Virus record (IMG/VR): IMGVR_UViG_3300013108_000188
Direction: 5' to 3' (one strand)
Length of the DNA stretch: 64,000 nucleotides
From: a virus
Part shown: positions 1-64,000 of the stretch, piece after piece
Layout: the number at the start of each line of letters is the position of its first letter
How positions within the stretch are numbered: the stretch's first letter is position 1
The notes under the pieces: generated by a model
Seen by the model: only the letters and a program-made list of their open reading frames with translations
Told to the model about the DNA's origin: nothing
The model's database searches: none
Translations under genes and position numbers: made by a program

Positions 1-1106
1 CCTAGATTGAATCCTTGACTTGCTTCTAATCTACTAATAGGTACATTAAGCGAACGGTATAGTTTTCTTTGGAAGTATTCTATATCCGCAACTTCGCCTA
101 AATTTTGACCACCAGGTAAAGTGGAAATATCAGTTCCTCTTCCACCTTCTCTACTTGGTAACCAAAAGTCTTCAAGCATAGACATATAGTTTCTGTCGTC
201 TCTAATTTCTCCAGTACTTGCGTCATAGACAAGTTTGTTTCTGTATCTTGCCATTACATCACGCAAATATTGTTCTGCTTTTACTTTAGGTAAATTACCT
301 ACATCAATTTTAAAAATTCTTCTTTCAGGTGCTCTTGCAATTCTGTATATAACAACAGCGTCTTCAATCATTCTTAATTGATTGACAGGTTTAATTGCTT
401 TGTGCATATAAGACATAACCATATTCTTATTCAAATCAACTAAACCACTTGGACAAAAAGTAATAGCGTCTGTAGCAATTTTTAATCCACCACTTGCCAT
501 TCCTGGTCCTGCAACACCTTTTTCATTATATAAAAAGTATTCGTTATAATCGTGTATGACCTGAATATTTGCTAATGGTACAGGTCTACCTTTTTTAATT
601 TCTCTTATCTTCTTAATTTTTCTCGGGTCAATATATCTTAATTCTGTAATACCCTTAATTGGAGATTCTCTATCAATTATTTTATGATAGTAAATTCTTC
701 CATCTACATACCATCTACGAAATATATCGTGTCCTTTCGTAGAAAAGTTTAGAAGTCTTAAAACTTCTTTAAATTCATCTTCAACTTTTCTTTTAATGTT
801 ATCAGAAAAGTTTGTATCTTTTAAATCTACTCTAACTGGATCTTTCTCAATCTCGTTTGCAACAATAGCTTCGTTGACTATATCTTCAACTGCCATATCG
901 CATTCTGGATGTATTGAAATTTCCCTATACCTACGAATTAAGTCTTGCTCAGTTTTTGCAGTACCTTCCATATCAAGGTACTGACCAAAATAACCTCCAG
1001 CGGCGACGGTTTGTGTACCGTCATCCGCTTTAGGTTGTGTAAAACTTTGTTTCGGGTCTGGAGTTTGCTTAACTCTAGTTATTTGGAAACCGAAAAGTTC
1101 TGCCAT
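1..1106 (-). CDS. g20: T4-like portal vertex protein (gp20), 5' part; runs off the window edge
   Basis: Not in the ORF track. Manual translation from the ATG at 1106 gives MAELFGFQITRVKQ...YFGQYLDMEGTAKTEQDLIRRYREISIHPECDMAVEDIVNEAIV...RRWYVDGRIYYHKIID...KPVNQLRMIEDAVVIYRIARAPERRIFKIDVGNLPKVKAEQYLRDVMARYRNKLVYD, typical gp20 motifs. It follows g19. Confidence 0.95.
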   Translation of the reverse strand, partial: MAELFGFQITRVKQTPDPKQSFTQPKADDGTQTVAAGGYFGQYLDMEGTAKTEQDLIRRYREISIHPECDMAVEDIVNEAIVANEIEKDPVRVDLKDTNFSDNIKRKVEDEFKEVLRLLNFSTKGHDIFRRWYVDGRIYYHKIIDRESPIKGITELRYIDPRKIKKIREIKKGRPVPLANIQVIHDYNEYFLYNEKGVAGPGMASGGLKIATDAITFCPSGLVDLNKNMVMSYMHKAIKPVNQLRMIEDAVVIYRIARAPERRIFKIDVGNLPKVKAEQYLRDVMARYRNKLVYDASTGEIRDDRNYMSMLEDFWLPSREGGRGTDISTLPGGQNLGEVADIEYFQRKLYRSLNVPISRLEASQGFNL

Positions 1107-1148
1107 TTTATATCCTCACTTTATTTGTACTAATTATTTATTCAACTA

Positions 1149-1676
1149 TTAAGTAGTCGTTCTCGCTTCAAAATTTAGGTATCTAAACGAAACATCAAAA
1201 GTCTCAACAGCATCCGTTGGTGCCATATCTAACTCAATACTACTTACGGATATTGGAAAACATCCTCTCATAGTATAAGATTTAATAGTAGCGCCATTTC
1301 TGTCAAGGTGGTCAATAAATGCGTCAACTTGATAATCAACAGGATTTGTTAATCCTTCGTTATCTGACATATTATTAATACCATTTTGCCATCTTTCAAA
1401 TGCGTCTCTTAATCTAAAGTTTGTATCGTTAAGTACCGTAATATCCCAAGCTTCAAATGTTCTATCACCTGCTAAGTATATTGGTCTACCACGGAAATTA
1501 ACCGTTGTAAGTCCAAGTGTCATAGCTGGAATAGTAGTAGTTTGTACTAGGAACGCCAGTTCTTCTGTTTCTCCACCAACTTGTGCGTAACCAGGAAAAG
1601 GCATAGTTACCTTAAACTGGTTCTTACGAGCTCCGCCGCCTGCAAGTTTGGTTTTGAAGTCATTTATGTTTGCCAT
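1149..1676 (-). CDS. g19: Tail tube protein (gp19)
   Basis: GGGARKNQFKV, FRGRPIYLAGDRTFEAWDITVLNDTNF motifs; lies between sheath and portal. Confidence 0.95.
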   Translation of the reverse strand: MANINDFKTKLAGGGARKNQFKVTMPFPGYAQVGGETEELAFLVQTTTIPAMTLGLTTVNFRGRPIYLAGDRTFEAWDITVLNDTNFRLRDAFERWQNGINNMSDNEGLTNPVDYQVDAFIDHLDRNGATIKSYTMRGCFPISVSSIELDMAPTDAVETFDVSFRYLNFEARTTT

Positions 1677-1699
1677 TTTTTATTTCTCCTCTTTACCTA

Positions 1700-3640
1700 T
1701 TAACCTGCGACTTCTTCAAAAGCCACGCCAGTTCTCGTTGCAACGAAAGATAATGTGATAAAGTTAATGCTTCTTGCTGGTTTAATATAAATCTCAGCAA
1801 TGAATTCATTTCTATCAATTACTTCGCCTGTGTTGTTAGTTTCATCACACACTACTAAAAAGTCTGTGATACCTCGTCTACCTTGTACTTCTCTTAAAAA
1901 AGGTTCTACCATATTTCTAAAACCAGCTCTAGTGAACTCATCGTTGAATTCAAATAGTTGGAATTTAGAAGCAGTAGCGATTGCCTTCTCTAATACGATA
2001 AACAATTTTCTGACATTGATTCTGTCAAACGCAGATGGAGTAGTTAATCCAGTTTTATCTCCAAACAAGATAATACCTTGTCCAGGGAATGAAACAACAG
2101 GATTGATTCTAGCTCTATATAACTCGTCTCTTTGAGTTTTATTAGGACTATATGCCAATTTAACAGCACCTCTAATAATACCTCTATTTAATCCAGCAGG
2201 ACTAAACCAAGGATCGTTAGTTAGGTCTGTTCTAGCACATAAGCCAGCCATATCTCCGTTTAGTGGAACATATCTATAGACATCGTTATATCTGTCGTAT
2301 GTATATTTGTAACCACTATCAAAAACTATGTAAGATGATGAACGAATTGTATTAAAAAATGCTAATACATTTTTCGTTTGTGTTATCGCAGAAGTGATGT
2401 TTACTACATCGGACCTTTCAGGACTAGCGAACACTACACAATCTTTTCTTTGTTCAGCGATTGTAATTAAATCACCGATTAAAGCAGCGGAAGCGTTTCC
2501 AGCCATTATTAATCCAACATCAACCGTTTCTGAATCAGCAAATTTTTCAAACGCAGTCTTTCTTGCTCCATCAGTAACCGTACCATCTACACCACCAGCG
2601 AAGGTTAGTGCGATAGGAGCGGTAACATCTGTATAAGCAGAAGTAGCTGCTGTTTTAGAATCTCCCCAATTAGTTCCGTTTGAGTTGTGGTCTCCCCAAT
2701 AGATGAAAGATGATTTTCTGTAAATAACTTCTGCATAGAAATTATTTGAACCACCTGCATCCTTGGCGTCTTTTGCCTTTGATACTTTTTCGTATATCTC
2801 TAATACTTCGTCTTTAGTACCGTTTACTGAACCGTCTGCATCCACAACAACCAAGTGTAGCTCGTCATTACTTCTTCCTGCTTTTTCAACATCTGGAGAT
2901 GTTCCAGGTGCTCCATTTACTTGGTCATAATATTGCCATCTTCGTCTTACATTAGCACCGTTTGGACAGATTGCTCCAAGTCCACCAGTACCTACTTTTT
3001 TCTTAAATGTAATATCGTTAGATGAAACATTAGTAACCTCGTATTCTAGGCCGTCATCATAGTCGTTAGTTCCTGCCGTAGATGAGAAAGATATAATGTC
3101 ACCAACACCAATGTTGGTTCCACTTGCTACCGTGATTTGTGTATCGCCTACTGCTACAGCTGAATCAGAAACCGTGGTTACGCCTTCTGTTTCATAAGCA
3201 GTCGCTGAAGGACAAACAGATACTTTTAATCCATTACCCCAAGCTCCCGCTGTTCTAGCAGCAAACTCAATGCCAGAGATTCCTGTGTAAGCACCATCCG
3301 CTAAGTATGTAGAACTATAATGATCCGTGTGTCGGATCAATAGTGCTGTACCTGAATTGGTTACAGCGTTTTTTATACCAGTATTTTCTGTTCGTACAAC
3401 TTTTAGGGCATTGGAATACTGAAGGAAAGATGAAGCAGTAAAATACTCTTCAAAGTTGCTTGCAGTTGGTTTTCCAAAAACACTAACAAAATCTTGTTCA
3501 GAAGAGATAAGTGTTACCTCTCCTACTGGACCTCTTGTAGAATTGAAAGCATATGCTCCAATACTAGTAGATACAGCTGGGATTATATTAGTTAAATCCT
3601 TTTCTTGTACGAGAACTCCTGGTGATACTTGAAATGCCAT
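1700..3640 (-). CDS. g18: Tail sheath protein (gp18)
   Basis: N-terminal SPGVLVQEKDLT; C-terminal PWFSPAGLNRG, FDRINVRKLF, FEFNDEFTR, IKPARSINFITLSF. Confidence 0.97.
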   Translation of the reverse strand: MAFQVSPGVLVQEKDLTNIIPAVSTSIGAYAFNSTRGPVGEVTLISSEQDFVSVFGKPTASNFEEYFTASSFLQYSNALKVVRTENTGIKNAVTNSGTALLIRHTDHYSSTYLADGAYTGISGIEFAARTAGAWGNGLKVSVCPSATAYETEGVTTVSDSAVAVGDTQITVASGTNIGVGDIISFSSTAGTNDYDDGLEYEVTNVSSNDITFKKKVGTGGLGAICPNGANVRRRWQYYDQVNGAPGTSPDVEKAGRSNDELHLVVVDADGSVNGTKDEVLEIYEKVSKAKDAKDAGGSNNFYAEVIYRKSSFIYWGDHNSNGTNWGDSKTAATSAYTDVTAPIALTFAGGVDGTVTDGARKTAFEKFADSETVDVGLIMAGNASAALIGDLITIAEQRKDCVVFASPERSDVVNITSAITQTKNVLAFFNTIRSSSYIVFDSGYKYTYDRYNDVYRYVPLNGDMAGLCARTDLTNDPWFSPAGLNRGIIRGAVKLAYSPNKTQRDELYRARINPVVSFPGQGIILFGDKTGLTTPSAFDRINVRKLFIVLEKAIATASKFQLFEFNDEFTRAGFRNMVEPFLREVQGRRGITDFLVVCDETNNTGEVIDRNEFIAEIYIKPARSINFITLSFVATRTGVAFEEVAG

Positions 3641-3779
3641 TAGGTTTTCTCCTCTTTATTATTTGTTTTTGTATTTAAATTTAAATACATAATTTACCTT
3701 ATTGTTCAAAAGTCGTATTATTCATACGCCCATATTCAAATTTCTCAATTGCTTATATTTATGATTAACCAAATCTATA

Positions 3780-5417
3780 CTATTGTCCTTTGCGTACTAC
3801 AGGATGCCAGACCGTTCCATATTCATCTACGGTCGGTTTGTCTTCCTCTTTGGTTATACCATCATCTACAAAGCCAAAAGGTGCCATATCTTGCTCTATT
3901 AACTTCTCTTGCTCTTTGTACATTTCTGCTCGTATGTTTCTGTCTGTCATTTCCTTAAAAAACCTTTGATTTGCAACCCAACCAAGTATAACCAGACAGG
4001 TCATATAGTCGTCATTGCAACCTTCTTCTGCCTGCCAAGATTGATTTTTTCGGGTATAAGTAGACATTTCTTCTATGATATTGAAGTCATTTATAATCAG
4101 TTTATCACTTTCTATAATTGATTTTATATTAGCAGTACCCATTTTCTTTACCTGTTTTGTCATCCGAACACCTAATTGGCTTCCTCTTTGACTGAACATA
4201 GCACCTAGGATTTGACCTGCTCTACCTTTTTGTGTAGTCATTAATACATTTGGATACTCAATTTCAAAATGTAGTCCATCTGAAATCTGAGCGCCTATAT
4301 CATTTACTTCAACAAGTATATGTGCATTGTCATATTGCTTACATACTTTAGCAATCATTTCTGGAAATAACATAGGTTTAATTTCATTGTCTCTAAATGT
4401 AGCAACCACTCTATAAGGTAAGTTGGTTACATCATAAACAATAAATGCTGAATAATCTTTTAGTGTACCTCTGGCAACATCAACCGTACATAGGTATGTG
4501 TTGCCTTTTACAGGTTCTTCAAAGATACTTAATCTACCATTTGTTTTAAGTGGTGTAATATACGGTGTCGCTTTTATTTTTGAGGCAGCTATTAATGTAT
4601 CTATACTACCTAAAAATTCACACTCAAACTCACTAGCAAATTGTGCTTCCGATGTATTTCTAATTGTTTCTTCTTTCCATTTTGCGTCTCTACCTGGTAC
4701 TTCTGACCAATGTACTTCTAATGGAATATAATTATTTTTTCCGTTCTCACTATCTATCCATAGTTTATAAAACTGATTCATTCCGTGTGGAGTTGATACT
4801 ATAATTACTTTAGTTGATTTACCAGAAGTAATTGTAGGATAAACGGAACTAAAAAATTGTTCGGCAATCGTTGTAGGTACGAAAGCAAACTCGTCAAGGA
4901 ATATTATATTATATGAACCACCTCGGACAGCACTTGAAGATGTAGCGGCCGCAACTATTTTACTTCCATTTTCTAATTCAATATTACCTTTGTTCCAATT
5001 TAATACACCTTGTTGTAACCATTTAGGTAAGTTTTCATAAGCTAGTTGTAATCTTCCCAATATATCTCTAGCAGTAGAAGATTTATTGGCAAGAATCGCT
5101 ATACTTGAATTGGGATTAAATAACGCATAATGTAATAAGTAAGATATGATAGTTGTAGATTTACCACTTTGTCTAGGTAGTTTATAGATTGAAAACCTAT
5201 TGTTGTGCATAGTATCAATCATCTTATCTTGGAATTTATAAGTTGTAAAAGGAACCAAACCTTCATCAAGCGATACAATCTTTACATAGTTTTTAATAAA
5301 GTATAATGGGTCTCCACTACACTTCGCAAACTCCTCAACCTGTTCTTTTGTGAACTCGGATTGAACACCTGATTTTTTTAGATTAGGATTACCTAAATAT
5401 GCGTCATTAGTTATCAT
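3780..5417 (-). CDS. g17: Terminase large subunit (gp17)
   Basis: YLGNPNLKK start, Walker A PRQSGKST, Walker B IIFLDEFAF, STPHG, nuclease motifs DVARG and DDYM. Confidence 0.97.
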   Translation of the reverse strand: MITNDAYLGNPNLKKSGVQSEFTKEQVEEFAKCSGDPLYFIKNYVKIVSLDEGLVPFTTYKFQDKMIDTMHNNRFSIYKLPRQSGKSTTIISYLLHYALFNPNSSIAILANKSSTARDILGRLQLAYENLPKWLQQGVLNWNKGNIELENGSKIVAAATSSSAVRGGSYNIIFLDEFAFVPTTIAEQFFSSVYPTITSGKSTKVIIVSTPHGMNQFYKLWIDSENGKNNYIPLEVHWSEVPGRDAKWKEETIRNTSEAQFASEFECEFLGSIDTLIAASKIKATPYITPLKTNGRLSIFEEPVKGNTYLCTVDVARGTLKDYSAFIVYDVTNLPYRVVATFRDNEIKPMLFPEMIAKVCKQYDNAHILVEVNDIGAQISDGLHFEIEYPNVLMTTQKGRAGQILGAMFSQRGSQLGVRMTKQVKKMGTANIKSIIESDKLIINDFNIIEEMSTYTRKNQSWQAEEGCNDDYMTCLVILGWVANQRFFKEMTDRNIRAEMYKEQEKLIEQDMAPFGFVDDGITKEEDKPTVDEYGTVWHPVVRKGQ

Positions 5418-5892
5418 CTTTTGTCTCTATTGGTTCTAATTCATCTTGCATTTTTTCTGAAGTTGTTTTAAGTTTTTTATCTTTTAACATCTTTTGCAAG
5501 TCTGTAGTACTCCCAACAAATAAAGCATTTTTGATATTGGCAGTTGTCTTATTAGGCACCTCTTTTAATTTTGATAATTTAGCTTGTAAGTCTTGTAATT
5601 TATCAACGGTGTCTGCTACATTTTTAATTAATGCACCTGCAACTTCATATGCTCTTGGATGTTGTCCTTCTTTTGCAACATCTAATATACCTTGTATTGC
5701 GTCTTGTCCTCTCTCAATAAGATTATAATAATTCTCTCTACTATATTTGTAATCATTATCTATATCGTCCTTTTTAGGATCCTCTTTTCTAGGTACAGGA
5801 ACTTTTTTCTCTTGCACCATTAATTCAGCGACAGGAGTACTTTCTTCCTTAATACCTAAAATATCATTTACTTTGTCTTCTAGTTTTCCCAT
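5407..5892 (-). CDS. g16: Terminase small subunit (gp16)
   Basis: DYKYSRENYYNLIERGQDAI, HPRAYEVAGALIK, NALFVGSTTDLQKML; directly upstream of g17. Confidence 0.92.
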   Translation of the reverse strand: MGKLEDKVNDILGIKEESTPVAELMVQEKKVPVPRKEDPKKDDIDNDYKYSRENYYNLIERGQDAIQGILDVAKEGQHPRAYEVAGALIKNVADTVDKLQDLQAKLSKLKEVPNKTTANIKNALFVGSTTDLQKMLKDKKLKTTSEKMQDELEPIETKDDN

Positions 5893-6572
5893 TAGTCTTT
5901 ACCTTCTATACTTGTTCCTTTAAAAGGATCATTTCTTGTATCTCTATTATTTTCATTAAACTCTTCTTTTTCTAATAAAGAAAAATTACAATTTAAAACA
6001 ATTCTCATTTCATTTTTCATTGGATTAGCACTTGCGTGGAATCTATTTCCTTTAAACATAATACACCTATTTCTTTTTGGTGATATTCTCTTATGTATAG
6101 TTAGTTTTTTTGGTTTCTTTAGCTTATCAAATTTCTCATTAAACAAATAAGTATCGCCATCAGAATCTATTGGATAATAAATTAAAACAAAATGTTGTGC
6201 CATTTCTTCATCATCAATATGTGCTGTGTTATACATACCTTTTTTGAAATCTGGATGTGGTTGTATCATATTAAATTTTAATCTCATTATATCTTTCACT
6301 TTATAACCAAAACCTTCAACCATCATATTCAAAGCATATTTAATTGGTTCTAATCCTGGATTAACTTGTGGTCTTTGGTCTAGGTGTGAATAGATACGGT
6401 GTACCATTTGAACGGTATTAAATGTATTGTCATCTTTAACAATACCTGGATTGTTCATTTGATTTGCTAATATATCTTTAGATATTATATAACCTAATCT
6501 GTATATATTGTGTTGGAAACTATTTGCTACATTCTCTGGTAGAGCATTGTCTCTTACTAATATTTCGTCCAT
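5892..6572 (-). CDS. 2OG-Fe(II) oxygenase superfamily protein
   Basis: HxD (AHIDD), LIYYPIDSDGDT, distal His (RFHAS) and RIVLN 2OG-binding Arg. Confidence 0.8.
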   Translation of the reverse strand: MDEILVRDNALPENVANSFQHNIYRLGYIISKDILANQMNNPGIVKDDNTFNTVQMVHRIYSHLDQRPQVNPGLEPIKYALNMMVEGFGYKVKDIMRLKFNMIQPHPDFKKGMYNTAHIDDEEMAQHFVLIYYPIDSDGDTYLFNEKFDKLKKPKKLTIHKRISPKRNRCIMFKGNRFHASANPMKNEMRIVLNCNFSLLEKEEFNENNRDTRNDPFKGTSIEGKD

Positions 6573-6587
6573 TATATCCTCTCATTA

Positions 6588-7400
6588 TTATGTATCACTT
6601 CCTGTTGAAGGGTCATATTTTTTACCATCTTCAAAAAACGATATAGTTGTTGTAAATCCAAAATCATCTCCTGGTTTGGCAGTAGAAGGATTAGGAATAA
6701 CTATTACTCTTTCTTCTCTTGCCTTATTAGTCATATCAGTTCCTAAATCTGATTGTACTTTTCTTATGATACCTCCATCAGTTGCAGGTCCATATAGATA
6801 TGTTTTAGCAGTAAAACTCATTGTGTATATTACTGCTCTTCTGGTTTCAAAAGATCCATCATAACTATCTTCGTATTGTATGTCTCCAATTATAATAGGA
6901 ACATCACGCTTAATTCCTAAATCTGGAACCATATTAATTGAAACCGTATAATCTGGTTGAAAGTATGGTACTATTTGTTCAACAATCTGTAATCCATTTT
7001 CAGCAGTTGCTGTAAATATAAACAATTTATATGTTATATTATATGGGACTGGAGTATAGTTAAAGTCCATCTTCTTTTCTTTATCAGTAGCAGTACCAGT
7101 TGTTTTTGGTTTTCTAAACTTTTGTAGTTTATTTAATTTTCTACTAGGGTCATATTCTATACCAGATATTTCAAATCCCATACGAGGTAGTACCGTTGCG
7201 AATTGTTTATCTAATAAATCAGGTTGTTGAGTTAATCTAACAATAAATTTTTCTTTTGGTGCATATGCTAATGGCACCGTAAATCTTTTAACTACTGAAC
7301 CATTTGCGTCTTTTGTTTGTACAACAATTTTATTAAAAATCTGACCAAACGCAATAGTTAATCTTCTTAATCCTTCGTTATAAAAATGAGTTCCAAACAT
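6588..7400 (-). CDS. g15: Tail sheath stabilizer/terminator (gp15)
   Basis: VPLAYAPKEKF, LPRMGFE, QIVEQIVPYFQP, FTAKTYLYGP. Confidence 0.93.
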   Translation of the reverse strand: MFGTHFYNEGLRRLTIAFGQIFNKIVVQTKDANGSVVKRFTVPLAYAPKEKFIVRLTQQPDLLDKQFATVLPRMGFEISGIEYDPSRKLNKLQKFRKPKTTGTATDKEKKMDFNYTPVPYNITYKLFIFTATAENGLQIVEQIVPYFQPDYTVSINMVPDLGIKRDVPIIIGDIQYEDSYDGSFETRRAVIYTMSFTAKTYLYGPATDGGIIRKVQSDLGTDMTNKAREERVIVIPNPSTAKPGDDFGFTTTISFFEDGKKYDPSTGSDT

Positions 7401-8239
7401 TATTTAACCTCTCCAAATGGGTTCTTTTCAGTAAAGTCTAATATATCGTCATTAACCGTTGCAGTATCAAAACCAGCAGCCGAATCTAAATCTAAATTAT
7501 CAGCATAAGCAGATTTTGTTTGTACACTTTCAGCAGCGTCTCCATCAGTTGTAATGTCGTCCCATTCTTCATTAATTAAGTATAGTGGATTACCGTGTGA
7601 GTCTCCTGTTTCTAATAATAAGAAACCATCATAAGAAGATTGATTTAGTGTACCATCTTCAAGTCTAAACTGGTGTGCCAAAGATGTATCAAGTGATTTT
7701 CTATCATCAGCTTGGTCAATATCAGCGTGACCTGTATTAAATTCTTCACTTGAATATTCAAAAGTTTTACATACTAATTTATAGCAAGGCAAGTTACCTA
7801 ATTGAAAGAAAGGTTCCTGGTCTTCTACAAACGCAATCTCAAAAAACTTATTCATTAGTGGATAGTAAATAACATCACCTTCATTAGGTCTGCCATCTAC
7901 CATTAGGTTTGCTGGGTCATCTACTTGTTCTTGGAATCTTCTTTTAGCAACAACAAAAGTTGTATCGTCTCTAACTTCTAATCCAAATTTACTAATTATT
8001 TCTTGCTCACCAGCAAACCCTTGTGGTGTGTTAAAATACATTTCAATTAAATAACTATCGTCAAACCTAGACGCAGAATCCTCACCAAGAATTAAATCTC
8101 TATTAACTAGAGTTCTCGGTAAATAATAAACAGCGTGTCCATAGATTTTTAAATTTTCTACGATTAAATCTTCTATTAATCTTTTCTCACTTTGACTACC
8201 TATGCCATCGCCGCCTTGAAAATAATGATTAACGGCCAT
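7400..8239 (-). CDS. g14: Neck protein (gp14)
   Basis: LKIYGHAVYYLPR, SKFGLEVRD, RPNEGDVIYYP, PFFQLG, C-terminal DFTEKNPFGE. Confidence 0.93.
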   Translation of the reverse strand: MAVNHYFQGGDGIGSQSEKRLIEDLIVENLKIYGHAVYYLPRTLVNRDLILGEDSASRFDDSYLIEMYFNTPQGFAGEQEIISKFGLEVRDDTTFVVAKRRFQEQVDDPANLMVDGRPNEGDVIYYPLMNKFFEIAFVEDQEPFFQLGNLPCYKLVCKTFEYSSEEFNTGHADIDQADDRKSLDTSLAHQFRLEDGTLNQSSYDGFLLLETGDSHGNPLYLINEEWDDITTDGDAAESVQTKSAYADNLDLDSAAGFDTATVNDDILDFTEKNPFGEVK

Positions 8240-8246
8240 TGTATTT

Positions 8247-9050
8247 TTATCCTATCATTAATGCTTGGTGTTCTTGTAGAGATTTTATTTCTTCCTCTAA
8301 CTTCTCTATATCTGCTAATGCCTGTGTATAGATTTGTTCACCATTTAAGGTTACTCCACCTATCATAGCAACACCAGCAAATTTTGATAGATTGGCACCC
8401 CATTGTTTTTTAACTAGTGCAGTTGTGTATTTCTTTAACCAAATATCATTATAGACATCTGTATAAGTGTCTGGATCCATTTTTCTATAGCATTCAATAA
8501 CAATATATTCATCTACCATTAAATCGTTTTCCCAATCCATATCTACATATAATCTATTATCGTGTTGGTTAAATCTTAAAGGTTTTTCACCAACTAATAT
8601 ATGGTCTAGGAAATCTAGTTGTCTCATAACTACATCATAGTTAATTACAGAAGTTGATGAGAAATCATATAGGTCATTTAATCTTAATTGGTATCTTACA
8701 TCAAATAAATTTAAATTACCTTTGTTTGAAAAAGGAAATATATTTGTAACCGAAAATACGGTTTCTGGAACAACAATATAATTGTTATCTTCTTTCCAAG
8801 TAGAGGTTACAGAATTTTTTGTAGCACCTTCAGTATTACTAGTTAACATTCTAGTTTTTTCTGCTTGTGTATATTGCCATTTTAAGTATGTTCTTTTGAT
8901 ACCATCATAGTGATATTGTTGCCAATATTGTAATGCTTCATCTACTCTATCATCTATTTGGTCATCATCAACATTTATTTCTATGACAGGATGCCCCAAT
9001 GCCCTTTTAGCATAAGAGATTAATGTCTGTCTTGTATTAGGTTGAGCCAT
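8247..9050 (-). CDS. g13: Neck protein (gp13)
   Basis: LGHPVIEINVDDDQIDDRVDEALQ, KKQWGANLSKF, GGVTLNG. Confidence 0.93.
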   Translation of the reverse strand: MAQPNTRQTLISYAKRALGHPVIEINVDDDQIDDRVDEALQYWQQYHYDGIKRTYLKWQYTQAEKTRMLTSNTEGATKNSVTSTWKEDNNYIVVPETVFSVTNIFPFSNKGNLNLFDVRYQLRLNDLYDFSSTSVINYDVVMRQLDFLDHILVGEKPLRFNQHDNRLYVDMDWENDLMVDEYIVIECYRKMDPDTYTDVYNDIWLKKYTTALVKKQWGANLSKFAGVAMIGGVTLNGEQIYTQALADIEKLEEEIKSLQEHQALMIG

Positions 9051-9076
9051 AGTTATTTCCTTCTAATTCTTTGCTA

Positions 9077-9084
9077 TATTTATA
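9077..9084 (-). promoter_or_regulatory. T4-type late promoter TATAAATA upstream of g13
   Basis: TATTTATA on the + strand, in the gap just upstream of the g13 ATG. Confidence 0.7.
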
Positions 9085-9086
9085 AT

Positions 9087-9266
9087 TTATAGATAATCGT
9101 TTCGGTTACTCCAGTCCGCTTTATCATCTTTTTTATCATAGTACCAAGAAAATAACGATATAATTAGTGCAAATAATATAATTCCTTGTATAAAAGGTTC
9201 GTGTTTTAGGCAATATATTAGGACATCTAATCCATTTCCACCGTCAGCTATAATTTTATCTATCAT
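9087..9266 (-). CDS. Small putative membrane protein (59 aa)
   Basis: Manual translation [59 protein letters not shown]; overlaps the end of hemA, fills the gap, one hydrophobic segment. Confidence 0.6.
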
Positions 9267-10461
9267 ATTTTAAACCTTTGCCACATCTTTTGATTGCAGA
9301 TTTAACTTTAACTACCATATCAAATATTAATTTGTCTGTATGAAATGGTGTAGGAGTAAATCTTAATCTTTCAGTACCTACAGCAACCGTTGGCCAATTA
9401 ATAGGTTGTACATAGATACCTTCTTTGTAAAGTAATTCATCTGATATTGCTTTACATCTTTTTGCTTCTCCAATAATAACAGGAACAATATGACTATCAT
9501 TTTTCATAACTTCTATTCCTTGTCTAGTAAGTTCTTCTTTTGTTTTATTTGCTCTTTCGTGTATCTTCTCTCTTAATTCAGGATGGTCTCTAACATACTT
9601 AACACTTGTTAAAGCACCAGCACAAATAACTGGACTTACAGAAGTTGTAAAAATAAAAGCACTCGCCATACTTCTTATTGCGTCAATAAAATCTCTCTTT
9701 CCTGCGATGTATCCACCTTGTACACCGAACGCCTTGGCTAGTGTTCCATTTATTATATCAACTTCAACATTATCTCTTTCGCATATTCCAGCACCTTCTT
9801 CTCCATAAAGACCAACAGCGTGTACTTCATCAATATAAGAAATTGCATTATACTTATTACATAAGTCAACTATTTCTTTTACAGGAGCAATATCTCCGTC
9901 CATAGAATATACACTTTCAAATACTACACATTTTGGACCTGGATTAGATTGTAATATGCCTTCTAAATCTTTTACATCATTATGTTTAAATATTTCTTTT
10001 CTACATCTACTATGCCTTAAACCTTGTATAATGGAAGAGTGATTTTGTGCGTCTGATATAAACAACATATCAGGTATAATCTTACCCATTGTTTCTAAAG
10101 TTGTTTGATTGGCATTATAAGCAGAAGTAAATAATAATGCTTTTTCTTTCTTATGGAGAGACGCTAGTTCTCGTTCCAGAGCATTATGATAGTGAGTAGT
10201 GCCTGATATGTTTCTTGTCCCTCCAGCACCCGCTCCGCTCGTTTCTAGTGCTGTTTTCATAGAGTCTATAACATAGTTATGTTGTCCCATACCAAGATAG
10301 TCGTTGGAACACCAATTAACTATATTTTTAATTGAGTATTTTGAATACCAGATTGCGTGTGGATACTTTCCTTTTATTCTTATAATATCGTTAAAAGTTC
10401 TATATCTTCCATCTGATTTATAATCTTCTATGACCTGTGTAAATTTTTCTAATTCTTTCAT
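9256..10461 (-). CDS. hemA: 5-aminolevulinate synthase (PLP-dependent, Shemin pathway)
   Basis: [52 protein letters not shown] lysine in [29 protein letters not shown]. Confidence 0.95.
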
Positions 10462-11177
10462 TATTCTACATATGGAAATAATGCGTTAGTACAAAACTCT
10501 TTTACATCGTCTTCAGGTAGTCCAAGTGATTTCATAACTCTAGGTGTATGAGGATTTTCTCTTTGATGTTTAGCATATCTGTTTTGTGCGTCTTTTATTT
10601 CTTGCTCCGTTATATCTGTTTTGTTATTTTTTTCTCGTCTTAATAATGTAAAGTAAGCACCTAAATTACATTGTGATAAACTCAAAGCGTGATTTAATTC
10701 TTTTTCAGTAGTTATATTACTAGCAGCTACCATACCTGGACTAAAAATTTTTAATGCCCATTCAGGTAGTTCTCTCACTTTAGATGGTTTATAATTACTT
10801 GATTCTTTTACAAACCAATCAACCATTGAATGGTCTCTCTTTGCAAGTGGAGAAAAGTCGTGGAAGAAACCTGTAACCTTTTTTGCACCAGCAATTACAT
10901 CTAGTCCATATATTGGTGCTGGACTATTAAGTCTAGGAAATACACAACAATGAAACATATATAAACCTTTTGTTGCTCTAGCATCCACAACATCTAAATG
11001 ACATCTTCTTGCTTCTGGTGTTTCCCATACTCTATTAATCCAACCGTCTTTTGGACGATTAAATTTTTCCATAGTTGGTTCAAATATTTCTTTACCTTCT
11101 CTTTCAAAAACTGCCATAATTAAAGTGGTAGTTTCTTCAAGCATATTCCATATTCTACTTCGTTTGTATTGTGCCAT
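10461..11177 (-). CDS. pcyX: Ferredoxin-dependent bilin reductase, PcyX/PcyA-like
   Basis: [67 protein letters not shown]; adjacent to heme oxygenase. Start reassigned to MAQYKR (11177, GAGG upstream) instead of the 11273 track start. Confidence 0.82.
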
Positions 11178-11820
11178 CACCAAACCTCTTCTCGTTTTGT
11201 TCAATAAATTTTTGAATATCTTTAAATAAATCTGTTGCAAATCCAAAACATTGTCTTGCTTCATAAACAACACTATTAATATTTTCAGTTAAAGTACTTT
11301 GGTCAGAATATTTTTGATAACTATTTACCTTTGTTCTTAACGCTTCTTTTAGTTCTTGTATATTTTTATATTTCTGATTTCTTCCTTCAACATATCTAAT
11401 ATTAAATTGATAATACTTTCCTTGACCAGGTATCTTTCTTTGTATCATTTGGCCACCAGATAAATCACCCATATGTCTAACATATATATGAGCAGCTATT
11501 TTTTCTGGATTATCCATTAAATTTTTATTAATATAATCCAAATATGCACCAGTAGATTCCATTTTTACTGGTTGCCAATTATAAGTCCATAATTCGTCAA
11601 AGTCTGCTTTGATAGATGGCGCTCTTCTTATTTCAGGCATATCATCAAAGATACCTTCTGACATTGCTAGTGCTTCTAACATATCATAACATTGATGTTG
11701 ATTGTAAAGATAGATAGCATATATTTCAGGATTTATTTTACCTGACATTAATACTTTAACAAACTTTTGTCTTTCTGCTTCTTTATGATGTTCCCAAGTA
11801 AGTTCTTTTAATGTCTTCAT
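11155..11820 (-). CDS. hemO: Heme oxygenase
   Basis: LKELTWEHHKEAE (proximal His), AHIYVRHMGDLSGGQMI distal-helix signature, EARQCFGFA. Confidence 0.92.
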   Translation of the reverse strand: MKTLKELTWEHHKEAERQKFVKVLMSGKINPEIYAIYLYNQHQCYDMLEALAMSEGIFDDMPEIRRAPSIKADFDELWTYNWQPVKMESTGAYLDYINKNLMDNPEKIAAHIYVRHMGDLSGGQMIQRKIPGQGKYYQFNIRYVEGRNQKYKNIQELKEALRTKVNSYQKYSDQSTLTENINSVVYEARQCFGFATDLFKDIQKFIEQNEKRFGDGTIQTK

Positions 11821-12623
11821 CTTTTTGGTGCTTCTTCAAATTTTTTATCTAGTTCTTTTTTCTTTTGTTCTTCTGCTTTCATATCTTCTTTAACATAATC
11901 TTTATATTTTTCTGGCAAATCATCAAAGTCCATTTCTCTCATAGTGACCGCATTTTTCATTAATTCTGCTCTTACTAAATCATTTTCAGTTTCGTCTCTA
12001 TTACCATCAGACATATTATTAATACCTGATTTATCTTCCATTATTTCTTTTGCACCTTGTTTAAATAATGCAATTCTAGGTAAGACCTCTTCCATATGTT
12101 CTTGGTGTGCCACTAAATCTTGTATTAAACCTCTTTTAAAATCCCAAGACATTTTAACTTCCTCTAACATTTCTTCTTTATGGTCTTTGTAATATTTTTC
12201 AAATAAAGTTTTTAACTTGTCAACTAATACAGAAGATTTTTGATTTTTATGAATTTCGCTATGAGTAGCGTATAGTTGAGCAACTAGTTTATATGGAATG
12301 TCTTTTAATGATTTTAAATGTTTTGCCCACACTTCGGTACCATACATCATTGATGGCTCTACCCAAGGTTTTGAAACATCATCAGCTTCATAAGGCCACT
12401 CTTGTTTAAATGCCTCATATAGCTTTTCTCGTATGTTTATTTCTGGAAAGTCTTTAGTGATTTCTAAAGTTAAATGTTCTAACTGATTTATAACCAACCA
12501 TTGATTATAAAAGTAAGTTCCTTTAACTTCTTTGATGAGTTTATTGTTGTTGTAATCTACTATGAAATCCATTGTTTCATAGTTGCTTCGTGCCTTTTCA
12601 ATAAAGGTTTCTAGGTCTTTCAT
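11817..12623 (-). CDS. Divergent heme-oxygenase-like paralog lacking catalytic motifs
   Basis: Colinear similarity to the adjacent HemO (YFYNQ/YLYNQ, LEHL/LEAL, DFPEI/DMPEI, EWPY/LWTY, PYKLVAQLYATH/PEKIAAHIYVRH); no proximal His and no GDLSGG; charged C-terminal extension. Confidence 0.6.
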   Translation of the reverse strand: MKDLETFIEKARSNYETMDFIVDYNNNKLIKEVKGTYFYNQWLVINQLEHLTLEITKDFPEINIREKLYEAFKQEWPYEADDVSKPWVEPSMMYGTEVWAKHLKSLKDIPYKLVAQLYATHSEIHKNQKSSVLVDKLKTLFEKYYKDHKEEMLEEVKMSWDFKRGLIQDLVAHQEHMEEVLPRIALFKQGAKEIMEDKSGINNMSDGNRDETENDLVRAELMKNAVTMREMDFDDLPEKYKDYVKEDMKAEEQKKKELDKKFEEAPKR

Positions 12624-12673
12624 TTTTCACTCCAAGTTTTTATATAGTGACCTTTAAAAGGTCTATAATATAG

Positions 12674-12681
12674 TATTTATA
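12674..12681 (-). promoter_or_regulatory. T4-type late promoter TATAAATA upstream of the tetrapyrrole cassette
   Basis: TATTTATA on the + strand in the 58-nt intergenic gap; a small hairpin (GACCTTT-A-AAAGGTC, 12649-12663) lies just downstream. Confidence 0.7.
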
Positions 12682-14877
12682 TTAGTCTCTAGGACCCAAG
12701 TGGAAGAAGTATTGTGTTTGGTTACTATCAGCACCTTCACTATAATAATCATAGTGTTGCGTTACCGAAGATCCACCATCGTATCCACACCAATACACTT
12801 GACCTCTTTGGTTAAGCGCTCTTGGTATGTTTGAAGAACCAGTTCCTGAATAGAATAAATCAGTCCATCTATGACCACCTGAAGGTTGGAATACAATTCT
12901 TTTTCTTGTTCTAAACATTTCATTGTCTTCCATAGCACCTTGCGTGTCATTACGACCACCATTTGTCCATTGGTCATCGTTAGTAGATGTTCCACCTAAA
13001 CCGTGTTCATCGTTTGAATATGGAGCACCACCCCATATAATTCCTTCGTCATCAAGTATCATTGGGAAAGAGTACATATAAGAACCATCAGCTCTACTCA
13101 TACCTACATCACATACATTAACCGTCCATTTAGGACCTTTCATATGTAAGAAACTTCCTGGGTGACCACCTGAAGCATACCAGTATCCATTACTTTCTAC
13201 TGATTGTCCACGACCACCATAAGTTCCATAGTTACCATCGTGTACCCATAGCATACCTGTTGATTTTTGTCTTAAATACAACCATTTGTTTTCATCACCA
13301 CCACACCAGAAGAAGTCAATATCACCATTTATAAAGTGACCTTCTCTTCTAAATGAACCAATATGGTGAGTTCCTGTATAACCAGGAGAACCAATAGGCC
13401 AAGCGCCTGAAGTTGTATAACCTGTAAACCACATATATCCTTCACCATCTAAAATGTGTGTAGAATGATGTGATCCGTTTGACCAAGTTGTTTTATATAA
13501 TTTTAATCCGCCGTATCTGTTCCAGTTAATTCCAACTCTTGTAGGTGTTGTATAGTGGTAAGTTCCATTTCTGTTACCTACTCCTAATTCACCGTGTTGG
13601 TTTTCACCCCACGCCCATAGTTGACCTGTATCGTCAAGTGCGTGCCACCAAGCTTCTTCTGAACCTGAACACCACATATCTACAATTCTTCTTCCATCAA
13701 AATATGATTGTGGTAATCTTACTGGTCTAGGAACATTGGCACTATAGAAAGCAGTTGAAGTTGGTCCACCACTAGTATCTGTTGAGTTATTAATTGAAGG
13801 ATTACCTAAACCAAGTTGACCTTCGTTATTGTATCCCCAAACCCATACACTTCCGTCAGAACCTAATGCCCAACAAGAAGCAGAACCATTATCGTGTGCC
13901 TCGTCTGAAAATCCTACTTTAACCATTCTAGTTTGGTTAAATGTTTTTCCAATTGTATTACCTTGCCAGTCCTGTGTATCGGTTGCCGTTACCCTAACTG
14001 CATAAGGTCTATCTGTTGTTTCTGAATTTCCTAATTCGTATCTGCCATTTTCTCCAGCAGAATATACTTCACCATTGTTAAATAACCAAAATGTTCTGTT
14101 ATAGTTTCTTGCAACTTGGATAACTTTTGGTGCTAATCCATCAGGAGTAGTCATTCTTCCTGTTGCATTAATATTCCAAGATTGGTTATCTGTTGACGCC
14201 ATCCAATCTGTAAATGTGAAACCACAAGACATATGTTTTGCAGGTTCGTCATTTCCAGCAATACCTTCTCCTAATCCAGAAGAAGATGTACTATCAGAAG
14301 AACCAACCCACATATCAGAACCATCTGAACATAAAGTACAAGTTCTGTAAGTTTGGTCAGCGCAACCTGTGTGTGAAACACCCATATTGTATCTCCAACC
14401 TAACGGAGCACGGTTGTTAAATGATACAACTTCGTTTCTACTTGACCACTTGTTTTCGTTTATGTAAATTAGTTCCCAATATTTTGAAGGTCTTCCATCG
14501 TGTTCTACGACCCAAGTATTACAATATCTTGTTCTTTGCAAACAAAGATAAATTTTATCAGCAACTTTAACCATTTCTCCTCTTTCATATTGTCTCCAAT
14601 ATTGCCAAGTTTCAATGTTATCGTTACCAGCAAGTAATAATGTCCAATATCTTCTGTTATCTGGTCTATAACTTCTTTTCACCATAGTCGGTTGATATTG
14701 ACCGTATGAATTTGTGTTAATCATTGCTTCAGACGAGATAGTGTAATTAATAGGTGTATCTTCAATACATCTATACGATTTACCTCTCCAGTAAACTACA
14801 TCATTTTTGTTGTAGCTTTCTTTATCTCTCCAAGCACCCTTCCAGGTAACTTTAAAATCTGTTATTGATAATGCCAT
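12682..14877 (-). CDS. Putative virion/receptor-binding protein with RCC1-like beta-propeller repeats
   Basis: Repeats such as VYSAGENGRYELG, VWVWGYNNEGQLG, LWAWGENQHGELG; N-terminal WKGAW...Y..NDVVY module. Confidence 0.75.
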   Translation of the reverse strand: MALSITDFKVTWKGAWRDKESYNKNDVVYWRGKSYRCIEDTPINYTISSEAMINTNSYGQYQPTMVKRSYRPDNRRYWTLLLAGNDNIETWQYWRQYERGEMVKVADKIYLCLQRTRYCNTWVVEHDGRPSKYWELIYINENKWSSRNEVVSFNNRAPLGWRYNMGVSHTGCADQTYRTCTLCSDGSDMWVGSSDSTSSSGLGEGIAGNDEPAKHMSCGFTFTDWMASTDNQSWNINATGRMTTPDGLAPKVIQVARNYNRTFWLFNNGEVYSAGENGRYELGNSETTDRPYAVRVTATDTQDWQGNTIGKTFNQTRMVKVGFSDEAHDNGSASCWALGSDGSVWVWGYNNEGQLGLGNPSINNSTDTSGGPTSTAFYSANVPRPVRLPQSYFDGRRIVDMWCSGSEEAWWHALDDTGQLWAWGENQHGELGVGNRNGTYHYTTPTRVGINWNRYGGLKLYKTTWSNGSHHSTHILDGEGYMWFTGYTTSGAWPIGSPGYTGTHHIGSFRREGHFINGDIDFFWCGGDENKWLYLRQKSTGMLWVHDGNYGTYGGRGQSVESNGYWYASGGHPGSFLHMKGPKWTVNVCDVGMSRADGSYMYSFPMILDDEGIIWGGAPYSNDEHGLGGTSTNDDQWTNGGRNDTQGAMEDNEMFRTRKRIVFQPSGGHRWTDLFYSGTGSSNIPRALNQRGQVYWCGYDGGSSVTQHYDYYSEGADSNQTQYFFHLGPRD

Positions 14878-14904
14878 ATTACTCTTTCCTTAATACTTAA
14901 TTAA

Positions 14905-15294
14905 TTAAAATCCTAAATTTGATAAAAAGTTAGCTTTAGCAGTTTTGTGGTCAGCGATAGCAGTTTTAGTTGCAGAAGTGTCATCTGCCACATCTGATAA
15001 TAAGTCTATCATTTTTTTGCCTTCCATAAAACTTTTGTCTAAATCGTCTAAACCTTGTTCAACATAAGAGCTAGAATTTTTTAGTTTTGTTTTCTCATCA
15101 GCGTCTGATACTACTGATACTCCATATACAGAATCATTTGCACCACTAGTTGAAATGGTAGTATTACCATCGTCTATAGAAAAGTATGTTTTACCATCCA
15201 TTTCTCCTAAACTAATAGGCGTATCTCCTGTAGGAGCAGTATAATCATCACCTTGACCAATTCCAGCAGTCATTGAATATATTACTTTTGCCAT
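14905..15294 (-). CDS. Hypothetical protein (129 aa), possibly fibre-associated
   Basis: Clean ORF with GGAG RBS between propeller genes; no recognised motif. Confidence 0.6.
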   Translation of the reverse strand: MAKVIYSMTAGIGQGDDYTAPTGDTPISLGEMDGKTYFSIDDGNTTISTSGANDSVYGVSVVSDADEKTKLKNSSSYVEQGLDDLDKSFMEGKKMIDLLSDVADDTSATKTAIADHKTAKANFLSNLGF

Positions 15295-15328
15295 TGTTAT
15301 TTCTCCGTTTTCTTTTTTGTTATACTTC

Positions 15329-15336
15329 TATTTATA
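15329..15336 (-). promoter_or_regulatory. T4-type late promoter TATAAATA
   Basis: TATTTATA on the + strand in the intergenic gap upstream of the 129-aa ORF. Confidence 0.65.
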
Positions 15337-15337
15337 A

Positions 15338-18300
15338 TTATCTACCATTACCAGCTTGCCACATCATCGCTCTTCCTGTACTTGACCAAGTAGCAGTTGC
15401 GTGGTGTCCCAAGTTGTTATTACTAGAATATCCCCAAAGTAGTGCTTGTCCATCTTCAGTTCCTACCCAAGGTTGTAGTCCATAGTAGTTTGTACTTTGG
15501 TCAACACCTTGAATACACATTGTTCTTATTCTTGTTCCTGCAGGTACATAAGCGTGGTATGGTTTGTATGTTCCATCTTCACCATTCCAGTTATCTCCAG
15601 CAATTGGATTAGGCATAGATGAATAAACATCCCTACCTTGACAGAAGAATTCCCCATTATCAGTTAACCAATAACTTCTTCCGTGGTCAGAATAAGTATT
15701 GCAAATTGCAACTTCTTTCAAATTGTTAATTTTGTCTACTTGTACAGGTGCAGTATTTGTACCTGTTCCACCATCACCTGAATTGTAATAACCTCCAGAG
15801 TGTCCAGCAGTCCAAGTCTCTCCATTTTTCAATCTAACGAAAGATGTTTTATATCCGTTCCATCTACAAGCCCAAAAGTCAACTATATCCCCAGCAGGAG
15901 AAGCAGTTGCCTGTGTCATAGTACTTCTATCAGTTGTTGAGTTATCAAAGAAGTTACCATAATCGTTTTTACCTGTACTCCAAATATATCCGTTTCCATC
16001 TAATATTTGGAAACAAGAGTTAGATGAGTGAGAACAAGCTTGCCATACAGCGATACCACCATTATCAGAAGCAGTAAATCCTGTCATTAATATTGGTCTG
16101 TATTTGTCTGTAGTTGTTGTATCTCCTAATTGACCAATGTTATTTCTTCCCCAAGCATAAATGTTATCTTGCGATGTTCTAGCATAGAAAGATGTACTAT
16201 CTCCACCAGAGCAACATATGTCAATTATTTTCTCGTCATTAAACCATTCTCTAGGTATTCTTTTTGGTCCGTAGTTATTTTGTGTTCTACCATCACCACA
16301 CTCTCCATATCCATTATAACCCCAAGTATATACATCGCCTTCGTCTGTTAAAGCGCAAGGAGTATGTGTACTATCTTCGTTTTGATACTTCATATTAATT
16401 TTAATGAAGTGGACATTTTCTAATCCGTCAGGTGACATTGCCATACCTGGCGCACCATCATAACCAGTACCTTGTTGTCCGTGTGAACCATATCCACCGT
16501 GGAAGATTTCACCATTATCAAATAATATCATTGTGAAACTATATCCCATTTCTATTTGGATAGCTCTTGGTGTTCTCATTCTGTCATAACGAGACCATTT
16601 AGGTCCTGCTCTATGACTATATCCACCTTCGTTTCTACTTTCTGAATTGTAGAAATCTCTCCATCTAAAAGATACTTCTCTAAAGTATGAAGATGAACGA
16701 CCTTGTTCCATATTGTGGCTATCTGAACCGTGTCCGATTGACCATACAGCACCATTTTTATCAATGTACATATGACATCTATAAATGTTAGCACTTTCGC
16801 TTCTTCCATCTTTATAAGGCCAACCTATTGGACCTCTATTCGGGAACCAAACACCAGCACATTGTTCTTGGTTGTTCATACCTGCAAAGGATTCCCAAGC
16901 ATTATGATATGATTGAATATGTGCAGGATAATTCTTACCTGTCTCATTGTTAAATTCGTGGTCAGAATAACCAGTAAGTCTGTTTGATGTAACCGAAGAT
17001 TTAGTCATTAAAGGAGACCTTGTTGGTTCCATATAACCGTGTTGAGGTGGTCTACCTTTGTTATCTCTTATACATCTATATAATCCAGTACCGTGTCTGT
17101 AAAATTTCTCACCAGTTGATATTCTTTTGAAAGGTTTGTAAGACACAACATCATTGTGATTGTATTGTGTATTAACAGAATATTCACCTCTAAATCTTAA
17201 AGATGATTGTATTTTGTCCCAATGTTTATGACCTCTCCAAGACTTCTCAATTGAGAAACCTAAATCGTTGTACATACCAGTAGTAGCTCTACTAGCAGTT
17301 GTTGGTTCTAAACAGAATGGATATATAACCGTTTTTTCTGCTTCAGATTGAGTTGTTTGATAAGGTACATATAACTCAACCGTTCTATCACCTTTGTTTT
17401 CAAAGTTGTATTGTTTTCCACCCTTCCATTTGCCATTTTCCATTTTTTGTCTGTATTCGTGGTCATCATTGTTTCCAGTTCCATTGAAAAATGTCTCAAT
17501 GTAAGTGTGTTCATCAACTTGGTATCCATCTAGGTAGTATTTAACCCATCCGTTTTTACCAAATCCTCTCCATTTAGTTATGTTTGCAGGAGCATATGTT
17601 TTTCCTAAATTAGCAGAAGTATCATATGTTTCAGTTGCAAAACCCATACCAGAGTGAGCAGTACAATAAACATAAAGTTTAGCAGTACCAGCTCTTACTT
17701 TAATTATCGTATGAGCACCTGCTTTTCCAGGTGTTCCATAAGAGGTTACTCCAGTTGTATATGCAGACCCACCGCCGTGTGTACCATCAGCAGTTGTTGA
17801 AAATCCTATAATGTGAGTGTCGTTTAAAGAATCTGATTGGTCAAACTTATAAGTTTTTCCTTCTTCTAATTTAACCGTATTAGCAGTTGGCGCTTCACCA
17901 TCTATAGTAAATTTACTAGAAGCAACAGAAACTTGGAAAGTTCTTTCCGCATTTTCAGTTGGATCAGTAAGTTTTGGCATATAAAGTTCAACCAAACCTT
18001 CGTTAGAAGTTGGAGATGAACCTAAAGCAGTAGTTGTTCCTGTACCAGTATTATCTATTGCCTGATAAGCACCAGATATACCATCAACCGTTGCAGTATT
18101 TGTTTCAGCAACTAATTGATAAACAGGTTTTCCATTTATTAAAAGTCTTTTTCTTCCAGCACCATTATTAGCAGTTGTTGTATCGTCTCTACTATATGTT
18201 ACCGTAGCGGTTACATTTGAGCCAACTTGTAATGCACCATCAATATAAACATAAGAATATGTTGTTCCTGTTTGTGCGTGATGTTCAGTTGAATCACCTG

Positions 18301-19426
18301 TGTTTATGTAAATTGTTTTTCTTGTTCTTGTAGAAGCACCACCTGAAGTAGTTCCTTCCCAAGCATTTGTAACCTGTAAGTAAGTATTATTACTAGCGTC
18401 TGTTAATACTGAAACTTGCGTATCTTTTCTTTGTGTGCCATCATCGTGTAACCAACCTTGTAAAGCAACTGATTGTGTTTCATAACCAGGTACATCGTCT
18501 TGGTTAAAAGTTAGTTTATGTGATACACCTTGTCCACCTCGTCTTGTATCTTCAGCATTAGCGGCAGTAGCAGTTTTGTATAAAGGTGAAAAGAAACCAC
18601 TATCACCAGTTGAAGTTGTTCCTTTTACATAGTAAGGACCATCGTGGTCTTGTCCTAATGATTTACCTGTGTCACCTGTATTGTGAATACCATCGGCAGT
18701 ATAAGAAAATCCTAACGGATAGTATTTGTTTGAATTCTTTTGTTGTATGAAGTTATATCTATGTCCTTCTCTAACAAACTCATAGTTTCTGTAACCAGCA
18801 AATTGTCTTCCTTTAGTAGATGAACCTAATCTATTGTCAATTTTGAAATCTGGAACACCACCAGAAACAGCAACAGCAACATCAAAAGTATTGTCTGCTG
18901 GTCTGTAGTGGTATCTAAAATAAGTTTGTTCATAACCATTGTAAGTATCCATTTCTGAATAATCGTCTTCTGTCTCTCGGAACATAGCGTCATATTCATC
19001 CATAAGGTGGGATTGATGGCGAACAATCGTACCCATATGTGAATCGATTTGGTTATGGTTCATTTCCATTGAACCTTCTTCGTTAGAGCCGTAAGTAGAA
19101 TTGTGAGTGATAGGATTTCCGTCTCTATCAGTTCTTTGTCTTTCAGCTTTTCTTTCGTTTTCAGTCCAATATTGTGTATATTTAAATGCGTCAGCACCGT
19201 TGTAATCTGAATCTTGCGACCAGTTACCACCAGTTCTTTCTTTTACATTGTAACCTTGAACCTTACTTCCTGGAGCATAAGCACTAGAACCATCTGGAAG
19301 ATATTCACTAGTCAAAATCCACATAGCATTTCTGTGGTAGACTATATCGTCTCTTCTATATAACTGGTTTGTGTCGTACTCTCCTTGGAATTGTAGTTTA
19401 ATTCTTCCGAGATTTATTTTTGCCAT
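15338..19426 (-). CDS. Large virion protein: cupredoxin-like insert plus C-terminal RCC1-like propeller
   Basis: N-terminal LGRIKLQFQGEY module; YKFDQSD...H...LYVYCTAHSGMG; repeats VYTWGYNGYGECG, IYAWGRNNIGQLG, IWSTGKNDYG. Confidence 0.75.
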   Translation of the reverse strand: MAKINLGRIKLQFQGEYDTNQLYRRDDIVYHRNAMWILTSEYLPDGSSAYAPGSKVQGYNVKERTGGNWSQDSDYNGADAFKYTQYWTENERKAERQRTDRDGNPITHNSTYGSNEEGSMEMNHNQIDSHMGTIVRHQSHLMDEYDAMFRETEDDYSEMDTYNGYEQTYFRYHYRPADNTFDVAVAVSGGVPDFKIDNRLGSSTKGRQFAGYRNYEFVREGHRYNFIQQKNSNKYYPLGFSYTADGIHNTGDTGKSLGQDHDGPYYVKGTTSTGDSGFFSPLYKTATAANAEDTRRGGQGVSHKLTFNQDDVPGYETQSVALQGWLHDDGTQRKDTQVSVLTDASNNTYLQVTNAWEGTTSGGASTRTRKTIYINTGDSTEHHAQTGTTYSYVYIDGALQVGSNVTATVTYSRDDTTTANNGAGRKRLLINGKPVYQLVAETNTATVDGISGAYQAIDNTGTGTTTALGSSPTSNEGLVELYMPKLTDPTENAERTFQVSVASSKFTIDGEAPTANTVKLEEGKTYKFDQSDSLNDTHIIGFSTTADGTHGGGSAYTTGVTSYGTPGKAGAHTIIKVRAGTAKLYVYCTAHSGMGFATETYDTSANLGKTYAPANITKWRGFGKNGWVKYYLDGYQVDEHTYIETFFNGTGNNDDHEYRQKMENGKWKGGKQYNFENKGDRTVELYVPYQTTQSEAEKTVIYPFCLEPTTASRATTGMYNDLGFSIEKSWRGHKHWDKIQSSLRFRGEYSVNTQYNHNDVVSYKPFKRISTGEKFYRHGTGLYRCIRDNKGRPPQHGYMEPTRSPLMTKSSVTSNRLTGYSDHEFNNETGKNYPAHIQSYHNAWESFAGMNNQEQCAGVWFPNRGPIGWPYKDGRSESANIYRCHMYIDKNGAVWSIGHGSDSHNMEQGRSSSYFREVSFRWRDFYNSESRNEGGYSHRAGPKWSRYDRMRTPRAIQIEMGYSFTMILFDNGEIFHGGYGSHGQQGTGYDGAPGMAMSPDGLENVHFIKINMKYQNEDSTHTPCALTDEGDVYTWGYNGYGECGDGRTQNNYGPKRIPREWFNDEKIIDICCSGGDSTSFYARTSQDNIYAWGRNNIGQLGDTTTTDKYRPILMTGFTASDNGGIAVWQACSHSSNSCFQILDGNGYIWSTGKNDYGNFFDNSTTDRSTMTQATASPAGDIVDFWACRWNGYKTSFVRLKNGETWTAGHSGGYYNSGDGGTGTNTAPVQVDKINNLKEVAICNTYSDHGRSYWLTDNGEFFCQGRDVYSSMPNPIAGDNWNGEDGTYKPYHAYVPAGTRIRTMCIQGVDQSTNYYGLQPWVGTEDGQALLWGYSSNNNLGHHATATWSSTGRAMMWQAGNGR

Positions 19427-19458
19427 TTTAGTTTCCTATTTCCCTCTTATTATATTTA

Positions 19459-22400
19459 TTATCCAAGAACAGGTGGTTGTGCAATTGAGTGGTAGTTTGA
19501 GTCATTTTGTCCCATCATATAATCTCCACCGTAACCCCACATTAGGTACCTGTTATCAAATGTTCTAATTTCTCTAAAGTGGTATCTGTTACCATCTGTA
19601 GAGTAATAACCTCTTCCTCTTACATCTTCGATTCTGCCGTGTGCATAGTTCGGCATTCTTTGCATTTGGAAGTAATAGTCATCTGTTTCTTCTATGTTGT
19701 TTGTAGATTGTCTGTTAGTATAGTCAGAAGACCAACCTTGGCATCCAATTCCATAGTTGTTTCTTCCAGTATTAAACATAAATCCATCGTAAGTTAATAC
19801 CCATACATTACACATCCATTGGTTACCATATTCACTATTGCAACCTATGTCTTTAATATTTTCTAAATCAGCAGTTGTTGTTCCATTAATTTGCCATTTA
19901 GGATCAACAGCACTTGATTGGTTGTTGTTATTTCCAATTCCTAATTCATAAGAACCATTGTAACCACAACATTTTATAGCACCTGTACTATCTTTAGTCC
20001 AGAAACTTGCGTATCTTCCATTTCCAGTAAACCACATATTAGCGCAATATGAATTAGTTCCGCTTCCAGGTCCACCAGACATTTGAGTAAATGTATTAAC
20101 ATCTGTTGTATTTCCCATCATCGCCCATCCATATTCATTTCTTCCAGACCAATATATTTTACCTTTGTCTGTAAGAACAGCAACCCTTTGGTATGATTGT
20201 TGAGAATCAACTAATAATTTTTTAATTGTACCAGCGTTTGAAGAACCATTATCAAAGGTTACACCAGTTATTTCAGTTGGTACTGATAAGTTTGTTGTGT
20301 TACCTTGAGCAAGTACTCCATATCCATTATAACCCCAACTATATAATTTTCCAGCAGTATCTAAAGCGAAACAGAAAGCGTATCCTGCCCCAGCAGTCCA
20401 GAAAGCAAGAATCTTATTACCATTAAAGTAAGAAGTCTTGTTAATTTTAGTTGGTCTGTTTAAATTTGTAGTATTGTTTTGTCCTAATTGACCATAACCA
20501 TTATAACCCCACGCCCATAGTTCTCCGTCAGTATCTAACGCATAACAAGAGTGTGTATTTGTGTTATTGTCTCCGCCCCAATTAGTAACCCATATTCTTT
20601 TAATTTTTGTATCTTTTAAAGTGTGTGTTGAAGTGTTAGCAGCAAGATAAACTTCCTGATATGTTCCACCACATCTTACTGGATAACTTCTATTTGAAGT
20701 AGCAGCGTCACCACTTTGTCCGTGACCTCCGTAACCCCAATGGTATATTTCGCCATTATTAAATAATGCCATACCACTTTCATATCCAGATATTAATTGA
20801 AGTGCTTTAGGTGGTTCTCCATCAGGAGTAGTATGAACACCACTACCACCGTTATCTGTACTTCTATACCAATCTGTAAATGGGAAAGTCATTCCAACTC
20901 CCATTAATACAGAACCTTGATTAATTCCGTTTTGTCCATTTGAGTTTGAACCCCAACTTGTAATACCACCACGACCATTAATAAAACACGGCCAGTTAAC
21001 GCAATTAGCTTGTTGGAATTGTCCAGGTAATCTGTAATACTTGTTATCGTCTCCAATTGGACCATTTGTATTACATAGAGACATACACTCTAATCTGTTT
21101 CCTGTAAATCTTGTAGCATAACCTCTAGCTTTTTTACTTGTACTTGCAACATCAAAGGTTACATTTGAAGAAGAATAAAATATTTGTCCATCAAATCCTA
21201 ATTGGTCATTAGTAGCGTTATTTTCTCCACCAAATACTGGTGCTTCATTATCGTTATACCATTGTGCGTATTGTCTTCCTTGTCTATCGTCTTTGGCTAA
21301 ATTAATGTTTAATGCACCCCAAGTTCCTATTGCAGTAATCTTTAATACAACATCTGGAGCACCACCTCCACCGAAACTTGAATCAGCAAAAGTTAATTCT
21401 TCGTTAACAGCATATCCTAATCCACCCATATCACCACCAAGATTTTTCTTCGTAAGAACAGCTTTGGTTACTTTTCCTTCCATATCAACTTCAAAATCCC
21501 AATAGGAGTTTGAACCACCACCACTTGAAGAAGTATGGGTTACATTATTGTATTTTCCTTTTTTTCTTTTGTAATGAGCACTTGTTTCAATTGTCCAAGT
21601 TTTTGCAGATTGATAACCTTCTACTTCAACATCAAACATTGGAGGATTATATCCACCTGTTCTACCAGCATTTGAGTTTTCAGCAGCGGCAGTTATGTTT
21701 TTAGAATTAACAGACCAGTAAAATCCTTGTTTTCTACTTGGAGAAGCAGCAGATATGTTTGTAATTGTAGCAACAGCTCCACTATCTTCAACTATCTCAT
21801 CATCAAATTGCATTTCTTCTGAAATTCTTTCCCAATACTTATTGTCGTCTGTATCAACTTCTTGGTCCCAAGGTAAAAACTTACTTGTACCATCGCAAGT
21901 ATGCTGTCTTATACAAATATAAGTAGCTCTTGCAGATTGAATATGCTCTTGGTCCATAACCGTTTCAGAAAAGTCGTTATCTAAAGGAACAACTATTCTT
22001 ACTATGTCATTTGTGTAATAAGTTTGATATGAACCACTATCGTTTGTGTTATCGTGTTCACCTCTCCATTTAAATGATTGTCTAATCGGTTTCCAAATTG
22101 AATGGTCAGCAACAACTATTTTAGGACCCCAATTGGCACTTGGATTATCATAGTTAAACATATAAATTTCTTTAGGTGTTTCACTTGTAAAATCTATTCT
22201 AATTTCTCTTTTAGTAGCATTGTTAAAAGCTGATGAATTAAAATATTCATTAGTTGCCGTACCAGCACCAACAGCTTTACCATTTAAGAAATAGGTAACA
22301 TCTTTGTGGTATAAATTTGTATTTTTGTTTGTAGATGAATCTGAAAAAGCAATTTTGTTATCATCAAAATCGTTTCCATCTTGGTGTAAAACTAAAGTAT

Positions 22401-22677
22401 CACCAATTTTATATTGTACTTCTGATTGAGGCCAAGCAGCTTCACCATCCCATTTATATGCGTTAGAACCTGTACTAGCTGAAACAGCTTTAGTAATTCT
22501 GACATATCTTCTTTGATTGTCTACTGGAGCAGTTCCCGTTGTAGCAGAATTCTTTGTACAAATCCAATCTGTGTTGTTGTACATAACAACATCGTCTTTA
22601 TAATATGTTTTTGTACTTGAATATTCTCCTTGATAATTGAAGAACAGATTTCCAATTCTAGTTTTTGTTGTTGCCAT
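19459..22677 (-). CDS. Large virion protein with RCC1-like propeller
   Basis: Repeats LWAWGYNGYGQLG, LYSWGYNGYGVLA, IYWSGRNEYG; N-terminal YQGEY...DDVV module. Confidence 0.75.
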   Translation of the reverse strand: MATTKTRIGNLFFNYQGEYSSTKTYYKDDVVMYNNTDWICTKNSATTGTAPVDNQRRYVRITKAVSASTGSNAYKWDGEAAWPQSEVQYKIGDTLVLHQDGNDFDDNKIAFSDSSTNKNTNLYHKDVTYFLNGKAVGAGTATNEYFNSSAFNNATKREIRIDFTSETPKEIYMFNYDNPSANWGPKIVVADHSIWKPIRQSFKWRGEHDNTNDSGSYQTYYTNDIVRIVVPLDNDFSETVMDQEHIQSARATYICIRQHTCDGTSKFLPWDQEVDTDDNKYWERISEEMQFDDEIVEDSGAVATITNISAASPSRKQGFYWSVNSKNITAAAENSNAGRTGGYNPPMFDVEVEGYQSAKTWTIETSAHYKRKKGKYNNVTHTSSSGGGSNSYWDFEVDMEGKVTKAVLTKKNLGGDMGGLGYAVNEELTFADSSFGGGGAPDVVLKITAIGTWGALNINLAKDDRQGRQYAQWYNDNEAPVFGGENNATNDQLGFDGQIFYSSSNVTFDVASTSKKARGYATRFTGNRLECMSLCNTNGPIGDDNKYYRLPGQFQQANCVNWPCFINGRGGITSWGSNSNGQNGINQGSVLMGVGMTFPFTDWYRSTDNGGSGVHTTPDGEPPKALQLISGYESGMALFNNGEIYHWGYGGHGQSGDAATSNRSYPVRCGGTYQEVYLAANTSTHTLKDTKIKRIWVTNWGGDNNTNTHSCYALDTDGELWAWGYNGYGQLGQNNTTNLNRPTKINKTSYFNGNKILAFWTAGAGYAFCFALDTAGKLYSWGYNGYGVLAQGNTTNLSVPTEITGVTFDNGSSNAGTIKKLLVDSQQSYQRVAVLTDKGKIYWSGRNEYGWAMMGNTTDVNTFTQMSGGPGSGTNSYCANMWFTGNGRYASFWTKDSTGAIKCCGYNGSYELGIGNNNNQSSAVDPKWQINGTTTADLENIKDIGCNSEYGNQWMCNVWVLTYDGFMFNTGRNNYGIGCQGWSSDYTNRQSTNNIEETDDYYFQMQRMPNYAHGRIEDVRGRGYYSTDGNRYHFREIRTFDNRYLMWGYGGDYMMGQNDSNYHSIAQPPVLG

Positions 22678-22699
22678 TGTTTATCTTCCTAATTTACTA

Positions 22700-22707
22700 T
22701 ATTTATA
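22700..22707 (-). promoter_or_regulatory. T4-type late promoter TATAAATA
   Basis: TATTTATA on the + strand about 25 nt upstream of the 1072-aa ORF start. Confidence 0.6.
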
Positions 22708-25700
22708 TTGTTTCTATTACCAAATCTCCAGCTTTGTCTATATTAATTTGCATAGTGCCGTTGATAAATTCAAATCCTTCAGCTTTATCTGTACCATCAA
22801 AACGAGTACTTTCTTTTTGGATTAGTTCATTAGCATTTGTAATAACTCTTCGTTTTAATGCCAAATCAACATCATCAATTGAAAGTGTTTGTAATGTTGG
22901 AGTACCTTGCGAATCAACATATGATTTATTAACTATGTCGTTAGCAGCCGAAGGTGTAATTCCTATTTGTGTTTGTGCGTTTAATGTAATTATACCATCG
23001 TTTTGTGTTCCAATAGTTAAATTAACATCTGTTCCACTTAATCCTGTTGTAGAAATAGTTTGTCCTGTTGCAGTAATTGAACCTGCCGTTAATGAGTTAA
23101 CTGACAAGTCGTTTTGACCACCACCAAGTTGTCCATCTACATAAGTCTTAATAGCTCTTTCGGTTACAAGAGCAGTATCAGAATTGTCTGCCAATGTTCC
23201 GTCTGTACTAAATTCAGCAATTGTAGCACCAAAGTTTCCTTGAGCACTTGAACCTAAACTTAATTCTTGTAATCCAGAAAGGTCAAATGCTTCGGCATTC
23301 AATGTTGCCTTACCAGTTGCCTGTTCAATTTTAAATAGATTACCTACTCTAAAGTTACCATCTTGGTCTGTTGAAGAATAGAATACTCTTCCTCTATCAG
23401 CTTCATAGATTTCATCATTAGCGTCTGCCGCCTGTGTTGGAGCATTTGGATAATTAGTTGTTGCAATATCTCCAGTACCAACATCTAGGAAGTCGTGTCC
23501 TGTTAATCTTATGTTTGAGTAATTACTTCTTAAAGTAGCAGTTTCAGCGTGAGTTGGTTTGTTAGCAGTTGTAAATTTAGGATTTACTCTAACCGTTCCA
23601 GCACCAGCAGAATATCCTGTAACCGCCACAACATAGTAAGCTTGTCCAGTTATTCCAGCAAACTCTACAATGTCTCCACCTGTAGGTGATTTTGATAATC
23701 CTGTTAATCTAACAAAGGCAGTACCTTCACTTGATATTTCAGCATAACCATTACCAGATATAGTAGCAGTTGTTGTTTCTGTTTTGTATCCAGAACCAGC
23801 AGTTCCAACCGTTGTTTGTGATATTACTCCATCTCCTATTTCAGAAGTAGCAGTACCAACCGTTGAAGCGTTAGGGTCTGTAATTGTTACCGTTGGTGCA
23901 GAAGAATAACCAGCACCTCCGTCTAATATATAAATTTTTGAAATTTGTTGATTATCTACAACAGCTCTAGCGAGTGCGTCTCTTGTTGGAGAACCACCAC
24001 CAGAAATAGTCACTCTTGGTTCTATTTCGTAACCAGATGTTGTATCAAAAGTTGTTGCAGAAGATAAACCAGAGTTTACCCATACATCCCAACCTGCAGT
24101 ACCATTATTTTTTTGTACCGTACAAGTTTTTGTAGAAGCAACATAGTCAGTTATGATTGCAGTATTACCGTAACCAGTTCCAGTATAAACATTTATTCTC
24201 ATTCCATTATAGAAATCGTCTGGTTGTGAATCAGAAGCAGCAAGTTTTAATGTAGTTGAAGTTCCTGATTGTGCAAATCCTGAAGTTGTAAAGTGAGTTG
24301 AACCATTTGTTGCAACTTTAATATGTTTTACAGCACCATCGTTAAATGAAGCAGTAGCGGCACCTGAAGCACCAGAACCAGCAAACGCAATAGTGGCAGA
24401 AGAATAACTTTCCCCAGCGTATTCAAATTCTAATCTTCCAATACCTGAACCAGCAATTAATACTCTTCCTACTCTTGCTTCGTTGTTTCTTAAATCTACC
24501 GTTCCAGTATAAGGTGTTTCTGAAGCGTCAATACCAGCAGCAGTTGAACCATATTCTCCATAAGAGTTGTTAGAGTTCAAACTTCTGATAACAGCTCCAC
24601 TATCAGCCAAATAACCGTGATGGCAGTAATAAGTGAATACTGATACTAATTCTGATTTAGCATTTGATAATGCCCATACACCAATACCATCACTTGAAAT
24701 TTGTGTAAAGTCGTTTGCAAGAATTGAAGCATATCCACCACCGTGTAGTGAACCATCAATCTTAATACCAACTGAACCAGTTCCAAAGTGTGTACAATTT
24801 TGTATAAATGGAGATTTATATTCAATCCAAGCAGAATTGTCTGTAGTACCTGTACCTGGGTCTAAAGCGATAACTACACCTGAACGAGTAGCACCGTCAG
24901 CAGTATTTGGTCTTGCTACGCCATTTGCGTCAGCAGCACCCATAGTTCCTAACATTCCAGAGAAAGTCATACCAGTCATCGTCACTCCATCCCTAACTCT
25001 AAACATATCAGCTCTTGCGTTAGGTGTGTTAGTTAGACCACTTGCAGTTGAATTTCCTGAAGCAGGTTTAATTTTTGTACTTCTTACTCCATCACCAATA
25101 ATTTGTGTGTTCGCAGGAACAACAATTGGTAATGCTTCTGAATATGTTCCAGTTTTAACATAAAGCGTTTTATTAACCGTATCTCTTGGATAAGTTTTAG
25201 TTCCTTCAGAACAAGTATAAACTATTCCAGATAATTTAACTTTATCACCTGTTGTTAATCCGTGAACAGCAGAAGTAGTAATTGTTACCACACCTGTTGA
25301 GTTGTTATACGGAGCGTCTGAAATTGAAAGTGTACTATAGTCTGATTTAGTTACCGTACCACCACTTGAATAAGTGTGAGCATAACTTGAAGTAGCTAAA
25401 GTAATTGTAAATATTGTTGTGTTTGTAACCGTAACCGTGTAATCTAATCCAGAGTTACCTGTGTCTTTCATCCAATTACAAGCATATGCTATTGTTGCCC
25501 AAGGTTTATCTAAAGAAGTTCCTCTACCAGTATCACTACTTGGTAAAGCGTCTGTACCGTGAGGTGCAACAAAATATACATTGTCATTAGTTTGAGCAAG
25601 TGCCCAAGCAACATCTGTACCATCAGATTTTAACATTGAGCCAGTTGTACCAATAGGTAATCTGACATTCTGTGTTGCGTTTCTAGTTAATAAATCTCCA

Positions 25701-26689
25701 CGAGTTGTGGTTACGAAGTTTGAATCTCCTTCAGCAAGTAAGTCCCAATAAACTCCACCAGTATCGTAATCTGGTCTTTTAGCGTCACCAGCGACAGCAG
25801 AAGAAGTGTGTGCTAATTTACATCTATAAGAAGATGAACCATAAGCAACAGCGTCACCTGGAGCATAAGCAGTTGCGTCTGCCCAAGTATCATTCCATTT
25901 TAAACCTTCGTTTAATAAATCCCAATTTGTAGTGTTTGTTGGAACAACACCTGTTGCGTCTGTTTTTGCAACATAAGTGTGACCACCATATTGGACTACA
26001 TCACCAGTTTTATAAGCAGTTGCACCTGCATAGGTACCAACCATCTTATAACCAGTTGTTAAAATTTCCCATTTAGTAGCATTGTTGTATGGTGTTTCGC
26101 CAGTACTTTGTACTACAGCAACATAATTGTATCCACCATAAGATACAATGTCTCCAGCTTGATAAGCTGTTCCAGCGTTGTATGAATCTTCAAATTCTAA
26201 TCCTGAAACGAATAAAGCAAATTTAGCAGTATCTATTGTAGAAGCGGCAGTATGTTCTACGGTACAGATATAAACATTTGCACCATATTTTGCTAAATCA
26301 TTTACTTTATAAGCAGTACCATTTGTGTAAGTACCTTTCCAAGCAAATCCTGGAACAAAAGATGTCCATTTTGATGTATCGTCATATAAGTCTGTTTGTG
26401 AAGTGTGTGCTTCATTACAAGCGAAGGTAGAACCTCCCCATTGTACAACATCGTCTACTTTATAAAATGTAGTAGCTGCCCAAGCACCTTTCCAGTCTTG
26501 CCCAGCTGCCATCTTTTTCCATTTTGTTGATGTAAGGTCTGTTTCAAAAGCTGCTGAAGATGTATGGTTCGCCATTGCAACGAAACTATTTCCACCATAT
26601 CTTACAACATCATCTTTAATATAAGCGGTTGCGGTAACCCAATCACCTTTGAAGTGAAATTTAAGTCTACCTAAAATAAAATCTGCCAT
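22703..26689 (-). CDS. Large tail/fibre-type structural protein with tandem N-terminal W/Y-rich repeats and a beta-helix-like region
   Basis: About six tandem repeats of type WKGxW..xxxYKxxDVVxYGGxxY; YFVAPHGTD...PWATIAYA and LYVKTGTYSE (pectin-lyase-like entry); GAGYSSAPTVTI repeats. Confidence 0.7.
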   Translation of the reverse strand: MADFILGRLKFHFKGDWVTATAYIKDDVVRYGGNSFVAMANHTSSAAFETDLTSTKWKKMAAGQDWKGAWAATTFYKVDDVVQWGGSTFACNEAHTSQTDLYDDTSKWTSFVPGFAWKGTYTNGTAYKVNDLAKYGANVYICTVEHTAASTIDTAKFALFVSGLEFEDSYNAGTAYQAGDIVSYGGYNYVAVVQSTGETPYNNATKWEILTTGYKMVGTYAGATAYKTGDVVQYGGHTYVAKTDATGVVPTNTTNWDLLNEGLKWNDTWADATAYAPGDAVAYGSSSYRCKLAHTSSAVAGDAKRPDYDTGGVYWDLLAEGDSNFVTTTRGDLLTRNATQNVRLPIGTTGSMLKSDGTDVAWALAQTNDNVYFVAPHGTDALPSSDTGRGTSLDKPWATIAYACNWMKDTGNSGLDYTVTVTNTTIFTITLATSSYAHTYSSGGTVTKSDYSTLSISDAPYNNSTGVVTITTSAVHGLTTGDKVKLSGIVYTCSEGTKTYPRDTVNKTLYVKTGTYSEALPIVVPANTQIIGDGVRSTKIKPASGNSTASGLTNTPNARADMFRVRDGVTMTGMTFSGMLGTMGAADANGVARPNTADGATRSGVVIALDPGTGTTDNSAWIEYKSPFIQNCTHFGTGSVGIKIDGSLHGGGYASILANDFTQISSDGIGVWALSNAKSELVSVFTYYCHHGYLADSGAVIRSLNSNNSYGEYGSTAAGIDASETPYTGTVDLRNNEARVGRVLIAGSGIGRLEFEYAGESYSSATIAFAGSGASGAATASFNDGAVKHIKVATNGSTHFTTSGFAQSGTSTTLKLAASDSQPDDFYNGMRINVYTGTGYGNTAIITDYVASTKTCTVQKNNGTAGWDVWVNSGLSSATTFDTTSGYEIEPRVTISGGGSPTRDALARAVVDNQQISKIYILDGGAGYSSAPTVTITDPNASTVGTATSEIGDGVISQTTVGTAGSGYKTETTTATISGNGYAEISSEGTAFVRLTGLSKSPTGGDIVEFAGITGQAYYVVAVTGYSAGAGTVRVNPKFTTANKPTHAETATLRSNYSNIRLTGHDFLDVGTGDIATTNYPNAPTQAADANDEIYEADRGRVFYSSTDQDGNFRVGNLFKIEQATGKATLNAEAFDLSGLQELSLGSSAQGNFGATIAEFSTDGTLADNSDTALVTERAIKTYVDGQLGGGQNDLSVNSLTAGSITATGQTISTTGLSGTDVNLTIGTQNDGIITLNAQTQIGITPSAANDIVNKSYVDSQGTPTLQTLSIDDVDLALKRRVITNANELIQKESTRFDGTDKAEGFEFINGTMQINIDKAGDLVIETI

Positions 26690-26714
26690 TTTTATCTCTC
26701 TCTAATTTTTAATT

Positions 26715-27212
26715 TTACAAATACCTTTCCTGATTGGCCTGTGTATAATAAACGCCACCAGCGGGTATCCAGTTATTACCAGTTGTTGAAGTTGCCGTTT
26801 CTGTAGCAGCATATGTATAGTCGTGTTGGTATCTCGCAACTAACATTCCTTCATCATTAATAAAATAAAAAAGTTTCAATGGGTCAAATCTAACCTGTTG
26901 ATACTTTCTAAACTTAGCATTTGTTTGATAATGGTCGTCTGTACTCTCATCATAATCACTTTGTAGTGTATTCTGAACGGTAGTACCATCACTTGCTTTA
27001 CCTATTGCAAGTCCTTCAAAACCATTATAACCAAAACCTTGTCCGTCGTTAACATCAATAGTATCAGTACTATCAAGTTTAGTCTTTGTGTAAATTAAAA
27101 GACCATTAACATCACGGTTTAGGGCGTGCATAGCGTATTCATTTGAAATCTGAAAACCAGCAGCGTCTACTCCTACAGCGGTTGAAGCTCCTGTTGCTAA
27201 TGCTAATGCCAT
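26715..27212 (-). CDS. Hypothetical virion-associated protein (165 aa)
   Basis: ORF with GAGG RBS and tandem late promoters upstream. Confidence 0.6.
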   Translation of the reverse strand: MALALATGASTAVGVDAAGFQISNEYAMHALNRDVNGLLIYTKTKLDSTDTIDVNDGQGFGYNGFEGLAIGKASDGTTVQNTLQSDYDESTDDHYQTNAKFRKYQQVRFDPLKLFYFINDEGMLVARYQHDYTYAATETATSTTGNNWIPAGGVYYTQANQERYL

Positions 27213-27233
27213 TTAATAATTCCTCTTTTGTTA

Positions 27234-27250
27234 TATTTATACTATTTATA
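27234..27250 (-). promoter_or_regulatory. Tandem T4-type late promoters TATAAATA (27234-27241 and 27243-27250)
   Basis: Two TATTTATA copies on the + strand in one short intergenic gap. Confidence 0.65.
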
Positions 27251-27255
27251 ATCTA

Positions 27256-27585
27256 TTATGTGTTCTCTAATACAGATATAAATGTGTCTGTATCTGCCAC
27301 ATTACTCACTACTCTTATTATATCATTTGCTTCTAAATTGACTGGTTTGTCTAATATAAAAGTGTTATTTTGTGGGATTATACAACCTTTTATAATACTT
27401 TTAAAAGTTGTTCCACCATCTACCGTTGCCGATACATCTACTACTGCTTGAGTAGCAGCATTCTTATTTGAGATATAAACAGCGTGTAATACGGCAGTTC
27501 CATTAGAAGGAGCAGTATATACATTTGCACCTACACCATCAGTTGTTGGATTTGCCTGTCCAGCATTTTTAAAAGCACTTGCCAT
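27256..27585 (-). CDS. Small virion structural protein (109 aa)
   Basis: Beta-rich (VYTAPS, LDKPVNLEANDII), of the kind seen in fibre regions of marine myoviruses. Confidence 0.55.
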   Translation of the reverse strand: MASAFKNAGQANPTTDGVGANVYTAPSNGTAVLHAVYISNKNAATQAVVDVSATVDGGTTFKSIIKGCIIPQNNTFILDKPVNLEANDIIRVVSNVADTDTFISVLENT

Positions 27586-27591
27586 TGTTTA

Positions 27592-27972
27592 TTATCCCCC
27601 AAATACTACAGCAAAAGCAAGAATATCTCCTGTTAATGCCAAAGTTCCACTTGAATTTGGTAGTTTAACCGTTCTATCAGCAGTCGGGTCTTCTACCGTT
27701 AATGTTGTTTCGTAGGCGTCAGGTGTAGCACCTTCAAATATTATATTTGCATTATTAAAAAATATGTCAGTAGTTGTTGTATTACCAGCATTTAATACTG
27801 ATTGAATATTAACAGCACTTGCACCACCAACTTCTTTAATAGTACTCGCATTTAATTTTGTAAAAAACTTACCATCAGCGACATTCATCGCCAATTCGCC
27901 AATCTCTAAATCACTTACACTAGGGACAGCGGCGGAAGTAAAACTTCGTTTTGGTTTAAGAACGGTAGCCAT
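27592..27972 (-). CDS. Short tail-fibre-like protein
   Basis: N-terminal LKPKRS...P...DLEIGELAMNVADGK fibre head motif; FEGAT...DPTADRTVKLP module. Confidence 0.6.
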   Translation of the reverse strand: MATVLKPKRSFTSAAVPSVSDLEIGELAMNVADGKFFTKLNASTIKEVGGASAVNIQSVLNAGNTTTTDIFFNNANIIFEGATPDAYETTLTVEDPTADRTVKLPNSSGTLALTGDILAFAVVFGG

Positions 27973-29711
27973 TAGAACGACCCACCATCAATAGTAGTAA
28001 CCTCAACGGCACCACTTGTTACCGTGAAGTTATCAGTACTAAACGAAGCAACTCCTTTATTTGTTGTTGTAGCATCCTCACCAGCAATAGTAATTGCAGA
28101 ACCTGAAGCAGTCGTATCAATTCCTTCGCCAGCAGTAAAAGTTAATGTACCACCAAGACTAACCGTACCTGTTCCAGATTCACCAGCAAGTGAAACACTT
28201 GGATCAGCAAGTTTAGAGTTAGCAATACTTCCTGCCAACATCGCATTTGTAATACCACCAGCTTTAACTTGTAAAGCGTCTGACACAACAGCGATTGAAG
28301 CGTCATCTACATTAACATCTAAAGTATTCCCAGCTTTTACAAGAGCAGCACCAGCTACTACTTGTCCAGCACCCGAGAATTGTGATACTGGTAATTCTGT
28401 ATTGTTAGATAATGTGTTGTCTGTTAGTGTTGGTATACCATTGTGAGTAAATGTATAACCATTATCACTATTAGCAGTTCCTTCTTCAACGAAAGTAAAT
28501 GAACCACCAGTTAATTGAGCACCTGTATTAGTATCGGAACTTCTTTCCATTCTCCAATTAGAAGAGTTAGAACCAACATCTGTTACCTTGTAGATTCCAT
28601 TTTGTCTTGCTTCTGTTTGGTCTTTAACTAATACTCTATCGTTAACTGATAAGGTAACACCATCTATTGATAAAGCGGCCTGTGTTCCAGCATTATCTAA
28701 TCTTTTGTTTGTTTGGTCATAAGTAACCGTTAAGTTAGCAGTAGTAGCAACTCTACAACTATCTTTAACATCTAATCCTGAAGTAAATCCATCAACATAC
28801 TCTTTAGTAGCTAAAGCGTCAGCACCAAAACCTGCTCTATCTTTATATCCACTAGGTACGGTTACAACACCAGTTCCGTGTGGAGTTAAAGTAATGTCTT
28901 TGTTTCCAGCAGTTGTTGAAACATCTTGTCCATTTAAAGTTAAGTCATCAACAACAACACTTGTTAAACTTGTAAGGTCTGTTATTGCAGAACCACCTAA
29001 TTCAACAGCAGTTCCTCCAATGGTAACACTATCGTTTGCCAATTTAGCATTGGTTACACCAGAGTTTGTAAGTTGAGTTGTTCCAATTGAAGCGTCTTGT
29101 ACTTTAATTGTAATTGTATTCGCAGTAGCGGCAGTATCAATTGTTCCATCACCTGTAAGTAATAAAGAGTCAGCAGTTGAATAGTTAATTGATGTTCCAG
29201 TACTATCAGTTAAAGTTAATGTTGTATCAACATCAGCAAAACCTAATTGTGCTTCTGAACCACTTGCCGAGGTTACTTTTACGAATTGTCCAGCACTTCC
29301 AGCACCATCAGGTAATAAAAGTGTAGATGAATTTGTTAATGATAACGGAGCTTTTAAAACAACATTGTTTGAACCGTTGTTTAATGCTTCGTTAAATGTA
29401 ATTTGACCTGAATCAGTATTTGAGTTACCAAATACCATTTGGTCAATTCTGTTATTTGAATCTGTTGTTATTAATTTTTCTGAACCAACTACACCGTTTG
29501 TTGTAGGAAATAAACTTGTAAAATACTTACCACCAATTACATCAATATCATTTGCGTCACCATTTCCATCAACCCCACCTGTACCAGCAAATAATCTATC
29601 TCCATTATTTCCAGCAGTTCCAGTTCCATAAGTTAAAGCTAATTCTCCAAGTTTTAGTGTACTAGGAGCGGTTGTGTTAGCACTTCTTTTTATTCGTATT
29701 ATTGTTGCCAT
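27972..29711 (-). CDS. Tail fibre protein
   Basis: IRIKRS...LKLGELA start; ATKEYVD...GLDVKDSCRVATT, DRVLVKDQT...NGIY fibre domain; T/G/S/A-rich; ends DGGSF. Confidence 0.75.
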   Translation of the reverse strand: MATIIRIKRSANTTAPSTLKLGELALTYGTGTAGNNGDRLFAGTGGVDGNGDANDIDVIGGKYFTSLFPTTNGVVGSEKLITTDSNNRIDQMVFGNSNTDSGQITFNEALNNGSNNVVLKAPLSLTNSSTLLLPDGAGSAGQFVKVTSASGSEAQLGFADVDTTLTLTDSTGTSINYSTADSLLLTGDGTIDTAATANTITIKVQDASIGTTQLTNSGVTNAKLANDSVTIGGTAVELGGSAITDLTSLTSVVVDDLTLNGQDVSTTAGNKDITLTPHGTGVVTVPSGYKDRAGFGADALATKEYVDGFTSGLDVKDSCRVATTANLTVTYDQTNKRLDNAGTQAALSIDGVTLSVNDRVLVKDQTEARQNGIYKVTDVGSNSSNWRMERSSDTNTGAQLTGGSFTFVEEGTANSDNGYTFTHNGIPTLTDNTLSNNTELPVSQFSGAGQVVAGAALVKAGNTLDVNVDDASIAVVSDALQVKAGGITNAMLAGSIANSKLADPSVSLAGESGTGTVSLGGTLTFTAGEGIDTTASGSAITIAGEDATTTNKGVASFSTDNFTVTSGAVEVTTIDGGSF

Positions 29712-29727
29712 ATCTTATTCTCTCTTT

Positions 29728-29985
29728 TTAAAATGAACCACCATTTAAAGTTATAGAACCTGTTGTAGTTGTGATTTCGTCTCTTACAACAAACTTATCA
29801 CTTGTTGCAGAATACTGAATCATAGAACCATCAGCCAGGGTAGACGAGTCTACATCAGCTAATAGTCTAAATTTTAATGTTGCGTTGGTTACAGCAGTTT
29901 GAGACGCTGCTCCAGCAGGCATAGTAACCGATACTTGTTGAGGTCTACTAATTGTTGAGTCTATTCTAGCTTTTATTTGAGACAC
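29728..29985 (-). CDS. Small fibre-associated protein (85 aa)
   Basis: LADVDSSTLADGSMIQY; ends NGGSF like its neighbour. Confidence 0.55.
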   Translation of the reverse strand: MSQIKARIDSTISRPQQVSVTMPAGAASQTAVTNATLKFRLLADVDSSTLADGSMIQYSATSDKFVVRDEITTTTGSITLNGGSF

Positions 29986-30010
29986 TTCTTTTCTCCCTTT
30001 ATTGTGTTAA

Positions 30011-30018
30011 TATTTATA
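30011..30018 (-). promoter_or_regulatory. T4-type late promoter TATAAATA
   Basis: TATTTATA on the + strand in the intergenic gap. Confidence 0.65.
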
Positions 30019-30065
30019 CCAAATGGCAATTCAAATATTAATCAATTTTGAAGTATTTAGAGAAT

Positions 30066-30407
30066 TTAGACGGTAACATTAGGACGAACGGTAATAATAC
30101 CTTCTATGACTCTGGTTACTACAGAATCACTAGTCCTAGTAACCTCTACATCATAAACATATCTGCTTGGTGCGTCCAAGGCAGCTGTTTGAGCAGAAGT
30201 TAGTGATAATGTGATAATTCCTGTAGTCGGATTCGCTACAGCAGTTGTCATTGTAGTCCGTGTCTTTGTACTTTCATACCCTTTAGCCATTTTGGCCTCT
30301 ACGGTATGACCTGTTAAATCCCAAGCTGCTCCATCACTTCCTGCCAATGTTATATTACTAGAAAATGTAGTGCCTTGGTCTATTCGTAGGTTAGCAATCG
30401 CCGCCAT
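30066..30407 (-). CDS. Ig-like virion adaptor protein (BppU N-terminal-like)
   Basis: NLRIDQGTTF, DLTGHT, GIITLSLTSAQT, RYVYDVE, RVIEGIITVRP. Confidence 0.6.
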   Translation of the reverse strand: MAAIANLRIDQGTTFSSNITLAGSDGAAWDLTGHTVEAKMAKGYESTKTRTTMTTAVANPTTGIITLSLTSAQTAALDAPSRYVYDVEVTRTSDSVVTRVIEGIITVRPNVTV

Positions 30408-30411
30408 CTAA

Positions 30412-30648
30412 TTAACTCTTTTGTTCTGTTTTATTTTCAGTCGTTGTTTCTTTAGGAGCATTGGGGTCAATTCCTAGGAACTCACAAATCTTAGCATTGT
30501 AAAATCTTATCAATACCTCAATCTTTTCCGCTTCAATCTCCAGTCTTGCACGATTTTGAACCAATTCCTGACGAGCAATCACATAATTTTTAGTTTTGTC
30601 GTCAAATTTCGTTTCATCGTACTCTTTACCATTTATCTTAATAGCCAT
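30412..30648 (-). CDS. Hypothetical protein (78 aa), coiled-coil
   Basis: IKINGKEYD start then helical segment; GGAG RBS and TATAAATA at 30671-30678. Confidence 0.6.
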   Translation of the reverse strand: MAIKINGKEYDETKFDDKTKNYVIARQELVQNRARLEIEAEKIEVLIRFYNAKICEFLGIDPNAPKETTTENKTEQKS

Positions 30649-30650
30649 AA

Positions 30651-31088
30651 TTATTTCTCCTTATATTTACTATTTATACTAATACCTGTATCGTACTTTA
30701 TTTCTTTTTCATACCAATCCCTAATATCAGGTATCATTCCTTGACTTTCATCTTCAGGAAAAGCTGATATAATAGGATTGTATATATGCTTCTTATCTTT
30801 ATATACTTCAAAGTAAGGGTCATTACTATACAATAAATTTGGGTCATTTAATAAGTCCCAAAAATTATCTCCATAATCTCTCTCAATCCACTTTGCATAA
30901 CAAACTGCTACGCAATAACTCTTTGCTGGATATATAAACTTATCTACCCTTTCGTGCCAATGTTTAATGGCAAATCGTACCGTCTCTTGTTCATCCCATA
31001 TTAAGGATATTTCTTTATCCATTAACATATCCGAGTGAGTAGGATTTAATCTATGGTAGACTTCTTGTTTGATTTTCCATTCTTTCAT
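30651..31088 (-). CDS. Hypothetical protein, last gene of the radical SAM cluster
   Basis: Overlaps the upstream gene; YPAKSYCVAVCYAKW, DPNLLYSNDPYF; no family recognised. Confidence 0.65.
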   Translation of the reverse strand: MKEWKIKQEVYHRLNPTHSDMLMDKEISLIWDEQETVRFAIKHWHERVDKFIYPAKSYCVAVCYAKWIERDYGDNFWDLLNDPNLLYSNDPYFEVYKDKKHIYNPIISAFPEDESQGMIPDIRDWYEKEIKYDTGISINSKYKEK

Positions 31089-31845
31089 AGCTTATATACT
31101 CCAAATTTCTACAATCTTCCCATTCAGGAATTTTGATATTTAAATAACTTTTTCTATTTACTTTATAAAACTTAATATGATGATACCATCTAAACAATTT
31201 TTTCCATTGCAATATCCAATTCTGTATATAGTAATTACTAGGGTGTGTATCTGATTTATAGAAAGGTTGTCCTTTATATACATTATTAAATCCTGTACCC
31301 ATACTATAGAAGTCGTGTCCAATTAAATATACTTCTTTCATATTATTAATCGTCTTACAAGCAACATAACCACTTGCAGGACCAGTTGCCCAACCAGTTT
31401 GTTCTGGATCCTTTATTATGTCTGTCAAATTATAGACATAATCTTTTGTACACCAACTTACACATACCATATTCTTTCCAGTTTCTTTATCATTATATCC
31501 GTGTAATACAAATTCATTTGAACCTGCTCTACTATTTTCTATTAGATGACCAGACTTTCTTATTGCTCTTAAATGTCTATAGTCAGGAAAGAAACCTGTT
31601 ATCATATTCTCAAAATTTTCTTGTGGTATTTTCATCCAATCTCTAAAATAACATTTAGCAGTATAAGAATAACCAGAGTTATAAATGTGGTGCATAACTG
31701 GATGGTCAGTTGCAACTAATATATCTGGTGCAAAATCTTTATAAAGAAAATTACAACCTACTATTACTCCACGAGATTTTAAATTTTTTAAATTAAAACC
31801 TTTTCTACTTTGACCGTTGCCAATACAAAATGCTCTATTTCCCAT
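31051..31845 (-). CDS. Glycosyltransferase-like Rossmann protein (DUF115/MAF/sialyltransferase-like)
   Basis: AFCIGNGQSR, IVGCNFLY..F.PDILVATD, WATGPA, EVYLIGHDF. Start reassigned to MGNRAF (31845). Confidence 0.6.
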   Translation of the reverse strand: MGNRAFCIGNGQSRKGFNLKNLKSRGVIVGCNFLYKDFAPDILVATDHPVMHHIYNSGYSYTAKCYFRDWMKIPQENFENMITGFFPDYRHLRAIRKSGHLIENSRAGSNEFVLHGYNDKETGKNMVCVSWCTKDYVYNLTDIIKDPEQTGWATGPASGYVACKTINNMKEVYLIGHDFYSMGTGFNNVYKGQPFYKSDTHPSNYYIQNWILQWKKLFRWYHHIKFYKVNRKSYLNIKIPEWEDCRNLEYISYERMENQTRSLP

Positions 31846-32809
31846 ATTTAAATTCATAAGTATCCAATAGATACCTATATCCATTACAACCATTATCTAA
31901 ATCTTTTACATATTGATAATGTTCTGTTAAACAATGTCCTAGATATTCACATTTTTTACATATAGGAGATATTGTTTTTTCTTTTTCTTTTATACACCAA
32001 TCTTCGTATTCTTTAAAACTATCTAATTCTAAAAAGTATTCTCTATCATCTTTATCAAATTCTAATACAGCAAACTTACCGTTTGGTGTAATATATAAAT
32101 GGTCATCGCTAAATGCGTTGTATTCTTTATTTAAAGAAGCAATTACTTTCTTTTTATTTACAAATTCATATTCACCTTTCTTACTACTAGGTTCCTGTAC
32201 TAATAATTCTAAAACATAATCTTCAAATTGTGCGTGGGTTACTCCTTGGTCATTTGCTTGATTAGCACTATAAGGTTTTAATTCTACACTTTTAAAATGA
32301 GATTTGCCATTATTTGCTTTTGCAGATTCAAAGTCAATTCTATTAAACATAGTCCACCAATGTTCTTTAGAGTGAGACATTACTTCTTTTGTTCCTAAAC
32401 ATAATACAGAAAAGTCAACTGGCAGTTTTGCCATATTTTCTCTAACTTTATGATAGTCTTGTCTAGTTTCTATATCCCAACTAACACTTAAATAATAATC
32501 AGGATAAAAAAATTCTTCTCTTAATACAGAAAGGTTTGTGTTGATATTGATTTTATCTTTATAATATAATCTAATAACTTCTGTTATATTCTTTAATTGT
32601 TCTTTCTTTAATATACCAATCTCACCACCATATAAATCAATATGATTAATTTCTCTATGAGCAGAAACTTCTGCTAGTAATTCATTTAATCTTTCATCAC
32701 TTATAGTTTTAGTATCACCTAATTGCTCAGGTGTAAGATAACACCAAGAACATCTAAAATTACAATGATAAGATGGATTAATTGATAAATTAATTTTCTG
32801 CTTCGTCAT
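31835..32809 (-). CDS. Radical SAM enzyme with C-terminal Cys cluster (SPASM/twitch-like)
   Basis: CNFRCSWC (CxxxCxxC), YGGE, NTNL, C-terminal CKKCEYLGHC...GC. Confidence 0.9.
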   Translation of the reverse strand: MTKQKINLSINPSYHCNFRCSWCYLTPEQLGDTKTISDERLNELLAEVSAHREINHIDLYGGEIGILKKEQLKNITEVIRLYYKDKININTNLSVLREEFFYPDYYLSVSWDIETRQDYHKVRENMAKLPVDFSVLCLGTKEVMSHSKEHWWTMFNRIDFESAKANNGKSHFKSVELKPYSANQANDQGVTHAQFEDYVLELLVQEPSSKKGEYEFVNKKKVIASLNKEYNAFSDDHLYITPNGKFAVLEFDKDDREYFLELDSFKEYEDWCIKEKEKTISPICKKCEYLGHCLTEHYQYVKDLDNGCNGYRYLLDTYEFKYGK

Positions 32810-32894
32810 AATCTAAATCCTCAAATAATGGAGTAATACCGTATACTTCTTTTTCCATCTGTTGTATAAATTTAAAAAAATCTAATTCACTCAT
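32790..32894 (-). CDS. Small acidic peptide (34 aa)
   Basis: Manual translation MSELDFFKFIQQMEKEVYGITPLFEDLDYDEAEN; ATGA overlap with the upstream stop; fills the only gap in the cluster. Confidence 0.55.
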   Translation of the reverse strand: MSELDFFKFIQQMEKEVYGITPLFEDLDYDEAEN

Positions 32895-33412
32895 ATGTTA
32901 TAATCAAAATATCCTGTTATTCGTTCAACACCTATTGGTCTAAAAGCACCAACTTTGTGTTCCCATTGTTTTTTGTGGTTCAATATTATAATATCTGTCT
33001 TGCCTGGGTACAAGTATGCAGATAAACTTTTTGTAATAGCACTTCTTACTTCTAATTGTCCTCCTGTATCAGGATTACTTGCAGAAGTAAAATAGATAAG
33101 AGCAGCTATATTAGCTCCTTCTTTATTATCATTATGCCATTTCAAAGAACCTTTGTCTACTCCATTAATAATTTCTGGTTGTCCCCATAAAGTATAATTG
33201 TTAGACAATTGTTTAATATATTTATCACCCAAATAAGTATGGCACATTTTGAGAGCATTCTCAACTTCTGGAGTATGTATTGCTACTTTGTAACCTTCTA
33301 TTTCTTTAAATGGTATTTCAACACCTTCAAAAAATCTAAATGGCATTGGATCCGCTGTAGGCCAAACTCCATTAATTAAAACATTTTCTATATTGGAACC
33401 ACTTCTCATCAT
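32891..33412 (-). CDS. 2OG-Fe(II) oxygenase
   Basis: WHND, ALIYF, GGQLE, WEHKV, RITGYF. Confidence 0.8.
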   Translation of the reverse strand: MMRSGSNIENVLINGVWPTADPMPFRFFEGVEIPFKEIEGYKVAIHTPEVENALKMCHTYLGDKYIKQLSNNYTLWGQPEIINGVDKGSLKWHNDNKEGANIAALIYFTSASNPDTGGQLEVRSAITKSLSAYLYPGKTDIIILNHKKQWEHKVGAFRPIGVERITGYFDYNI

Positions 33413-34497
33413 CGTGCCTCGCTTATGTACGGTGTCATTTGTAAAGTACTTCCATTTGCTTTTAGTATATCAGGTCCTATTCGTTTCATCTTCTCACAAT
33501 GTTTCTCTATTGTTCCAGCGTGTTGATAATCTTTTATTGTCTTTCTACAACCATTACATATATTAAACATTGGACAAGTAAAACATCCTTGTTTCATACT
33601 ATTTAATGAAAGGTCATCTTGTAATGGTGTAAAAAATTCACCTTTCATTTCTCTTTTAAAATCTATTTCTTTATCTCTATCATCACCAAAAGCACCACAA
33701 CTATAATAGTCTCCATCGGGTTGCAAACATCTTATACCTTCATCACACTTTCTACTTAAAGGACAAGTCGTACTACAATCACTAATAGTCAACATCATTT
33801 GTTTCGTATTAAATTCCCAAGGTGCTAAACCTAGATTATATATTTTAGTATATATCTCATATATATCTGATAATAAAAATGGTTCTTTTTGCTCACCACT
33901 CATCATTGCATAGTTTAATTTACATTCAACACCTGTCTTTTCTTCTCTATATAAATTATGTAAAGTACCTTTTGGCTCGTTATCTTCTGACATAAACTTT
34001 GCTAACTCAACATTTTTAATTGCGTTGTGTTCGTTCTCTCTTGTTATAACAGAAATAAAGTCTGGTCTATAATCACAATACTTTAACATTGCGTCTGAAC
34101 ATTGCCAAAAGTCGTCTTCTGTAAATTCTGAATAGTCTCCTTTTAATCTTCCACCACCATATTGAAAAGAAGTGGTTACTCCTATTCTTTTATCATTAAA
34201 CAAGTCTACCCACAAACTAGGTTTCTTTAAGAACGGCCATAAGTTTGTTGTTAAAGAAATTGATGTTGCATAGTCTCTTTCATCTAACCATCTAATAATC
34301 TTCCAATAGTATTCAGGTTCCATCATTAAAGGATCCCCACCATTTACTATAATAGTTTTAGTATGAGGAAATCTTGTTAAGAACTCAAATATTTGTTCGT
34401 GTTTTAACCAATTCTTTTTCTCTTTTGTTAATTGAGTACTTGAACAAAATGAACATTTGAAATTACATAATTCAGTAGGTTTAATTATTAAATCCAT
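33409..34497 (-). CDS. Radical SAM/SPASM enzyme
   Basis: IKPTELCNFKCSFC, NGGDPL, TTNL; CPLSRKC...YSCG and CFTCPMFNICNGC...HC. Start taken at MDLIIK (34497). Confidence 0.92.
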   Translation of the reverse strand: MDLIIKPTELCNFKCSFCSSTQLTKEKKNWLKHEQIFEFLTRFPHTKTIIVNGGDPLMMEPEYYWKIIRWLDERDYATSISLTTNLWPFLKKPSLWVDLFNDKRIGVTTSFQYGGGRLKGDYSEFTEDDFWQCSDAMLKYCDYRPDFISVITRENEHNAIKNVELAKFMSEDNEPKGTLHNLYREEKTGVECKLNYAMMSGEQKEPFLLSDIYEIYTKIYNLGLAPWEFNTKQMMLTISDCSTTCPLSRKCDEGIRCLQPDGDYYSCGAFGDDRDKEIDFKREMKGEFFTPLQDDLSLNSMKQGCFTCPMFNICNGCRKTIKDYQHAGTIEKHCEKMKRIGPDILKANGSTLQMTPYISEAR

Positions 34498-35066
34498 ATT
34501 GGTTCTGTCTTTGGTTGGTCTTTTACTTGCCATCCTAATACTAAAGATGTTCTAGGATTTTCTCCGAAGTATGGTTTAACTCTATGTACTAAAAACCCAG
34601 GAAACATTATAAATCTATTAGGCACAGGATTAATGTTTATTGTATTATAAGGATATTCAGCAAAAGTTAGATTTTTATATATACTTAATTCACCACCTAC
34701 CCATTTTTCAGGTGTATAATCACTTTCTATATAATAGATTGCAGAAATAAAAGCACCTTCAACTTGGTCGTGGTGTGGTTCATATAAATGATTGGTCACA
34801 CTAGACTTATCATACTTCTTTAATCTACCTTTTTGAAAATTAGATAACTCTAAATTATTATAGTCTATATTATTTGAGGCACAATAATTTAATAGTGTTG
34901 CATTTGCAATCTTACCAAATTCATTTTGAGAATAAGTAAGATTAAATGTATCTTGTCCTTTAATTGTACTATCAATTTTACTTTCATCTTTTAACCAACC
35001 AATCAATTCTTTATCAGTTAAAAAATCATCAATTACATTTATTGTATCTGTAAATTTAATTTCCAT
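34488..35066 (-). CDS. 2OG-Fe(II) oxygenase (prolyl-hydroxylase-like)
   Basis: PHHD, SAIYY, GGEL, NRFIMFPGFLVHRV, RTSLV. Confidence 0.85.
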   Translation of the reverse strand: MEIKFTDTINVIDDFLTDKELIGWLKDESKIDSTIKGQDTFNLTYSQNEFGKIANATLLNYCASNNIDYNNLELSNFQKGRLKKYDKSSVTNHLYEPHHDQVEGAFISAIYYIESDYTPEKWVGGELSIYKNLTFAEYPYNTININPVPNRFIMFPGFLVHRVKPYFGENPRTSLVLGWQVKDQPKTEPIWI

Positions 35067-35652
35067 ATAATTTAATCCAATCTAAACCAGTTGTAGTATC
35101 TTTATCTCTAATCCAAAAGTGTTCATATATTACATCTTTATGAAAACCAAATTGTTGCATTATCTCTCTATGATATGGTTCCTTTTGTGCTTTCATTTGA
35201 TTCATAGATAAGTGTAAGTAATCAAAATAAGTACCAGAAGGACATAATATTCTTCTATCTTTAAATATATTAATTGTTTCACACCACATTGTTCTTATTA
35301 AGTGTCTTCTTTCTACTGGACTTTTACTTCTCATATAACCAGGATACTTTAAAGACCCTACTATAACATAATCATCATAGATATGAAACATACCTACACC
35401 TTTTATAAAAGTATTAGGTGTTTTATTATGTACCCACATCTTTTCACCTATATTCTTTTCTGCTAGATTATAAGTTTCAATATCTTCTTCTTTCTTACCT
35501 AACCATAAAAATAAATGTGCTTGTCTGCCATCTATTCTAGGTATAAATGGTCTTTGAATTGGAAACTCATCTAATTGTATTTCAATGTCTGTATTATTAA
35601 TTTTAAGTTTTGAAATATCAGGTTGCGACAAAGTTTCTTTGTATTCGTACAT
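35056..35652 (-). CDS. Hypothetical protein in the radical SAM cluster
   Basis: ORF overlapping both neighbours; no family recognised; start MYEYK assumed. Confidence 0.6.
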   Translation of the reverse strand: MYEYKETLSQPDISKLKINNTDIEIQLDEFPIQRPFIPRIDGRQAHLFLWLGKKEEDIETYNLAEKNIGEKMWVHNKTPNTFIKGVGMFHIYDDYVIVGSLKYPGYMRSKSPVERRHLIRTMWCETINIFKDRRILCPSGTYFDYLHLSMNQMKAQKEPYHREIMQQFGFHKDVIYEHFWIRDKDTTTGLDWIKLYGN

Positions 35653-36670
35653 CTTCAATATATCTGTGCGTAAGTTTGTAAACACATTCATCCAATTCTT
35701 CCCTCCATTTATAATCGTGGTTCATAAAGCATCCTAAAGTACATCTATCTAAAAATTCACAACTAGCACAATTATATTTTTCTAAAAATTTATTTTCAAT
35801 AATTGAATTGTCCTTTTTCTTTATAGGTGAGCTATACATTACTAAATCTTTTGGGTCCTGTACAAGATTACCACATTGACATAATGTATTATCTTGTAAT
35901 ATTAATTTACTTGTTCTACAACTAGCATAATTTCTTTTGTTAAATATCCATTCTCTTACAGGAGAACATTGTGGATAGTTATCTATTATATACTTAAAAA
36001 ACTTAAATAATTCTGTATCACTTGGCATAAAATATTTTGCGTGTTGGTCTGGTGTATAATAATCAAAGTAAATCTCATAACCTTCATTATATAAATGTTT
36101 GAAGTATGGGTCGCCTTCTTCTAAATGATATTTTATCATTGGTTTAGTTATTAACATTGAAAAAGATTTTATTTCTTTTCCCCAATAGATTACTTGTTGT
36201 TTAAATCGTTCTAAATCTTTTTTATTAAATCTGCCTCTCGGGTCATAACTTGTAGTAATTGTTGCTTCAATACCTTCGTGTTCGGACCAACTTAATAAAT
36301 CTCTTAATAAGTCATTACCTTCATCACTCATAATCAAATTAGTAACCCAATTAATTCTAACTTTCTTCTCATAGTGTTCGCATATCTTTTGTATGCCTTT
36401 TGATAAAGTTTTATATGCTTGATTTAATTCTTTGTTATAGATTGCAGGTGCAAAGACTTCACCACCCATAATATTAAATACAACCTTCATCATCATTTCG
36501 GATTTGATAAATTTTTCTACAGGAACTATTTTATTGATTACGGTATCTATTCCAACCGTGTCATCGTGGTTTTGCCAACAGAAAGCACATCTTAAATTAC
36601 AAAATTCAAATAAATGAATTGTGTACTCTTGTTCTGGATCTCTTTTGGGGTCTATTAAAAACTCTCGCAT
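35618..36670 (-). CDS. Radical SAM/SPASM-like enzyme
   Basis: HLFEFCNLRCAFC, MGGE, VTNL, TSYDP.GRF; C-terminal SC...CQCG and CASCEFLDRCTLGC...EC. Confidence 0.9.
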   Translation of the reverse strand: MREFLIDPKRDPEQEYTIHLFEFCNLRCAFCWQNHDDTVGIDTVINKIVPVEKFIKSEMMMKVVFNIMGGEVFAPAIYNKELNQAYKTLSKGIQKICEHYEKKVRINWVTNLIMSDEGNDLLRDLLSWSEHEGIEATITTSYDPRGRFNKKDLERFKQQVIYWGKEIKSFSMLITKPMIKYHLEEGDPYFKHLYNEGYEIYFDYYTPDQHAKYFMPSDTELFKFFKYIIDNYPQCSPVREWIFNKRNYASCRTSKLILQDNTLCQCGNLVQDPKDLVMYSSPIKKKDNSIIENKFLEKYNCASCEFLDRCTLGCFMNHDYKWREELDECVYKLTHRYIEDVRIQRNFVAT

Positions 36671-36678
36671 TTAAACTC

Positions 36679-37794
36679 CTATGAGTTTGCGAATAGTCTG
36701 TATTTTCCTAGTGTATCTGAATCATTATCTTTCTTTAAAGAAAGAAGATATTGAATAAATGAGTAATTAACATTACCAACATCAAATCTTGGAATATACG
36801 CCAAAGATGGACTATTCGTCACCGCTTCATTAATTATTGTATCAAAATCACTTTTAGACAAAGAAGTATTACACGCCTTGTCAAAGTGTGCCATTGAATA
36901 ATCTGGATTTGGGATATTTTGTAAAGTTTGTATTGTAGTAATTAAATTTTTTAATGCAGTTTGTTTTTCACTTGACAAATTATCTATTGTTATTGTATTC
37001 ACATATCCAGCATTTGCAACAGGTCTAGCAGTAAAAACTTCTTCATCAGCAAAGGCAGACAATTCTGAAATTCCTTCAAAAGGATTATCAGCATTTATTA
37101 CAACATCACTTTCAGAATAACCTACAGCAGTTTGTTGCGACCTATTTAAAAGATTTAATAAAGTATCTTCTCTAACATCTGTTAGTATTTCTTTATAAAA
37201 TCTTTGTAAGAACATATGATAAGAAGAAAGTAAATTATCTTCGTGTGTATCAGCACCAGCAAAATACTCTCCAAGCAATAATTCAATTGAGAAATTTAAA
37301 TTAAGCGCTTTGATTCTATCTAATTCTAAAGTAGGTAAAACATCAGCATATCCTTTAACATTTCCTAAACCTGCATTTAGTTTAGTTAAGTCTAAAATAT
37401 GTGTTGGTTGGCATTGTGTATTTGCAATAATTCTTTCGTTGTGTAAATGTATGTCTAGGTATTTAACAATACTATCACTATCGCCAAAAGGTAAAATAGT
37501 TTTTAACCATATAACAGATAATTCTAAAAATGCTTGTGTATCACAATATATAACAACTTTACTATTCAATGATTTTTGTTTCTGACATACATCTTCAAAG
37601 AAACCAGTTAAGTCATCAAACTTACCTGTCATTTCATTTCTATTTTTAGCATAGTTAATTAGTGTGCCTCTATAAGCATTACCTAATTCTGATAACATTG
37701 GATTTCCTTTTTCTTCGGAAATAACATATCTATGTGTATGACAATCTATTGAATCGTCAAATTGTAAATAAACTTTATTAAACAGGTGTAGCAT
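36679..37794 (-). CDS. Hypothetical protein (371 aa) in the radical SAM cluster
   Basis: Long ORF coupled to its neighbours; no family recognised. Confidence 0.7.
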   Translation of the reverse strand: MLHLFNKVYLQFDDSIDCHTHRYVISEEKGNPMLSELGNAYRGTLINYAKNRNEMTGKFDDLTGFFEDVCQKQKSLNSKVVIYCDTQAFLELSVIWLKTILPFGDSDSIVKYLDIHLHNERIIANTQCQPTHILDLTKLNAGLGNVKGYADVLPTLELDRIKALNLNFSIELLLGEYFAGADTHEDNLLSSYHMFLQRFYKEILTDVREDTLLNLLNRSQQTAVGYSESDVVINADNPFEGISELSAFADEEVFTARPVANAGYVNTITIDNLSSEKQTALKNLITTIQTLQNIPNPDYSMAHFDKACNTSLSKSDFDTIINEAVTNSPSLAYIPRFDVGNVNYSFIQYLLSLKKDNDSDTLGKYRLFANS

Positions 37795-38470
37795 TTAAGT
37801 TTCCTATATCTTCTTTTTTAGCTTGGTTATATTTTTTAATATCAAATTTACCTTCGGCAACTGCCCAAGTCATCAAAAACATAGGGTTTTCTTTTACACC
37901 CCAATAATCAAATAGACTTTTGCCTTTAAACATATATTCTGTAAAGTATTTAGTATAGTATCTAACATTCTTTTCGTTAGATTTATTATAATAAAAATAA
38001 AAATCTTTATGTTTCAATAGACTAACAAAGTTAATACCTTTTACATCATTACTATCGTCTTTAGGATAACTATCAACAAAGTCTTTAAAAGCACCTTCTC
38101 CTATGATAGACATATTATATAAAGGTAGACTTTCTAATTTGTTTGCCCATTGTTCTATTATTTCTAAATTTTGAGAAATAAAAGCACCGTGAACTACATT
38201 TTTTATTAAACCTTTATGTTCAAAAAGAACTTGCATAGCAACTCTTTCTAACATCGGTATATTTACTAACATTTGTGTTTCAAAATATGCTAATAGTAAT
38301 TCATCATCATAGTTTGATATATCGCAAGGTATATCTAAATTGCTTATATAAGTTAAGAACTGAGCACCTTTTAATTTACTCTTTTCATAATCTATATTAT
38401 AAGTTTCAGTTTTATCTTCAAAATATTTTTTTAAATTTTTCAATTCAATTGGTACTATAGTTTCAATCAT
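37778..38470 (-). CDS. Hypothetical protein in the radical SAM cluster
   Basis: TAATG coupling to the stop of the CHSS-repeat gene gives start MIETIV (38470). Confidence 0.7.
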   Translation of the reverse strand: MIETIVPIELKNLKKYFEDKTETYNIDYEKSKLKGAQFLTYISNLDIPCDISNYDDELLLAYFETQMLVNIPMLERVAMQVLFEHKGLIKNVVHGAFISQNLEIIEQWANKLESLPLYNMSIIGEGAFKDFVDSYPKDDSNDVKGINFVSLLKHKDFYFYYNKSNEKNVRYYTKYFTEYMFKGKSLFDYWGVKENPMFLMTWAVAEGKFDIKKYNQAKKEDIGNLNATPV

Positions 38471-39252
38471 TATCTTCTGCTCCTGCTTCCGTGGCAACTA
38501 GAGTGGCAACTTGAATGGCAAATAGTTTTTGTCAATGTATAAGTTGTTCCTCTTTCAGTATTATATGTGTTTGCAAGTGTGGACATATAGCTCTCTAAAC
38601 TATTTGAACTAGCAACCGCTCCTGTTGTTAATGACGCAGGTTGCGAAATAGTTGGACTTGTTCTTTGTGCTGTTGGTAAGTGTGCAATTTGTGTATCTGA
38701 ATATTGTTGACCAGCGCCTGTCATATTTACAACAGCATTACAATTTTTAATATTAGTGTAAAGCAACATTTCTTGTTTTAATGTATTGTAGATATTGAAA
38801 GCGTGAATATTGGTTCCTGTTGAACCTATAGTAGTACCTACGATACCAATACTAACTGCTGATATTTCTGTCATTGTTGAAATTGTTCCTGTTGCACCAG
38901 AATTAGTTCCTGATAAAATATCATTTTGTAAAAAATTCGTTTGTCCAGAACCTGGAGTTATTTGTTTTGCTTTTAATGTACCTGTAGATGAATCCCAAGA
39001 TACAACCGTTCCTACCGTATTTGAAATAGAACCTGTAACCGTTTCGCCAACGGAATAATTAGTAGCACTTACATTAGTTAATACTAAAGACATACCATCT
39101 ACCACTCCACCAAAATCTGAAGTAGTAAATGCTGAGTGTCCTGGTAAAGAATCTGTTCCCCATACTATATTAGTATCAGCAACATCTGTTACCAATTCTT
39201 CAAATCTATCTACAATGTTTTGTGCCGTTATCGGACTTGTTAATGTTACCAT
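38470..39252 (-). CDS. Virion-like protein with C-terminal CHSS repeat; candidate radical SAM substrate
   Basis: T/S/G-rich; internal YSVGETVTGSISNTVGTVVSWDS module resembling gp7/gp8; ends TICHSSCHSSCHGSRSRR. Confidence 0.75.
   Translation of the reverse strand: MVTLTSPITAQNIVDRFEELVTDVADTNIVWGTDSLPGHSAFTTSDFGGVVDGMSLVLTNVSATNYSVGETVTGSISNTVGTVVSWDSSTGTLKAKQITPGSGQTNFLQNDILSGTNSGATGTISTMTEISAVSIGIVGTTIGSTGTNIHAFNIYNTLKQEMLLYTNIKNCNAVVNMTGAGQQYSDTQIAHLPTAQRTSPTISQPASLTTGAVASSNSLESYMSTLANTYNTERGTTYTLTKTICHSSCHSSCHGSRSRR
38491..38520 (-). repeat. 12-nt-period coding repeat encoding CHSSCHSSCH
   Basis: The + strand reads gtggcaactaga gtggcaacttga atggca. Confidence 0.85.
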
Positions 39253-40280
39253 ATTGCCTCACTTTTATTTTGCGCCAAATGTTTCATAAGTGATTTCGGA
39301 GCACCACATATATCACCTTGCCATCCTAATTGGTGACAATCTCCACCACAATACTTGAAAACTGGACACTCCCAACACAATGGGTTTCTTGCCACTTCAC
39401 ACGCTATATTGTGTAATCGCTTAGGACTATTTATAAGACCATCCAAAGGGTCATCTAAAGTGCCAAAAGTGAATTCAGGAGCAGCATTAGGGCAACCACC
39501 TATCGTTCCAGTTGCGTTGAGTGTAAATAGTTTTTGTTCACAATCTCTACAGAAGGTTCCTTGCGTATTATCTCCAGCAGTAAACTTTGAGTAAATAGTT
39601 TCAAAAAATTCATTTTCAAACCACTTTCTAGCTTTGTATTGTTTCATCTGCTCGTGCATTTTCAAAAACCACTTATCTTGTTCAATATTTGTTGGGAAAA
39701 TTTCAGGATGTAAGTTTGCATTACCATTACCTGTCAATCTTTCAAGTGCCATTTCTTGTACGCCTAAATCTTTTACCCATTTCAATAATTCAATAGGTTC
39801 AATTCTAACCGTATCTTTGGTTACTGATATAAAAAGTTTAACGGTTACTCCTTCATCAATTAAAGTAGCAACATTTCTTTTCCATAAATTAAATTGTTTT
39901 TCATTTGCAAAACGAATATTAGGATCCCAACTAGTACCACATCTATTTCCTAGTGGACCTTTCATAAAGTCTATATGTTCATCTTTTAGTTTAAAAACTA
40001 AATTAGTGGTTACACCATAAGATTGGTTGTTCCACAATCCTTTAGTTGCGTCATAGACATATTGCATTTCAGATACAGGAACCAAAAATGGTTCACCACC
40101 GTGAAATTCTAAATGTGCTGTGTCGTTTTTGTGATAGTTAAATTTGCGAAAAGAATTGAACCACTTGATAATCTTATCTGTATTCCAATATACTTTAGGT
40201 CCAGATGTTCCAGAAGTGAAACAATGTTTGCAATTTAAATTACAGGTTTCGGTTGTTTTAACATAAAACATCCAATTCAT
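39246..40280 (-). CDS. Radical SAM/SPASM enzyme
   Basis: VKTTETCNLNCKHC, FHGGEPFL, TTNL, TSWDP.IRF; SPASM-like CRDC...GGCPN and CWECPVFKYCGGDC...C. Start MNWMFY (40280). Confidence 0.93.
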   Translation of the reverse strand: MNWMFYVKTTETCNLNCKHCFTSGTSGPKVYWNTDKIIKWFNSFRKFNYHKNDTAHLEFHGGEPFLVPVSEMQYVYDATKGLWNNQSYGVTTNLVFKLKDEHIDFMKGPLGNRCGTSWDPNIRFANEKQFNLWKRNVATLIDEGVTVKLFISVTKDTVRIEPIELLKWVKDLGVQEMALERLTGNGNANLHPEIFPTNIEQDKWFLKMHEQMKQYKARKWFENEFFETIYSKFTAGDNTQGTFCRDCEQKLFTLNATGTIGGCPNAAPEFTFGTLDDPLDGLINSPKRLHNIACEVARNPLCWECPVFKYCGGDCHQLGWQGDICGAPKSLMKHLAQNKSEAIW

Positions 40281-40282
40281 TA

Positions 40283-40762
40283 TTATATAACTCCAATACT
40301 TAACCCCCAAGTATCAGCTTCACTTTCAACAAAATGTTGAACACCTTTCTCTATGATAATTCCTTCATCATCATATATAGGTTTAACCTCGTTATTCATA
40401 TTTACTTTCTTTTTGCCTTTTACAACATATAGGTAAACATCTTTGTCATCACAATGAGGTTTGAAACTTACACCTGGTTTTTGATTCACAAATAAATGAA
40501 TATCTTGTCTCTCTTTTCCTGTGATATTCTTTACTACTTCATCTAAAACTTCTCTTAACCAAGCAACATCTTCTAAACCTTCCACCTTAATAACTTTAAA
40601 TCTATTAAATTCTCTTAACCATTCTCCATAAGTCATATGTTCTTTGACTTCTCGGTCTCTACCTTCTTCGTCAATATAGAATAATTGTCTTGCTTCGTAT
40701 CTGTTATGATTTTGGATTTCGTCTTTTAATCGTTTAATCCATAATTGAGTTTGTTCGTCCAT
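40283..40762 (-). CDS. Cupin/JmjC-like protein
   Basis: SFKPHCDDKDVYLYVVKGKK and IEKGVQHFV (HxD...H double-stranded beta-helix). Confidence 0.75.
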   Translation of the reverse strand: MDEQTQLWIKRLKDEIQNHNRYEARQLFYIDEEGRDREVKEHMTYGEWLREFNRFKVIKVEGLEDVAWLREVLDEVVKNITGKERQDIHLFVNQKPGVSFKPHCDDKDVYLYVVKGKKKVNMNNEVKPIYDDEGIIIEKGVQHFVESEADTWGLSIGVI

Positions 40763-40771
40763 TATATACTC

Positions 40772-42073
40772 CTATTTACCAACAACTATTTCAACTAATC
40801 TCTCTCCTGTTGAGTCGTCATTGACTAAAGATTTTCCAATTAATGCACCTTGTCTTGGTTCTGCTTCTGCTCTTCCACAACCTTCTTGTTCACAACTAAC
40901 AATCATATCGCCTTTTTTTACAGGTCCACATACTCTACAAGGAACTCTTCCTGTTAATGCAACAGCGACAGACATTCCTTCTAAACTTCCGTTCATTATG
41001 AAAGCAGGTTTTTCTGATACAACACCTACAACTTTTGTACAATGATTTATTTTACAAGAAGTTACCTCAGCAGGTCCACCTATACATAATACCGTTCCTG
41101 TAGGATATTCTTTATCAGTTAAATATTTTTCTGCCAAGTCAGCATAGTTTGCTTTTGTAGCAGTTGTTGTTAATGTATTTGTTGATGGATTGTAATATAA
41201 ATCTGTATCTGTATTTAATCCTTGATTACCAGTTGCGTTAGCAGAAAAAGTAATATATCTTGTTGCGTTTGTTGAGTTGTCAGCAGTAATATTAACAGCG
41301 TTTGCTTGTGAAGCAGTACCAGTTATAGTAGTTGCAACTAAAGTATCTACCGTCAATGTTGAAGTTGCCATATCTTTTAATTTAGCAACCGATACCGAAG
41401 CGTCAGCAATTTGGTCTGTACTAATAGCGTCATTGGCTATCATTGTTTGAGTAACCGTATTTGTATCGCCTGTTGTGATTACGGTTCCACTTCTATCTGG
41501 TAAAGTAATTGTATTATCTTGTCCTGGGTCATCAACTCTTAATGTAGTTTCATTAGCGTTAGAAGTTGCACCTTCAAATTTCATTGAAGCACCATTGATG
41601 GTAACACCAGCACCTACTACCGTTCCACCAGCAGTTATTCCACCAGTTGTATTTAATTGTTCGTTTCCAAAATCTATTGTACCACTTGAAGATACAATTG
41701 AACCATTTGAAATAGTTATATCTCCAATATCAGCAGAAGTATTAACATCTATAGTTGTTAAACTTGATAGATTAGCATCCATATTAATTGTTAATGTATC
41801 TGGTGATGATACGATAGCTTCTAAATTTGTACCAGTACTTACGGTCAATGTGTTACCAGAAGCAACCGCCTGATTGTTTGTACCATCTGTTAATGTGAAA
41901 CCAGCAGCGGCAATAGCGATTGCGTTAATTTCATTTACAGCACCTATAACCGTAGTTGCTGACAATGAACTATCTAGTGTTGCAATGTCTCCGAAGTCGT
42001 TTAAAGCAAGAGCGTTAAATTCCGTTCTTAACTTATCTAAACTATCTGTTGTTGAAACTTGTCTAACTGCCAT
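40772..42073 (-). CDS. Tail fibre protein with C-terminal chaperone/peptidase-G2-like domain
   Basis: TDSLDKLRTEFN start, T/S-rich shaft, YADLAEKY...VVGVVSEKPAFIMN...VALTGRVPC..GPVKKGD. Confidence 0.7.
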   Translation of the reverse strand: MAVRQVSTTDSLDKLRTEFNALALNDFGDIATLDSSLSATTVIGAVNEINAIAIAAAGFTLTDGTNNQAVASGNTLTVSTGTNLEAIVSSPDTLTINMDANLSSLTTIDVNTSADIGDITISNGSIVSSSGTIDFGNEQLNTTGGITAGGTVVGAGVTINGASMKFEGATSNANETTLRVDDPGQDNTITLPDRSGTVITTGDTNTVTQTMIANDAISTDQIADASVSVAKLKDMATSTLTVDTLVATTITGTASQANAVNITADNSTNATRYITFSANATGNQGLNTDTDLYYNPSTNTLTTTATKANYADLAEKYLTDKEYPTGTVLCIGGPAEVTSCKINHCTKVVGVVSEKPAFIMNGSLEGMSVAVALTGRVPCRVCGPVKKGDMIVSCEQEGCGRAEAEPRQGALIGKSLVNDDSTGERLVEIVVGK

Positions 42074-42287
42074 TTGATTTTATCATCCTTTTAATTTCTA
42101 TTAATTCTGCCTTTAAAGTATTTATTTCTCTACACATATCTTGCATTTTATTTTTATCTAATTCTCTTTGTTGTTTTCTAGCAATATATATTTCATATTC
42201 ACTTGAACTAGTATTTACAACAGCATTAGATTTTATATCTCTTTGTAAGTTGTCAAAATTTAATACTTTAATCATTGTTGAACTCAT
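42063..42287 (-). CDS. Small conserved-type hypothetical phage protein (74 aa)
   Basis: LQRDIKSNAVVN...EINTLKAELIEIK; directly after the 2034-aa gene. Confidence 0.6.
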   Translation of the reverse strand: MSSTMIKVLNFDNLQRDIKSNAVVNTSSSEYEIYIARKQQRELDKNKMQDMCREINTLKAELIEIKRMIKSNGS

Positions 42288-42291
42288 TTAA

Positions 42292-45200
42292 TTATATTGC
42301 CAATGCAATTCCTCTCATATCTCGTACTATTGGAGGATAAGAACTATTTGTTCCTTTTAGTACTATTTTAATTTGAAATGCTGTAAATGTATTTACATTA
42401 CTTGCAGAATATTGATACTCTCTAAAGTCATCATCCGTTTCTGATTTAGTAACCGTTTTATCTGAACTACCATCTCCGTTAAATGCTGTCCAGTTAATAT
42501 CACTTATATTTCTAACTTCATCAGCACTCGTTGTTCTGTAATAAACTTCTACTTCTGAACTATCTCTAACTGCCTGTGTCAATCTAATATCTAAAGCAGT
42601 TGAGTTGTTAACTAATACAACAGGTTTAGTAATATATTTTGAAGCATTTGAAGTATCACTAGCATTTGTTTCAGAAACATAACTTGGTGTATTACTTGAA
42701 GTTGGACTATTTAATCTGTTTGCAATACAGAATACACTATTTCTTGCCAAGTCAATTATTGGAGAAAGTTTTGTATTTGTAGTTGATAATTCTAATACAA
42801 CATAAAAAGATTTTGCACCAGACATTCTAGTTGTTTCATTTGGTTGAGACATAACTGCCTGTGGTTGAGTAAAGTAAATGTCATCTGCCAAAGTAACCGA
42901 TTGTCTATTAGATTCAGTTGTTAAACTATAAGGTGTTTGAGAACCGTGTACTGATTTTGATGTTGTTGTTCTTACAAAAGGAACAATTGATGTTCCTGGT
43001 ACTGCCAATGTTTGTAGACCACCTAAATTTAATACATCAAATTGTCTATTTTGTGTAGCAGTAACCGCTGTACCACCAATGTCTCCAGTTGAAGTTGCCG
43101 TTCCTGATGTAGTTATATCATAACTATCTAAAGTTATATTTGATATAGAAGTATATGTTCCATTAATATCTGTATGAGCAATACCATTATGAGTACCAGA
43201 TGGAACTCCAGCAATGGTTACACACGAATTAGTATCGTGTAAGTTATGGTTTTTATGGAACACTCTAATCACACCAGAAGTATTTGTTGTTCTAATTGGA
43301 TTTTGTTCTAAAGTTTTAGCAGTTAATTCTTTGTTTGCCAAATGTACCGTTCCAGATACAGCTGAAAATTCAGCTCTCTTCATTGTAAATTTAATATCTT
43401 CATTTGGTTCAGAAGTCCAAGTTGAACCGTTTTGAGATTTAAACATAACACCAGCATAAGGTTGTTTTGATATTGTTCTACTAGAACCTATTGCCGTTTC
43501 ACCTAATCTAGCAACATAACAAGTATAATCATTTGAGTTTGATAATACTACCATAGCATATTCTATTTGGTCTTGTATATAAACAGGACTAGGGAAATTA
43601 AATGTTGTTTTTACTGAAGCGTCTGAACTTATATTAACATCACTTGGATTTAAAGTAACCTCTCCAAATGGAAGTATTTTATTTCCTGGATAACCATTAA
43701 CTACATTTCTTAATTGTACGGTTACAGGAATATTTGCGTCTTTAGTTGCAAAATATAAATCAACAGAAGTTAAATTAACACCACCTTTTTCATCTGTTAA
43801 AAATGTTTGTGCTAATGGGTCAACCCAACCAACCGTTTGTACTACTTGTCTTGTACTTGTTCTTAAAACTTGTTGTTGGTCTGTTACCGTTGTTCTTACA
43901 CCTCTAACTTCTCTAGTTGAAACAACCGTATCTCTAACCGTATTTAATAATCCTCTTGCAACATATTCAGCGTCAGCGGCAGTTTCAACAGCAGCAGCAT
44001 CCATAGAGTTAGTTGAAGATGAAGTTAATCTAAATGTTCTATCACCTGTTCTCCATCTTGGATTAGTATCTACCGTTGGGTCAGGTATTGAGAAAGTACC
44101 AGATACAGCACCGTTAGCGTCTGTAACCAAATTTCCTCCAAGTGAACCACTTGTTGGGGTTACATAAGCAGTAATATCTACATTATCAAAGAATGGATAA
44201 ACTCTTGTATTTGGTTTTAATCTTGTTGCAGAAAAAGCAACATCCCTACTTCTAATAAATGCTACAAAGGCAACATCAACAACTCTATCTCCCATACTTG
44301 TTCTAACCGTTTGAGGTATTGCAGTTGTTGTAATTCCTGTTCTACTTTGGTTAACTTGGTTGATAGAAGTTATGTTAACTCTTTGTCTAACTGCTCTCAT
44401 TTTTCTCCAAGTAGGTCCTACTCTTTCACTACCTATATCCATACTTCTTCCAGTCCAGTTTGTTTGCCATTCGTTCCAAACCGTACCCAAAGCTATTTGA
44501 TTTTGATTAGGTACATTACCTTCTCTTAATAATTGGTCCCAAGCACCTGTTGTAGAATTAACTACTAATTCAGGTGTTCTTTGTGTTTCTCTCCATTCAT
44601 CACTTGAAGGAGTTAATTCTATTGTTCCCATCCAACTGAAAATAGCGAAAGGGTTAACATTGATTGCTTTAGAAGCAAAAGGTTGATTAATTAAATCTGT
44701 TTCTGTATATGGCAACATTAAACAATCGCCAGTCTTCATATAATTAGCAGCCGTTCTATCAGCGGCAGTTAAAGTTGTTCCATCTTCATCTATTTCTTCT
44801 AAAGGTACAGCGTCTTGGTTAAAGTGTGGTCTTAATTCTCCTTTTGCATAATCAACAGAACATCTGTAATCACCATTGGTTACTTCACCAATTCCGTGAC
44901 CATTAAAATTATCTACAATAAATCCATTTTTAAATCTATCAAAACCATCAGCGTCTTGTATTTGTAATGCCTGAGCAGCAGTTTCTAATAAAGATAATTG
45001 AGTGTAGTATTCTATTCTTTTAATTTTCTTTTCAATAGCTCCAATATCTCTCATTGTATATCTTCTATTATCAACCGTTTCAAAAACTACATCTTCGGTT
45101 GATAAGTTATATGCAGGTAAAGAAATTGTGTAAAGGTGCATTGAGTTATCAATTGTATCAGGTTCCTGTGGTTTAGTATCAGGTGCTCCTTTAAGAACTT

Positions 45201-48200
45201 TAAACTCACCATCTTTAGTTAAGAATAATTTGTCTATTCTTCCTTTGTAGTATTCGTGGTCTGTGGTTACATTTGAACCAAATTTAACAACATCAACCGT
45301 TGAAGCACCACTACCATCAAAACTTCTATTTTGTGTACCAGCGTCTATAGTTGAAGCGTCATCTACTCTAGGTCTGAAATCTAATACATCACTTAACTTA
45401 TATTCATCACCAGTTGTATCAGAAGTATAACTAGGAATATTTTCGTAATCTATTTGTCCTGAATAACTATCTACACTAAAGAAATCTCCATTACCGTGTG
45501 AGAAATAATTAAATGTAATTAATAATCTACCAGTTGGATTTAGACTTCCTTCAACTCTTTTTAATCTTCCAATATCATAGTAGTTATCTCTTTGTCCATT
45601 ATCTAAAGTAAATCTACTTGTAATATCTGTATCACTTGTTGTTGCGTCTGTACTGAAATCAGCTGCCATATGTACAGAAGCAAGTGAGTAAATATCTGCC
45701 TTACCTAAACCAATAACATTTGCTTCGCAATCAGCTTGAGCAGTAATTTGTTTAGTTGAGTTAGAATTTAATGTTTTTGTTTTTTCATTTTGAGCAGATT
45801 TTGATAAAGTTGCAAGAATTTTTACTTTGTGTCCTTGATGATTAGCTCCAAAATCTAAAGTTAATGTACGACCAACAGGAGAACCAGATAAAGCAAAACA
45901 AGCGTCACCTTCGTGTTGGTTTCCAGTTGTAGATAATTTATCTCCAACATTACCAGCAGAAGACGAACCACCTTTTGTCATTATGGTTACTGAATAGTCT
46001 TTTTCTGATTGAGATACAAAAGTTTCTCCAGTATTTGCAGTAATAGTAATATCTCCTGTTGAAGTTAATGTTCCAACAAAAGTTTTTCTAACCGTCAATG
46101 ATGTATCAGCGATACCCGAGTTAGCAGTTGTCTTTAATGTTTTAATTGTACTATAAGGTAAATTAAATAGAGCAATATTTTTATCACCACCTTGTACTTT
46201 TGCTCTTTGTCTAATTATAATTGAGTTTGATACAGCAGTTCCACCAATAGCACTTCCTAATTTTAATGATGAAGTAGATATAATTTCTATAACTTCTCTT
46301 GTTGTAATTGTTCCACCTGTATCAGCAAATTGAATTGAATCTCCAATTTTTAATTCTGAAGTAAATTTAGTATTGAAACCTGTTACCGATTGTCCACCAC
46401 CTGATATTGAAATTGAACCAGATAGTTGTACATTTTCAGCATAAGCATTTGATAATTCTGTTTGAGCAGTATAAGTTGGACTTCCTGCCATTGTAATTTC
46501 TTTTATATCACTAGAACCATAACTTGTAAATCCTTTATTACCTAATACATTTGCTTTTACAACAGCAGTATTAGAAGAAGTAGCACCTGTTACCGTTTCA
46601 CCAGCAACAAACTCGCCTTGTACATTTGATACAACAACTTTTGCAGTCGCAACTGAACCACCTGTACCAGCACCTGTGTGACCAGTACCATCAACAGCAT
46701 TTCCTGAACTATCAACTAATTCAAAATCTCTTTTTGCAGTACCACCTACTTGTTGTTTAACATAATAAACATTGTCATTTAATTCTGTTTGTGTGGTAAC
46801 ACCTGTAATTTTTATTGCGTCACCATTTCTAATATCTAAATCAGCAGACATTGTTATAACAACAGGATTAGCTGCCGTAGATGAAGCAATTGTAGAAGAT
46901 GTTCCAGTAGATACATTTTCAACAATACCACTTGCGCCTGAAGTTCCACCAGTTAGTTTCTCTCCAGTTGTAAATGTTTGATTACTTGTAAGACCTATAT
47001 GAGCAAACATTTCTATATCAAATAGATAATGTTTAAAAATTTGTGAACTTGAAGGTGCGTATGCTATAGCACTTGTTATTGTTCCACTTGTAGTTCCATT
47101 ATATTCATATCCTTTAGATTTAGCACGACCAATATCAAGTATTAAGTTTTCGTTGTTTGCAGTAATTGTTCCAGCAGTATAAGTTGGTGAAGCAAGTTTT
47201 AATTCTAATTTTTTATATGCTTCTGTTTTACCTGTATAGAAACTTACATCTGGAGAACCATAAACATTAGATACATTGATATAGTTTTCTACATCAAATT
47301 TTGTTGGGAAACCATTTTCAGTTCCAAATGTTCTTGCCTTATCTATTGCAACAAATTCAGTTCCTACTTTTTCTATTTCATATCCTTTAACATATGCTTT
47401 ACCTGGAGATAATCCTAAAGCAAGTTTAGTTGCGTCTCCACCATTTCCTGATGTATAGATACCTCTATTAGTACCTGAAGATAAATGTTCTCTAATATCT
47501 AAATCAAATGGTCTGATTGTGTAATCACCACTCTCGTCACTCGTTCTACGAGCAAGTGTATCTTCTAAAATACCATATTCAGTTGTTCTAACTATGTTTT
47601 GTAAAGCACCATTAGATAGTCTTAACAATTCTATGAAATTTGAATCTTCAATAGAAGTTAAAGCAAGTTTAGCAAGTGTTAAAGCAATTTTAAATCTGTG
47701 AGCACCTGGAGCGTTTGCGTTTGAAGAACCTTGAGCATTATCTACAAGTGAAGCGTCATTGTTTGGGGTTACAAAACTTTCAGTTATAGATAATCCAATT
47801 CTATAACTTGGAGAGTTTGTATATTTGTCTAATACTATTGTTTGTTCAGCAACATTAACAGCGTAACCATTAATGTAATAAGTTCCAGCGGCAACTGAAG
47901 CAGCCGAACCAATATGTGAAGTTGTACATACAGCAGTTAAGTTACCTAAAGTACCGTGTACTGCTATCATTGTTTCGCCAGCAACAAAGTCAGTTGTAGC
48001 ATTACCTACACCAGTTTTGTTATACTTAACATATAAAGTATTTGGGTCAGTTGAAGTTGCAACATCAACACCAACAATTTTTGCTTCTACAGCAGAAGTT
48101 TGTCCTACTAATTTTAATCCTTTAAAATCTGAAAGATTAGTTGTTCCAGAAAATGAAGTTAACTTAACTGAATAGTATTGTAAATCATAAGTAATCTCAC

Positions 48201-48396
48201 CTGGTATCATCTGAGCACCAGATTCAAAAATATGGTTACCCATTTTTTCAAATTGGTTTTGTAAGATTGTTTGTGATTGTGTTAACTCTCTTGCCTGTAC
48301 AGCAAACGCTGGTCTGAATAATATTCTATGAAAGCTTTTGCTTTCCGAGAAATCATCATAATAAGGCGAGAGATTAAAGTCAGTTGGACTTGGCAT
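42292..48396 (-). CDS. Very large virion structural protein (DUF4815/VrlC-like)
   Basis: FNLSPYYDDF...FRPAFAVQARELTQSQTILQNQ, APGAHRFKI, LARRTSDESGDY, RFKNGFIVDNF, DPLAQTF, FKSQNGSTW. Confidence 0.85.
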   Translation of the reverse strand: MPSPTDFNLSPYYDDFSESKSFHRILFRPAFAVQARELTQSQTILQNQFEKMGNHIFESGAQMIPGEITYDLQYYSVKLTSFSGTTNLSDFKGLKLVGQTSAVEAKIVGVDVATSTDPNTLYVKYNKTGVGNATTDFVAGETMIAVHGTLGNLTAVCTTSHIGSAASVAAGTYYINGYAVNVAEQTIVLDKYTNSPSYRIGLSITESFVTPNNDASLVDNAQGSSNANAPGAHRFKIALTLAKLALTSIEDSNFIELLRLSNGALQNIVRTTEYGILEDTLARRTSDESGDYTIRPFDLDIREHLSSGTNRGIYTSGNGGDATKLALGLSPGKAYVKGYEIEKVGTEFVAIDKARTFGTENGFPTKFDVENYINVSNVYGSPDVSFYTGKTEAYKKLELKLASPTYTAGTITANNENLILDIGRAKSKGYEYNGTTSGTITSAIAYAPSSSQIFKHYLFDIEMFAHIGLTSNQTFTTGEKLTGGTSGASGIVENVSTGTSSTIASSTAANPVVITMSADLDIRNGDAIKITGVTTQTELNDNVYYVKQQVGGTAKRDFELVDSSGNAVDGTGHTGAGTGGSVATAKVVVSNVQGEFVAGETVTGATSSNTAVVKANVLGNKGFTSYGSSDIKEITMAGSPTYTAQTELSNAYAENVQLSGSISISGGGQSVTGFNTKFTSELKIGDSIQFADTGGTITTREVIEIISTSSLKLGSAIGGTAVSNSIIIRQRAKVQGGDKNIALFNLPYSTIKTLKTTANSGIADTSLTVRKTFVGTLTSTGDITITANTGETFVSQSEKDYSVTIMTKGGSSSAGNVGDKLSTTGNQHEGDACFALSGSPVGRTLTLDFGANHQGHKVKILATLSKSAQNEKTKTLNSNSTKQITAQADCEANVIGLGKADIYSLASVHMAADFSTDATTSDTDITSRFTLDNGQRDNYYDIGRLKRVEGSLNPTGRLLITFNYFSHGNGDFFSVDSYSGQIDYENIPSYTSDTTGDEYKLSDVLDFRPRVDDASTIDAGTQNRSFDGSGASTVDVVKFGSNVTTDHEYYKGRIDKLFLTKDGEFKVLKGAPDTKPQEPDTIDNSMHLYTISLPAYNLSTEDVVFETVDNRRYTMRDIGAIEKKIKRIEYYTQLSLLETAAQALQIQDADGFDRFKNGFIVDNFNGHGIGEVTNGDYRCSVDYAKGELRPHFNQDAVPLEEIDEDGTTLTAADRTAANYMKTGDCLMLPYTETDLINQPFASKAINVNPFAIFSWMGTIELTPSSDEWRETQRTPELVVNSTTGAWDQLLREGNVPNQNQIALGTVWNEWQTNWTGRSMDIGSERVGPTWRKMRAVRQRVNITSINQVNQSRTGITTTAIPQTVRTSMGDRVVDVAFVAFIRSRDVAFSATRLKPNTRVYPFFDNVDITAYVTPTSGSLGGNLVTDANGAVSGTFSIPDPTVDTNPRWRTGDRTFRLTSSSTNSMDAAAVETAADAEYVARGLLNTVRDTVVSTREVRGVRTTVTDQQQVLRTSTRQVVQTVGWVDPLAQTFLTDEKGGVNLTSVDLYFATKDANIPVTVQLRNVVNGYPGNKILPFGEVTLNPSDVNISSDASVKTTFNFPSPVYIQDQIEYAMVVLSNSNDYTCYVARLGETAIGSSRTISKQPYAGVMFKSQNGSTWTSEPNEDIKFTMKRAEFSAVSGTVHLANKELTAKTLEQNPIRTTNTSGVIRVFHKNHNLHDTNSCVTIAGVPSGTHNGIAHTDINGTYTSISNITLDSYDITTSGTATSTGDIGGTAVTATQNRQFDVLNLGGLQTLAVPGTSIVPFVRTTTSKSVHGSQTPYSLTTESNRQSVTLADDIYFTQPQAVMSQPNETTRMSGAKSFYVVLELSTTNTKLSPIIDLARNSVFCIANRLNSPTSSNTPSYVSETNASDTSNASKYITKPVVLVNNSTALDIRLTQAVRDSSEVEVYYRTTSADEVRNISDINWTAFNGDGSSDKTVTKSETDDDFREYQYSASNVNTFTAFQIKIVLKGTNSSYPPIVRDMRGIALAI

Positions 48397-48408
48397 TTAT
48401 TTCCCTCG

Positions 48409-49872
48409 TTAAAATTCTATGATTAACTTAACATTCTCCGTTTGGTCAGCACTTCTGGTTACTGGTGCTCTATTTTCAATGTACATTACATCGCCAGAGT
48501 CAGCGTCTATTTCAGAAGCAGAATAACCTGAAACTAAAGAAACATTGTTAACCGTTTCAGTATTGCCTGTTGGAGTTCCTGTAGGTGTACTTGCACTATC
48601 TCCAGTAACCACATTGGTTCCTGAAAACGCAGTCATATTACCGTTTGCATCCACACCTTCGTTATCATATCTTGTTTGTGTATAAAACAAAATTAAATTA
48701 GCAGCATCCCATTGAACAACTTTACCAACAGCACCTGTATTTGTTTGAGTAATTTTTTCATCAGCAGTAAAAGTTCCTGCACCTGAATTAAATCTAATAG
48801 CTTTAGTTCCTCTTAAAGTTGTTGTACTAGCAGCTGAACCACCTGATTTAGGATCCCTAATTAAACATACTCGTCTAAAATCGTTTTGAGTTGCAAAGTC
48901 TCCAGAGTTTGCAGTTTCAGCACCTTCAAAAGAAGTATTAAGTATTACAAAGTAAGCACCTAATTCTTCAAATGGATCTGAACCGTGTCCACCTTTTGGT
49001 TCTATGATTACATCTATTTCAGTACCAGATAAACTTCCACCACCAGCGGCATTTATATCTGCTACTCTAACATAACCGAAAGAATAACCAGTTGGAGTTC
49101 CAGTAACCACAGCACCTGTTACCGCACCTGAAGCAATTGTTATAGTACAAGTTCCACCAGAACCATCACCTCTAATTGCGATACCTGTATGTGTACCATC
49201 AGTACCACCTGTACCAGCAGCTTTAATTTTTAAGATTGAAACATCTCCATCAACAGCGGCACTTACTACAGAAGAGTTTGTTGAAACTCCCATAAAGTCT
49301 GTAGATAAAAAGTTTGCCTGAGCACTTGCAGATAAAGTGAACATATATTTCCACTTATAAGAATCTGCTGTTTCTAATATATTAACACTTTCTCCAGTTG
49401 GCTCAACCGTTGAAGCAGAATTGTTATTATTGTCTAAACATTTATAGACTTTGAAGTTTGAATTCATTACATAGAAATTTGCGTCATATAAATTCGTTGC
49501 ACCACTATTAGCAGTTTGAACATTAGTAGTTCCTGTTATTCTGTTTCCATAGTCGTGTCTGTAAATATCGTAAGTTGTTCCAGATGTCCAATTTATTCTT
49601 GGAGCAGCAAAAGCTACATCTGAAGCAGTAATTTTTTTAGCAGCCAGTAAATCGTCAAAAGAATCATATTCGTCTTGTACTGAATCGGCTGGTGTTATAG
49701 GAGCTGAATCAGTTCCTATGTTTTCTGTTCTTCCATCTGCTCTAGTTTTTGTTCCAAAAGCAGTTGGTTTTCCTATTCCTAGGTAATAGACATTTGGGGT
49801 TGCTTCACCAAAAGATTCCTCAAATTGTTGAGCATTGTTTCGTCTAAATTTACTTGTTATAATTGCTGGCAT
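48409..49872 (-). CDS. g8: Baseplate wedge subunit (gp8)
   Basis: RINWTSGTTYDIY, FYVMNSNFKVYKCLDNN, YKWKYMF, PKGGHGSDP..ELGA, YIENRAPVTRSADQTENVKLIIEF. Confidence 0.9.
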   Translation of the reverse strand: MPAIITSKFRRNNAQQFEESFGEATPNVYYLGIGKPTAFGTKTRADGRTENIGTDSAPITPADSVQDEYDSFDDLLAAKKITASDVAFAAPRINWTSGTTYDIYRHDYGNRITGTTNVQTANSGATNLYDANFYVMNSNFKVYKCLDNNNNSASTVEPTGESVNILETADSYKWKYMFTLSASAQANFLSTDFMGVSTNSSVVSAAVDGDVSILKIKAAGTGGTDGTHTGIAIRGDGSGGTCTITIASGAVTGAVVTGTPTGYSFGYVRVADINAAGGGSLSGTEIDVIIEPKGGHGSDPFEELGAYFVILNTSFEGAETANSGDFATQNDFRRVCLIRDPKSGGSAASTTTLRGTKAIRFNSGAGTFTADEKITQTNTGAVGKVVQWDAANLILFYTQTRYDNEGVDANGNMTAFSGTNVVTGDSASTPTGTPTGNTETVNNVSLVSGYSASEIDADSGDVMYIENRAPVTRSADQTENVKLIIEF

Positions 49873-49896
49873 TGTTTATTTCCTATTTCTTTGTAC

Positions 49897-49904
49897 TATT
49901 TATA
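49897..49904 (-). promoter_or_regulatory. T4-type late promoter TATAAATA upstream of g8
   Basis: TATTTATA on the + strand; heads a nearly gap-free run of genes down to ~30650. Confidence 0.7.
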
Positions 49905-49913
49905 CATCGTCTC

Positions 49914-51551
49914 CTAATCTATATTAATTGTATTTCCCATTCCTGCGTGTGATGTACATTGGTAATATAATGTAGATGGAGCGTTCATAGGTACGCAGAA
50001 AGTTATCGTTCCACTACCTGTTGAGTTATTATCTACACCAAATCCATATGCACTTCCACCACTTGCTGTTCTTATTTCAAATGGATGTGAAGCACCACTA
50101 GATACCGTAAAAGTATAAGTGTGTCCTTTCTTTAAATAAAGTACAGGATCATTTTGCGAACCACCACTATTATGAGTAGTAAATCCATCACCTGTAAATG
50201 TAAAATCTGTTGAACCGTTATTGGTTACATTGAAATTAGCTGCTACTTTTGATTGTGGAGTATAATGACCAGGTATCCATCTTCCAGTACCACTAACATT
50301 TGTATATACTAAAACTTCTCCGTAATTTGGAGCAGTTGTAGTTGTATCAACATCTGATAATCTGTCAACACTATCGTTTTCTGTTATAATGTTAATCCAA
50401 CCAGAACTTGTAGCAAAGTGTCCTTTACTATCACTAGTGGTTACAGCGAACATACCAGTATAGTTTGTAGCACTTGGTAAAGCACCAGTATTTGTAAAAT
50501 CAAATCTAGCTTTTCCACCAGAACCAGTTAAATCTAAATTACCTGTTCCTGAAATTGTAAATCCAGCAGTATCTAAACCAGCACCAAGTACTGGACTTGT
50601 ATCGTCTGATAATTCTGAAGTAATAGATGTAGGTTTCCAAGCTGTAGAAGCACCAACCCAAGTTAATACTTGTCCATCTGTTGGAGTTGCAGTTGTTGTA
50701 TCTACATCAGCAAAAATATCAATTGATGATAATGTAGTTGCGATTTCGTTCCAAGTATTATTAGAAGCAAGGTAACCTTTGTGAGTTGATGTATCAACAG
50801 CGAAAGCACCAGCATAAGTAGCTGCCGATTCAAAACTTGCAAGGGCATTAGCACCTTGAGCAATAAATGAACCTATTGTTGCACATCTTAATTTAACATT
50901 ACCAGTTGATACTCCAGTTAAATCTGGATTATCAATTGTTTTGTTTGAAAGTGATTGTGTATCTGAAGTGGTAACAACCGTGCTATCTATTGCAATTGAA
51001 ATATTGTCGTCTGATACGGTTGTTGCTATTCCAGTACCACCACCAAAGTTAAGTGTATCACCTACGGTATATGTGTCGTTTGTTCCAGTATCAGCAGAAA
51101 GAGTAATTGTACTTCCTACTTGTTTCCAATACATTGCACTTGCGCCATCAGTTGCAAGTACATAATTTGATGTTCCAACCGTAGTTGGAAATGTTAATGT
51201 GTCTAATTTAATTTTTCCTGTGCCGTGTGGGATTAATTCAATGTCTCCATTTGTAGCAGAAACAATTTTGTTTCCATTTACATCTAAATCACCACCTAAT
51301 TGAGGCGTTAAGTCAACTGATATGTCTCCAGCAGCTGCCGAGTTCGTTGGTTCAAATCTATTGTTTGAAGTTGACCATTGTAATATTTGGTTTGAAGAAG
51401 CACCAGCAGTTGTAATGTTTAATGCTGTTCCTGTTCCTATTGCTGTATATAATTCATTAAAGTTATCATTTATCTTATCACCACCGACACGAAGACTATC
51501 ACCTGTGCCGTCATTTGCCGAACTTCCTAATCCTACCGTTTGTTTTGCCAT
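49914..51551 (-). CDS. Baseplate/fibre connector (gp9/gp10-like N-terminus) with C-terminal cupredoxin-like domain
   Basis: GSSANDGTGDSLRVGGDKINDNFNELY; PQLGGDLDVNG; C-terminal SHPFEI...LYYQCTSHAGMG. Confidence 0.75.
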   Translation of the reverse strand: MAKQTVGLGSSANDGTGDSLRVGGDKINDNFNELYTAIGTGTALNITTAGASSNQILQWSTSNNRFEPTNSAAAGDISVDLTPQLGGDLDVNGNKIVSATNGDIELIPHGTGKIKLDTLTFPTTVGTSNYVLATDGASAMYWKQVGSTITLSADTGTNDTYTVGDTLNFGGGTGIATTVSDDNISIAIDSTVVTTSDTQSLSNKTIDNPDLTGVSTGNVKLRCATIGSFIAQGANALASFESAATYAGAFAVDTSTHKGYLASNNTWNEIATTLSSIDIFADVDTTTATPTDGQVLTWVGASTAWKPTSITSELSDDTSPVLGAGLDTAGFTISGTGNLDLTGSGGKARFDFTNTGALPSATNYTGMFAVTTSDSKGHFATSSGWINIITENDSVDRLSDVDTTTTAPNYGEVLVYTNVSGTGRWIPGHYTPQSKVAANFNVTNNGSTDFTFTGDGFTTHNSGGSQNDPVLYLKKGHTYTFTVSSGASHPFEIRTASGGSAYGFGVDNNSTGSGTITFCVPMNAPSTLYYQCTSHAGMGNTINID

Positions 51552-51573
51552 ATCTTTATTCCTATTATTCTAA

Positions 51574-51581
51574 TATTTATA
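51574..51581 (-). promoter_or_regulatory. T4-type late promoter TATAAATA
   Basis: TATTTATA on the + strand in the intergenic gap. Confidence 0.65.
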
Positions 51582-51589
51582 CGCCATCT

Positions 51590-54145
51590 TTATGAGGTAG
51601 CGTCAAAAGTAGATGTCCCACTACTAAATTTTTTACTTGTATTACTAAACAGACCTTGTGGTACTAAAATTTCAACAGGTAAAGTAATATATGTCTTTGC
51701 TATAGTTGCTAAATCCCCAAATTGTACTGCTGTTCCATCTGCTGAAGTATTTGTTCCTATAACTCTTAAATCGTTAACTCTTGCCCAATTCATCGCACTT
51801 GTATTAAACATACCTTGGAATCTACTATCAAATTCTCTTAATCTTGGACCTGCATATGTAGAACCAAAATTTGTATTAATTGTTCTGAAATAATAAAACG
51901 GTTTAAATTGAAAAGAATACGCTATTGGAGTTTGCGTTAAGGTAACATCCCTAGTTGTTGTTGAGAAAGGAGATTTATTACCTTGGGCAACATCAGCAGC
52001 TTTTCCTTCAAGTGGATTACTTCTTAAACTTGTTCCATCAGTTTTTGTTCCTAATCTTCTACCAAATACACTACCAAACAATGTGTTTAATAATGTAATC
52101 CAAGGACTTGCAGTAATACCAGTAACCCTTCCAACAACAGGCATTTTAATTCTGTTATCTAATCTACTTTCAATATTAACTTGTCCTGTAAAGTAGAAAC
52201 CAGCAGGGTGCATAGTCTTTTTAAAACTATCTCTCCACTCATCAATAGTACGACCTACTTTAACAACATATGAGAAATCCTGATAGTATAAACTATCTTG
52301 TATCTTCATTGTTGTTTCTGATAAGTGTCCGTCTTCTGAAATATATTTACCTTCACTAGTTGATAATCCTACAACATCAACCGTTGCAGTTGCTGGGTCT
52401 GTTTTACCCATTGTACCAGTTATACCTGAAAGACTACCTGTTAAAGTTTCATTTGCAGAATAGGAATTAGCATTTCTATCTTTTAATCTTAATAATTTTC
52501 TATTACTATCCCAACTTACTACAACACCAGTTGCACTAGAATTAGAACCTGTAACCGTTTCGCCAGCAGCATAGTTTCCATTTGAACCTAATACAACAAT
52601 TGATTCATAAAACCCAACCGTTGGAGGTGTTGACGCTTGCTCGTGTGAGCGACCACTTTCTACAATATCAACTCCTAATAATTTTCCTACTTCATCTCCA
52701 TATGCAAGTAATTCAGCATTAACTCCATTTGTACTATTAATAGTAACCAAAGGTGTTATTGTATAACCAGAACCACTATTAATTAATCTTATATCTGTAA
52801 TATCTCCTACACCATTTTCTAAAACAATTTTATCACCTGGGTTAATATCATTTTTACTTGTTGCAGTTTCAAAAAGTATATGTCCGTCTGTTCCTGTTTC
52901 ATTTGCAATTGCTCCATTAATAACAGCAACTTCAGCAACAGCTCCACCACCATTTGTATTTGTATTATCAAAAACTAATTGGTCACCTATTTGATATTGT
53001 GTACCAGCAGCGTTTATATAAAAATTTGTTAGTCCAGAACTACCTACTTCTCCAACTTGACAGACTGAACCTAATCCACCGCCTGTAAGTTTAACATTAT
53101 CTCCAACTTTATAGTTTGCACCATCATTTGTTATTGTAAATGTTCCAGGAACACCAGTAACCTCAGCTTTGATATAAACATCATCGGTATCTGATTTTGT
53201 TCCTCTAATTGTTTCACCTACAGAAAAAATTCCTACAATACTACCTTGGTTTAATAATAATTCTGATACAAGTTTGTCACCAATTTGGTATCTATTTAAA
53301 TTTTCTACAATTGCAGTTGCACCAGAAGTTAAACCTGTAATTTGTCTACCAGTTAAATCTCCTGTATTACCTACACTATTGATTGTTCTTAAAACTTGAT
53401 TAGAAGTAAATTCTCCATCTGATACTCTTAACATTTGTTCTTTTGGATAAAAGATTTCAGAATTTACACCAAATAATAATCTAAAAAATAATTCGTGTCC
53501 TTTTGCAGTCCCTTTAGTACGATATAAAGTTTTTACTCTTTTAATTAATTCTCTTTTATTAACATCACCGTGTAAATCTTCTGGAATTGTATTTAAGACT
53601 TCATTTCTAAATTGATTTAGAAAATGTTGAATAACTTTATCGGGATCTCTAAAGTTTAATAAATCTTGGATTGATTTTACTGGATTTGGTCTATAAGTTC
53701 CTGCAACACCTGAAGCACCAGAAGTTTGACCTATTATAGTTTCACCTTCTATAAATTTATCATTTGCATTTATGAATAGTCTGCCATTTTTCAAATCTTC
53801 TGCTAATATTGCTGTTTCAGCATTAGAAGTTTGACCTTTTATAATTTCACCGAAAGTAAATTTACCATAAGTAGAACTTTCTTGTAAAACTTTATCGCCA
53901 GCGTCTATTTGAGTTGCTTCTGAACCAAGTCTACTTGCGTCCAACAATAATCTGTTAGATTGACCTGTTTCTGTTTCTAATAAGATACCTTCTGTTGATT
54001 GAGATTCAGTAATACCCAATTCAGCACATTCCATAAATGTAAAATATGCTTTTAGAAATTCTACAAATTTAGGATGGTCTGATATTACAAATTCAGGTAC
54101 TTGTCCTTGAATAAGACTGGTAATCTTTTTAGTAAACTTCGCCAT
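51590..54145 (-). CDS. g7: Baseplate wedge initiator (gp7-like)
   Basis: QVPEFV..DHPKFVEFLKAYF, LYRTKGT...FFRLLFG, IQDSLYYQDFSYV, MHPAGF; follows g6. Confidence 0.8.
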   Translation of the reverse strand: MAKFTKKITSLIQGQVPEFVISDHPKFVEFLKAYFTFMECAELGITESQSTEGILLETETGQSNRLLLDASRLGSEATQIDAGDKVLQESSTYGKFTFGEIIKGQTSNAETAILAEDLKNGRLFINANDKFIEGETIIGQTSGASGVAGTYRPNPVKSIQDLLNFRDPDKVIQHFLNQFRNEVLNTIPEDLHGDVNKRELIKRVKTLYRTKGTAKGHELFFRLLFGVNSEIFYPKEQMLRVSDGEFTSNQVLRTINSVGNTGDLTGRQITGLTSGATAIVENLNRYQIGDKLVSELLLNQGSIVGIFSVGETIRGTKSDTDDVYIKAEVTGVPGTFTITNDGANYKVGDNVKLTGGGLGSVCQVGEVGSSGLTNFYINAAGTQYQIGDQLVFDNTNTNGGGAVAEVAVINGAIANETGTDGHILFETATSKNDINPGDKIVLENGVGDITDIRLINSGSGYTITPLVTINSTNGVNAELLAYGDEVGKLLGVDIVESGRSHEQASTPPTVGFYESIVVLGSNGNYAAGETVTGSNSSATGVVVSWDSNRKLLRLKDRNANSYSANETLTGSLSGITGTMGKTDPATATVDVVGLSTSEGKYISEDGHLSETTMKIQDSLYYQDFSYVVKVGRTIDEWRDSFKKTMHPAGFYFTGQVNIESRLDNRIKMPVVGRVTGITASPWITLLNTLFGSVFGRRLGTKTDGTSLRSNPLEGKAADVAQGNKSPFSTTTRDVTLTQTPIAYSFQFKPFYYFRTINTNFGSTYAGPRLREFDSRFQGMFNTSAMNWARVNDLRVIGTNTSADGTAVQFGDLATIAKTYITLPVEILVPQGLFSNTSKKFSSGTSTFDATS

Positions 54146-54150
54146 TTATT

Positions 54151-56004
54151 TTAGTAAGAGCTTGTTGTAGTGTAACCAACTCCTGCGTCTGAACTTCCTG
54201 CGACAAAAGTATCTTTTTCAACCGTAAAATTAGAATTAGTAATATCTATTTCTATTATTTGGTCTCTAACTGGTACAATGTCTTTAGAAGCAGGTTGCAC
54301 GGTTAACTCTATAACACTTGAAGCACTTCCTCTTATGTTTGAAATTGATGTCACCTGTAATGAATTGATTGTTATAGCACCTGTCGTATAATCTATTGTA
54401 CCTTGCGTTGAGTTTGAATAAACTCTTGTTGCACCTGACAAATAATATCTTCTTACTATTCCATTACCATCATCATCTAAAAATTGTTCATTAGTATCAC
54501 CACTTACTTTAAATCCTGTTGATGATAATATACCACCAGCACTTGCGTTATGTCCACTATGAGGATTGTATAATGAGTTTCTAAAATAAACATTATACTT
54601 CAATGAACTATTTAAAGTAGGTGTTAAATCTTTTCTTATTTTTAAAGTTGTTATGTTTGATAAAATTGAAGTATCAACATCATCAATTAATGTAGCAACT
54701 TTACTATGTCTGAATACACTATCAAATTTTTGAAGTGTAGTAGCATTATAATTTGTTATTGCCTGAATAATATTTGCTTTTAATGTATCAGCGTCTTTAG
54801 TCGTTGCCGAAGAATTAAATTTTGCTGTTGAGTTTAATATTATACTTGTTGTTTCTGGATCTATTATCATAGGAGTAACCGAAGCAACATTATATTCTTT
54901 TAGTTTAGCAACAATGTCTGCTTTTGTTTGTGTAGTTAAAGTAGAACCACTAGCGGCCTTAATTGCAATTTTAACAACACCATAAATTGGTGTTTCGTCA
55001 TCTTCACCACCCCAAGCACTTACGGCCAAAGCGTTTGGATATAAAGACCTAACTTTTGTTTCGTAATCAGAAGTGGTTACTGCTCTATCTTGCGATGAGT
55101 ATTGTAAAGGAGCATTAAATCTAATACTCTCTTTTGATTCAGGTTCACTTCCACCTTGCGATACTGATTGAGTTGCAACCGTTATGTTTGAAAAGTTTCC
55201 AATGTTACCTGCAGGTGTAAATGTTTTAGCACCATTAGATAATGCTTTATTGGTTACAATATATTCCATAATAACAATATTTCCATTTGATAATTTCTTA
55301 CCAAGTATATTATCACCAAAGGTTACACAATACTTACCTGTTTCTGTTTCACTTAAAAAATAAACGGTAGATGTATTATCTAGTTTTGTTAAACCTGTAA
55401 CCGAACTATATGTTGTTTGGTTTGTATCTGTTAAACTTGTTTGAACTTTTATTTTTAGAGTTGTTGTGTCAGCGTTTGCACTAGGAATTAAAAACTTTTG
55501 GTCGGGATCCTGTGTATCAACCGTATATCTAAATGTAATTGGTGTTCCTTCATATAAGGTTACATTTGAAAACTTAAATACACCATCAACAGGTGTAATT
55601 GTAATTTCATCATTAGTAATATAATTGAAAGCAGTACCATCAACAGCAGTTGTAAAGGTTTGTCCTTTATTCATTGTTAGAGTTGTTCCTGTTGCGTCAT
55701 TAACGGTAATGTCAACTGAAGCAGTTGGAGATTTTGAAGATGTAGGAGTATAACCTAACATCTTAGCAAGTGAAACTACATTTGCTCTTACATCAGCAGA
55801 ATCCAAATACATTTCATTTGCCAACATATTGGCATTGAAACCAAGATAGTGTGTATTGTATGCTAATGTATCTAATAAAACAGCAAAACCAGAACCTTCA
55901 AAATTATAGTCAGAAAATTCTGCCTGACTTTGTAAAAATACTTTTAAGTTTGCTTTTATCTGGTCAAAATCTAATTCCGAAATATCTATCTTTGTGCTTG
56001 CCAT
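54151..56004 (-). CDS. g6: Baseplate wedge subunit (gp6)
   Basis: LDFDQIKANLK, DYNFEGSG, LAYNTHY, VVSLAKMLGY, FGDNILGK, QDRAVTTSDY, WGGED. Confidence 0.95.
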   Translation of the reverse strand: MASTKIDISELDFDQIKANLKVFLQSQAEFSDYNFEGSGFAVLLDTLAYNTHYLGFNANMLANEMYLDSADVRANVVSLAKMLGYTPTSSKSPTASVDITVNDATGTTLTMNKGQTFTTAVDGTAFNYITNDEITITPVDGVFKFSNVTLYEGTPITFRYTVDTQDPDQKFLIPSANADTTTLKIKVQTSLTDTNQTTYSSVTGLTKLDNTSTVYFLSETETGKYCVTFGDNILGKKLSNGNIVIMEYIVTNKALSNGAKTFTPAGNIGNFSNITVATQSVSQGGSEPESKESIRFNAPLQYSSQDRAVTTSDYETKVRSLYPNALAVSAWGGEDDETPIYGVVKIAIKAASGSTLTTQTKADIVAKLKEYNVASVTPMIIDPETTSIILNSTAKFNSSATTKDADTLKANIIQAITNYNATTLQKFDSVFRHSKVATLIDDVDTSILSNITTLKIRKDLTPTLNSSLKYNVYFRNSLYNPHSGHNASAGGILSSTGFKVSGDTNEQFLDDDGNGIVRRYYLSGATRVYSNSTQGTIDYTTGAITINSLQVTSISNIRGSASSVIELTVQPASKDIVPVRDQIIEIDITNSNFTVEKDTFVAGSSDAGVGYTTTSSY

Positions 56005-56020
56005 TATTCTTTCCTAATTA

Positions 56021-56248
56021 TTAATCAAAGTAAGTTTTTGATAACTCACCTCGTTCTACCGTTGTGCCTTTTTTTCTACATCTTATATAAACTTGTACCG
56101 TACCACCACCTGGTTTAGTATATGTTCTAATTCCACTAGCGATTACTGAATTAGCACCGTCAGCTGAATCTGGATATGTGTTTGATATAGTAGCAGCATT
56201 ATCGTACTGCCAAATACTATTACTTCCTGGAATATCTACCCACGCCAT
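56021..56248 (-). CDS. Hypothetical protein (75 aa)
   Basis: ORF tightly packed between g25 and g6. Confidence 0.6.
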   Translation of the reverse strand: MAWVDIPGSNSIWQYDNAATISNTYPDSADGANSVIASGIRTYTKPGGGTVQVYIRCRKKGTTVERGELSKTYFD

Positions 56249-56249
56249 C

Positions 56250-56675
56250 TTATCTTAACCTTGTTAAATATGTTTCTACAACAACTGGTGTTGAAATACC
56301 GACAACATAGAAACTAATTTGTATATGGTATCTATTTGCGTCTTCTTGTGGTTGAGCAATAACATTTACTATCTTTGCTCTAGGTTCAAAGTTAGTTAAA
56401 ACTTCTATTACCTTTCTTTCAAGGTTTAACGCAGTAAGAGGTGTCATATTTTCAAATAACAATCCTCTTATATCACTTCCTATTTCTGGATGAAAAGGTC
56501 TCTCATAATGATTTGTTTGTATTAAATTCTTTACACTTCTTTTTACAGAATCTACATCATTAAGTTTAACTATATCCGAGGTAACTGGATTTCTTGTAAA
56601 GTCTAAATCTAAATCAGAATATATCCGATTTACTCTTTCTTTACTAACTGAACTTTTTGAATCGTAGATTGCCAT
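56250..56675 (-). CDS. g25: Baseplate wedge subunit (gp25)
   Basis: YSDLDLDF, SVKRSVKNLIQT...ERPFHPEIGS...LLFE, FEPRA. Confidence 0.93.
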   Translation of the reverse strand: MAIYDSKSSVSKERVNRIYSDLDLDFTRNPVTSDIVKLNDVDSVKRSVKNLIQTNHYERPFHPEIGSDIRGLLFENMTPLTALNLERKVIEVLTNFEPRAKIVNVIAQPQEDANRYHIQISFYVVGISTPVVVETYLTRLR

Positions 56676-56683
56676 AACTTATA

Positions 56684-56691
56684 TATTTATA
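56684..56691 (-). promoter_or_regulatory. T4-type late promoter TATAAATA upstream of g25
   Basis: TATTTATA on the + strand 9 nt from the g25 ATG. Confidence 0.65.
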
Positions 56692-56693
56692 CA

Positions 56694-56981
56694 CTAACCA
56701 GCAAACACATTTGGAGAACCTTCGGCAACACTTGTACAACCTGATAATGCGTCACCTATTCTACCACAACCTTTACCGTTTATAAACACGGTTGTTGAAC
56801 CTGTTGCAATTGGTTTAGCGTGAGGTATACAAGGTACAGCAGGTAATAAGTGTGTCGTGTTATTATCACCTTGTCTACTAACGGCTATACCGTTGCAAAA
56901 TACATTTGGACTACCTACTGCTCTGGTCATACCAGAACAATGGGCAACATCGGCGTCTCCTATCCTCGTAACCGCTGGCAT
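56694..56981 (-). CDS. PAAR-repeat spike tip protein (gp5.4-like)
   Basis: MPAVTRIGD, GSPNVFCNG..VSRQGD, GSTTVFING..CGRIGD, GSPNVFAG. Confidence 0.92.
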   Translation of the reverse strand: MPAVTRIGDADVAHCSGMTRAVGSPNVFCNGIAVSRQGDNNTTHLLPAVPCIPHAKPIATGSTTVFINGKGCGRIGDALSGCTSVAEGSPNVFAG

Positions 56982-57169
56982 TCTCTCTCCATTAATTGTT
57001 TTAGTTTATCTGTAAATGTTTCTATGTAATTATGTTGTTCTTCTGTATGAGGTGGTTCTGGAAAATCAGGTTTAAATGAAATTACTGCTCCAATTTCATT
57101 TGGAATATCATTTATGTTGTTATATGTAAAAATTCTATTTTTAATTCTTACTTTAAATTCACCTTCCAT
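56960..57169 (-). CDS. Hypothetical protein (69 aa)
   Basis: ISFKPDFPEPPHTEEQH; overlaps the PAAR start. Confidence 0.6.
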   Translation of the reverse strand: MEGEFKVRIKNRIFTYNNINDIPNEIGAVISFKPDFPEPPHTEEQHNYIETFTDKLKQLMERECQRLRG

Positions 57170-57207
57170 TATTTTTTACCTCTCTTTTGTAATATTTATT
57201 AGAAAAT

Positions 57208-57417
57208 TTAAAAATTACACTTAAATTGGAAACTTTTTCTTGCCTCATTCAAACTTTTTAGTAAATTTACTTTATCAACCTTTTCAATATCGCCTGATTC
57301 TGAAATTTCTGGGAAAAAACTACAATTTACAAGGTTTTTTGAACATCCAGAGAACAAAAAGAGAACAAACACCAAAAAAAGTGTTGATTTTATTGATTTT
57401 TTTGTAATTTTTCTCAT
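57208..57417 (-). CDS. Putative small lipoprotein
   Basis: Basic N-terminus, hydrophobic stretch, lipobox-like LFSGC. Confidence 0.45.
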   Translation of the reverse strand: MRKITKKSIKSTLFLVFVLFLFSGCSKNLVNCSFFPEISESGDIEKVDKVNLLKSLNEARKSFQFKCNF

Positions 57418-57424
57418 ATTTTGC

Positions 57425-57453
57425 TTGACAATTGTTTGGAATTAAGGTAATAT
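57425..57453 (+). promoter_or_regulatory. Sigma70-type early promoter (TTGACA-17 nt-TAATAT)
   Basis: Perfect -35 at 57425-57430 and -10 at 57448-57453, directly before the plus-strand gene block. Confidence 0.75.
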
Positions 57454-57486
57454 AGTATGTATATGACAACAAAAAGGATAAACACT

Positions 57487-57750
57487 ATGAAAAACAGAAG
57501 AAAAAAAGTATTTGAAAGAGTTGTAAATCCAGTTTTATTAAAATACTTAACAAAATCACACTCTAGTGAAGTATCTATCGCAAAAGGTATTCCTATGAAG
57601 TATTTAAAGTACTTTAAAGAAGTATCTGCTCATAAAAATGCGAAAAAAATTAGATACAGATATAGAGGTAAATCTAAAATCAATTATAATAGAGACCAAT
57701 CGTATTGTCTTATGAATTTTGCCGATACTTTTGCAGTTTATTATAGATAA
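57487..57750 (+). CDS. Basic hypothetical protein (early-type)
   Basis: Start reassigned to the ATG at 57487 behind AAGGA..AAACACT; very Lys/Arg-rich (KKIRYRYRGKS). Confidence 0.65.
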   Translation: MKNRRKKVFERVVNPVLLKYLTKSHSSEVSIAKGIPMKYLKYFKEVSAHKNAKKIRYRYRGKSKINYNRDQSYCLMNFADTFAVYYR

Positions 57751-57768
57751 CCAAAAAGGAGAAACACT

Positions 57769-58143
57769 ATGTACAACAGAACTATGGTATTTGAGAAAGC
57801 CGACACATTAGATAAAGGTATTGCTTTATTGATGGAAGGTGCTAAAAAAGACTATTACAATTCTTCTACTTCAAATGGTCAGAAAGACCTAGGTAGTTAT
57901 TGTAAAGAACAATTAGATAATTGGGATAAAATGATTTCTATTACTAACGGAAAGAAGTATATTAAAATTGTTAGAGATAGAGGAGTTTTTGCTTTTATCG
58001 TAAAAGAAGACTTTAAACATTTTAAGAAAGGTGATATATTGAAACCTGCTGGTTTTAATGCACCTGCATTAAATCAACCTAGAGGAAATGTTCTAAATGG
58101 GAATTATCCTATTCAATGGACTGGACCTCTTTATTTAAAATAA
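57769..58143 (+). CDS. Conserved-type phage hypothetical protein (124 aa)
   Basis: Strong AAGGAG RBS; KKYIKIV, VFAFI, GDILKPAG..APA...RGNV motif. Confidence 0.75.
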   Translation: MYNRTMVFEKADTLDKGIALLMEGAKKDYYNSSTSNGQKDLGSYCKEQLDNWDKMISITNGKKYIKIVRDRGVFAFIVKEDFKHFKKGDILKPAGFNAPALNQPRGNVLNGNYPIQWTGPLYLK

Positions 58144-58156
58144 GGAGCTAAACACT

Positions 58157-58363
58157 ATGAAAAAAATAATAGAATATTTAACTATTGTTTTGTCAGTTGC
58201 TGGTACATTAATGTTAGTATGTGCCGCTGGAGCAATTGATGGTGGATATAAAGGAATACCAATGAATAATGATTGGGTTGCTTGTGGAGTATTTACTTTG
58301 TTAGGACTAACAATGTTTATACTTGCGTTATATTCACAGGAACTTTATAAAGAACAAAAATAA
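58157..58363 (+). CDS. Small two-helix membrane protein
   Basis: AAGGAG RBS; two hydrophobic segments flanking AGAIDG. Confidence 0.7.
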   Translation: MKKIIEYLTIVLSVAGTLMLVCAAGAIDGGYKGIPMNNDWVACGVFTLLGLTMFILALYSQELYKEQK

Positions 58364-58494
58364 TGCCAAAATATACACAATACGATATTGATATGTTTTG
58401 TAAATACGGCGATTGGGACGATGAAGAAGAAACTGGTTTAACCCAGGAAGATATTGACCACGCCGCTAAAAACGGATACAATCCTTTTGATTAA
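58363..58494 (+). CDS. Small acidic protein (43 aa)
   Basis: TAATG coupling; MPKYTQYDIDMFCKYGDWDDEEETGLTQEDIDHAAKNGYNPFD. Confidence 0.5.
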   Translation: MPKYTQYDIDMFCKYGDWDDEEETGLTQEDIDHAAKNGYNPFD

Positions 58495-58781
58495 ACTGCC
58501 CAAGGAGTATAACCTTGCTCTTTGGCAGTTGAGTCGTCTTCACTTTCAATTGCCATAACTTCAGGTACATAGTGCCTCATCATACTCTCAACACCTTGTC
58601 TTAATGTTTGTTGCGACATCGCACAACCAGAACAACTACCTGCCATTTGTAATTTTAAGATTCCATTATCATATGATATAAAATTAATCTTACCATTATG
58701 AGCGGCAACTGATGGAGCTACTTTCTCGTCTAATATGTGTTTTATATTTTCTATAATTTCTTCGTTTGTTCTATCTGTCAT
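58491..58781 (-). CDS. NifU/NfuA C-terminal-domain Fe-S carrier protein
   Basis: VAPSVAAHNGKI, LQMAGSCSGC (CxxC), TLRQGVE. Confidence 0.9.
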   Translation of the reverse strand: MTDRTNEEIIENIKHILDEKVAPSVAAHNGKINFISYDNGILKLQMAGSCSGCAMSQQTLRQGVESMMRHYVPEVMAIESEDDSTAKEQGYTPWAV

Positions 58782-59527
58782 TTTAAATTTAACTTCGCAT
58801 TGTTAACTCTATTTTGTGGTACTTGTTCTAATACATAATTACCACTTATACTTATTCTTTCAAAGTCCTTATAATATGCTGGTACATAATGATTTAAACC
58901 AGCAGGAAAAACAAACATTAATCCTTTATATGGTTTAACAGCAAAACTATTCATTTGTAATTGTGTTATTCTTTCTCCATATTGAAATACTATTTGACCT
59001 GCGTGTTGACTATTGGTAACAGGAACCTCTTTAGTAAATATCTCATCATCTATTTCTCCATAGATAACGAAACTAAACATACCACCGTGGTCGTGTATTG
59101 GATTATGGTCACCTGCTTGTTGAAAGTTTATCCATAGTTGTTGTAATCTTAATGCACCCATACCACCAGATTGTCCCATCATCAATTTTTGTATGTTAGG
59201 CCAATCAGGTCCATTATTGTTTTGTAGTATTTCAAACATTTCAAAAACTTTTTGTACTATTGCTTTATCAGCTTTATTTCTAACATCATTATCAGGTCCT
59301 GCAGGATATTGAATACTAGTTCCTCTTTTCATATTACCTGCAAGTTTAAGTCTATGGTCTTTATCTTTATCGTTTCTTGTTCGTTGTCCTTCTTTAATCA
59401 ACATATCAATTATTTCATTATCCATTTCACAACGATATATTGGTGGACCAAAAGGGTATAGTACTTCTCCATTTATCTTTGGATGTACCATTTGTGGTAT
59501 GATTGTTTGTTCTCTAAATTTTGTCAT
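58778..59527 (-). CDS. Putative 2OG-Fe(II) oxygenase
   Basis: WINFQQAGDHNPIHDH, FSFVIY, FVFPAGLNHYV, RISISGN. Confidence 0.8.
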   Translation of the reverse strand: MTKFREQTIIPQMVHPKINGEVLYPFGPPIYRCEMDNEIIDMLIKEGQRTRNDKDKDHRLKLAGNMKRGTSIQYPAGPDNDVRNKADKAIVQKVFEMFEILQNNNGPDWPNIQKLMMGQSGGMGALRLQQLWINFQQAGDHNPIHDHGGMFSFVIYGEIDDEIFTKEVPVTNSQHAGQIVFQYGERITQLQMNSFAVKPYKGLMFVFPAGLNHYVPAYYKDFERISISGNYVLEQVPQNRVNNAKLNLK

Positions 59528-59529
59528 AA

Positions 59530-59718
59530 TTAATATTTTTCAACATCTTCTAATATAGCATTTGTAGCATCCACTAATTCTTTTGTGGTGTACTTACTTT
59601 TATTTTCTTGTAATTTCATTTCATACTTTACTATAATATCACTTAATCTTTGAGCAGGCCAATTTGCTTGTACCATTTCGTCTCTTAATTCTCTTAAATC
59701 TTTTAATATATCTTCCAT
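59530..59718 (-). CDS. Hypothetical protein (62 aa)
   Basis: Helical ORF in a tightly packed run. Confidence 0.55.
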   Translation of the reverse strand: MEDILKDLRELRDEMVQANWPAQRLSDIIVKYEMKLQENKSKYTTKELVDATNAILEDVEKY

Positions 59719-59738
59719 ACTATTATATTATCAGTTTA

Positions 59739-59978
59739 TTATTCTTTTGTCAATATGCCAAGGTCTTTTATTGTATCGTTTAAAAACTTATTCTTTTCCT
59801 TCAACATCTTATTTTCAATGGTTAATACTTCAATTCTTTTAGTCATATCTAAATCACCTCTTTCATCATCTAATACCATTTGCAATTGTCTTTTTAACAA
59901 ATCCATCTGATACTGATAATCTTTCTCTAAAGGAAGATTGACTTCAGCATTATCCCATAATGTTATTTCTTCTGTCAT
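59739..59978 (-). CDS. Hypothetical coiled-coil protein
   Basis: Start MTEEIT coupled to the iscA stop (TAATG). Confidence 0.55.
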   Translation of the reverse strand: MTEEITLWDNAEVNLPLEKDYQYQMDLLKRQLQMVLDDERGDLDMTKRIEVLTIENKMLKEKNKFLNDTIKDLGILTKE

Positions 59979-60304
59979 TACACTCCAAAACTTTCTCCAC
60001 AACCACAACTTGATGTTGCGTTTGGGTTTGTTAATTGTAAAAATGACCCAAATATTTCTTTCTTATATTCTATCGTCATTCCTGCTAACATTAATATGCT
60101 AGACTTATCTATTAACAATGTAAAGTTATCATATTCTAAAACTTCATCATTGTCGCTCTTGTCGTTTTCAAACGACCACTCGTATTTAAAACCTGCACAA
60201 CCACCACCTTTAACTTCTAAACGAACATATTTTTTATTATGTTCTTTAGATAGGTCTGTCAAGTGAGCGTTGGCGCTTTCTGTTATAGTTATTAAGTTGT
60301 TCAT
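59978..60304 (-). CDS. iscA: A-type Fe-S cluster carrier (IscA/SufA/HesB)
   Basis: ITITESA, VRLEVKGGGCAGFKY, NPNATSSCGCGESF. Confidence 0.93.
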   Translation of the reverse strand: MNNLITITESANAHLTDLSKEHNKKYVRLEVKGGGCAGFKYEWSFENDKSDNDEVLEYDNFTLLIDKSSILMLAGMTIEYKKEIFGSFLQLTNPNATSSCGCGESFGV

Positions 60305-60533
60305 TATTCTGTTGTTCTATTTCTCCTTGGTATTCACAACCAATCTGAAATGATATTGCGTCACCTGTATTGTTTATATAAGTTATCATTTCTTCTGCTT
60401 TGTATTCAGCACGGACCATACATTCTTCTTGCGTGTTATAAAACGCTTCAGGAAATTCATATTTCTTTTCGCAATCACCACCTGGTAATAATACACAAAA
60501 TATAGCAAATACTTTCCACATTAGGCGTTCCAC
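60246..60533 (-). CDS. Hypothetical protein with spaced Cys residues
   Basis: FCVLLPGGDC...FYNTQEECM...IGCEY. Confidence 0.5.
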   Translation of the reverse strand: MERLMWKVFAIFCVLLPGGDCEKKYEFPEAFYNTQEECMVRAEYKAEEMITYINNTGDAISFQIGCEYQGEIEQQNNEQLNNYNRKRQRSLDRPI

Positions 60534-60709
60534 CCATTGCCTAAATTATCTCCCATATCTTCAGCGTCTTCTAATAACAAGTCTTCTAATTCTATTAACA
60601 TATTATATAACTCAACTATATCAATTTGTAATTGCCATACCGTATAACATAAAAATAGTATGACTATTAATTGAAGTAATAATACTAAATCTTTCAAAGT
60701 CTTTCTCAT
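60521..60709 (-). CDS. Small membrane protein (62 aa)
   Basis: N-terminal hydrophobic helix, acidic tail. Confidence 0.5.
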   Translation of the reverse strand: MRKTLKDLVLLLQLIVILFLCYTVWQLQIDIVELYNMLIELEDLLLEDAEDMGDNLGNGWNA

Positions 60710-60724
60710 ACTATAATATTTATC

Positions 60725-60859
60725 CTATCCCCAAAAGTACATAATCAGTACACCAATTAATATACCTTCCAACCAAGCTAACCAACAAGCTAACATAGGT
60801 CTTCTTCTAATAAAGGATAATTTCATATCCCACAAATAATTAAATAATTTCGCTAACAT
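60725..60859 (-). CDS. Small membrane protein (44 aa)
   Basis: MLAKLFNYLWDMKLSFIRRRPMLACWLAWLEGILIGVLIMYFWG; TATAAATA at 60868-60875 just upstream. Confidence 0.5.
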   Translation of the reverse strand: MLAKLFNYLWDMKLSFIRRRPMLACWLAWLEGILIGVLIMYFWG

Positions 60860-60895
60860 AGTAGTAATATTTATACCCTATGTTAGCGACTTGTT

Positions 60896-61837
60896 TTATT
60901 CTACTTTTGAGATTGCTTCTTTTGGATTTGCTAATGGTACTAAACCAAGGTCTTTTAGATAACCTCTTTTACCACTTGCTTTCTTACTTGTAAATTCTTT
61001 TACATATTCCTCAATACCAGGTATAACACCTATGTGTTGATTTTTTACATAAAAGTATAATGGTCTACTTATTGGATAAGAACCATCTTGTATTGATGAT
61101 AAAGATATTTTAACACTTTCAATTGTATGTGCTTGAACTTTATCTTTTGAATTATCATAATAACTAAAACCAAATATACCAAAGTATTCTGGTTCGCCTA
61201 CAAGTTTATTAATAATCAAAGTATCGTTTTCACCTACTTCAATAACTGGTCCATCTTCTCTTAACATATAACACGCTTTTTTGCCTTGTTCTTTTAAGAT
61301 ACTTTCTGGACATCCTTTTTTCATAACTAAACTATTCCAAGCATCCCTTGTACCACTTGTAGCAGGTGGTGTAAGTATTGCTATTTTATAGTCTGGTAAA
61401 GACGGATCAATATCTGACCATTTCTTTGGTTTAGAACCAAGGTCTGACATTGCTTGCCATAGTTGTTCTTTTGTAAAATTAAATGATTTACCTTTTACTG
61501 AACTTGTAAAAGCAATACCATCTAATCCAACAATAACTTGTGTAATATCGGTTACACCGTTATTCTTGCATAATGTTAATTCTTTTGATTTTATCTTTCT
61601 ACTTGCATTTGACATATCTGGTGTATTTGTACCAATGCCTTTACAAAATAGTTTCATTCCACCACCAGTACCAGTTGATTCAATAATAGGTGTTTTAAAA
61701 CCTGACTTACCAAATCTTTCTGCGACTACGGTTGAAAAAGGATAAACGGTAGAACTACCGACTATGTTAATTTGTTCTCTTGCATATGATATAGTTGTCA
61801 TCAAACATAATAATATAATAGTTGTTAATATTCTCAT
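60896..61837 (-). CDS. pstS: Phosphate ABC transporter substrate-binding protein
   Basis: Signal peptide; IVGSSTVYPF, ESTGTGGGMKLFC, NASRKIK, SGTRD, FGFSY, YPISRPLYFYVK. Confidence 0.92.
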   Translation of the reverse strand: MRILTTIILLCLMTTISYAREQINIVGSSTVYPFSTVVAERFGKSGFKTPIIESTGTGGGMKLFCKGIGTNTPDMSNASRKIKSKELTLCKNNGVTDITQVIVGLDGIAFTSSVKGKSFNFTKEQLWQAMSDLGSKPKKWSDIDPSLPDYKIAILTPPATSGTRDAWNSLVMKKGCPESILKEQGKKACYMLREDGPVIEVGENDTLIINKLVGEPEYFGIFGFSYYDNSKDKVQAHTIESVKISLSSIQDGSYPISRPLYFYVKNQHIGVIPGIEEYVKEFTSKKASGKRGYLKDLGLVPLANPKEAISKVE

Positions 61838-62125
61838 TTAGGTTTCCTATGTTTTACTTTAGAGTTTATTCAATAGTATTTAACATAGAAAAAAACGATT
61901 TAACAAAACTTTAATATATCGCAAGTTGCCATCAGTTTGCTTTGAAATGCTGAGAGATTCCGAGTCGCCGTTCCACGCATTTATTTGAAAAATCGTGTCG
62001 TTTCTGAAAATCTGTCTTGGAGCAGTACTTGGAGGTCTTTCCTGAAGGTTCAACACATATAGTTATAATATTCCGTATCCTCAGCGCTTCATTATATAAG
62101 TGAAAAATATTGTTAATTATTTCAC

Positions 62126-62154
62126 TAGACATTGTTATTAGATTATGTTAGATT
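62126..62154 (+). promoter_or_regulatory. Sigma70-type promoter (TAGACA-17 nt-TAGATT, extended TG)
   Basis: Same architecture as 57425-57453; precedes the plus-strand ORF at 62187. Confidence 0.55.
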
Positions 62155-62186
62155 ATACACATAACAACTAAAAGGAGAAAAACACT

Positions 62187-62528
62187 ATGACTAATAAATT
62201 ACCAAAAGACTTTATCGTATCAAACGAATATTGTGTAATTGAACCTGGTCTAACAAAGTTTAATAAAGACCAGATAATATCACATAAAGAGTTAATGTCT
62301 GTAGATATAAATTCTGTTAAAGTAATACCACATATGTCCGATGATAATTCAGATAAAGACTATGAAAAGTTAAATGATAATATAACAGACATATTGAATA
62401 AAGCTGAAGATAAAATATCTGATTTGATTGAAGACTATAATGATAAGTATGATGACCAATATATTGATACTTATGATATGTCTAGTTTATTTGACCAGTT
62501 GAAAGATTATATTGACGACCACCAGTAG
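62187..62528 (+). CDS. Acidic hypothetical protein (113 aa)
   Basis: AAGGAG RBS plus AAACACTATG leader; strongly Asp-rich C-terminal half. Confidence 0.7.
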   Translation: MTNKLPKDFIVSNEYCVIEPGLTKFNKDQIISHKELMSVDINSVKVIPHMSDDNSDKDYEKLNDNITDILNKAEDKISDLIEDYNDKYDDQYIDTYDMSSLFDQLKDYIDDHQ

Positions 62529-62548
62529 TATAAATAAAAGTAAACTCG

Positions 62549-62725
62549 GTGAAGAAAAAAACAAGAAAACATAGAGTTCCTTTCAAAAGAAAACCAGTAG
62601 ATAAAGTGCCCTTTGGGTTTGACCCTACTAGTCCTCTAACATTACACTATATTTCAACAGGTGCTATACTTCCACACAATTCAACTTATAGAAGAAAAAC
62701 ACATCCGAAAAAAAATCCTGTTTAA
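62549..62725 (+). CDS. Small basic protein (58 aa, GTG start)
   Basis: MKKKTRKHRVPFKRKPVDKVPFGFDPTSPLTLHYISTGAILPHNSTYRRKTHPKKNPV; plus-strand TATAAATA at 62529-62536. Confidence 0.4.
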   Translation: MKKKTRKHRVPFKRKPVDKVPFGFDPTSPLTLHYISTGAILPHNSTYRRKTHPKKNPV

Positions 62726-62875
62726 AAACTAGTAAATGTATTTGAGATATGAAGGCCTGCTTTTATCTCTAGTATCGTCTATTGCATTTATAGATTAGAG
62801 TCAAAAGGCCAAATTGAATGTCGCCGACTATATATGAGTTTTTCAGGATTGCTGTTTATAATATACAATATATTA

Positions 62876-63934
62876 TTAGTTAAGGTTAATAGTTTTACCT
62901 GTCTTTGTATTATCACCTGTGACCGTTTCTGTTCTTTGGCCTGCTATTGTTTCTGCGTGGCTACCATCAACGGTTAGTGTATAATTACCACCCACCTTTA
63001 GGTTATAGTCTCCACCTGCATTGACATTGACCTTACCTGTTCTCGTAACCAAATTAACATCACCATCATCCACTTGTATATTGATATTGGCCTTGGCACC
63101 TATTTGTATATCATAGTGGTTGTTCTCAGCGCCTGATTTATTAATATAAACCTTATGGCGGCCATCTATTGTAATATCTGAATTTCCTTCTATGTAATGG
63201 TAATCGTGGCCAATGGTGTATTGGTGATTATCCTTTTTTATTAAATTGACTTGGTCGCCATTGGCCAACCATTCTAAAGAGGTTCCTGTTTTATGGCGTG
63301 TGTGTATTCTCTCGGCATTTGGCGTATCATCAAATTCTTGTATATGGCCTGCTTCTGTTTCATAGACTTTATTGTAAGGGTAGGTTGCATTATAGCCAGA
63401 GCTTGGTTGAGAAAAAGTTGTGGTGTCCGATTGTTTAATTTCAGAATCATCAGCGGCCGTTGTTTCAGGACTACCAACAAAGTCTGCTGTGGCCACATTG
63501 GAGATACTGGTAGCATTTCTTATTTCATTGACCAAACTCGGTTGGCCAGTCGCCAGTCTATTCATATCAGACTCTCCAATATATTTCGGGTATATACCTT
63601 GGCCATCATAGAAGGCCTTGTCATACCATCGGCTAGAGTACTCGGTAGGTTTACCAGGTAATGTGCCTAACACGACTGGTTGTTGCATTGTCTCCCCATC
63701 TCGGAAGAATCCAAAAACCCAAGTACCATTGACCAAAAAGGTAGGAGAGGTACCTAGTCCAGAGATACCGCTAGCAGTCGTTGGCAACAATGGCTGTGCC
63801 CACGGCAGGTCGGCTGTGGGTAATGCTGTTTTATTTTCAGAATGAAAACCTAAACAACGAACACGCACACGGCCTGCTTTGTGTGGGTCTTGTCTGTCTT
63901 CTACTATTCCTGTAAAATGTATAAACTTGGCCAT
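62876..63934 (-). CDS. g5: Baseplate hub/central spike protein (gp5), no lysozyme domain evident
   Basis: OB-fold GIVEDRQDP..AGRVRVRCLGFH, LPWA, GTWVFGFFRDGETMQQP; YPYNKVYETEAGHIQEFDDTP..ERI; C-terminal beta-helix repeats. Confidence 0.92.
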   Translation of the reverse strand: MAKFIHFTGIVEDRQDPHKAGRVRVRCLGFHSENKTALPTADLPWAQPLLPTTASGISGLGTSPTFLVNGTWVFGFFRDGETMQQPVVLGTLPGKPTEYSSRWYDKAFYDGQGIYPKYIGESDMNRLATGQPSLVNEIRNATSISNVATADFVGSPETTAADDSEIKQSDTTTFSQPSSGYNATYPYNKVYETEAGHIQEFDDTPNAERIHTRHKTGTSLEWLANGDQVNLIKKDNHQYTIGHDYHYIEGNSDITIDGRHKVYINKSGAENNHYDIQIGAKANINIQVDDGDVNLVTRTGKVNVNAGGDYNLKVGGNYTLTVDGSHAETIAGQRTETVTGDNTKTGKTINLN

Positions 63935-64000
63935 TTTTATTCCTATACTGCGTTATTTAATTGTACTGCGTGATACATCATTTATTACTATTTATTCCAA

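Follow-up and report, generated by a model that had tools for sequence, protein, structure and literature searches.

The window, a 64,000-nucleotide stretch of DNA from a marine T4-like phage, contains a block of 14 genes that runs from position 40762 to 30651, entirely on the minus strand. An open reading frame check of the window agreed with the first-pass description of starts and stops that overlap or nearly abut, with junctions of −74 to +9 nucleotides between the 14 genes (overlaps, or gaps of at most 9 nucleotides). The block encodes 4 radical SAM enzymes, a JmjC-like cupin, 2 2OG oxygenases, 5 proteins without a family, a 260-amino-acid protein here called TAIL and an ORF of 34 amino acids. 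Its placement between fiber genes was also correct: fiber-type genes are located on both flanks, and the surroundings comprise genes for gp6, a gp7-like protein, gp8 and fibers. The gp8 gene (48409 to 49872) matched the Pfam family Phage-Gp8 with an E-value of 2.7e-17, and the late promoter assigned to the position before it (49897) was recovered. The features, with coordinates and strand, are:

49897..49904 (−): T4-type late-promoter motif TATAAATA, reading from 49904 to 49897, just 5′ of gp8, at the head of a gap-free structural run
40772..42073 (−): up433, a 433-aa fiber-module protein directly upstream of the cassette
40283..40762 (−): cupin, a JmjC-like Fe(II) oxygenase; H103-x-D105...H143 triad and K118 conserved
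39246..40310 (−): rSAM_A, with a full SPASM domain and without an N-terminal peptide-recognition domain (Pfam, NCBIfam and PHROG matches, Cys pattern)
39428..39435 (−): TATAAATA motif within the rSAM_A gene, 183 nt upstream of where TAIL starts
38470..39252 (−): TAIL, 260 aa, proposed substrate and virion component (sequence, alignment, structure model)
38473..38520 (−): 16-codon tail of TAIL, C-H-S-S-C-H-S-S-C-H-G-S-R-S-R-R (translation, alignment)
37778..38497 (−): orfX1 (phrog_20767), universal partner, not enzyme-looking; overlaps the TAIL stop
36679..37794 (−): orfX2, 371 aa, no family; in many cassettes, not all
35618..36670 (−): rSAM_B, with a SPASM-like Cys set (Pfam and PHROG matches, Cys pattern)
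35056..35691 (−): orfX3, 211 aa, no family; lineage-restricted
34488..35066 (−): 2OG-Fe(II) oxygenase 1 (2OG_1); H98...H161...R172 conserved
33409..34533 (−): rSAM_C, with a SPASM-like Cys set (Pfam and PHROG matches, Cys pattern)
32891..33412 (−): 2OG-Fe(II) oxygenase-like 2 (2OG_2), below the Pfam cut-off; H93-x-D95 conserved
32790..32894 (−): acidic ORF of 34 aa without Cys; non-core
31835..32809 (−): rSAM_D, with a reduced C-terminal set of 5 Cys (Pfam and PHROG matches, Cys pattern)
31051..31893 (−): orfX4 (phrog_30607), with a GNGxS motif; close relatives only
30651..31088 (−): orfX5 (phrog_20737), 145 aa, without a family; found in Bdellovibrionota and in phages that range from pelagiphage-type to jumbo
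30066..30648 (−): 2 small genes that accompany the cassette in relatives

The most likely start of rSAM_A is the ATG at 40280, 2 nucleotides past the cupin stop, and orfX1 probably starts at the ATG at 38470, in a TAATG stop/start overlap with TAIL. The C-terminal ~130 amino acids of up433 correspond to a domain that ends fiber proteins of 126 to 3682 amino acids directly upstream of the cassette at ~120 loci, and that occurs at cassette-less sites too. The second of the 2 small genes (30066 to 30407) is of the LtfC-like, or L-shaped tail-fiber assembly, type.

All 4 radical SAM proteins carried the CX3CX2C motif at residues 16 to 31, which leaves no space for an N-terminal recognition domain. 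They matched phrog_1802 with E-values of 7.5e-33 to 2.5e-65 and Pfam PF04055 with E-values of 1e-4 to 6e-7, the gathering score of the latter being met by rSAM_C only. The SPASM set was complete in rSAM_A, in which 8 C-terminal Cys residues were invariant across 36 homologs and which scored 28.1 bits against TIGR04085 (cut-off 27), and rSAM_B and rSAM_C shared the pattern CX2CX5CX2-3C...C. With just 5 C-terminal Cys residues, rSAM_D was classified as partial or twitch-like, so that of the 4 enzymes with SPASM-like sets described earlier, the 4 enzymes stood but only 3 of the sets. Pairwise identities among the 4 proteins were merely 17% to 26%, and each had its own orthologs (~25% to 65% identity) in distant phages and in Halobacteriovoraceae hosts. 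The best conserved was rSAM_C, with 47% to 58% identity to the copies in jumbo phages and Bdellovibrionota. The top family and PDB matches were protein or peptide maturases, namely anSME, CteB, ChlB, DynA, HxsB, and PapB, and anSME was the only solved structure that aligned with rSAM_A over its full length (E-value 3.4e-7).

The identification of a cupin and 2 2OG oxygenases also held. The Pfam gathering threshold was passed by 2OG_1, whereas 2OG_2 and the cupin fell slightly below it, yet the HxD...H iron triad was conserved in both families. The cupin gene precedes rSAM_A in most phage loci. A confident structure model was obtained for orfX1, with no match to known folds. The protein labeled glycosyltransferase-like in the first-pass annotation, orfX4, contained the GNGxS motif and gave a weak language-model lead to MptE-like/DUF115 proteins, but Pfam, NCBIfam, and PDB sequence searches returned no match. 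Glycosylation, for which this non-core gene without a family match is the single candidate, was not retained, and neither was a role in the system for the 34-amino-acid peptide, which is acidic, Cys-free, and conserved in the closest relatives only.

A structural-looking protein had been noted in the middle of the block; the 260-amino-acid, CHxS-tailed TAIL is indeed present, but as the product of the third gene. TAIL is predicted to be a folded protein with a β-barrel insert at residues 53 to 130 (body model pLDDT 78), in which the tail comes after the β-strand that closes the folded body. The C-terminus, CHSSCHSSCHGSRSRR, follows the pattern (C-H-x-S)3-R-x-R-R, which ended 148 distinct proteins of ~120 to 320 amino acids with highly divergent bodies, 105 of which had Cys residues in the tail only. 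An alignment of 50 TAIL proteins with 20% to 81% identity contained C245, H246, C249, H250, C253, H254, R257, R259, and R260 as invariant residues and S248, S252, and S256 at a frequency of at least 90% each, while the third position of the unit varied between G, S, T, A, and N. The exact motif was present in 120 of 122 TAIL relatives (the best 120 database relatives found by profile plus the tail proteins of phages RSL2 and Atu_ph07), the remaining 2 being off by one residue. Since the invariant residues of the family are all in the tail, TAIL shows no further conserved target outside it.

The cassette was found in well over 100 phages, plus predatory bacteria. The expected co-occurrence of the radical SAM clades with a CHxS-tailed protein was observed in both directions: none of the 51 distinct TAIL loci with at least 3 kb on each side lacked a radical SAM gene (2 to 9 per TAIL locus), and conversely TAIL was located directly downstream in 59 of 72 loci with an rSAM_A homolog. 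The other 13 loci shared a common inverted-arm layout, and 2 of these contigs contained TAIL elsewhere. A gene for orfX1 was present in all 32 TAIL loci with at least 6 kb downstream. The order cupin, rSAM_A, TAIL, orfX1, and rSAM_B/C/D was kept in Ralstonia phage RSL2 and Agrobacterium phage Atu_ph07, in which rSAM_A was 45% to 51% identical, and the cassette core was also identified in Halobacteriovoraceae genomes of 3.4 to 3.7 Mb (Bdellovibrio-type chromosomes). The adjacency to fiber genes was maintained across unrelated phage groups. Family searches and locus comparisons revealed no conserved protease or exporter in the cassette, and no nucleotide- or cofactor-pathway partner genes were found with it. 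The gene neighborhoods support the view that the enzymes and the CHxS-tailed protein constitute one conserved unit.

The suggested late expression agrees with the distribution of promoter motifs. Many related lineages have the TATAAATA motif between −176 and −184 relative to the TAIL start. Of 128 distinct TAIL genes, 55 (43%) were preceded by it within 400 nucleotides, at lineage-specific fixed offsets, as compared to 0% to 12% for every other cassette gene and a background of 2.8%, all of which are counts that are not phylogenetically independent.

That the target is a virion protein is consistent with proteomic data from Atu_ph07, in which 8 peptides (35% coverage) identified the tailed homolog gp170 in purified virions, whereas gp165, gp168, and gp171 (radical SAM), gp172 (cupin), and gp169 (orfX1) were absent from the virion list (PMC6102473 Table S5). 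The body of gp170 was 23% identical to TAIL in the window, the identical part being the tail only. The up433 homologs gp176 of Atu_ph07 (PMC6102473 Table S5) and gp359 of PA5oct are also virion proteins according to mass spectrometry. With a computed mass of 31.89 kDa, as in the published table, gp170 spanned gel bands 1 to 9 and peaked in band 1 at the top of the gel, together with proteins of 87 to 127 kDa, whereas other proteins of ~30 kDa peaked in bands 7 to 8 (PMC6102473 Table S5). An SDS-resistant trimer could account for this migration, as could disulfides, given that the loading buffer lists no reducing agent; enzymatic cross-links are not required.

We think that these genes probably represent a widespread, unnamed protein-maturation cassette, the product of which is a virion-module protein, TAIL, with a modified C-terminal tail. 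We infer from the genomic link between enzymes and substrate that the tail is what is modified, and likewise its chemistry and the role of TAIL in the particle. TAIL would be a folded late protein of the baseplate or fiber module, and its 16-residue (Cys-His-x-Ser)x3-Arg-x-Arg-Arg tail would be modified inside the infected cell by the 4 anciently diverged radical SAM enzymes (A to D), which are of anSME size without a leader-binding domain and would therefore target the end of a protein rather than a leader peptide. Up to 3 Fe(II)/2OG-type oxygenases (the cupin and the 2 others) and the universal partner orfX1 would participate, after which the finished TAIL would be assembled into the particle and the enzymes left behind. 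The earlier maturation hypothesis thus survives in its conserved unit, enzyme type, virion homolog, and late motifs, but without glycosylation and the 34-amino-acid part. It counts against the proposal that oxygen-sensitive radical SAM enzymes and oxygen-requiring 2OG oxygenases are unusual within one pathway.

The fixed-period Cys, His, and Ser residues also look like a plain metal site, in which case the enzymes would have a different substrate (a sugar, a small molecule, or some other virion protein); the Cys and His ligands would come from the three chains of a trimeric fiber-type protein. Metal sites are common in phage fibers and spikes, with His/Cys sites at the tips of T4 fibers, spikes, and PAAR proteins. 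Cys, His, and Ser typically serve as ligands and recur here with a strictly maintained period of 4, the tail sits after a β-strand at the end of the folded body, and gp170 migrates at trimer size or larger. We nevertheless consider a simple metal site rather unlikely: it leaves unexplained the radical SAM genes at all adequately sampled TAIL loci and the placement of rSAM_A immediately ahead of TAIL at 59 of 72 loci, a pairing kept in the chromosomes of predatory bacteria. The confinement of the invariant residues to the tail leaves no alternative conserved target in TAIL, and an invariant R-x-R-R end is unnecessary for simple metal binding. Alternatively, TAIL might be the precursor of a RiPP in the strict sense: its modified 16-residue end would be cleaved off and act as a free peptide, such as a metal chelator, signal, or anti-defense factor, with the body as a large leader. 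RiPPs usually combine an invariant C-terminal core with a variable N-terminal region, but the chance of a free peptide appears small given a conserved, folded body, a virion homolog recovered at 35% coverage, a gene in the fiber module with late-promoter motifs, and a cassette without a conserved protease or exporter.

In the assembly of FeMo-co and the H-cluster, several radical SAM enzymes feed a Cys/His-ligated site, and the cassette enzymes could similarly assemble a cofactor or complex metal cluster and deliver it to the tail, so that the virion protein would carry a cofactor rather than cross-links. The many radical SAM genes per locus (2 to 9) and the ligand-type residues of the tail fit such a scheme, and Fe-S assembly proteins are encoded in addition to 12 radical SAM genes in one marine T4-like viral genome (PMC5332604). 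We rate its probability as very small: nothing resembling NifB, HydE/G/F, or a scaffold was matched, the top hits being peptide or protein maturases, and no carrier or insertase candidate is known. A DNA- or nucleotide-modification pathway or a metabolic (auxiliary) one, residing among structural genes by chance, is an extremely improbable reading of the cluster. Models of MoaA, QueE, and viperin matched weakly at the N-terminus, over the shared core only, and scored below the peptide maturases; all radical SAM cores give such matches. The absence of nucleotide- or cofactor-pathway partners and the fiber-gene adjacency across unrelated phage groups also bear out the first-pass rejection of a DNA-modification or metabolic role. 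The enzymes look like SPASM proteins that modify peptides and proteins, and not like queuosine or cofactor enzymes.

For the proposed maturation cassette, the closest characterized analog is the bacterial HXS defense system, which modifies the earlier statement that there is no characterized example, although the phage proteins fall outside the HXS families. In this antiphage system, HxsA is matured by the radical SAM enzymes HxsB and HxsC, with HxsD (TIGR03976-03979), and a site-specific +8 Da modification on SHRSS is required for function (Li et al., Nat Commun 2026, PMC13128918). Both systems place several radical SAM enzymes beside a protein-sized substrate with tandem His-x-Ser, the phage tail having three H-x-S units. 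In contrast to HXS, invariant Cys residues alternate with the phage units, which finish in R-x-R-R at the extreme C-terminus, the set comprises four to nine enzymes plus oxygenases, and the product belongs to a virion module of phages and predators rather than being a periplasmic defense effector. The phage enzymes are not members of HxsB or HxsC, as they scored 36 bits (cut-off 370) and 32 bits (cut-off 268), respectively, and no HxsD homolog was found with the phage cassette.

The anSME enzymes (TIGR03942; PDB 4K36-4K39) are minimal radical SAM/SPASM proteins of ~350 to 370 amino acids with two fully ligated auxiliary clusters, which likewise lack a leader-binding domain and act on Cys or Ser in a whole protein; the last unit of the phage tail, C-H-G-S-R, resembles the sulfatase motif C/S-x-P/A-x-R. 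However, the phage score of 39.7 bits falls short of the cut-off (349), the third residue of the tail unit varies, a sulfatase is absent, and the phage set has four different enzymes instead of one. CteB/SCIFF and PapB/ranthipeptide systems also have a SPASM radical SAM enzyme beside a substrate with regularly spaced Cys, and CteB (5WGG) and PapB were among the top matches, but these covered mostly the N-terminal core, far under the cut-offs, and the phage enzymes have no N-terminal RRE domain and a folded substrate of 120 to 320 amino acids. The triceptide synthases HaaB, HtkB, and ChlB join His-C2 to the C-β two residues on (PMC11499958), a three-residue pattern that the H-x-S units fit, and ChlB (9GM3) matched the rSAM_A profile with an E-value of 1.2e-7. 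This goes no further than resemblance, and the NCBIfam cyclophane-synthase models YhhB, FxsB, AmcB, and GrrM scored 19 to 29 bits against cut-offs of 310 to 445.

A literature search yielded no published description of such chemical finishing of a virion protein. Our guess is that the chemistry would most likely consist of intramolecular cross-links via the invariant Cys, His, and Ser residues. These could be sacti/ranthipeptide-like thioethers, triceptide-like bridges from His-C2 to Ser-C-β, or both, with hydroxylation added. A fiber-associated protein would in this way gain a terminus that is rigid, basic, and perhaps able to bind metal.

The window belongs to a pelagiphage-type, T4-like phage, whose gp8 protein shares 66% identity with its counterpart in Pelagibacter phage Mosig and 50% with that in HTVC008M. 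A megablast search of the region against phage records gave no match. Every gene from gp6 downwards is located on the minus strand, where the features discussed below are arranged as follows.

Features of the cassette and its surroundings in the window
54151-56004, minus strand: gp6, followed in order by a gp7-like gene, a gp9/10-like connector gene, gp8, and genes for a 2034-aa protein, a 74-aa virion protein and a 433-aa fibre-type protein (up433)
49904-49897, minus strand: T4 late-promoter motif TATAAATA before gp8
40762-30651, minus strand: the cassette of 14 genes, in the order cupin, rSAM_A, TAIL, orfX1, orfX2, rSAM_B, orfX3, a 2OG oxygenase (2OG_1), rSAM_C, a second 2OG-like protein (2OG_2), a 34-aa ORF, rSAM_D, orfX4 and orfX5; then two small fibre-assembly-type genes and further fibre genes
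40280, minus strand: probable ATG start codon of rSAM_A
39428-39435, minus strand: motif TATAAATA inside rSAM_A, 183 nt before TAIL
38470-39252, minus strand: TAIL, encoding a 260-aa protein

The junctions between the cassette genes range from -74 to +9 nt, and the stop and start codons of TAIL and orfX1 overlap in the sequence TAATG. Downstream of the fibre genes, at 12682-22677 on the minus strand, 3 large proteins of 731, 1362 and 1072 aa matched the PHROGs annotated as "regulator of chromosome condensation" (RCC1-like repeats), and these are probably beta-propeller fibre or adhesin proteins. The same phage cassette, with about 80% protein identity and accompanied by fibre genes, was also identified on a 32.5-kb contig (NZIN01000021.1) of the metagenome-assembled genome "Rickettsiales bacterium MED606". 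The contig probably belongs to a phage and was placed in the genome bin of a SAR11-type host, in agreement with a pelagiphage origin for the window.

The TAIL protein ends in CHSSCHSSCHGSRSRR, a 16-residue tail of three Cys-His-x-Ser (CHxS) units followed by Arg-x-Arg-Arg, which constitutes a single tryptic peptide. A degenerate DNA pattern for the tail matched 100 stretches of IMG/VR sequence and 16 of prokaryote genomes, and together with the loci reached through rSAM_A these matches yielded 148 distinct proteins ending in the tail motif. The exact motif was present in 120 of 122 proteins, comprising the 120 database matches listed and the tail proteins of Ralstonia phage RSL2 and Agrobacterium phage Atu_ph07. 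A profile-based search of 5.8 billion proteins recovered at least 347 clusters, all of which were unnamed and had no Pfam domain. The TAIL proteins were of about 127 aa (often encoded by tandem pairs), 177-205 aa, 257 aa or 296-319 aa, and the mid-size and large classes were homologous along their whole length. The invariant positions were confined to the tail, namely C, H, C, H, C, H, R, R and R, and the fourth place of each unit was Ser in at least 95%. Four or five CHxS units were observed in some of the proteins, for instance five in L092:1675-2229 and four at the two Bacteriovoracia loci (L191:864-1430 and L194:156-761), showing that the repeat number can vary while the R-x-R-R end stays. 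In fold searches of the TAIL model no match was found for the core scaffold; only a beta-barrel of about 80 aa inserted at residues 53-130 matched common barrels, of a kind also known from phage baseplate proteins (Z up to 6.9). The protein gp360 of phage PA5oct was considered as a tail-less TAIL homolog and rejected, as it showed no similarity.

Co-occurrence of the radical SAM genes with a protein carrying such a tail had been named in the first-pass annotation as the decisive test of a maturation pathway, and the outcome was favourable. Among 126 distinct TAIL loci, radical SAM genes were present at all 51 for which at least 3 kb of sequence was available on both sides, with 2 to 9 genes per locus, and orfX1 was present at all 32 loci with enough downstream sequence. 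In the inverse search, starting from rSAM_A, TAIL was located directly downstream at 59 of 72 loci. The remaining 13 shared an inverted layout in which the TAIL genes lie beyond extra radical SAM genes, and two of these were on contigs already known to carry TAIL. Cultured carriers include the phages Atu_ph07, RSL2, RSF1, FLC6 and S13, and the cassette order was the same in RSL2 and Atu_ph07. It was also noted that 4 IMG/VR loci with twin TAIL proteins of about 127 aa (L035, L097, L069 and L076) contained a giant fibre gene (up to 3682 aa), followed by the two TAIL paralogs and 5-6 radical SAM genes, and then by an inverted arm with rSAM_B, orfX5, rSAM_D, rSAM_C and rSAM_A, amounting to up to about 10 radical SAM genes per locus.

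Assemblies of Bdellovibrionota accounted for about ten of the 16 prokaryote tail matches. Two Halobacteriovoraceae genomes each contained one copy of the cassette, the contigs concerned measuring 382 kb and 1.29 Mb. In G003, one of the two genomes, a gene divergent from rSAM_A-TAIL-orfX1 (L202:14655-15692) encodes a 345-aa protein with a C-terminal Peptidase_S74 domain, an endosialidase chaperone of the phage-fibre type. The gene for this protein is followed by FHA, transglutaminase-elicitor and clostripain-family genes. The predator cassette in G003 also contained a gene for an extra 579-aa B12-binding radical SAM protein (L203:6572-8311), which is absent from the window; such class B enzymes are usually methyltransferases.

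Evidence that the tailed protein is part of the particle comes from Atu_ph07, for which the mass we computed for the tailed protein equals the 31.89 kDa published for gp170. This protein was identified in purified virions by 8 unique peptides with 35% coverage (Attai et al. 2018; PMC6102473, Table S5). It was recovered from gel bands 1 to 9 with a maximum in band 1, as for proteins of 87-127 kDa; for other proteins of about 30 kDa the maximum is in bands 7-8 (PMC6102473). A reductant is not listed for the loading buffer, and all cysteines in gp170 are located in the tail. The gel position fits an SDS-stable trimer, a disulfide-linked species or covalent cross-links. The up433 homolog, gp176, is likewise found in the Atu_ph07 particle (PMC6102473), and the radical SAM, cupin and orfX1 homologs are not among the virion proteins listed (PMC6102473, Table S5). 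It was also noted that a 22.9-kDa virion protein of Ralstonia phage RP31, ORF78, is encoded beside the radical SAM genes ORF72-76 (PMC5468394 Table S3). We also considered the C-terminal domain of up433 as a cassette-specific docking site, which was rejected since the domain is also found, away from any cassette, in PA5oct gp359 and in gp036 of Campylobacter phage CP220.

The late-promoter motif TATAAATA was present before gp8, at 49904-49897, where a late promoter had been reported. Of 128 distinct TAIL genes, 55 had the motif no more than 400 nt upstream, these counts not being phylogenetically independent, versus 0-12% for each of the other cassette genes and a background of 2.8%. Its offset from TAIL was fixed within each lineage, at -34, -74, -97 or -176 to -184. 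The last of these, observed in L016, L024, L118-L136 and others, corresponds to the same site in rSAM_A as in the window, although the rSAM_A proteins are only about 65% identical, which suggests selection on the DNA motif itself. The motif inside rSAM_A would then be an internal promoter for TAIL, and the contrast with the other cassette genes fits a TAIL protein made in larger amounts than its enzymes.

The 4 radical SAM proteins all contain CX3CX2C at residues 16-31, belong to the radical SAM superfamily (PF04055) and matched phrog_1802 with E-values of 7.5e-33 to 2.5e-65. By score, PF04055 was passed by rSAM_C alone (30.2 versus a gathering threshold of 29.5), with rSAM_D at 29.4 and rSAM_A and rSAM_B below. 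The SAM-binding motif was invariantly GGEP/GGE in the rSAM_A, rSAM_B and rSAM_D families and GGDP in the rSAM_C family. The SPASM domain is a seven-Cys motif, CX9-15GX4C...CX2CX5CX3C...C, that binds two auxiliary 4Fe-4S clusters. All 4 enzymes had been described as SPASM-like, which holds in full for rSAM_A, with 28.1 bits to TIGR04085 (cut-off 27) and a complete set of cysteines (C254, C257, C273, C312, C315, C321, C325 and C335) invariant in 36 homologs. It holds at the level of the Cys pattern for rSAM_B and rSAM_C, which were sub-threshold or unscored with TIGR04085, but not for rSAM_D, which has a reduced C-terminal set of 5 Cys. The pairwise identities among the 4 proteins were only 17-26%, and each had its own orthologs, about 25-65% identical, in jumbo phages and Bdellovibrionota. 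They are old paralogs that presumably perform four different jobs.

Oxygenases of the 2OG-Fe(II) and JmjC-cupin families are defined by a double-stranded beta-helix bearing an HxD/E...H iron triad, together with a basic residue for 2OG. Of the two 2OG oxygenases and the cupin originally proposed, family membership was firm for 2OG_1 (PF13640, 33.1 versus 27), with conserved H98, H161 and R172 (H...H...R). The other two fell below the Pfam cut-offs but retained conserved iron-ligand residues: H103, D105 and H143 plus K118 in the cupin (Cupin_2, 24.3 versus 27.2), a triad plus lysine as in JmjC-type hydroxylases, and H93 and D95 in 2OG_2 (24.1 versus 27). The model of orfX1 was confident (pLDDT 86.6), and fold searches with it returned no recognisable fold (Foldseek E >0.3, VIA best Z 4.6, Atlas TM <=0.40). 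No catalytic signature was recognised in orfX1, and PDB sequence-profile and language-model searches were also empty. Profiles of orfX4 and orfX5 had no match in PDB and Pfam, nor did the orfX4 sequence in Pfam, NCBIfam or PDB. The label "glycosyltransferase-like" for orfX4 is tentative; it goes back to a GNGxS motif and a weak language-model lead to MptE-like/DUF115 proteins, with a neighbour cluster in which 13% of the members have PF01973, and the gene is confined to close relatives. Nor is the 34-aa ORF a conserved part of the cassette, and it was rejected as a precursor, since it lacks Cys and is kept in near relatives only.

None of the 4 radical SAM proteins reached a curated family cut-off. 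Their best matches by sequence were maturases of proteins or peptides, with anSME, DynA, HxsB and PapB as family models and anSME (full length), CteB and ChlB as solved structures. The score to anSME was 39.7 bits versus a cut-off of 349.45 (TIGR03942), the cassette encodes no sulfatase, and the anSME substrate motif in sulfatases is C/S-x-P/A-x-R, whereas position 3 is variable in the cassette tail. RiPP maturases of the RRE type combine an N-terminal PqqD-like recognition domain with a short leader-core precursor. In contrast, the radical SAM core of the cassette enzymes begins within 16-24 residues of the N-terminus, CX3CX2C lying within the first 31 residues, so the recognition domain of most RiPP maturases is absent, and the candidate substrate is a folded 260-aa protein. 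Scores to PapB, CteB-type, DynA and DarE models were far below the cut-offs, placing the enzymes outside the sacti-, ranthi- and darobactin-type families. Among characterised systems, the bacterial HXS defence system comes closest; its HxsB and HxsC, together with HxsD, mature HxsA, a protein with His-x-Ser repeats, with +8 Da on SHRSS (PMC13128918). The cassette proteins nevertheless failed every test of HXS membership: rSAM_A scored 35.9 versus 370 for HxsB (TIGR03978), rSAM_C scored 32.1 versus 267.9 for HxsC (TIGR03977), and the non-enzyme proteins had no NCBIfam match at E <= 0.01, HxsD and HxsA included. Moreover, HxsA has tandem H-x-S repeats and a peptidoglycan-binding domain, whereas TAIL has three H-x-S units interleaved with Cys, and Pfam found no peptidoglycan-binding domain in it.

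We consider it rather probable that the radical SAM enzymes and the oxygenases share the tail as their substrate, and that the finished TAIL protein is built into the periphery of the fibre or baseplate. A predicted complex of rSAM_A with TAIL residues 200-260 scored 0.01, which, having no controls, says nothing either way. The chemistry on the 3 Cys, 3 His and 3 Ser could consist of thioether formation, triceptide-type C-C bridging from His to Ser, conversion to formylglycine or a change resembling that in HXS; HisC2 cross-links have been documented for HtkB and HaaB (PMC11499958). More tentatively, phages and Bdellovibrio-type predators may share at least 4 distinct radical SAM enzymes and iron oxygenases that cross-link the CHxS x3 end of a fibre-associated surface protein, possibly holding a metal or cofactor, for attachment to or breach of the prey envelope.

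The same invariant Cys and His residues might instead form a plain metal site, which we regard as unlikely next to a tail accompanied by radical SAM genes at every locus with sufficient flanks. A released peptide is hardly probable, with the tailed protein of Atu_ph07 recovered from virions at 35% coverage, and it is very unlikely that the tail receives a delivered cofactor. An unrelated metabolic role is the least credible reading.

To our knowledge, enzymatic post-translational chemistry on the particles of bacterial viruses has hardly been explored. Maturation by radical SAM enzymes is known from small peptides, sulfatases and, since 2026, one bacterial defence effector. The literature on the carrier phages merely lists the cassette genes, our literature search found no paper on the tail motif or on radical SAM modification of a virion protein, and 12 radical SAM genes were noted in a marine T4-like genome with no function given (Nishimura et al. 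2017; PMC5332604). Here, a particle-type protein with one invariant end of 16 residues is linked to 4-9 radical SAM enzymes, across marine T4-like phages, jumbo phages of soil and plant-pathogen hosts, and predatory bacteria. If the cross-linking reading is true, it would represent the first case of a virus particle modified in a radical-SAM-dependent manner, as well as new protein chemistry. Modification of the tail would in itself mean new chemistry, with several enzymes acting on one Cys/His/Ser repeat, and a further level in the assembly of phage particles, perhaps also in host recognition, and it would connect the fibres of phages with the apparatus by which predatory bacteria attach to their prey.

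What the first reader, a model, noticed from the sequence alone, without database searches (positions are those of the whole stretch)
38470..39252. Baseplate-type protein carrying a precursor-like Cys-His-Ser-Ser repeat tail
Seen: the 260-aa protein contains YSVGETVTGSISNTVGTVVSWDSSTGTL, closely matching gp7 (YAAGETVTGSNSSATGVVVSWDSNRKLL) and similar segments in gp8 and the 2034-aa protein. It then ends abruptly in three CH units at 4-residue spacing followed by a basic GSRSRR. It lies directly downstream of the first radical SAM gene. Inference: a RiPP-like core fused to a virion scaffold. HSS echoes His-Xaa-Ser repeat substrates, while the Cys residues allow thioether crosslinks or metal binding (for example an iron-carrying tip).
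Basis: partly seen in the sequence, partly recalled or inferred. Interest (0 to 1): 0.85.

Follow-up and report, generated by a model that had tools for sequence, protein, structure and literature searches.

The report
Radical-SAM-linked Cys-His tail on virion protein
A 260-residue late protein of a marine T4-like phage ends in a near-invariant (Cys-His-x-Ser)x3-Arg-x-Arg-Arg tail that always travels with the same four radical SAM enzymes in large phages and predatory bacteria, so the tail is probably modified chemically by a pathway I found in no paper.

Summary
The ORF is real, but on the minus strand (39252..38470). It ends in ICHSSCHSSCHGSRSRR. The motif occurs once in the window and is not expected by chance.

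The tail is strongly conserved. It closes 664 protein clusters in a 1.84-billion-protein library, and it was C-terminal in all of the 150 best-scoring rows listed. Both serine and both arginine codon families are used, so selection acts on the protein. Only the last ~55 residues (helix, strand, tail) are shared; the bodies differ.

In 58 of 58 mid-size or long relatives, a radical SAM/SPASM gene lies directly upstream. Thirteen of 15 other contigs carry 5-8 radical SAM genes elsewhere. All six cultured phages examined that have this enzyme have the tail gene next to it. Four orthologous radical SAM genes, a JmjC-like oxygenase and an orphan 230-residue protein are conserved alongside it, also in Bdellovibrionota chromosomes.

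The Atu_ph07 protein with this tail (gp170) was found in purified virions.

Best reading (0.55): the tail is a substrate of these enzymes on a fibre or baseplate accessory protein. No modification has been shown. The "baseplate" similarity is an inserted 80-residue domain, shared only with the 851-residue protein.

This scan has noted the same cassette many times on other DNA. One earlier check reported that "part of it fell", without saying which part.

The parts
38470..39252 (-). Gene of the 260-aa Cys-His-tailed protein (P0001); stop codon at 38470-38472
   Evidence: ORF and translation. 306 homologues. AF2 model with pLDDT 90.6, tail poorly ordered.
38473..38520 (-). 16-codon tail C-H-S-S-C-H-S-S-C-H-G-S-R-S-R-R (residues 245-260)
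   Evidence: Unique in the window. Near-invariant in relatives, with mixed codon usage.
38473..38640 (-). Portable C-terminal module, residues ~205-260: amphipathic helix (216-234), beta-strand (237-244), then the tail
   Evidence: hhalign of A1 against the 127-aa tandem family A4 aligns only these 55 columns (prob 98.8, E 6e-17). A profile of this module finds 664 clusters, and the match was C-terminal in all 150 listed rows.
38857..39099 (-). Inserted ~80-aa beta-barrel domain (residues ~52-132), absent from the 177-199-aa relatives in alignment A1
   Evidence: Alignment A1. Similarity to the 851-aa ORF residues 516-593. Fold matches to phage baseplate and tail chains, best Z 7.9. Many cyanophage virion proteins in BFVD.
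39246..40280 (-). rSAM1: radical SAM/SPASM enzyme (344 aa from the ATG), directly upstream and overlapping the tail-protein start by 7 nt
   Evidence: Hits to Pfam Radical_SAM and NCBIfam SPASM TIGR04085 (28.1 bits, cut-off 27). C13/C17/C20 and eight C-terminal Cys are invariant in 55 sequences. phrog_1802.
40283..40762 (-). Small cupin / JmjC-like Fe(II)-2OG oxygenase candidate (159 aa)
   Evidence: Weak Cupin_2 and JmjC_2 hits. H103, D105, K118 and H143 are invariant in 35 orthologues. The Bdellovibrionota orthologue passes the Pfam JmjC_2 cut-off.
37778..38470 (-). Orphan 230-aa protein ('p239'), translationally coupled (TAATG) to the tail gene; phrog_20767
   Evidence: A homologue was seen downstream of the tail gene in most phage and Bdellovibrionota loci inspected. 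AF2 pLDDT 90.9 with no fold match (best Z 4.2; atlas TM < 0.4).
36679..37794 (-). Orphan 371-aa protein, often conserved in the cassette
   Evidence: No Pfam, NCBIfam or PHROG hit. tblastn hits in related loci.
35618..36670 (-). rSAM2 (350 aa)
   Evidence: One clean orthologue per cassette in phages and Bdellovibrionota.
34488..35066 (-). 2OG-Fe(II) oxygenase (192 aa)
   Evidence: Pfam 2OG-FeII_Oxy_3, 33.1 bits, above the cut-off of 27.
33409..34533 (-). rSAM3 (374 aa, SPASM-like), the best conserved of the four
   Evidence: 51-61% identity, also in Bdellovibrionota.
32891..33412 (-). 173-aa protein; a Bdellovibrionota counterpart is a 2OG-Fe(II) oxygenase
   Evidence: tblastn 30% identity to L160:16481-16999, which hits 2OG-FeII_Oxy_3 at 31.8 bits.
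31835..32809 (-). rSAM4 (324 aa)
   Evidence: phrog_1802 E 7.5e-33. CxxxCxxC near the N-terminus. Orthologues in every cassette examined.
40772..42073 (-). 433-aa fibre-like protein. Its C-terminal domain precedes the cassette in most related phages, and directly precedes the tandem 127-aa tail proteins
   Evidence: PHROG 'tail fiber protein' hits for the C-terminal part. Positions in related loci.

Best explanation
The 260-aa protein is a late, virion-associated accessory protein of the baseplate/fibre module. Its last ~55 residues form a portable module (helix, strand, flexible 16-residue tail). The tail, (C-H-x-S)x3-R-x-R-R, is the substrate of the co-encoded maturation cassette.

Proposed steps, all inferred:
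1. The anSME-like minimal radical SAM/SPASM enzyme encoded directly upstream (rSAM1) binds the exposed tail.
2. By 5'-deoxyadenosyl-radical H-abstraction it installs covalent changes within the C-H-x-S units. Candidates are Cys thioether links, a His-to-Ser three-residue cyclophane, or Cys oxidation. The chemistry is not resolved.
3. The three other orthologous radical SAM enzymes and the JmjC-like and 2OG oxygenases add further steps, for example His or Arg hydroxylation.
4. The matured protein is then built into the particle, where the rigid Cys/His cap anchors it covalently or through a metal.

Shown: conservation of the tail, the gene linkage, and virion presence of a relative carrying the same tail. 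Inferred: that the tail is the substrate, the chemistry, and the role in the particle.
For: 1. Conservation at protein level. Every complete homologue listed, down to ~40% identity, keeps the tail; the only departures are single substitutions in two of them (P0103, P0054). There are 119 distinct 51-nt versions, with AGY and TCN Ser codons and AGR and CGN Arg codons all in use. A profile of the module finds 664 clusters at E<=1e-3 in 1.84 billion representatives, and the match ends at the C-terminus in all 150 best. 134 of 146 new representatives are canonical; Cys and His are kept in all 12 variants, which change mostly at Ser positions.

2. Linkage. 58 of 58 relatives of 170-309 aa with enough upstream DNA have a radical SAM gene directly upstream. 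Of 15 contigs without an adjacent radical SAM gene, 13 carry 5-8 such genes elsewhere, and the other two are fragments of 18 and 36 kb. In the reverse direction, all six cultured phages examined that have an rSAM1 homologue (RSL2, Atu_ph07, Phosso, SURPRISE13, pPa_SNUABM_DT01, RsoM3USA) have the tail gene directly downstream, on bodies with no detectable sequence similarity to the window's.

3. Co-conserved enzymes. Four radical SAM orthologue groups occur one-to-one in marine, Ralstonia and Agrobacterium phages and in Bdellovibrionota chromosomes.

4. rSAM1 has the full peptide/protein-maturase equipment. CxxxCxxC and the SPASM Cys set are invariant. The SPASM model is over its cut-off. Among solved structures, anSME is the listed match that aligns over nearly the whole length, and CteB matches the N-terminal part.

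5. Accessibility. The tail follows the last strand of a confident fold and is itself poorly ordered (pLDDT ~52).

6. Motif logic. H and S are near-invariant and x varies, as in His-Xaa-Ser and three-residue cyclophane motifs. A bacterial protein with HxS repeats is matured by radical SAM enzymes (PMC13128918).

7. Virion presence. Atu_ph07 Gp170 (31.89 kDa, the same mass as P0123) was found in purified virions with 8 unique peptides and 35% coverage, and was most abundant in gel band 1 although it is small. Gp165, 168, 169, 171 and 172 are not in the rows 143-197 of that table that I read.

8. Gene coupling. The gene overlaps rSAM1 by 7 nt and the orphan 230-aa gene by 1 nt.
Against: No modification has been observed anywhere. 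The linkage is equally what one would see if enzymes and tail protein merely serve the same structure.

Cys3His3 is a classical metal-binding composition and needs no enzyme.

I recognised no RRE/PqqD-type recognition domain in the cassette.

In the tandem 127-aa arrangement, the radical SAM genes lie several kb or more from the tail genes.

rSAM1 to rSAM4 score far below the cut-off of every curated maturase family, so no chemistry can be transferred.

The Atu_ph07 loading buffer as printed lists no reducing agent. Gp170's only three Cys are in the tail. The band-1 signal may therefore be simple disulfide bonding, which would imply free thiols.

Virion presence is known for a relative carrying the tail, not for this protein.

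An earlier check in this scan of the same claim on other DNA was marked 'part of it fell', without detail.
Confidence: 0.55

Rival explanations
1. The tail is an unmodified Cys/His metal-binding or disulfide-forming clasp on a virion accessory protein. It would work like the metal sites on the axes of phage fibres and spikes. The radical SAM and oxygenase genes would act on something else in the same structure, such as the neighbouring fibre protein or a glycan.
For: The tail has three Cys and three His at i, i+4 spacing, with a short helix predicted in the tail. There are no other conserved Cys or His in the family. In the tandem 127-aa form the tail genes follow a fibre-like gene, with the radical SAM genes several kb or more away. 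Gp170 of Atu_ph07 runs at the top of a gel whose printed buffer lacks a reductant, as disulfide-linked tails would. From my own knowledge of the literature: T4 gp37 and gp12, P2 gpV and PAAR proteins bind Fe or Zn through His/Cys.
Against: It does not explain the near-invariant Ser after each C-H-x, nor the fixed R-x-R-R end. It does not explain why the rSAM1 gene sits directly upstream in 58 of 58 cases and in all six cultured phages examined. It does not explain why the same set travels together into Bdellovibrionota chromosomes. No other conserved candidate substrate motif was seen in the cassette proteins of the window.
Confidence: 0.25
2. The ~55-aa module is a docking or sorting tag rather than the site of chemistry. 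It would recruit the protein to the enzymes, which modify the body or a partner, or to its place on the fibre or baseplate, much like C-terminal sorting signals.
For: The module sits on bodies without detectable sequence similarity and always at the extreme C-terminus. It ends in a basic R-x-R-R. A translationally coupled orphan protein could be its receptor.
Against: Tags rarely keep twelve near-invariant residues of a repeated chemical motif. The bodies share no conserved residues that could be a common substrate.
Confidence: 0.1
3. The tail is the precursor of a small peptide-derived cofactor or metallophore, as PqqA is for PQQ and MftA for mycofactocin. It would be cut off after modification, with the folded body acting only as carrier.
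For: An invariant short core, several radical SAM enzymes and oxygenases are typical of peptide-derived cofactor pathways (my own knowledge of PQQ and mycofactocin). The cassette also exists outside phages, in Bdellovibrionota chromosomes.
Against: I recognised no peptidase or exporter in the window's cassette. The carrier is a well-folded, conserved protein that is found in virions. The cassette lies in fibre/baseplate modules or next to a fibre-type gene.
Confidence: 0.07

Closest known systems
HXS antiphage system (HxsA with HxsB/HxsC/HxsD; TIGR03976-03979; Li et al., Nat Commun 2026, PMC13128918)
   Same: A folded protein, not a short peptide, carries His-x-Ser units rich in basic residues and is matured by more than one radical SAM enzyme plus a small partner protein. 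A mass change was mapped to an S-H-R-S-S unit.
   Different: Here each unit begins with an invariant Cys, there are exactly three units, and they sit at the extreme C-terminus. No signal peptide or peptidoglycan-binding domain was found. The enzymes score 32-36 bits against HxsB and HxsC, whose cut-offs are 370 and 268. There are four radical SAM enzymes plus oxygenases. The system is encoded by phages in virion modules, not by a bacterial defence locus.
Anaerobic sulfatase-maturating enzyme (anSME; TIGR03942; PDB 4K36-4K39)
   Same: A minimal ~350-370-aa radical SAM/SPASM enzyme with no recognised N-terminal recognition domain, acting on a Cys (or Ser) of a full-size protein. It is the solved relative listed that aligns over nearly the whole of rSAM1. 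The last unit, C-H-x-S-R, has the Arg at +4 of the sulfatase motif.
   Different: 39.7 bits against a cut-off of 349. The sulfatase motif needs Pro or Ala at +2; here that position is mostly Gly, Ser or Thr. The substrate is not a sulfatase.
Triceptides (three-residue cyclophane RiPPs made by radical SAM/SPASM 3-CyFEs; my own knowledge of Nguyen 2020 and Sugiyama 2022)
   Same: The repeated aromatic-x-x units that these enzymes cross-link include His-containing motifs. H-x-S with a variable x fits the pattern.
   Different: The enzymes are not members of the YhhB, FxsB, GrrM or AmcB models (19-29 bits against cut-offs of 310-445). The substrate is a protein tail with interleaved invariant Cys. 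No leader peptide or peptidase was recognised.
Thioether systems: PapB/freyrasin, CteB/SCIFF, QhpD/QhpC
   Same: SPASM enzymes that link repeated Cys to nearby residues. QhpD does so on a protein subunit that stays in the final assembly. CteB is among the nearest solved relatives.
   Different: Scores are far below the cut-offs (PapB 35.3 against 340; SCIFF maturase 23.4 against 425). The acceptor residues (Asp/Glu/Thr) are absent from the tail.
Metal sites of phage fibres and spikes (T4 gp37 His-x-His iron sites, gp12 zinc, gp5.4 PAAR; my own knowledge)
   Same: Short His/Cys motifs at the ends of virion host-contact proteins.
   Different: Those need no dedicated enzymes. No fold or sequence relation to them was found here.

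Membership tests
Radical SAM/SPASM maturase (the enzyme upstream, rSAM1) | CxxxCxxC motif for the SAM-binding 4Fe-4S cluster | tested here: met
   C13, C17 and C20 are invariant in 55 orthologues. Pfam Radical_SAM hit at 23 bits, below the cut-off of 29.5. phrog_1802 E 2.5e-65.
Radical SAM/SPASM maturase (the enzyme upstream, rSAM1) | C-terminal SPASM Cys set for auxiliary clusters | tested here: met
   TIGR04085 scores 28.1 bits, cut-off 27. C244, C247, C263, C302, C305, C311, C315 and C325 are invariant.
RiPP system in the strict sense | Precursor with a recognition sequence and a core that is released by a peptidase | tested here: inconclusive
   A conserved helix-strand precedes the tail. 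However, no peptidase or RRE domain was recognised in the cassette, and a tail-bearing relative stays in virions as a protein.
HXS system | HxsB and HxsC equivalog scores (TIGR03978 at least 370 bits, TIGR03977 at least 267.9 bits) | tested here: not met
   rSAM1 scores 35.9 bits against HxsB. rSAM3 scores 32.1 bits against HxsC.
HXS system | [quoted passage not shown] | tested here: not met
   No Pfam or NCBIfam domain on P0001. The units are C-H-x-S and lie at the C-terminus.
Anaerobic sulfatase-maturating enzyme | TIGR03942 equivalog score of at least 349 bits | tested here: not met
   39.7 bits. A near full-length but weak match to PDB 4k37, E 2e-7 with the family profile.
Anaerobic sulfatase-maturating enzyme | Substrate motif (C/S)-x-(P/A)-x-R | tested here: inconclusive
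   The last unit is C-H-x-S-R, with Arg at +4. Position +2 is Gly 56, Ser 32 and Thr 24 of 119.
Triceptide (three-residue cyclophane) systems | Repeated aromatic-x-x motif in the substrate | tested here: met
   H-x-S occurs three times. H is invariant, S near-invariant and x variable.
Triceptide (three-residue cyclophane) systems | Enzyme belongs to a curated 3-CyFE model (YhhB, FxsB, GrrM/OscB, AmcB) | tested here: not met
   19-29 bits against cut-offs of 310-445.
Ranthipeptide / SCIFF thioether systems | PapB or SCIFF maturase model score | tested here: not met
   PapB 35.3 against 340. TIGR03974 23.4 against 425.
JmjC / Fe(II)-2OG oxygenase (the 159-aa cupin) | HxD...H iron triad and 2OG-binding Lys | tested here: met
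   H103, D105, H143 and K118 are invariant in 35 orthologues. That K118 binds 2OG is my inference.
JmjC / Fe(II)-2OG oxygenase (the 159-aa cupin) | Pfam JmjC_2 gathering score (22 bits) | tested here: inconclusive
   The window protein scores 17.1 bits. The Bdellovibrionota orthologue scores 32.3 bits.
Virion structural protein | Detected in purified particles | not testable with these tools
   Known only for Atu_ph07 Gp170, which shares the tail module (PMC6102473 Table S5). The window's phage is uncultured.

The most novel reading that the evidence does not exclude
The cassette is a general, undescribed maturation pathway for host-contact organelles. Four radical SAM enzymes and iron oxygenases would turn the (C-H-x-S)x3 tail into a new kind of cross-linked, possibly metal-chelating Cys/His cap. 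That cap would fasten a small protein covalently onto attack fibres.
Probability: 0.2. Interest if true: 0.9.

Novelty: new variant of a known kind. Interest (0 to 1): 0.76.

Why it matters
Radical SAM maturases are known from small peptide natural products and from a few cellular proteins. Enzymatic radical chemistry on a virus-particle protein is not described in any paper I could find.

Here a fixed 16-residue tail, four conserved radical SAM enzymes and iron oxygenases recur in hundreds of large phages. These include cultivable phages of Agrobacterium, Ralstonia, Burkholderia, Sinorhizobium and Pseudomonas. The set also recurs in predatory bacteria next to a fibre-type gene.

The question is therefore directly testable by mass spectrometry on one co-expressed pair. 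The answer could reveal new cross-link chemistry, a new step in virion assembly, and a shared piece of machinery for attaching to prey cells.

Tried and rejected
1. Complex prediction of rSAM1 (alignment A3) with residues 200-260 of the tail protein, three 4Fe-4S clusters and SAM gave no verdict. The score was 0.02 against a mark of 0.32, and the controls were not run. It counts neither for nor against binding.

2. tblastn of the last 71 residues, and of a 188-aa relative, against GenBank phages found nothing. This is probably because of the low-complexity filter and divergent bodies. The tail genes in cultured phages were found through the enzyme instead.

3. Fold searches of the P0001 model against PDB were filled by the inserted domain, so the core fold remains untested against solved structures. 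BFVD gave two ~175-aa uncharacterised phage proteins and, weakly, Atu_ph07 gp170.

4. The orphan 230-aa protein had no sequence match in PDB, no Atlas feature hit and no fold match (best Z 4.2, atlas TM below 0.4). I could not show that it is a recognition partner.

5. phmmer of rSAM1 alone against PDB found nothing. Only the family profile reached solved maturases.

6. Literature searches for the cassette, for the motif strings, and for radical SAM with phage fibre or virion terms found no description. Genome papers only list the genes.

7. Membership in the HXS, anSME, triceptide, PapB/SCIFF or darobactin/dynobactin families was rejected, because every curated score is about ten-fold below its cut-off.

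8. A DNA or RNA-level explanation of the conservation was rejected because of the codon diversity.

9. I could not learn which part of the earlier, similar claim 'fell'.
Full report
**1. What is there.**

The finding's coordinates hold one ORF, on the minus strand (39252 to 38470, 260 aa). It ends ...TKTICHSSCHSSCHGSRSRR. Three C-H-x-x units in a row occur once in the six frames of the window. None occurred in 200 shuffled windows.

The window is the structural module of a T4-like marine phage, with all genes on the minus strand. Upstream lie baseplate wedge genes: phrog_219, 438 and 677, an 851-aa virion/baseplate protein, and a 2034-aa protein (phrog_358) whose relatives in related loci carry DUF4815.

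The order in the direction of transcription is:
- a 433-aa fibre-like protein
- a 159-aa cupin
- radical SAM/SPASM enzyme rSAM1
- the tail protein
- an orphan 230-aa protein
- an orphan 371-aa protein
- rSAM2
- a 211-aa orphan
- a 2OG-Fe(II) oxygenase
- rSAM3
- a 173-aa protein
- rSAM4

The tail gene's ATG overlaps the end of rSAM1 by 7 nt. Its TAA overlaps the ATG of the next gene by 1 nt.

**2. The observation.**

The tail and its position are as described. The similarity to "gp7" is real, but it concerns an inserted domain. Residues ~52-135 match residues 516-593 of the 851-aa protein (blastp E 8e-9, profile E 6.5e-9).

The claimed similarity to gp8 and to the 2034-aa protein did not pass either test. 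Alignment with 71 relatives shows that the family core is ~180-190 aa. This lineage carries an extra ~80 residues.

The AF2 model is confident (pLDDT 90.6) except for the tail (~52). The insert is a small beta-barrel of a kind seen in phage baseplate and tail proteins (best Z 7.9, rmsd 2.3 over 72 residues). It also resembles many cyanophage virion proteins in BFVD.

**3. Conservation of the tail.**

Among the homologues found by whole-protein similarity, every complete one keeps the tail, down to ~40% identity. The only departures are single substitutions in two of them, P0103 and P0054.

In 121 distinct proteins, two positions that my pattern left free were still nearly fixed: Ser at -5 in 115 and Gly at -3 in 112.

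The 119 distinct nucleotide versions use both Cys and both His codons about equally. They use AGY and TCN for each conserved Ser, and AGR and CGN for Arg. Selection is therefore on the protein.

A profile of the last 56 residues found 664 clusters (E<=1e-3) and 229 (E<=1e-10) among 1.84 billion representatives. The match ended at the last residue in all 150 listed. Of 146 new representatives, 134 were canonical and 143 had exactly three units. Cys and His are kept in all 12 variants, which change mostly at Ser positions.

The motif is hydrophobic-C-H-x-S-C-H-x-S-C-H-x-S-R-(G/S)-R-R-stop, with x variable. Rare variants have four units, or many units with NVV spacers.

**4. A portable module.**

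Profile-profile comparison of this family with the ~127-aa tandem family aligns only the last 55 columns (probability 98.8, E 6e-17). The same tail closes proteins with no detectable sequence similarity to the window's in:
- Ralstonia phage RSL2 (186 aa)
- Agrobacterium phage Atu_ph07 (296 aa)
- Sinorhizobium phage Phosso (306 aa)
- Pseudomonas phage pPa_SNUABM_DT01 (178 aa)

A few representatives are 436-533 aa long.

**5. Linkage to the enzymes.**

In IMG/VR loci with enough upstream DNA, 58 of 58 proteins of 170-309 aa have a radical SAM gene directly upstream. A homologue of the 230-aa orphan usually lies downstream.

The ~127-aa proteins come as tandem pairs directly after a gene with the C-terminal domain of the 433-aa fibre-like protein. 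Of 15 such or otherwise non-adjacent contigs, 13 carry 5-8 radical SAM genes elsewhere. The two without are fragments of 18 and 36 kb.

In the reverse direction, rSAM1 homologues occur in 15 GenBank phage records. In all six phages examined, the tail gene follows directly.

Each cassette examined has one clean orthologue of each of rSAM1 to rSAM4. This holds for a marine phage, RSL2, Atu_ph07, other IMG/VR contigs and two Bdellovibrionota genomes.

**6. Outside phages.**

In one genome per 185,579 species, the pattern gave 27 stretches. About 17 are in Bdellovibrionota MAGs. Most of the rest are marine bins whose contigs look like phage.

On a 1.29-Mb Halobacteriovoraceae contig, the tail gene, the 230-aa orphan, rSAM1 to rSAM4, two 2OG oxygenases and a JmjC_2 cupin (32.3 bits, over the cut-off) form one cluster. 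A GT8-like protein and a 408-aa protein with a Peptidase_S74 fibre-chaperone domain belong to it too.

The cluster lies between acyl-CoA dehydrogenase and serine dehydratase on one side and Mrp/NUBPL, SLT, YchF and a PBP on the other. So the set is an autonomous unit that again sits beside a fibre-type gene. These are MAGs, so assembly or binning errors cannot be excluded.

**7. The enzymes.**

rSAM1 has invariant C13/C17/C20 and the full SPASM Cys set. It passes the SPASM domain model.

With its family profile, it reaches 8vpo, CteB and anSME among solved structures. anSME is the match listed that aligns over nearly the whole length. All curated maturase families score about ten-fold under their cut-offs. 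The family is therefore new at that level, and no chemistry can be transferred.

The cupin keeps H103, D105, K118 and H143 in 35 orthologues. This is the iron triad of JmjC-type oxygenases. From my own knowledge, Pfam JmjC_2 includes ribosomal-protein Arg and His hydroxylases. The tail's invariant residues include three His and three Arg.

The 230-aa orphan folds confidently (pLDDT 90.9) but matches nothing known.

**8. Virion evidence.**

In the Atu_ph07 paper (PMC6102473, Table S5), Gp170 is listed among proteins of PEG-purified particles. It has 8 unique peptides, 35% coverage and a mass of 31.89 kDa, and was found in bands 1-9 with the maximum in band 1. The protein I translated from the gene after the radical SAM gene weighs 31.89 kDa.

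In the rows I read, covering Gp143 to Gp197, the radical SAM proteins, the cupin and the orphan's homologue (gp165, 168, 169, 171, 172) do not appear.

There is a caveat of my own. The loading buffer as printed contains no reducing agent, and Gp170's only Cys are the three in the tail. The high-mass signal may therefore be disulfide bonding rather than an enzyme-made link.

**9. Reading.**

The most economical explanation is that the tail is the substrate of the cassette, on a fibre or baseplate accessory protein (confidence 0.55). Shown are the conservation, the linkage, the enzyme equipment, and virion presence of a relative with the same tail. Inferred are the enzyme-substrate relation, the chemistry and the role in the particle.

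The chemistry could be a Cys thioether, a His-Ser cyclophane or Cys oxidation, with hydroxylation by the oxygenases. The role in the particle could be a rigid cap, a covalent anchor or a metal site.

The main rival is an unmodified Cys/His metal or disulfide clasp, with the enzymes acting elsewhere in the same structure (0.25). A docking tag (0.10) and a peptide-derived cofactor precursor (0.07) are less likely.

**10. Known relatives and novelty.**

It works most like protein-level radical SAM maturation: HXS (PMC13128918), anSME and QhpD/QhpC. It is a member of none of them. I found no paper describing the cassette or the motif.

Earlier notes of this scan describe the same cassette on many other genomes and reached similar readings. 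I derived the points above from my own calls before reading them. One earlier check is marked "part of it fell" without detail, which is one reason for my moderate confidence.

Noticed in passing
window 38473-38490 (minus strand): The purine-rich Arg/Ser codons of the tail end (AGC AGG AGC AGA AGA TAA) contain AGGAG 9 nt before the overlapping ATG of the next gene. Across relatives AGA and GGA dominate at these positions. The tail's codon choice may therefore double as the ribosome-binding site of the coupled downstream gene.
   Followed up: partly
L148:3907-4266 (Dysosmobacter segnis contig) and L119:8345-8512 (IMG/VR contig); L149, L153: There are variant tails with four C-H-x-S units, or with many units broken by NVV/NVPV spacers, still ending in ARGRR or SRGRR. 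The number of units is not absolutely fixed.
   Followed up: partly
L160:9765-10991 (Halobacteriovoraceae MAG, 1.29-Mb contig): A 408-aa protein with a Peptidase_S74 (endosialidase-chaperone, fibre-type) domain lies at the edge of the chromosomal copy of the cassette in a predatory bacterium.
   Followed up: partly
L136 (contig binned as 'Rickettsiales bacterium MED606'): This contig carries the whole cassette at 66-81% protein identity to the window (one orphan, p211, only 46%), including the 257-aa long form of the tail protein. It is probably a phage contig placed in a bacterial bin, or a hint at the host group.
   Followed up: no
window 40772-42073 and loci L007, L023, L031 and others: The C-terminal domain of the 433-aa fibre-like protein lies upstream of the cassette in most related phages. 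It directly precedes the tandem 127-aa tail proteins, the position where fibre chaperone or adhesin genes usually lie.
   Followed up: partly
proteins P0025, P0030, P0031: Some database homologues end in strings such as VSYTHLRAHET or LSLIHI instead of the tail. These look like translated sequencing-adaptor chimeras, not tail-less natural variants.
   Followed up: no
window 32891-33412: The 173-aa orphan has a Bdellovibrionota counterpart that passes the Pfam 2OG-FeII_Oxy_3 cut-off. The cassette probably holds one more oxygenase than the domain scans of the window show.
   Followed up: partly
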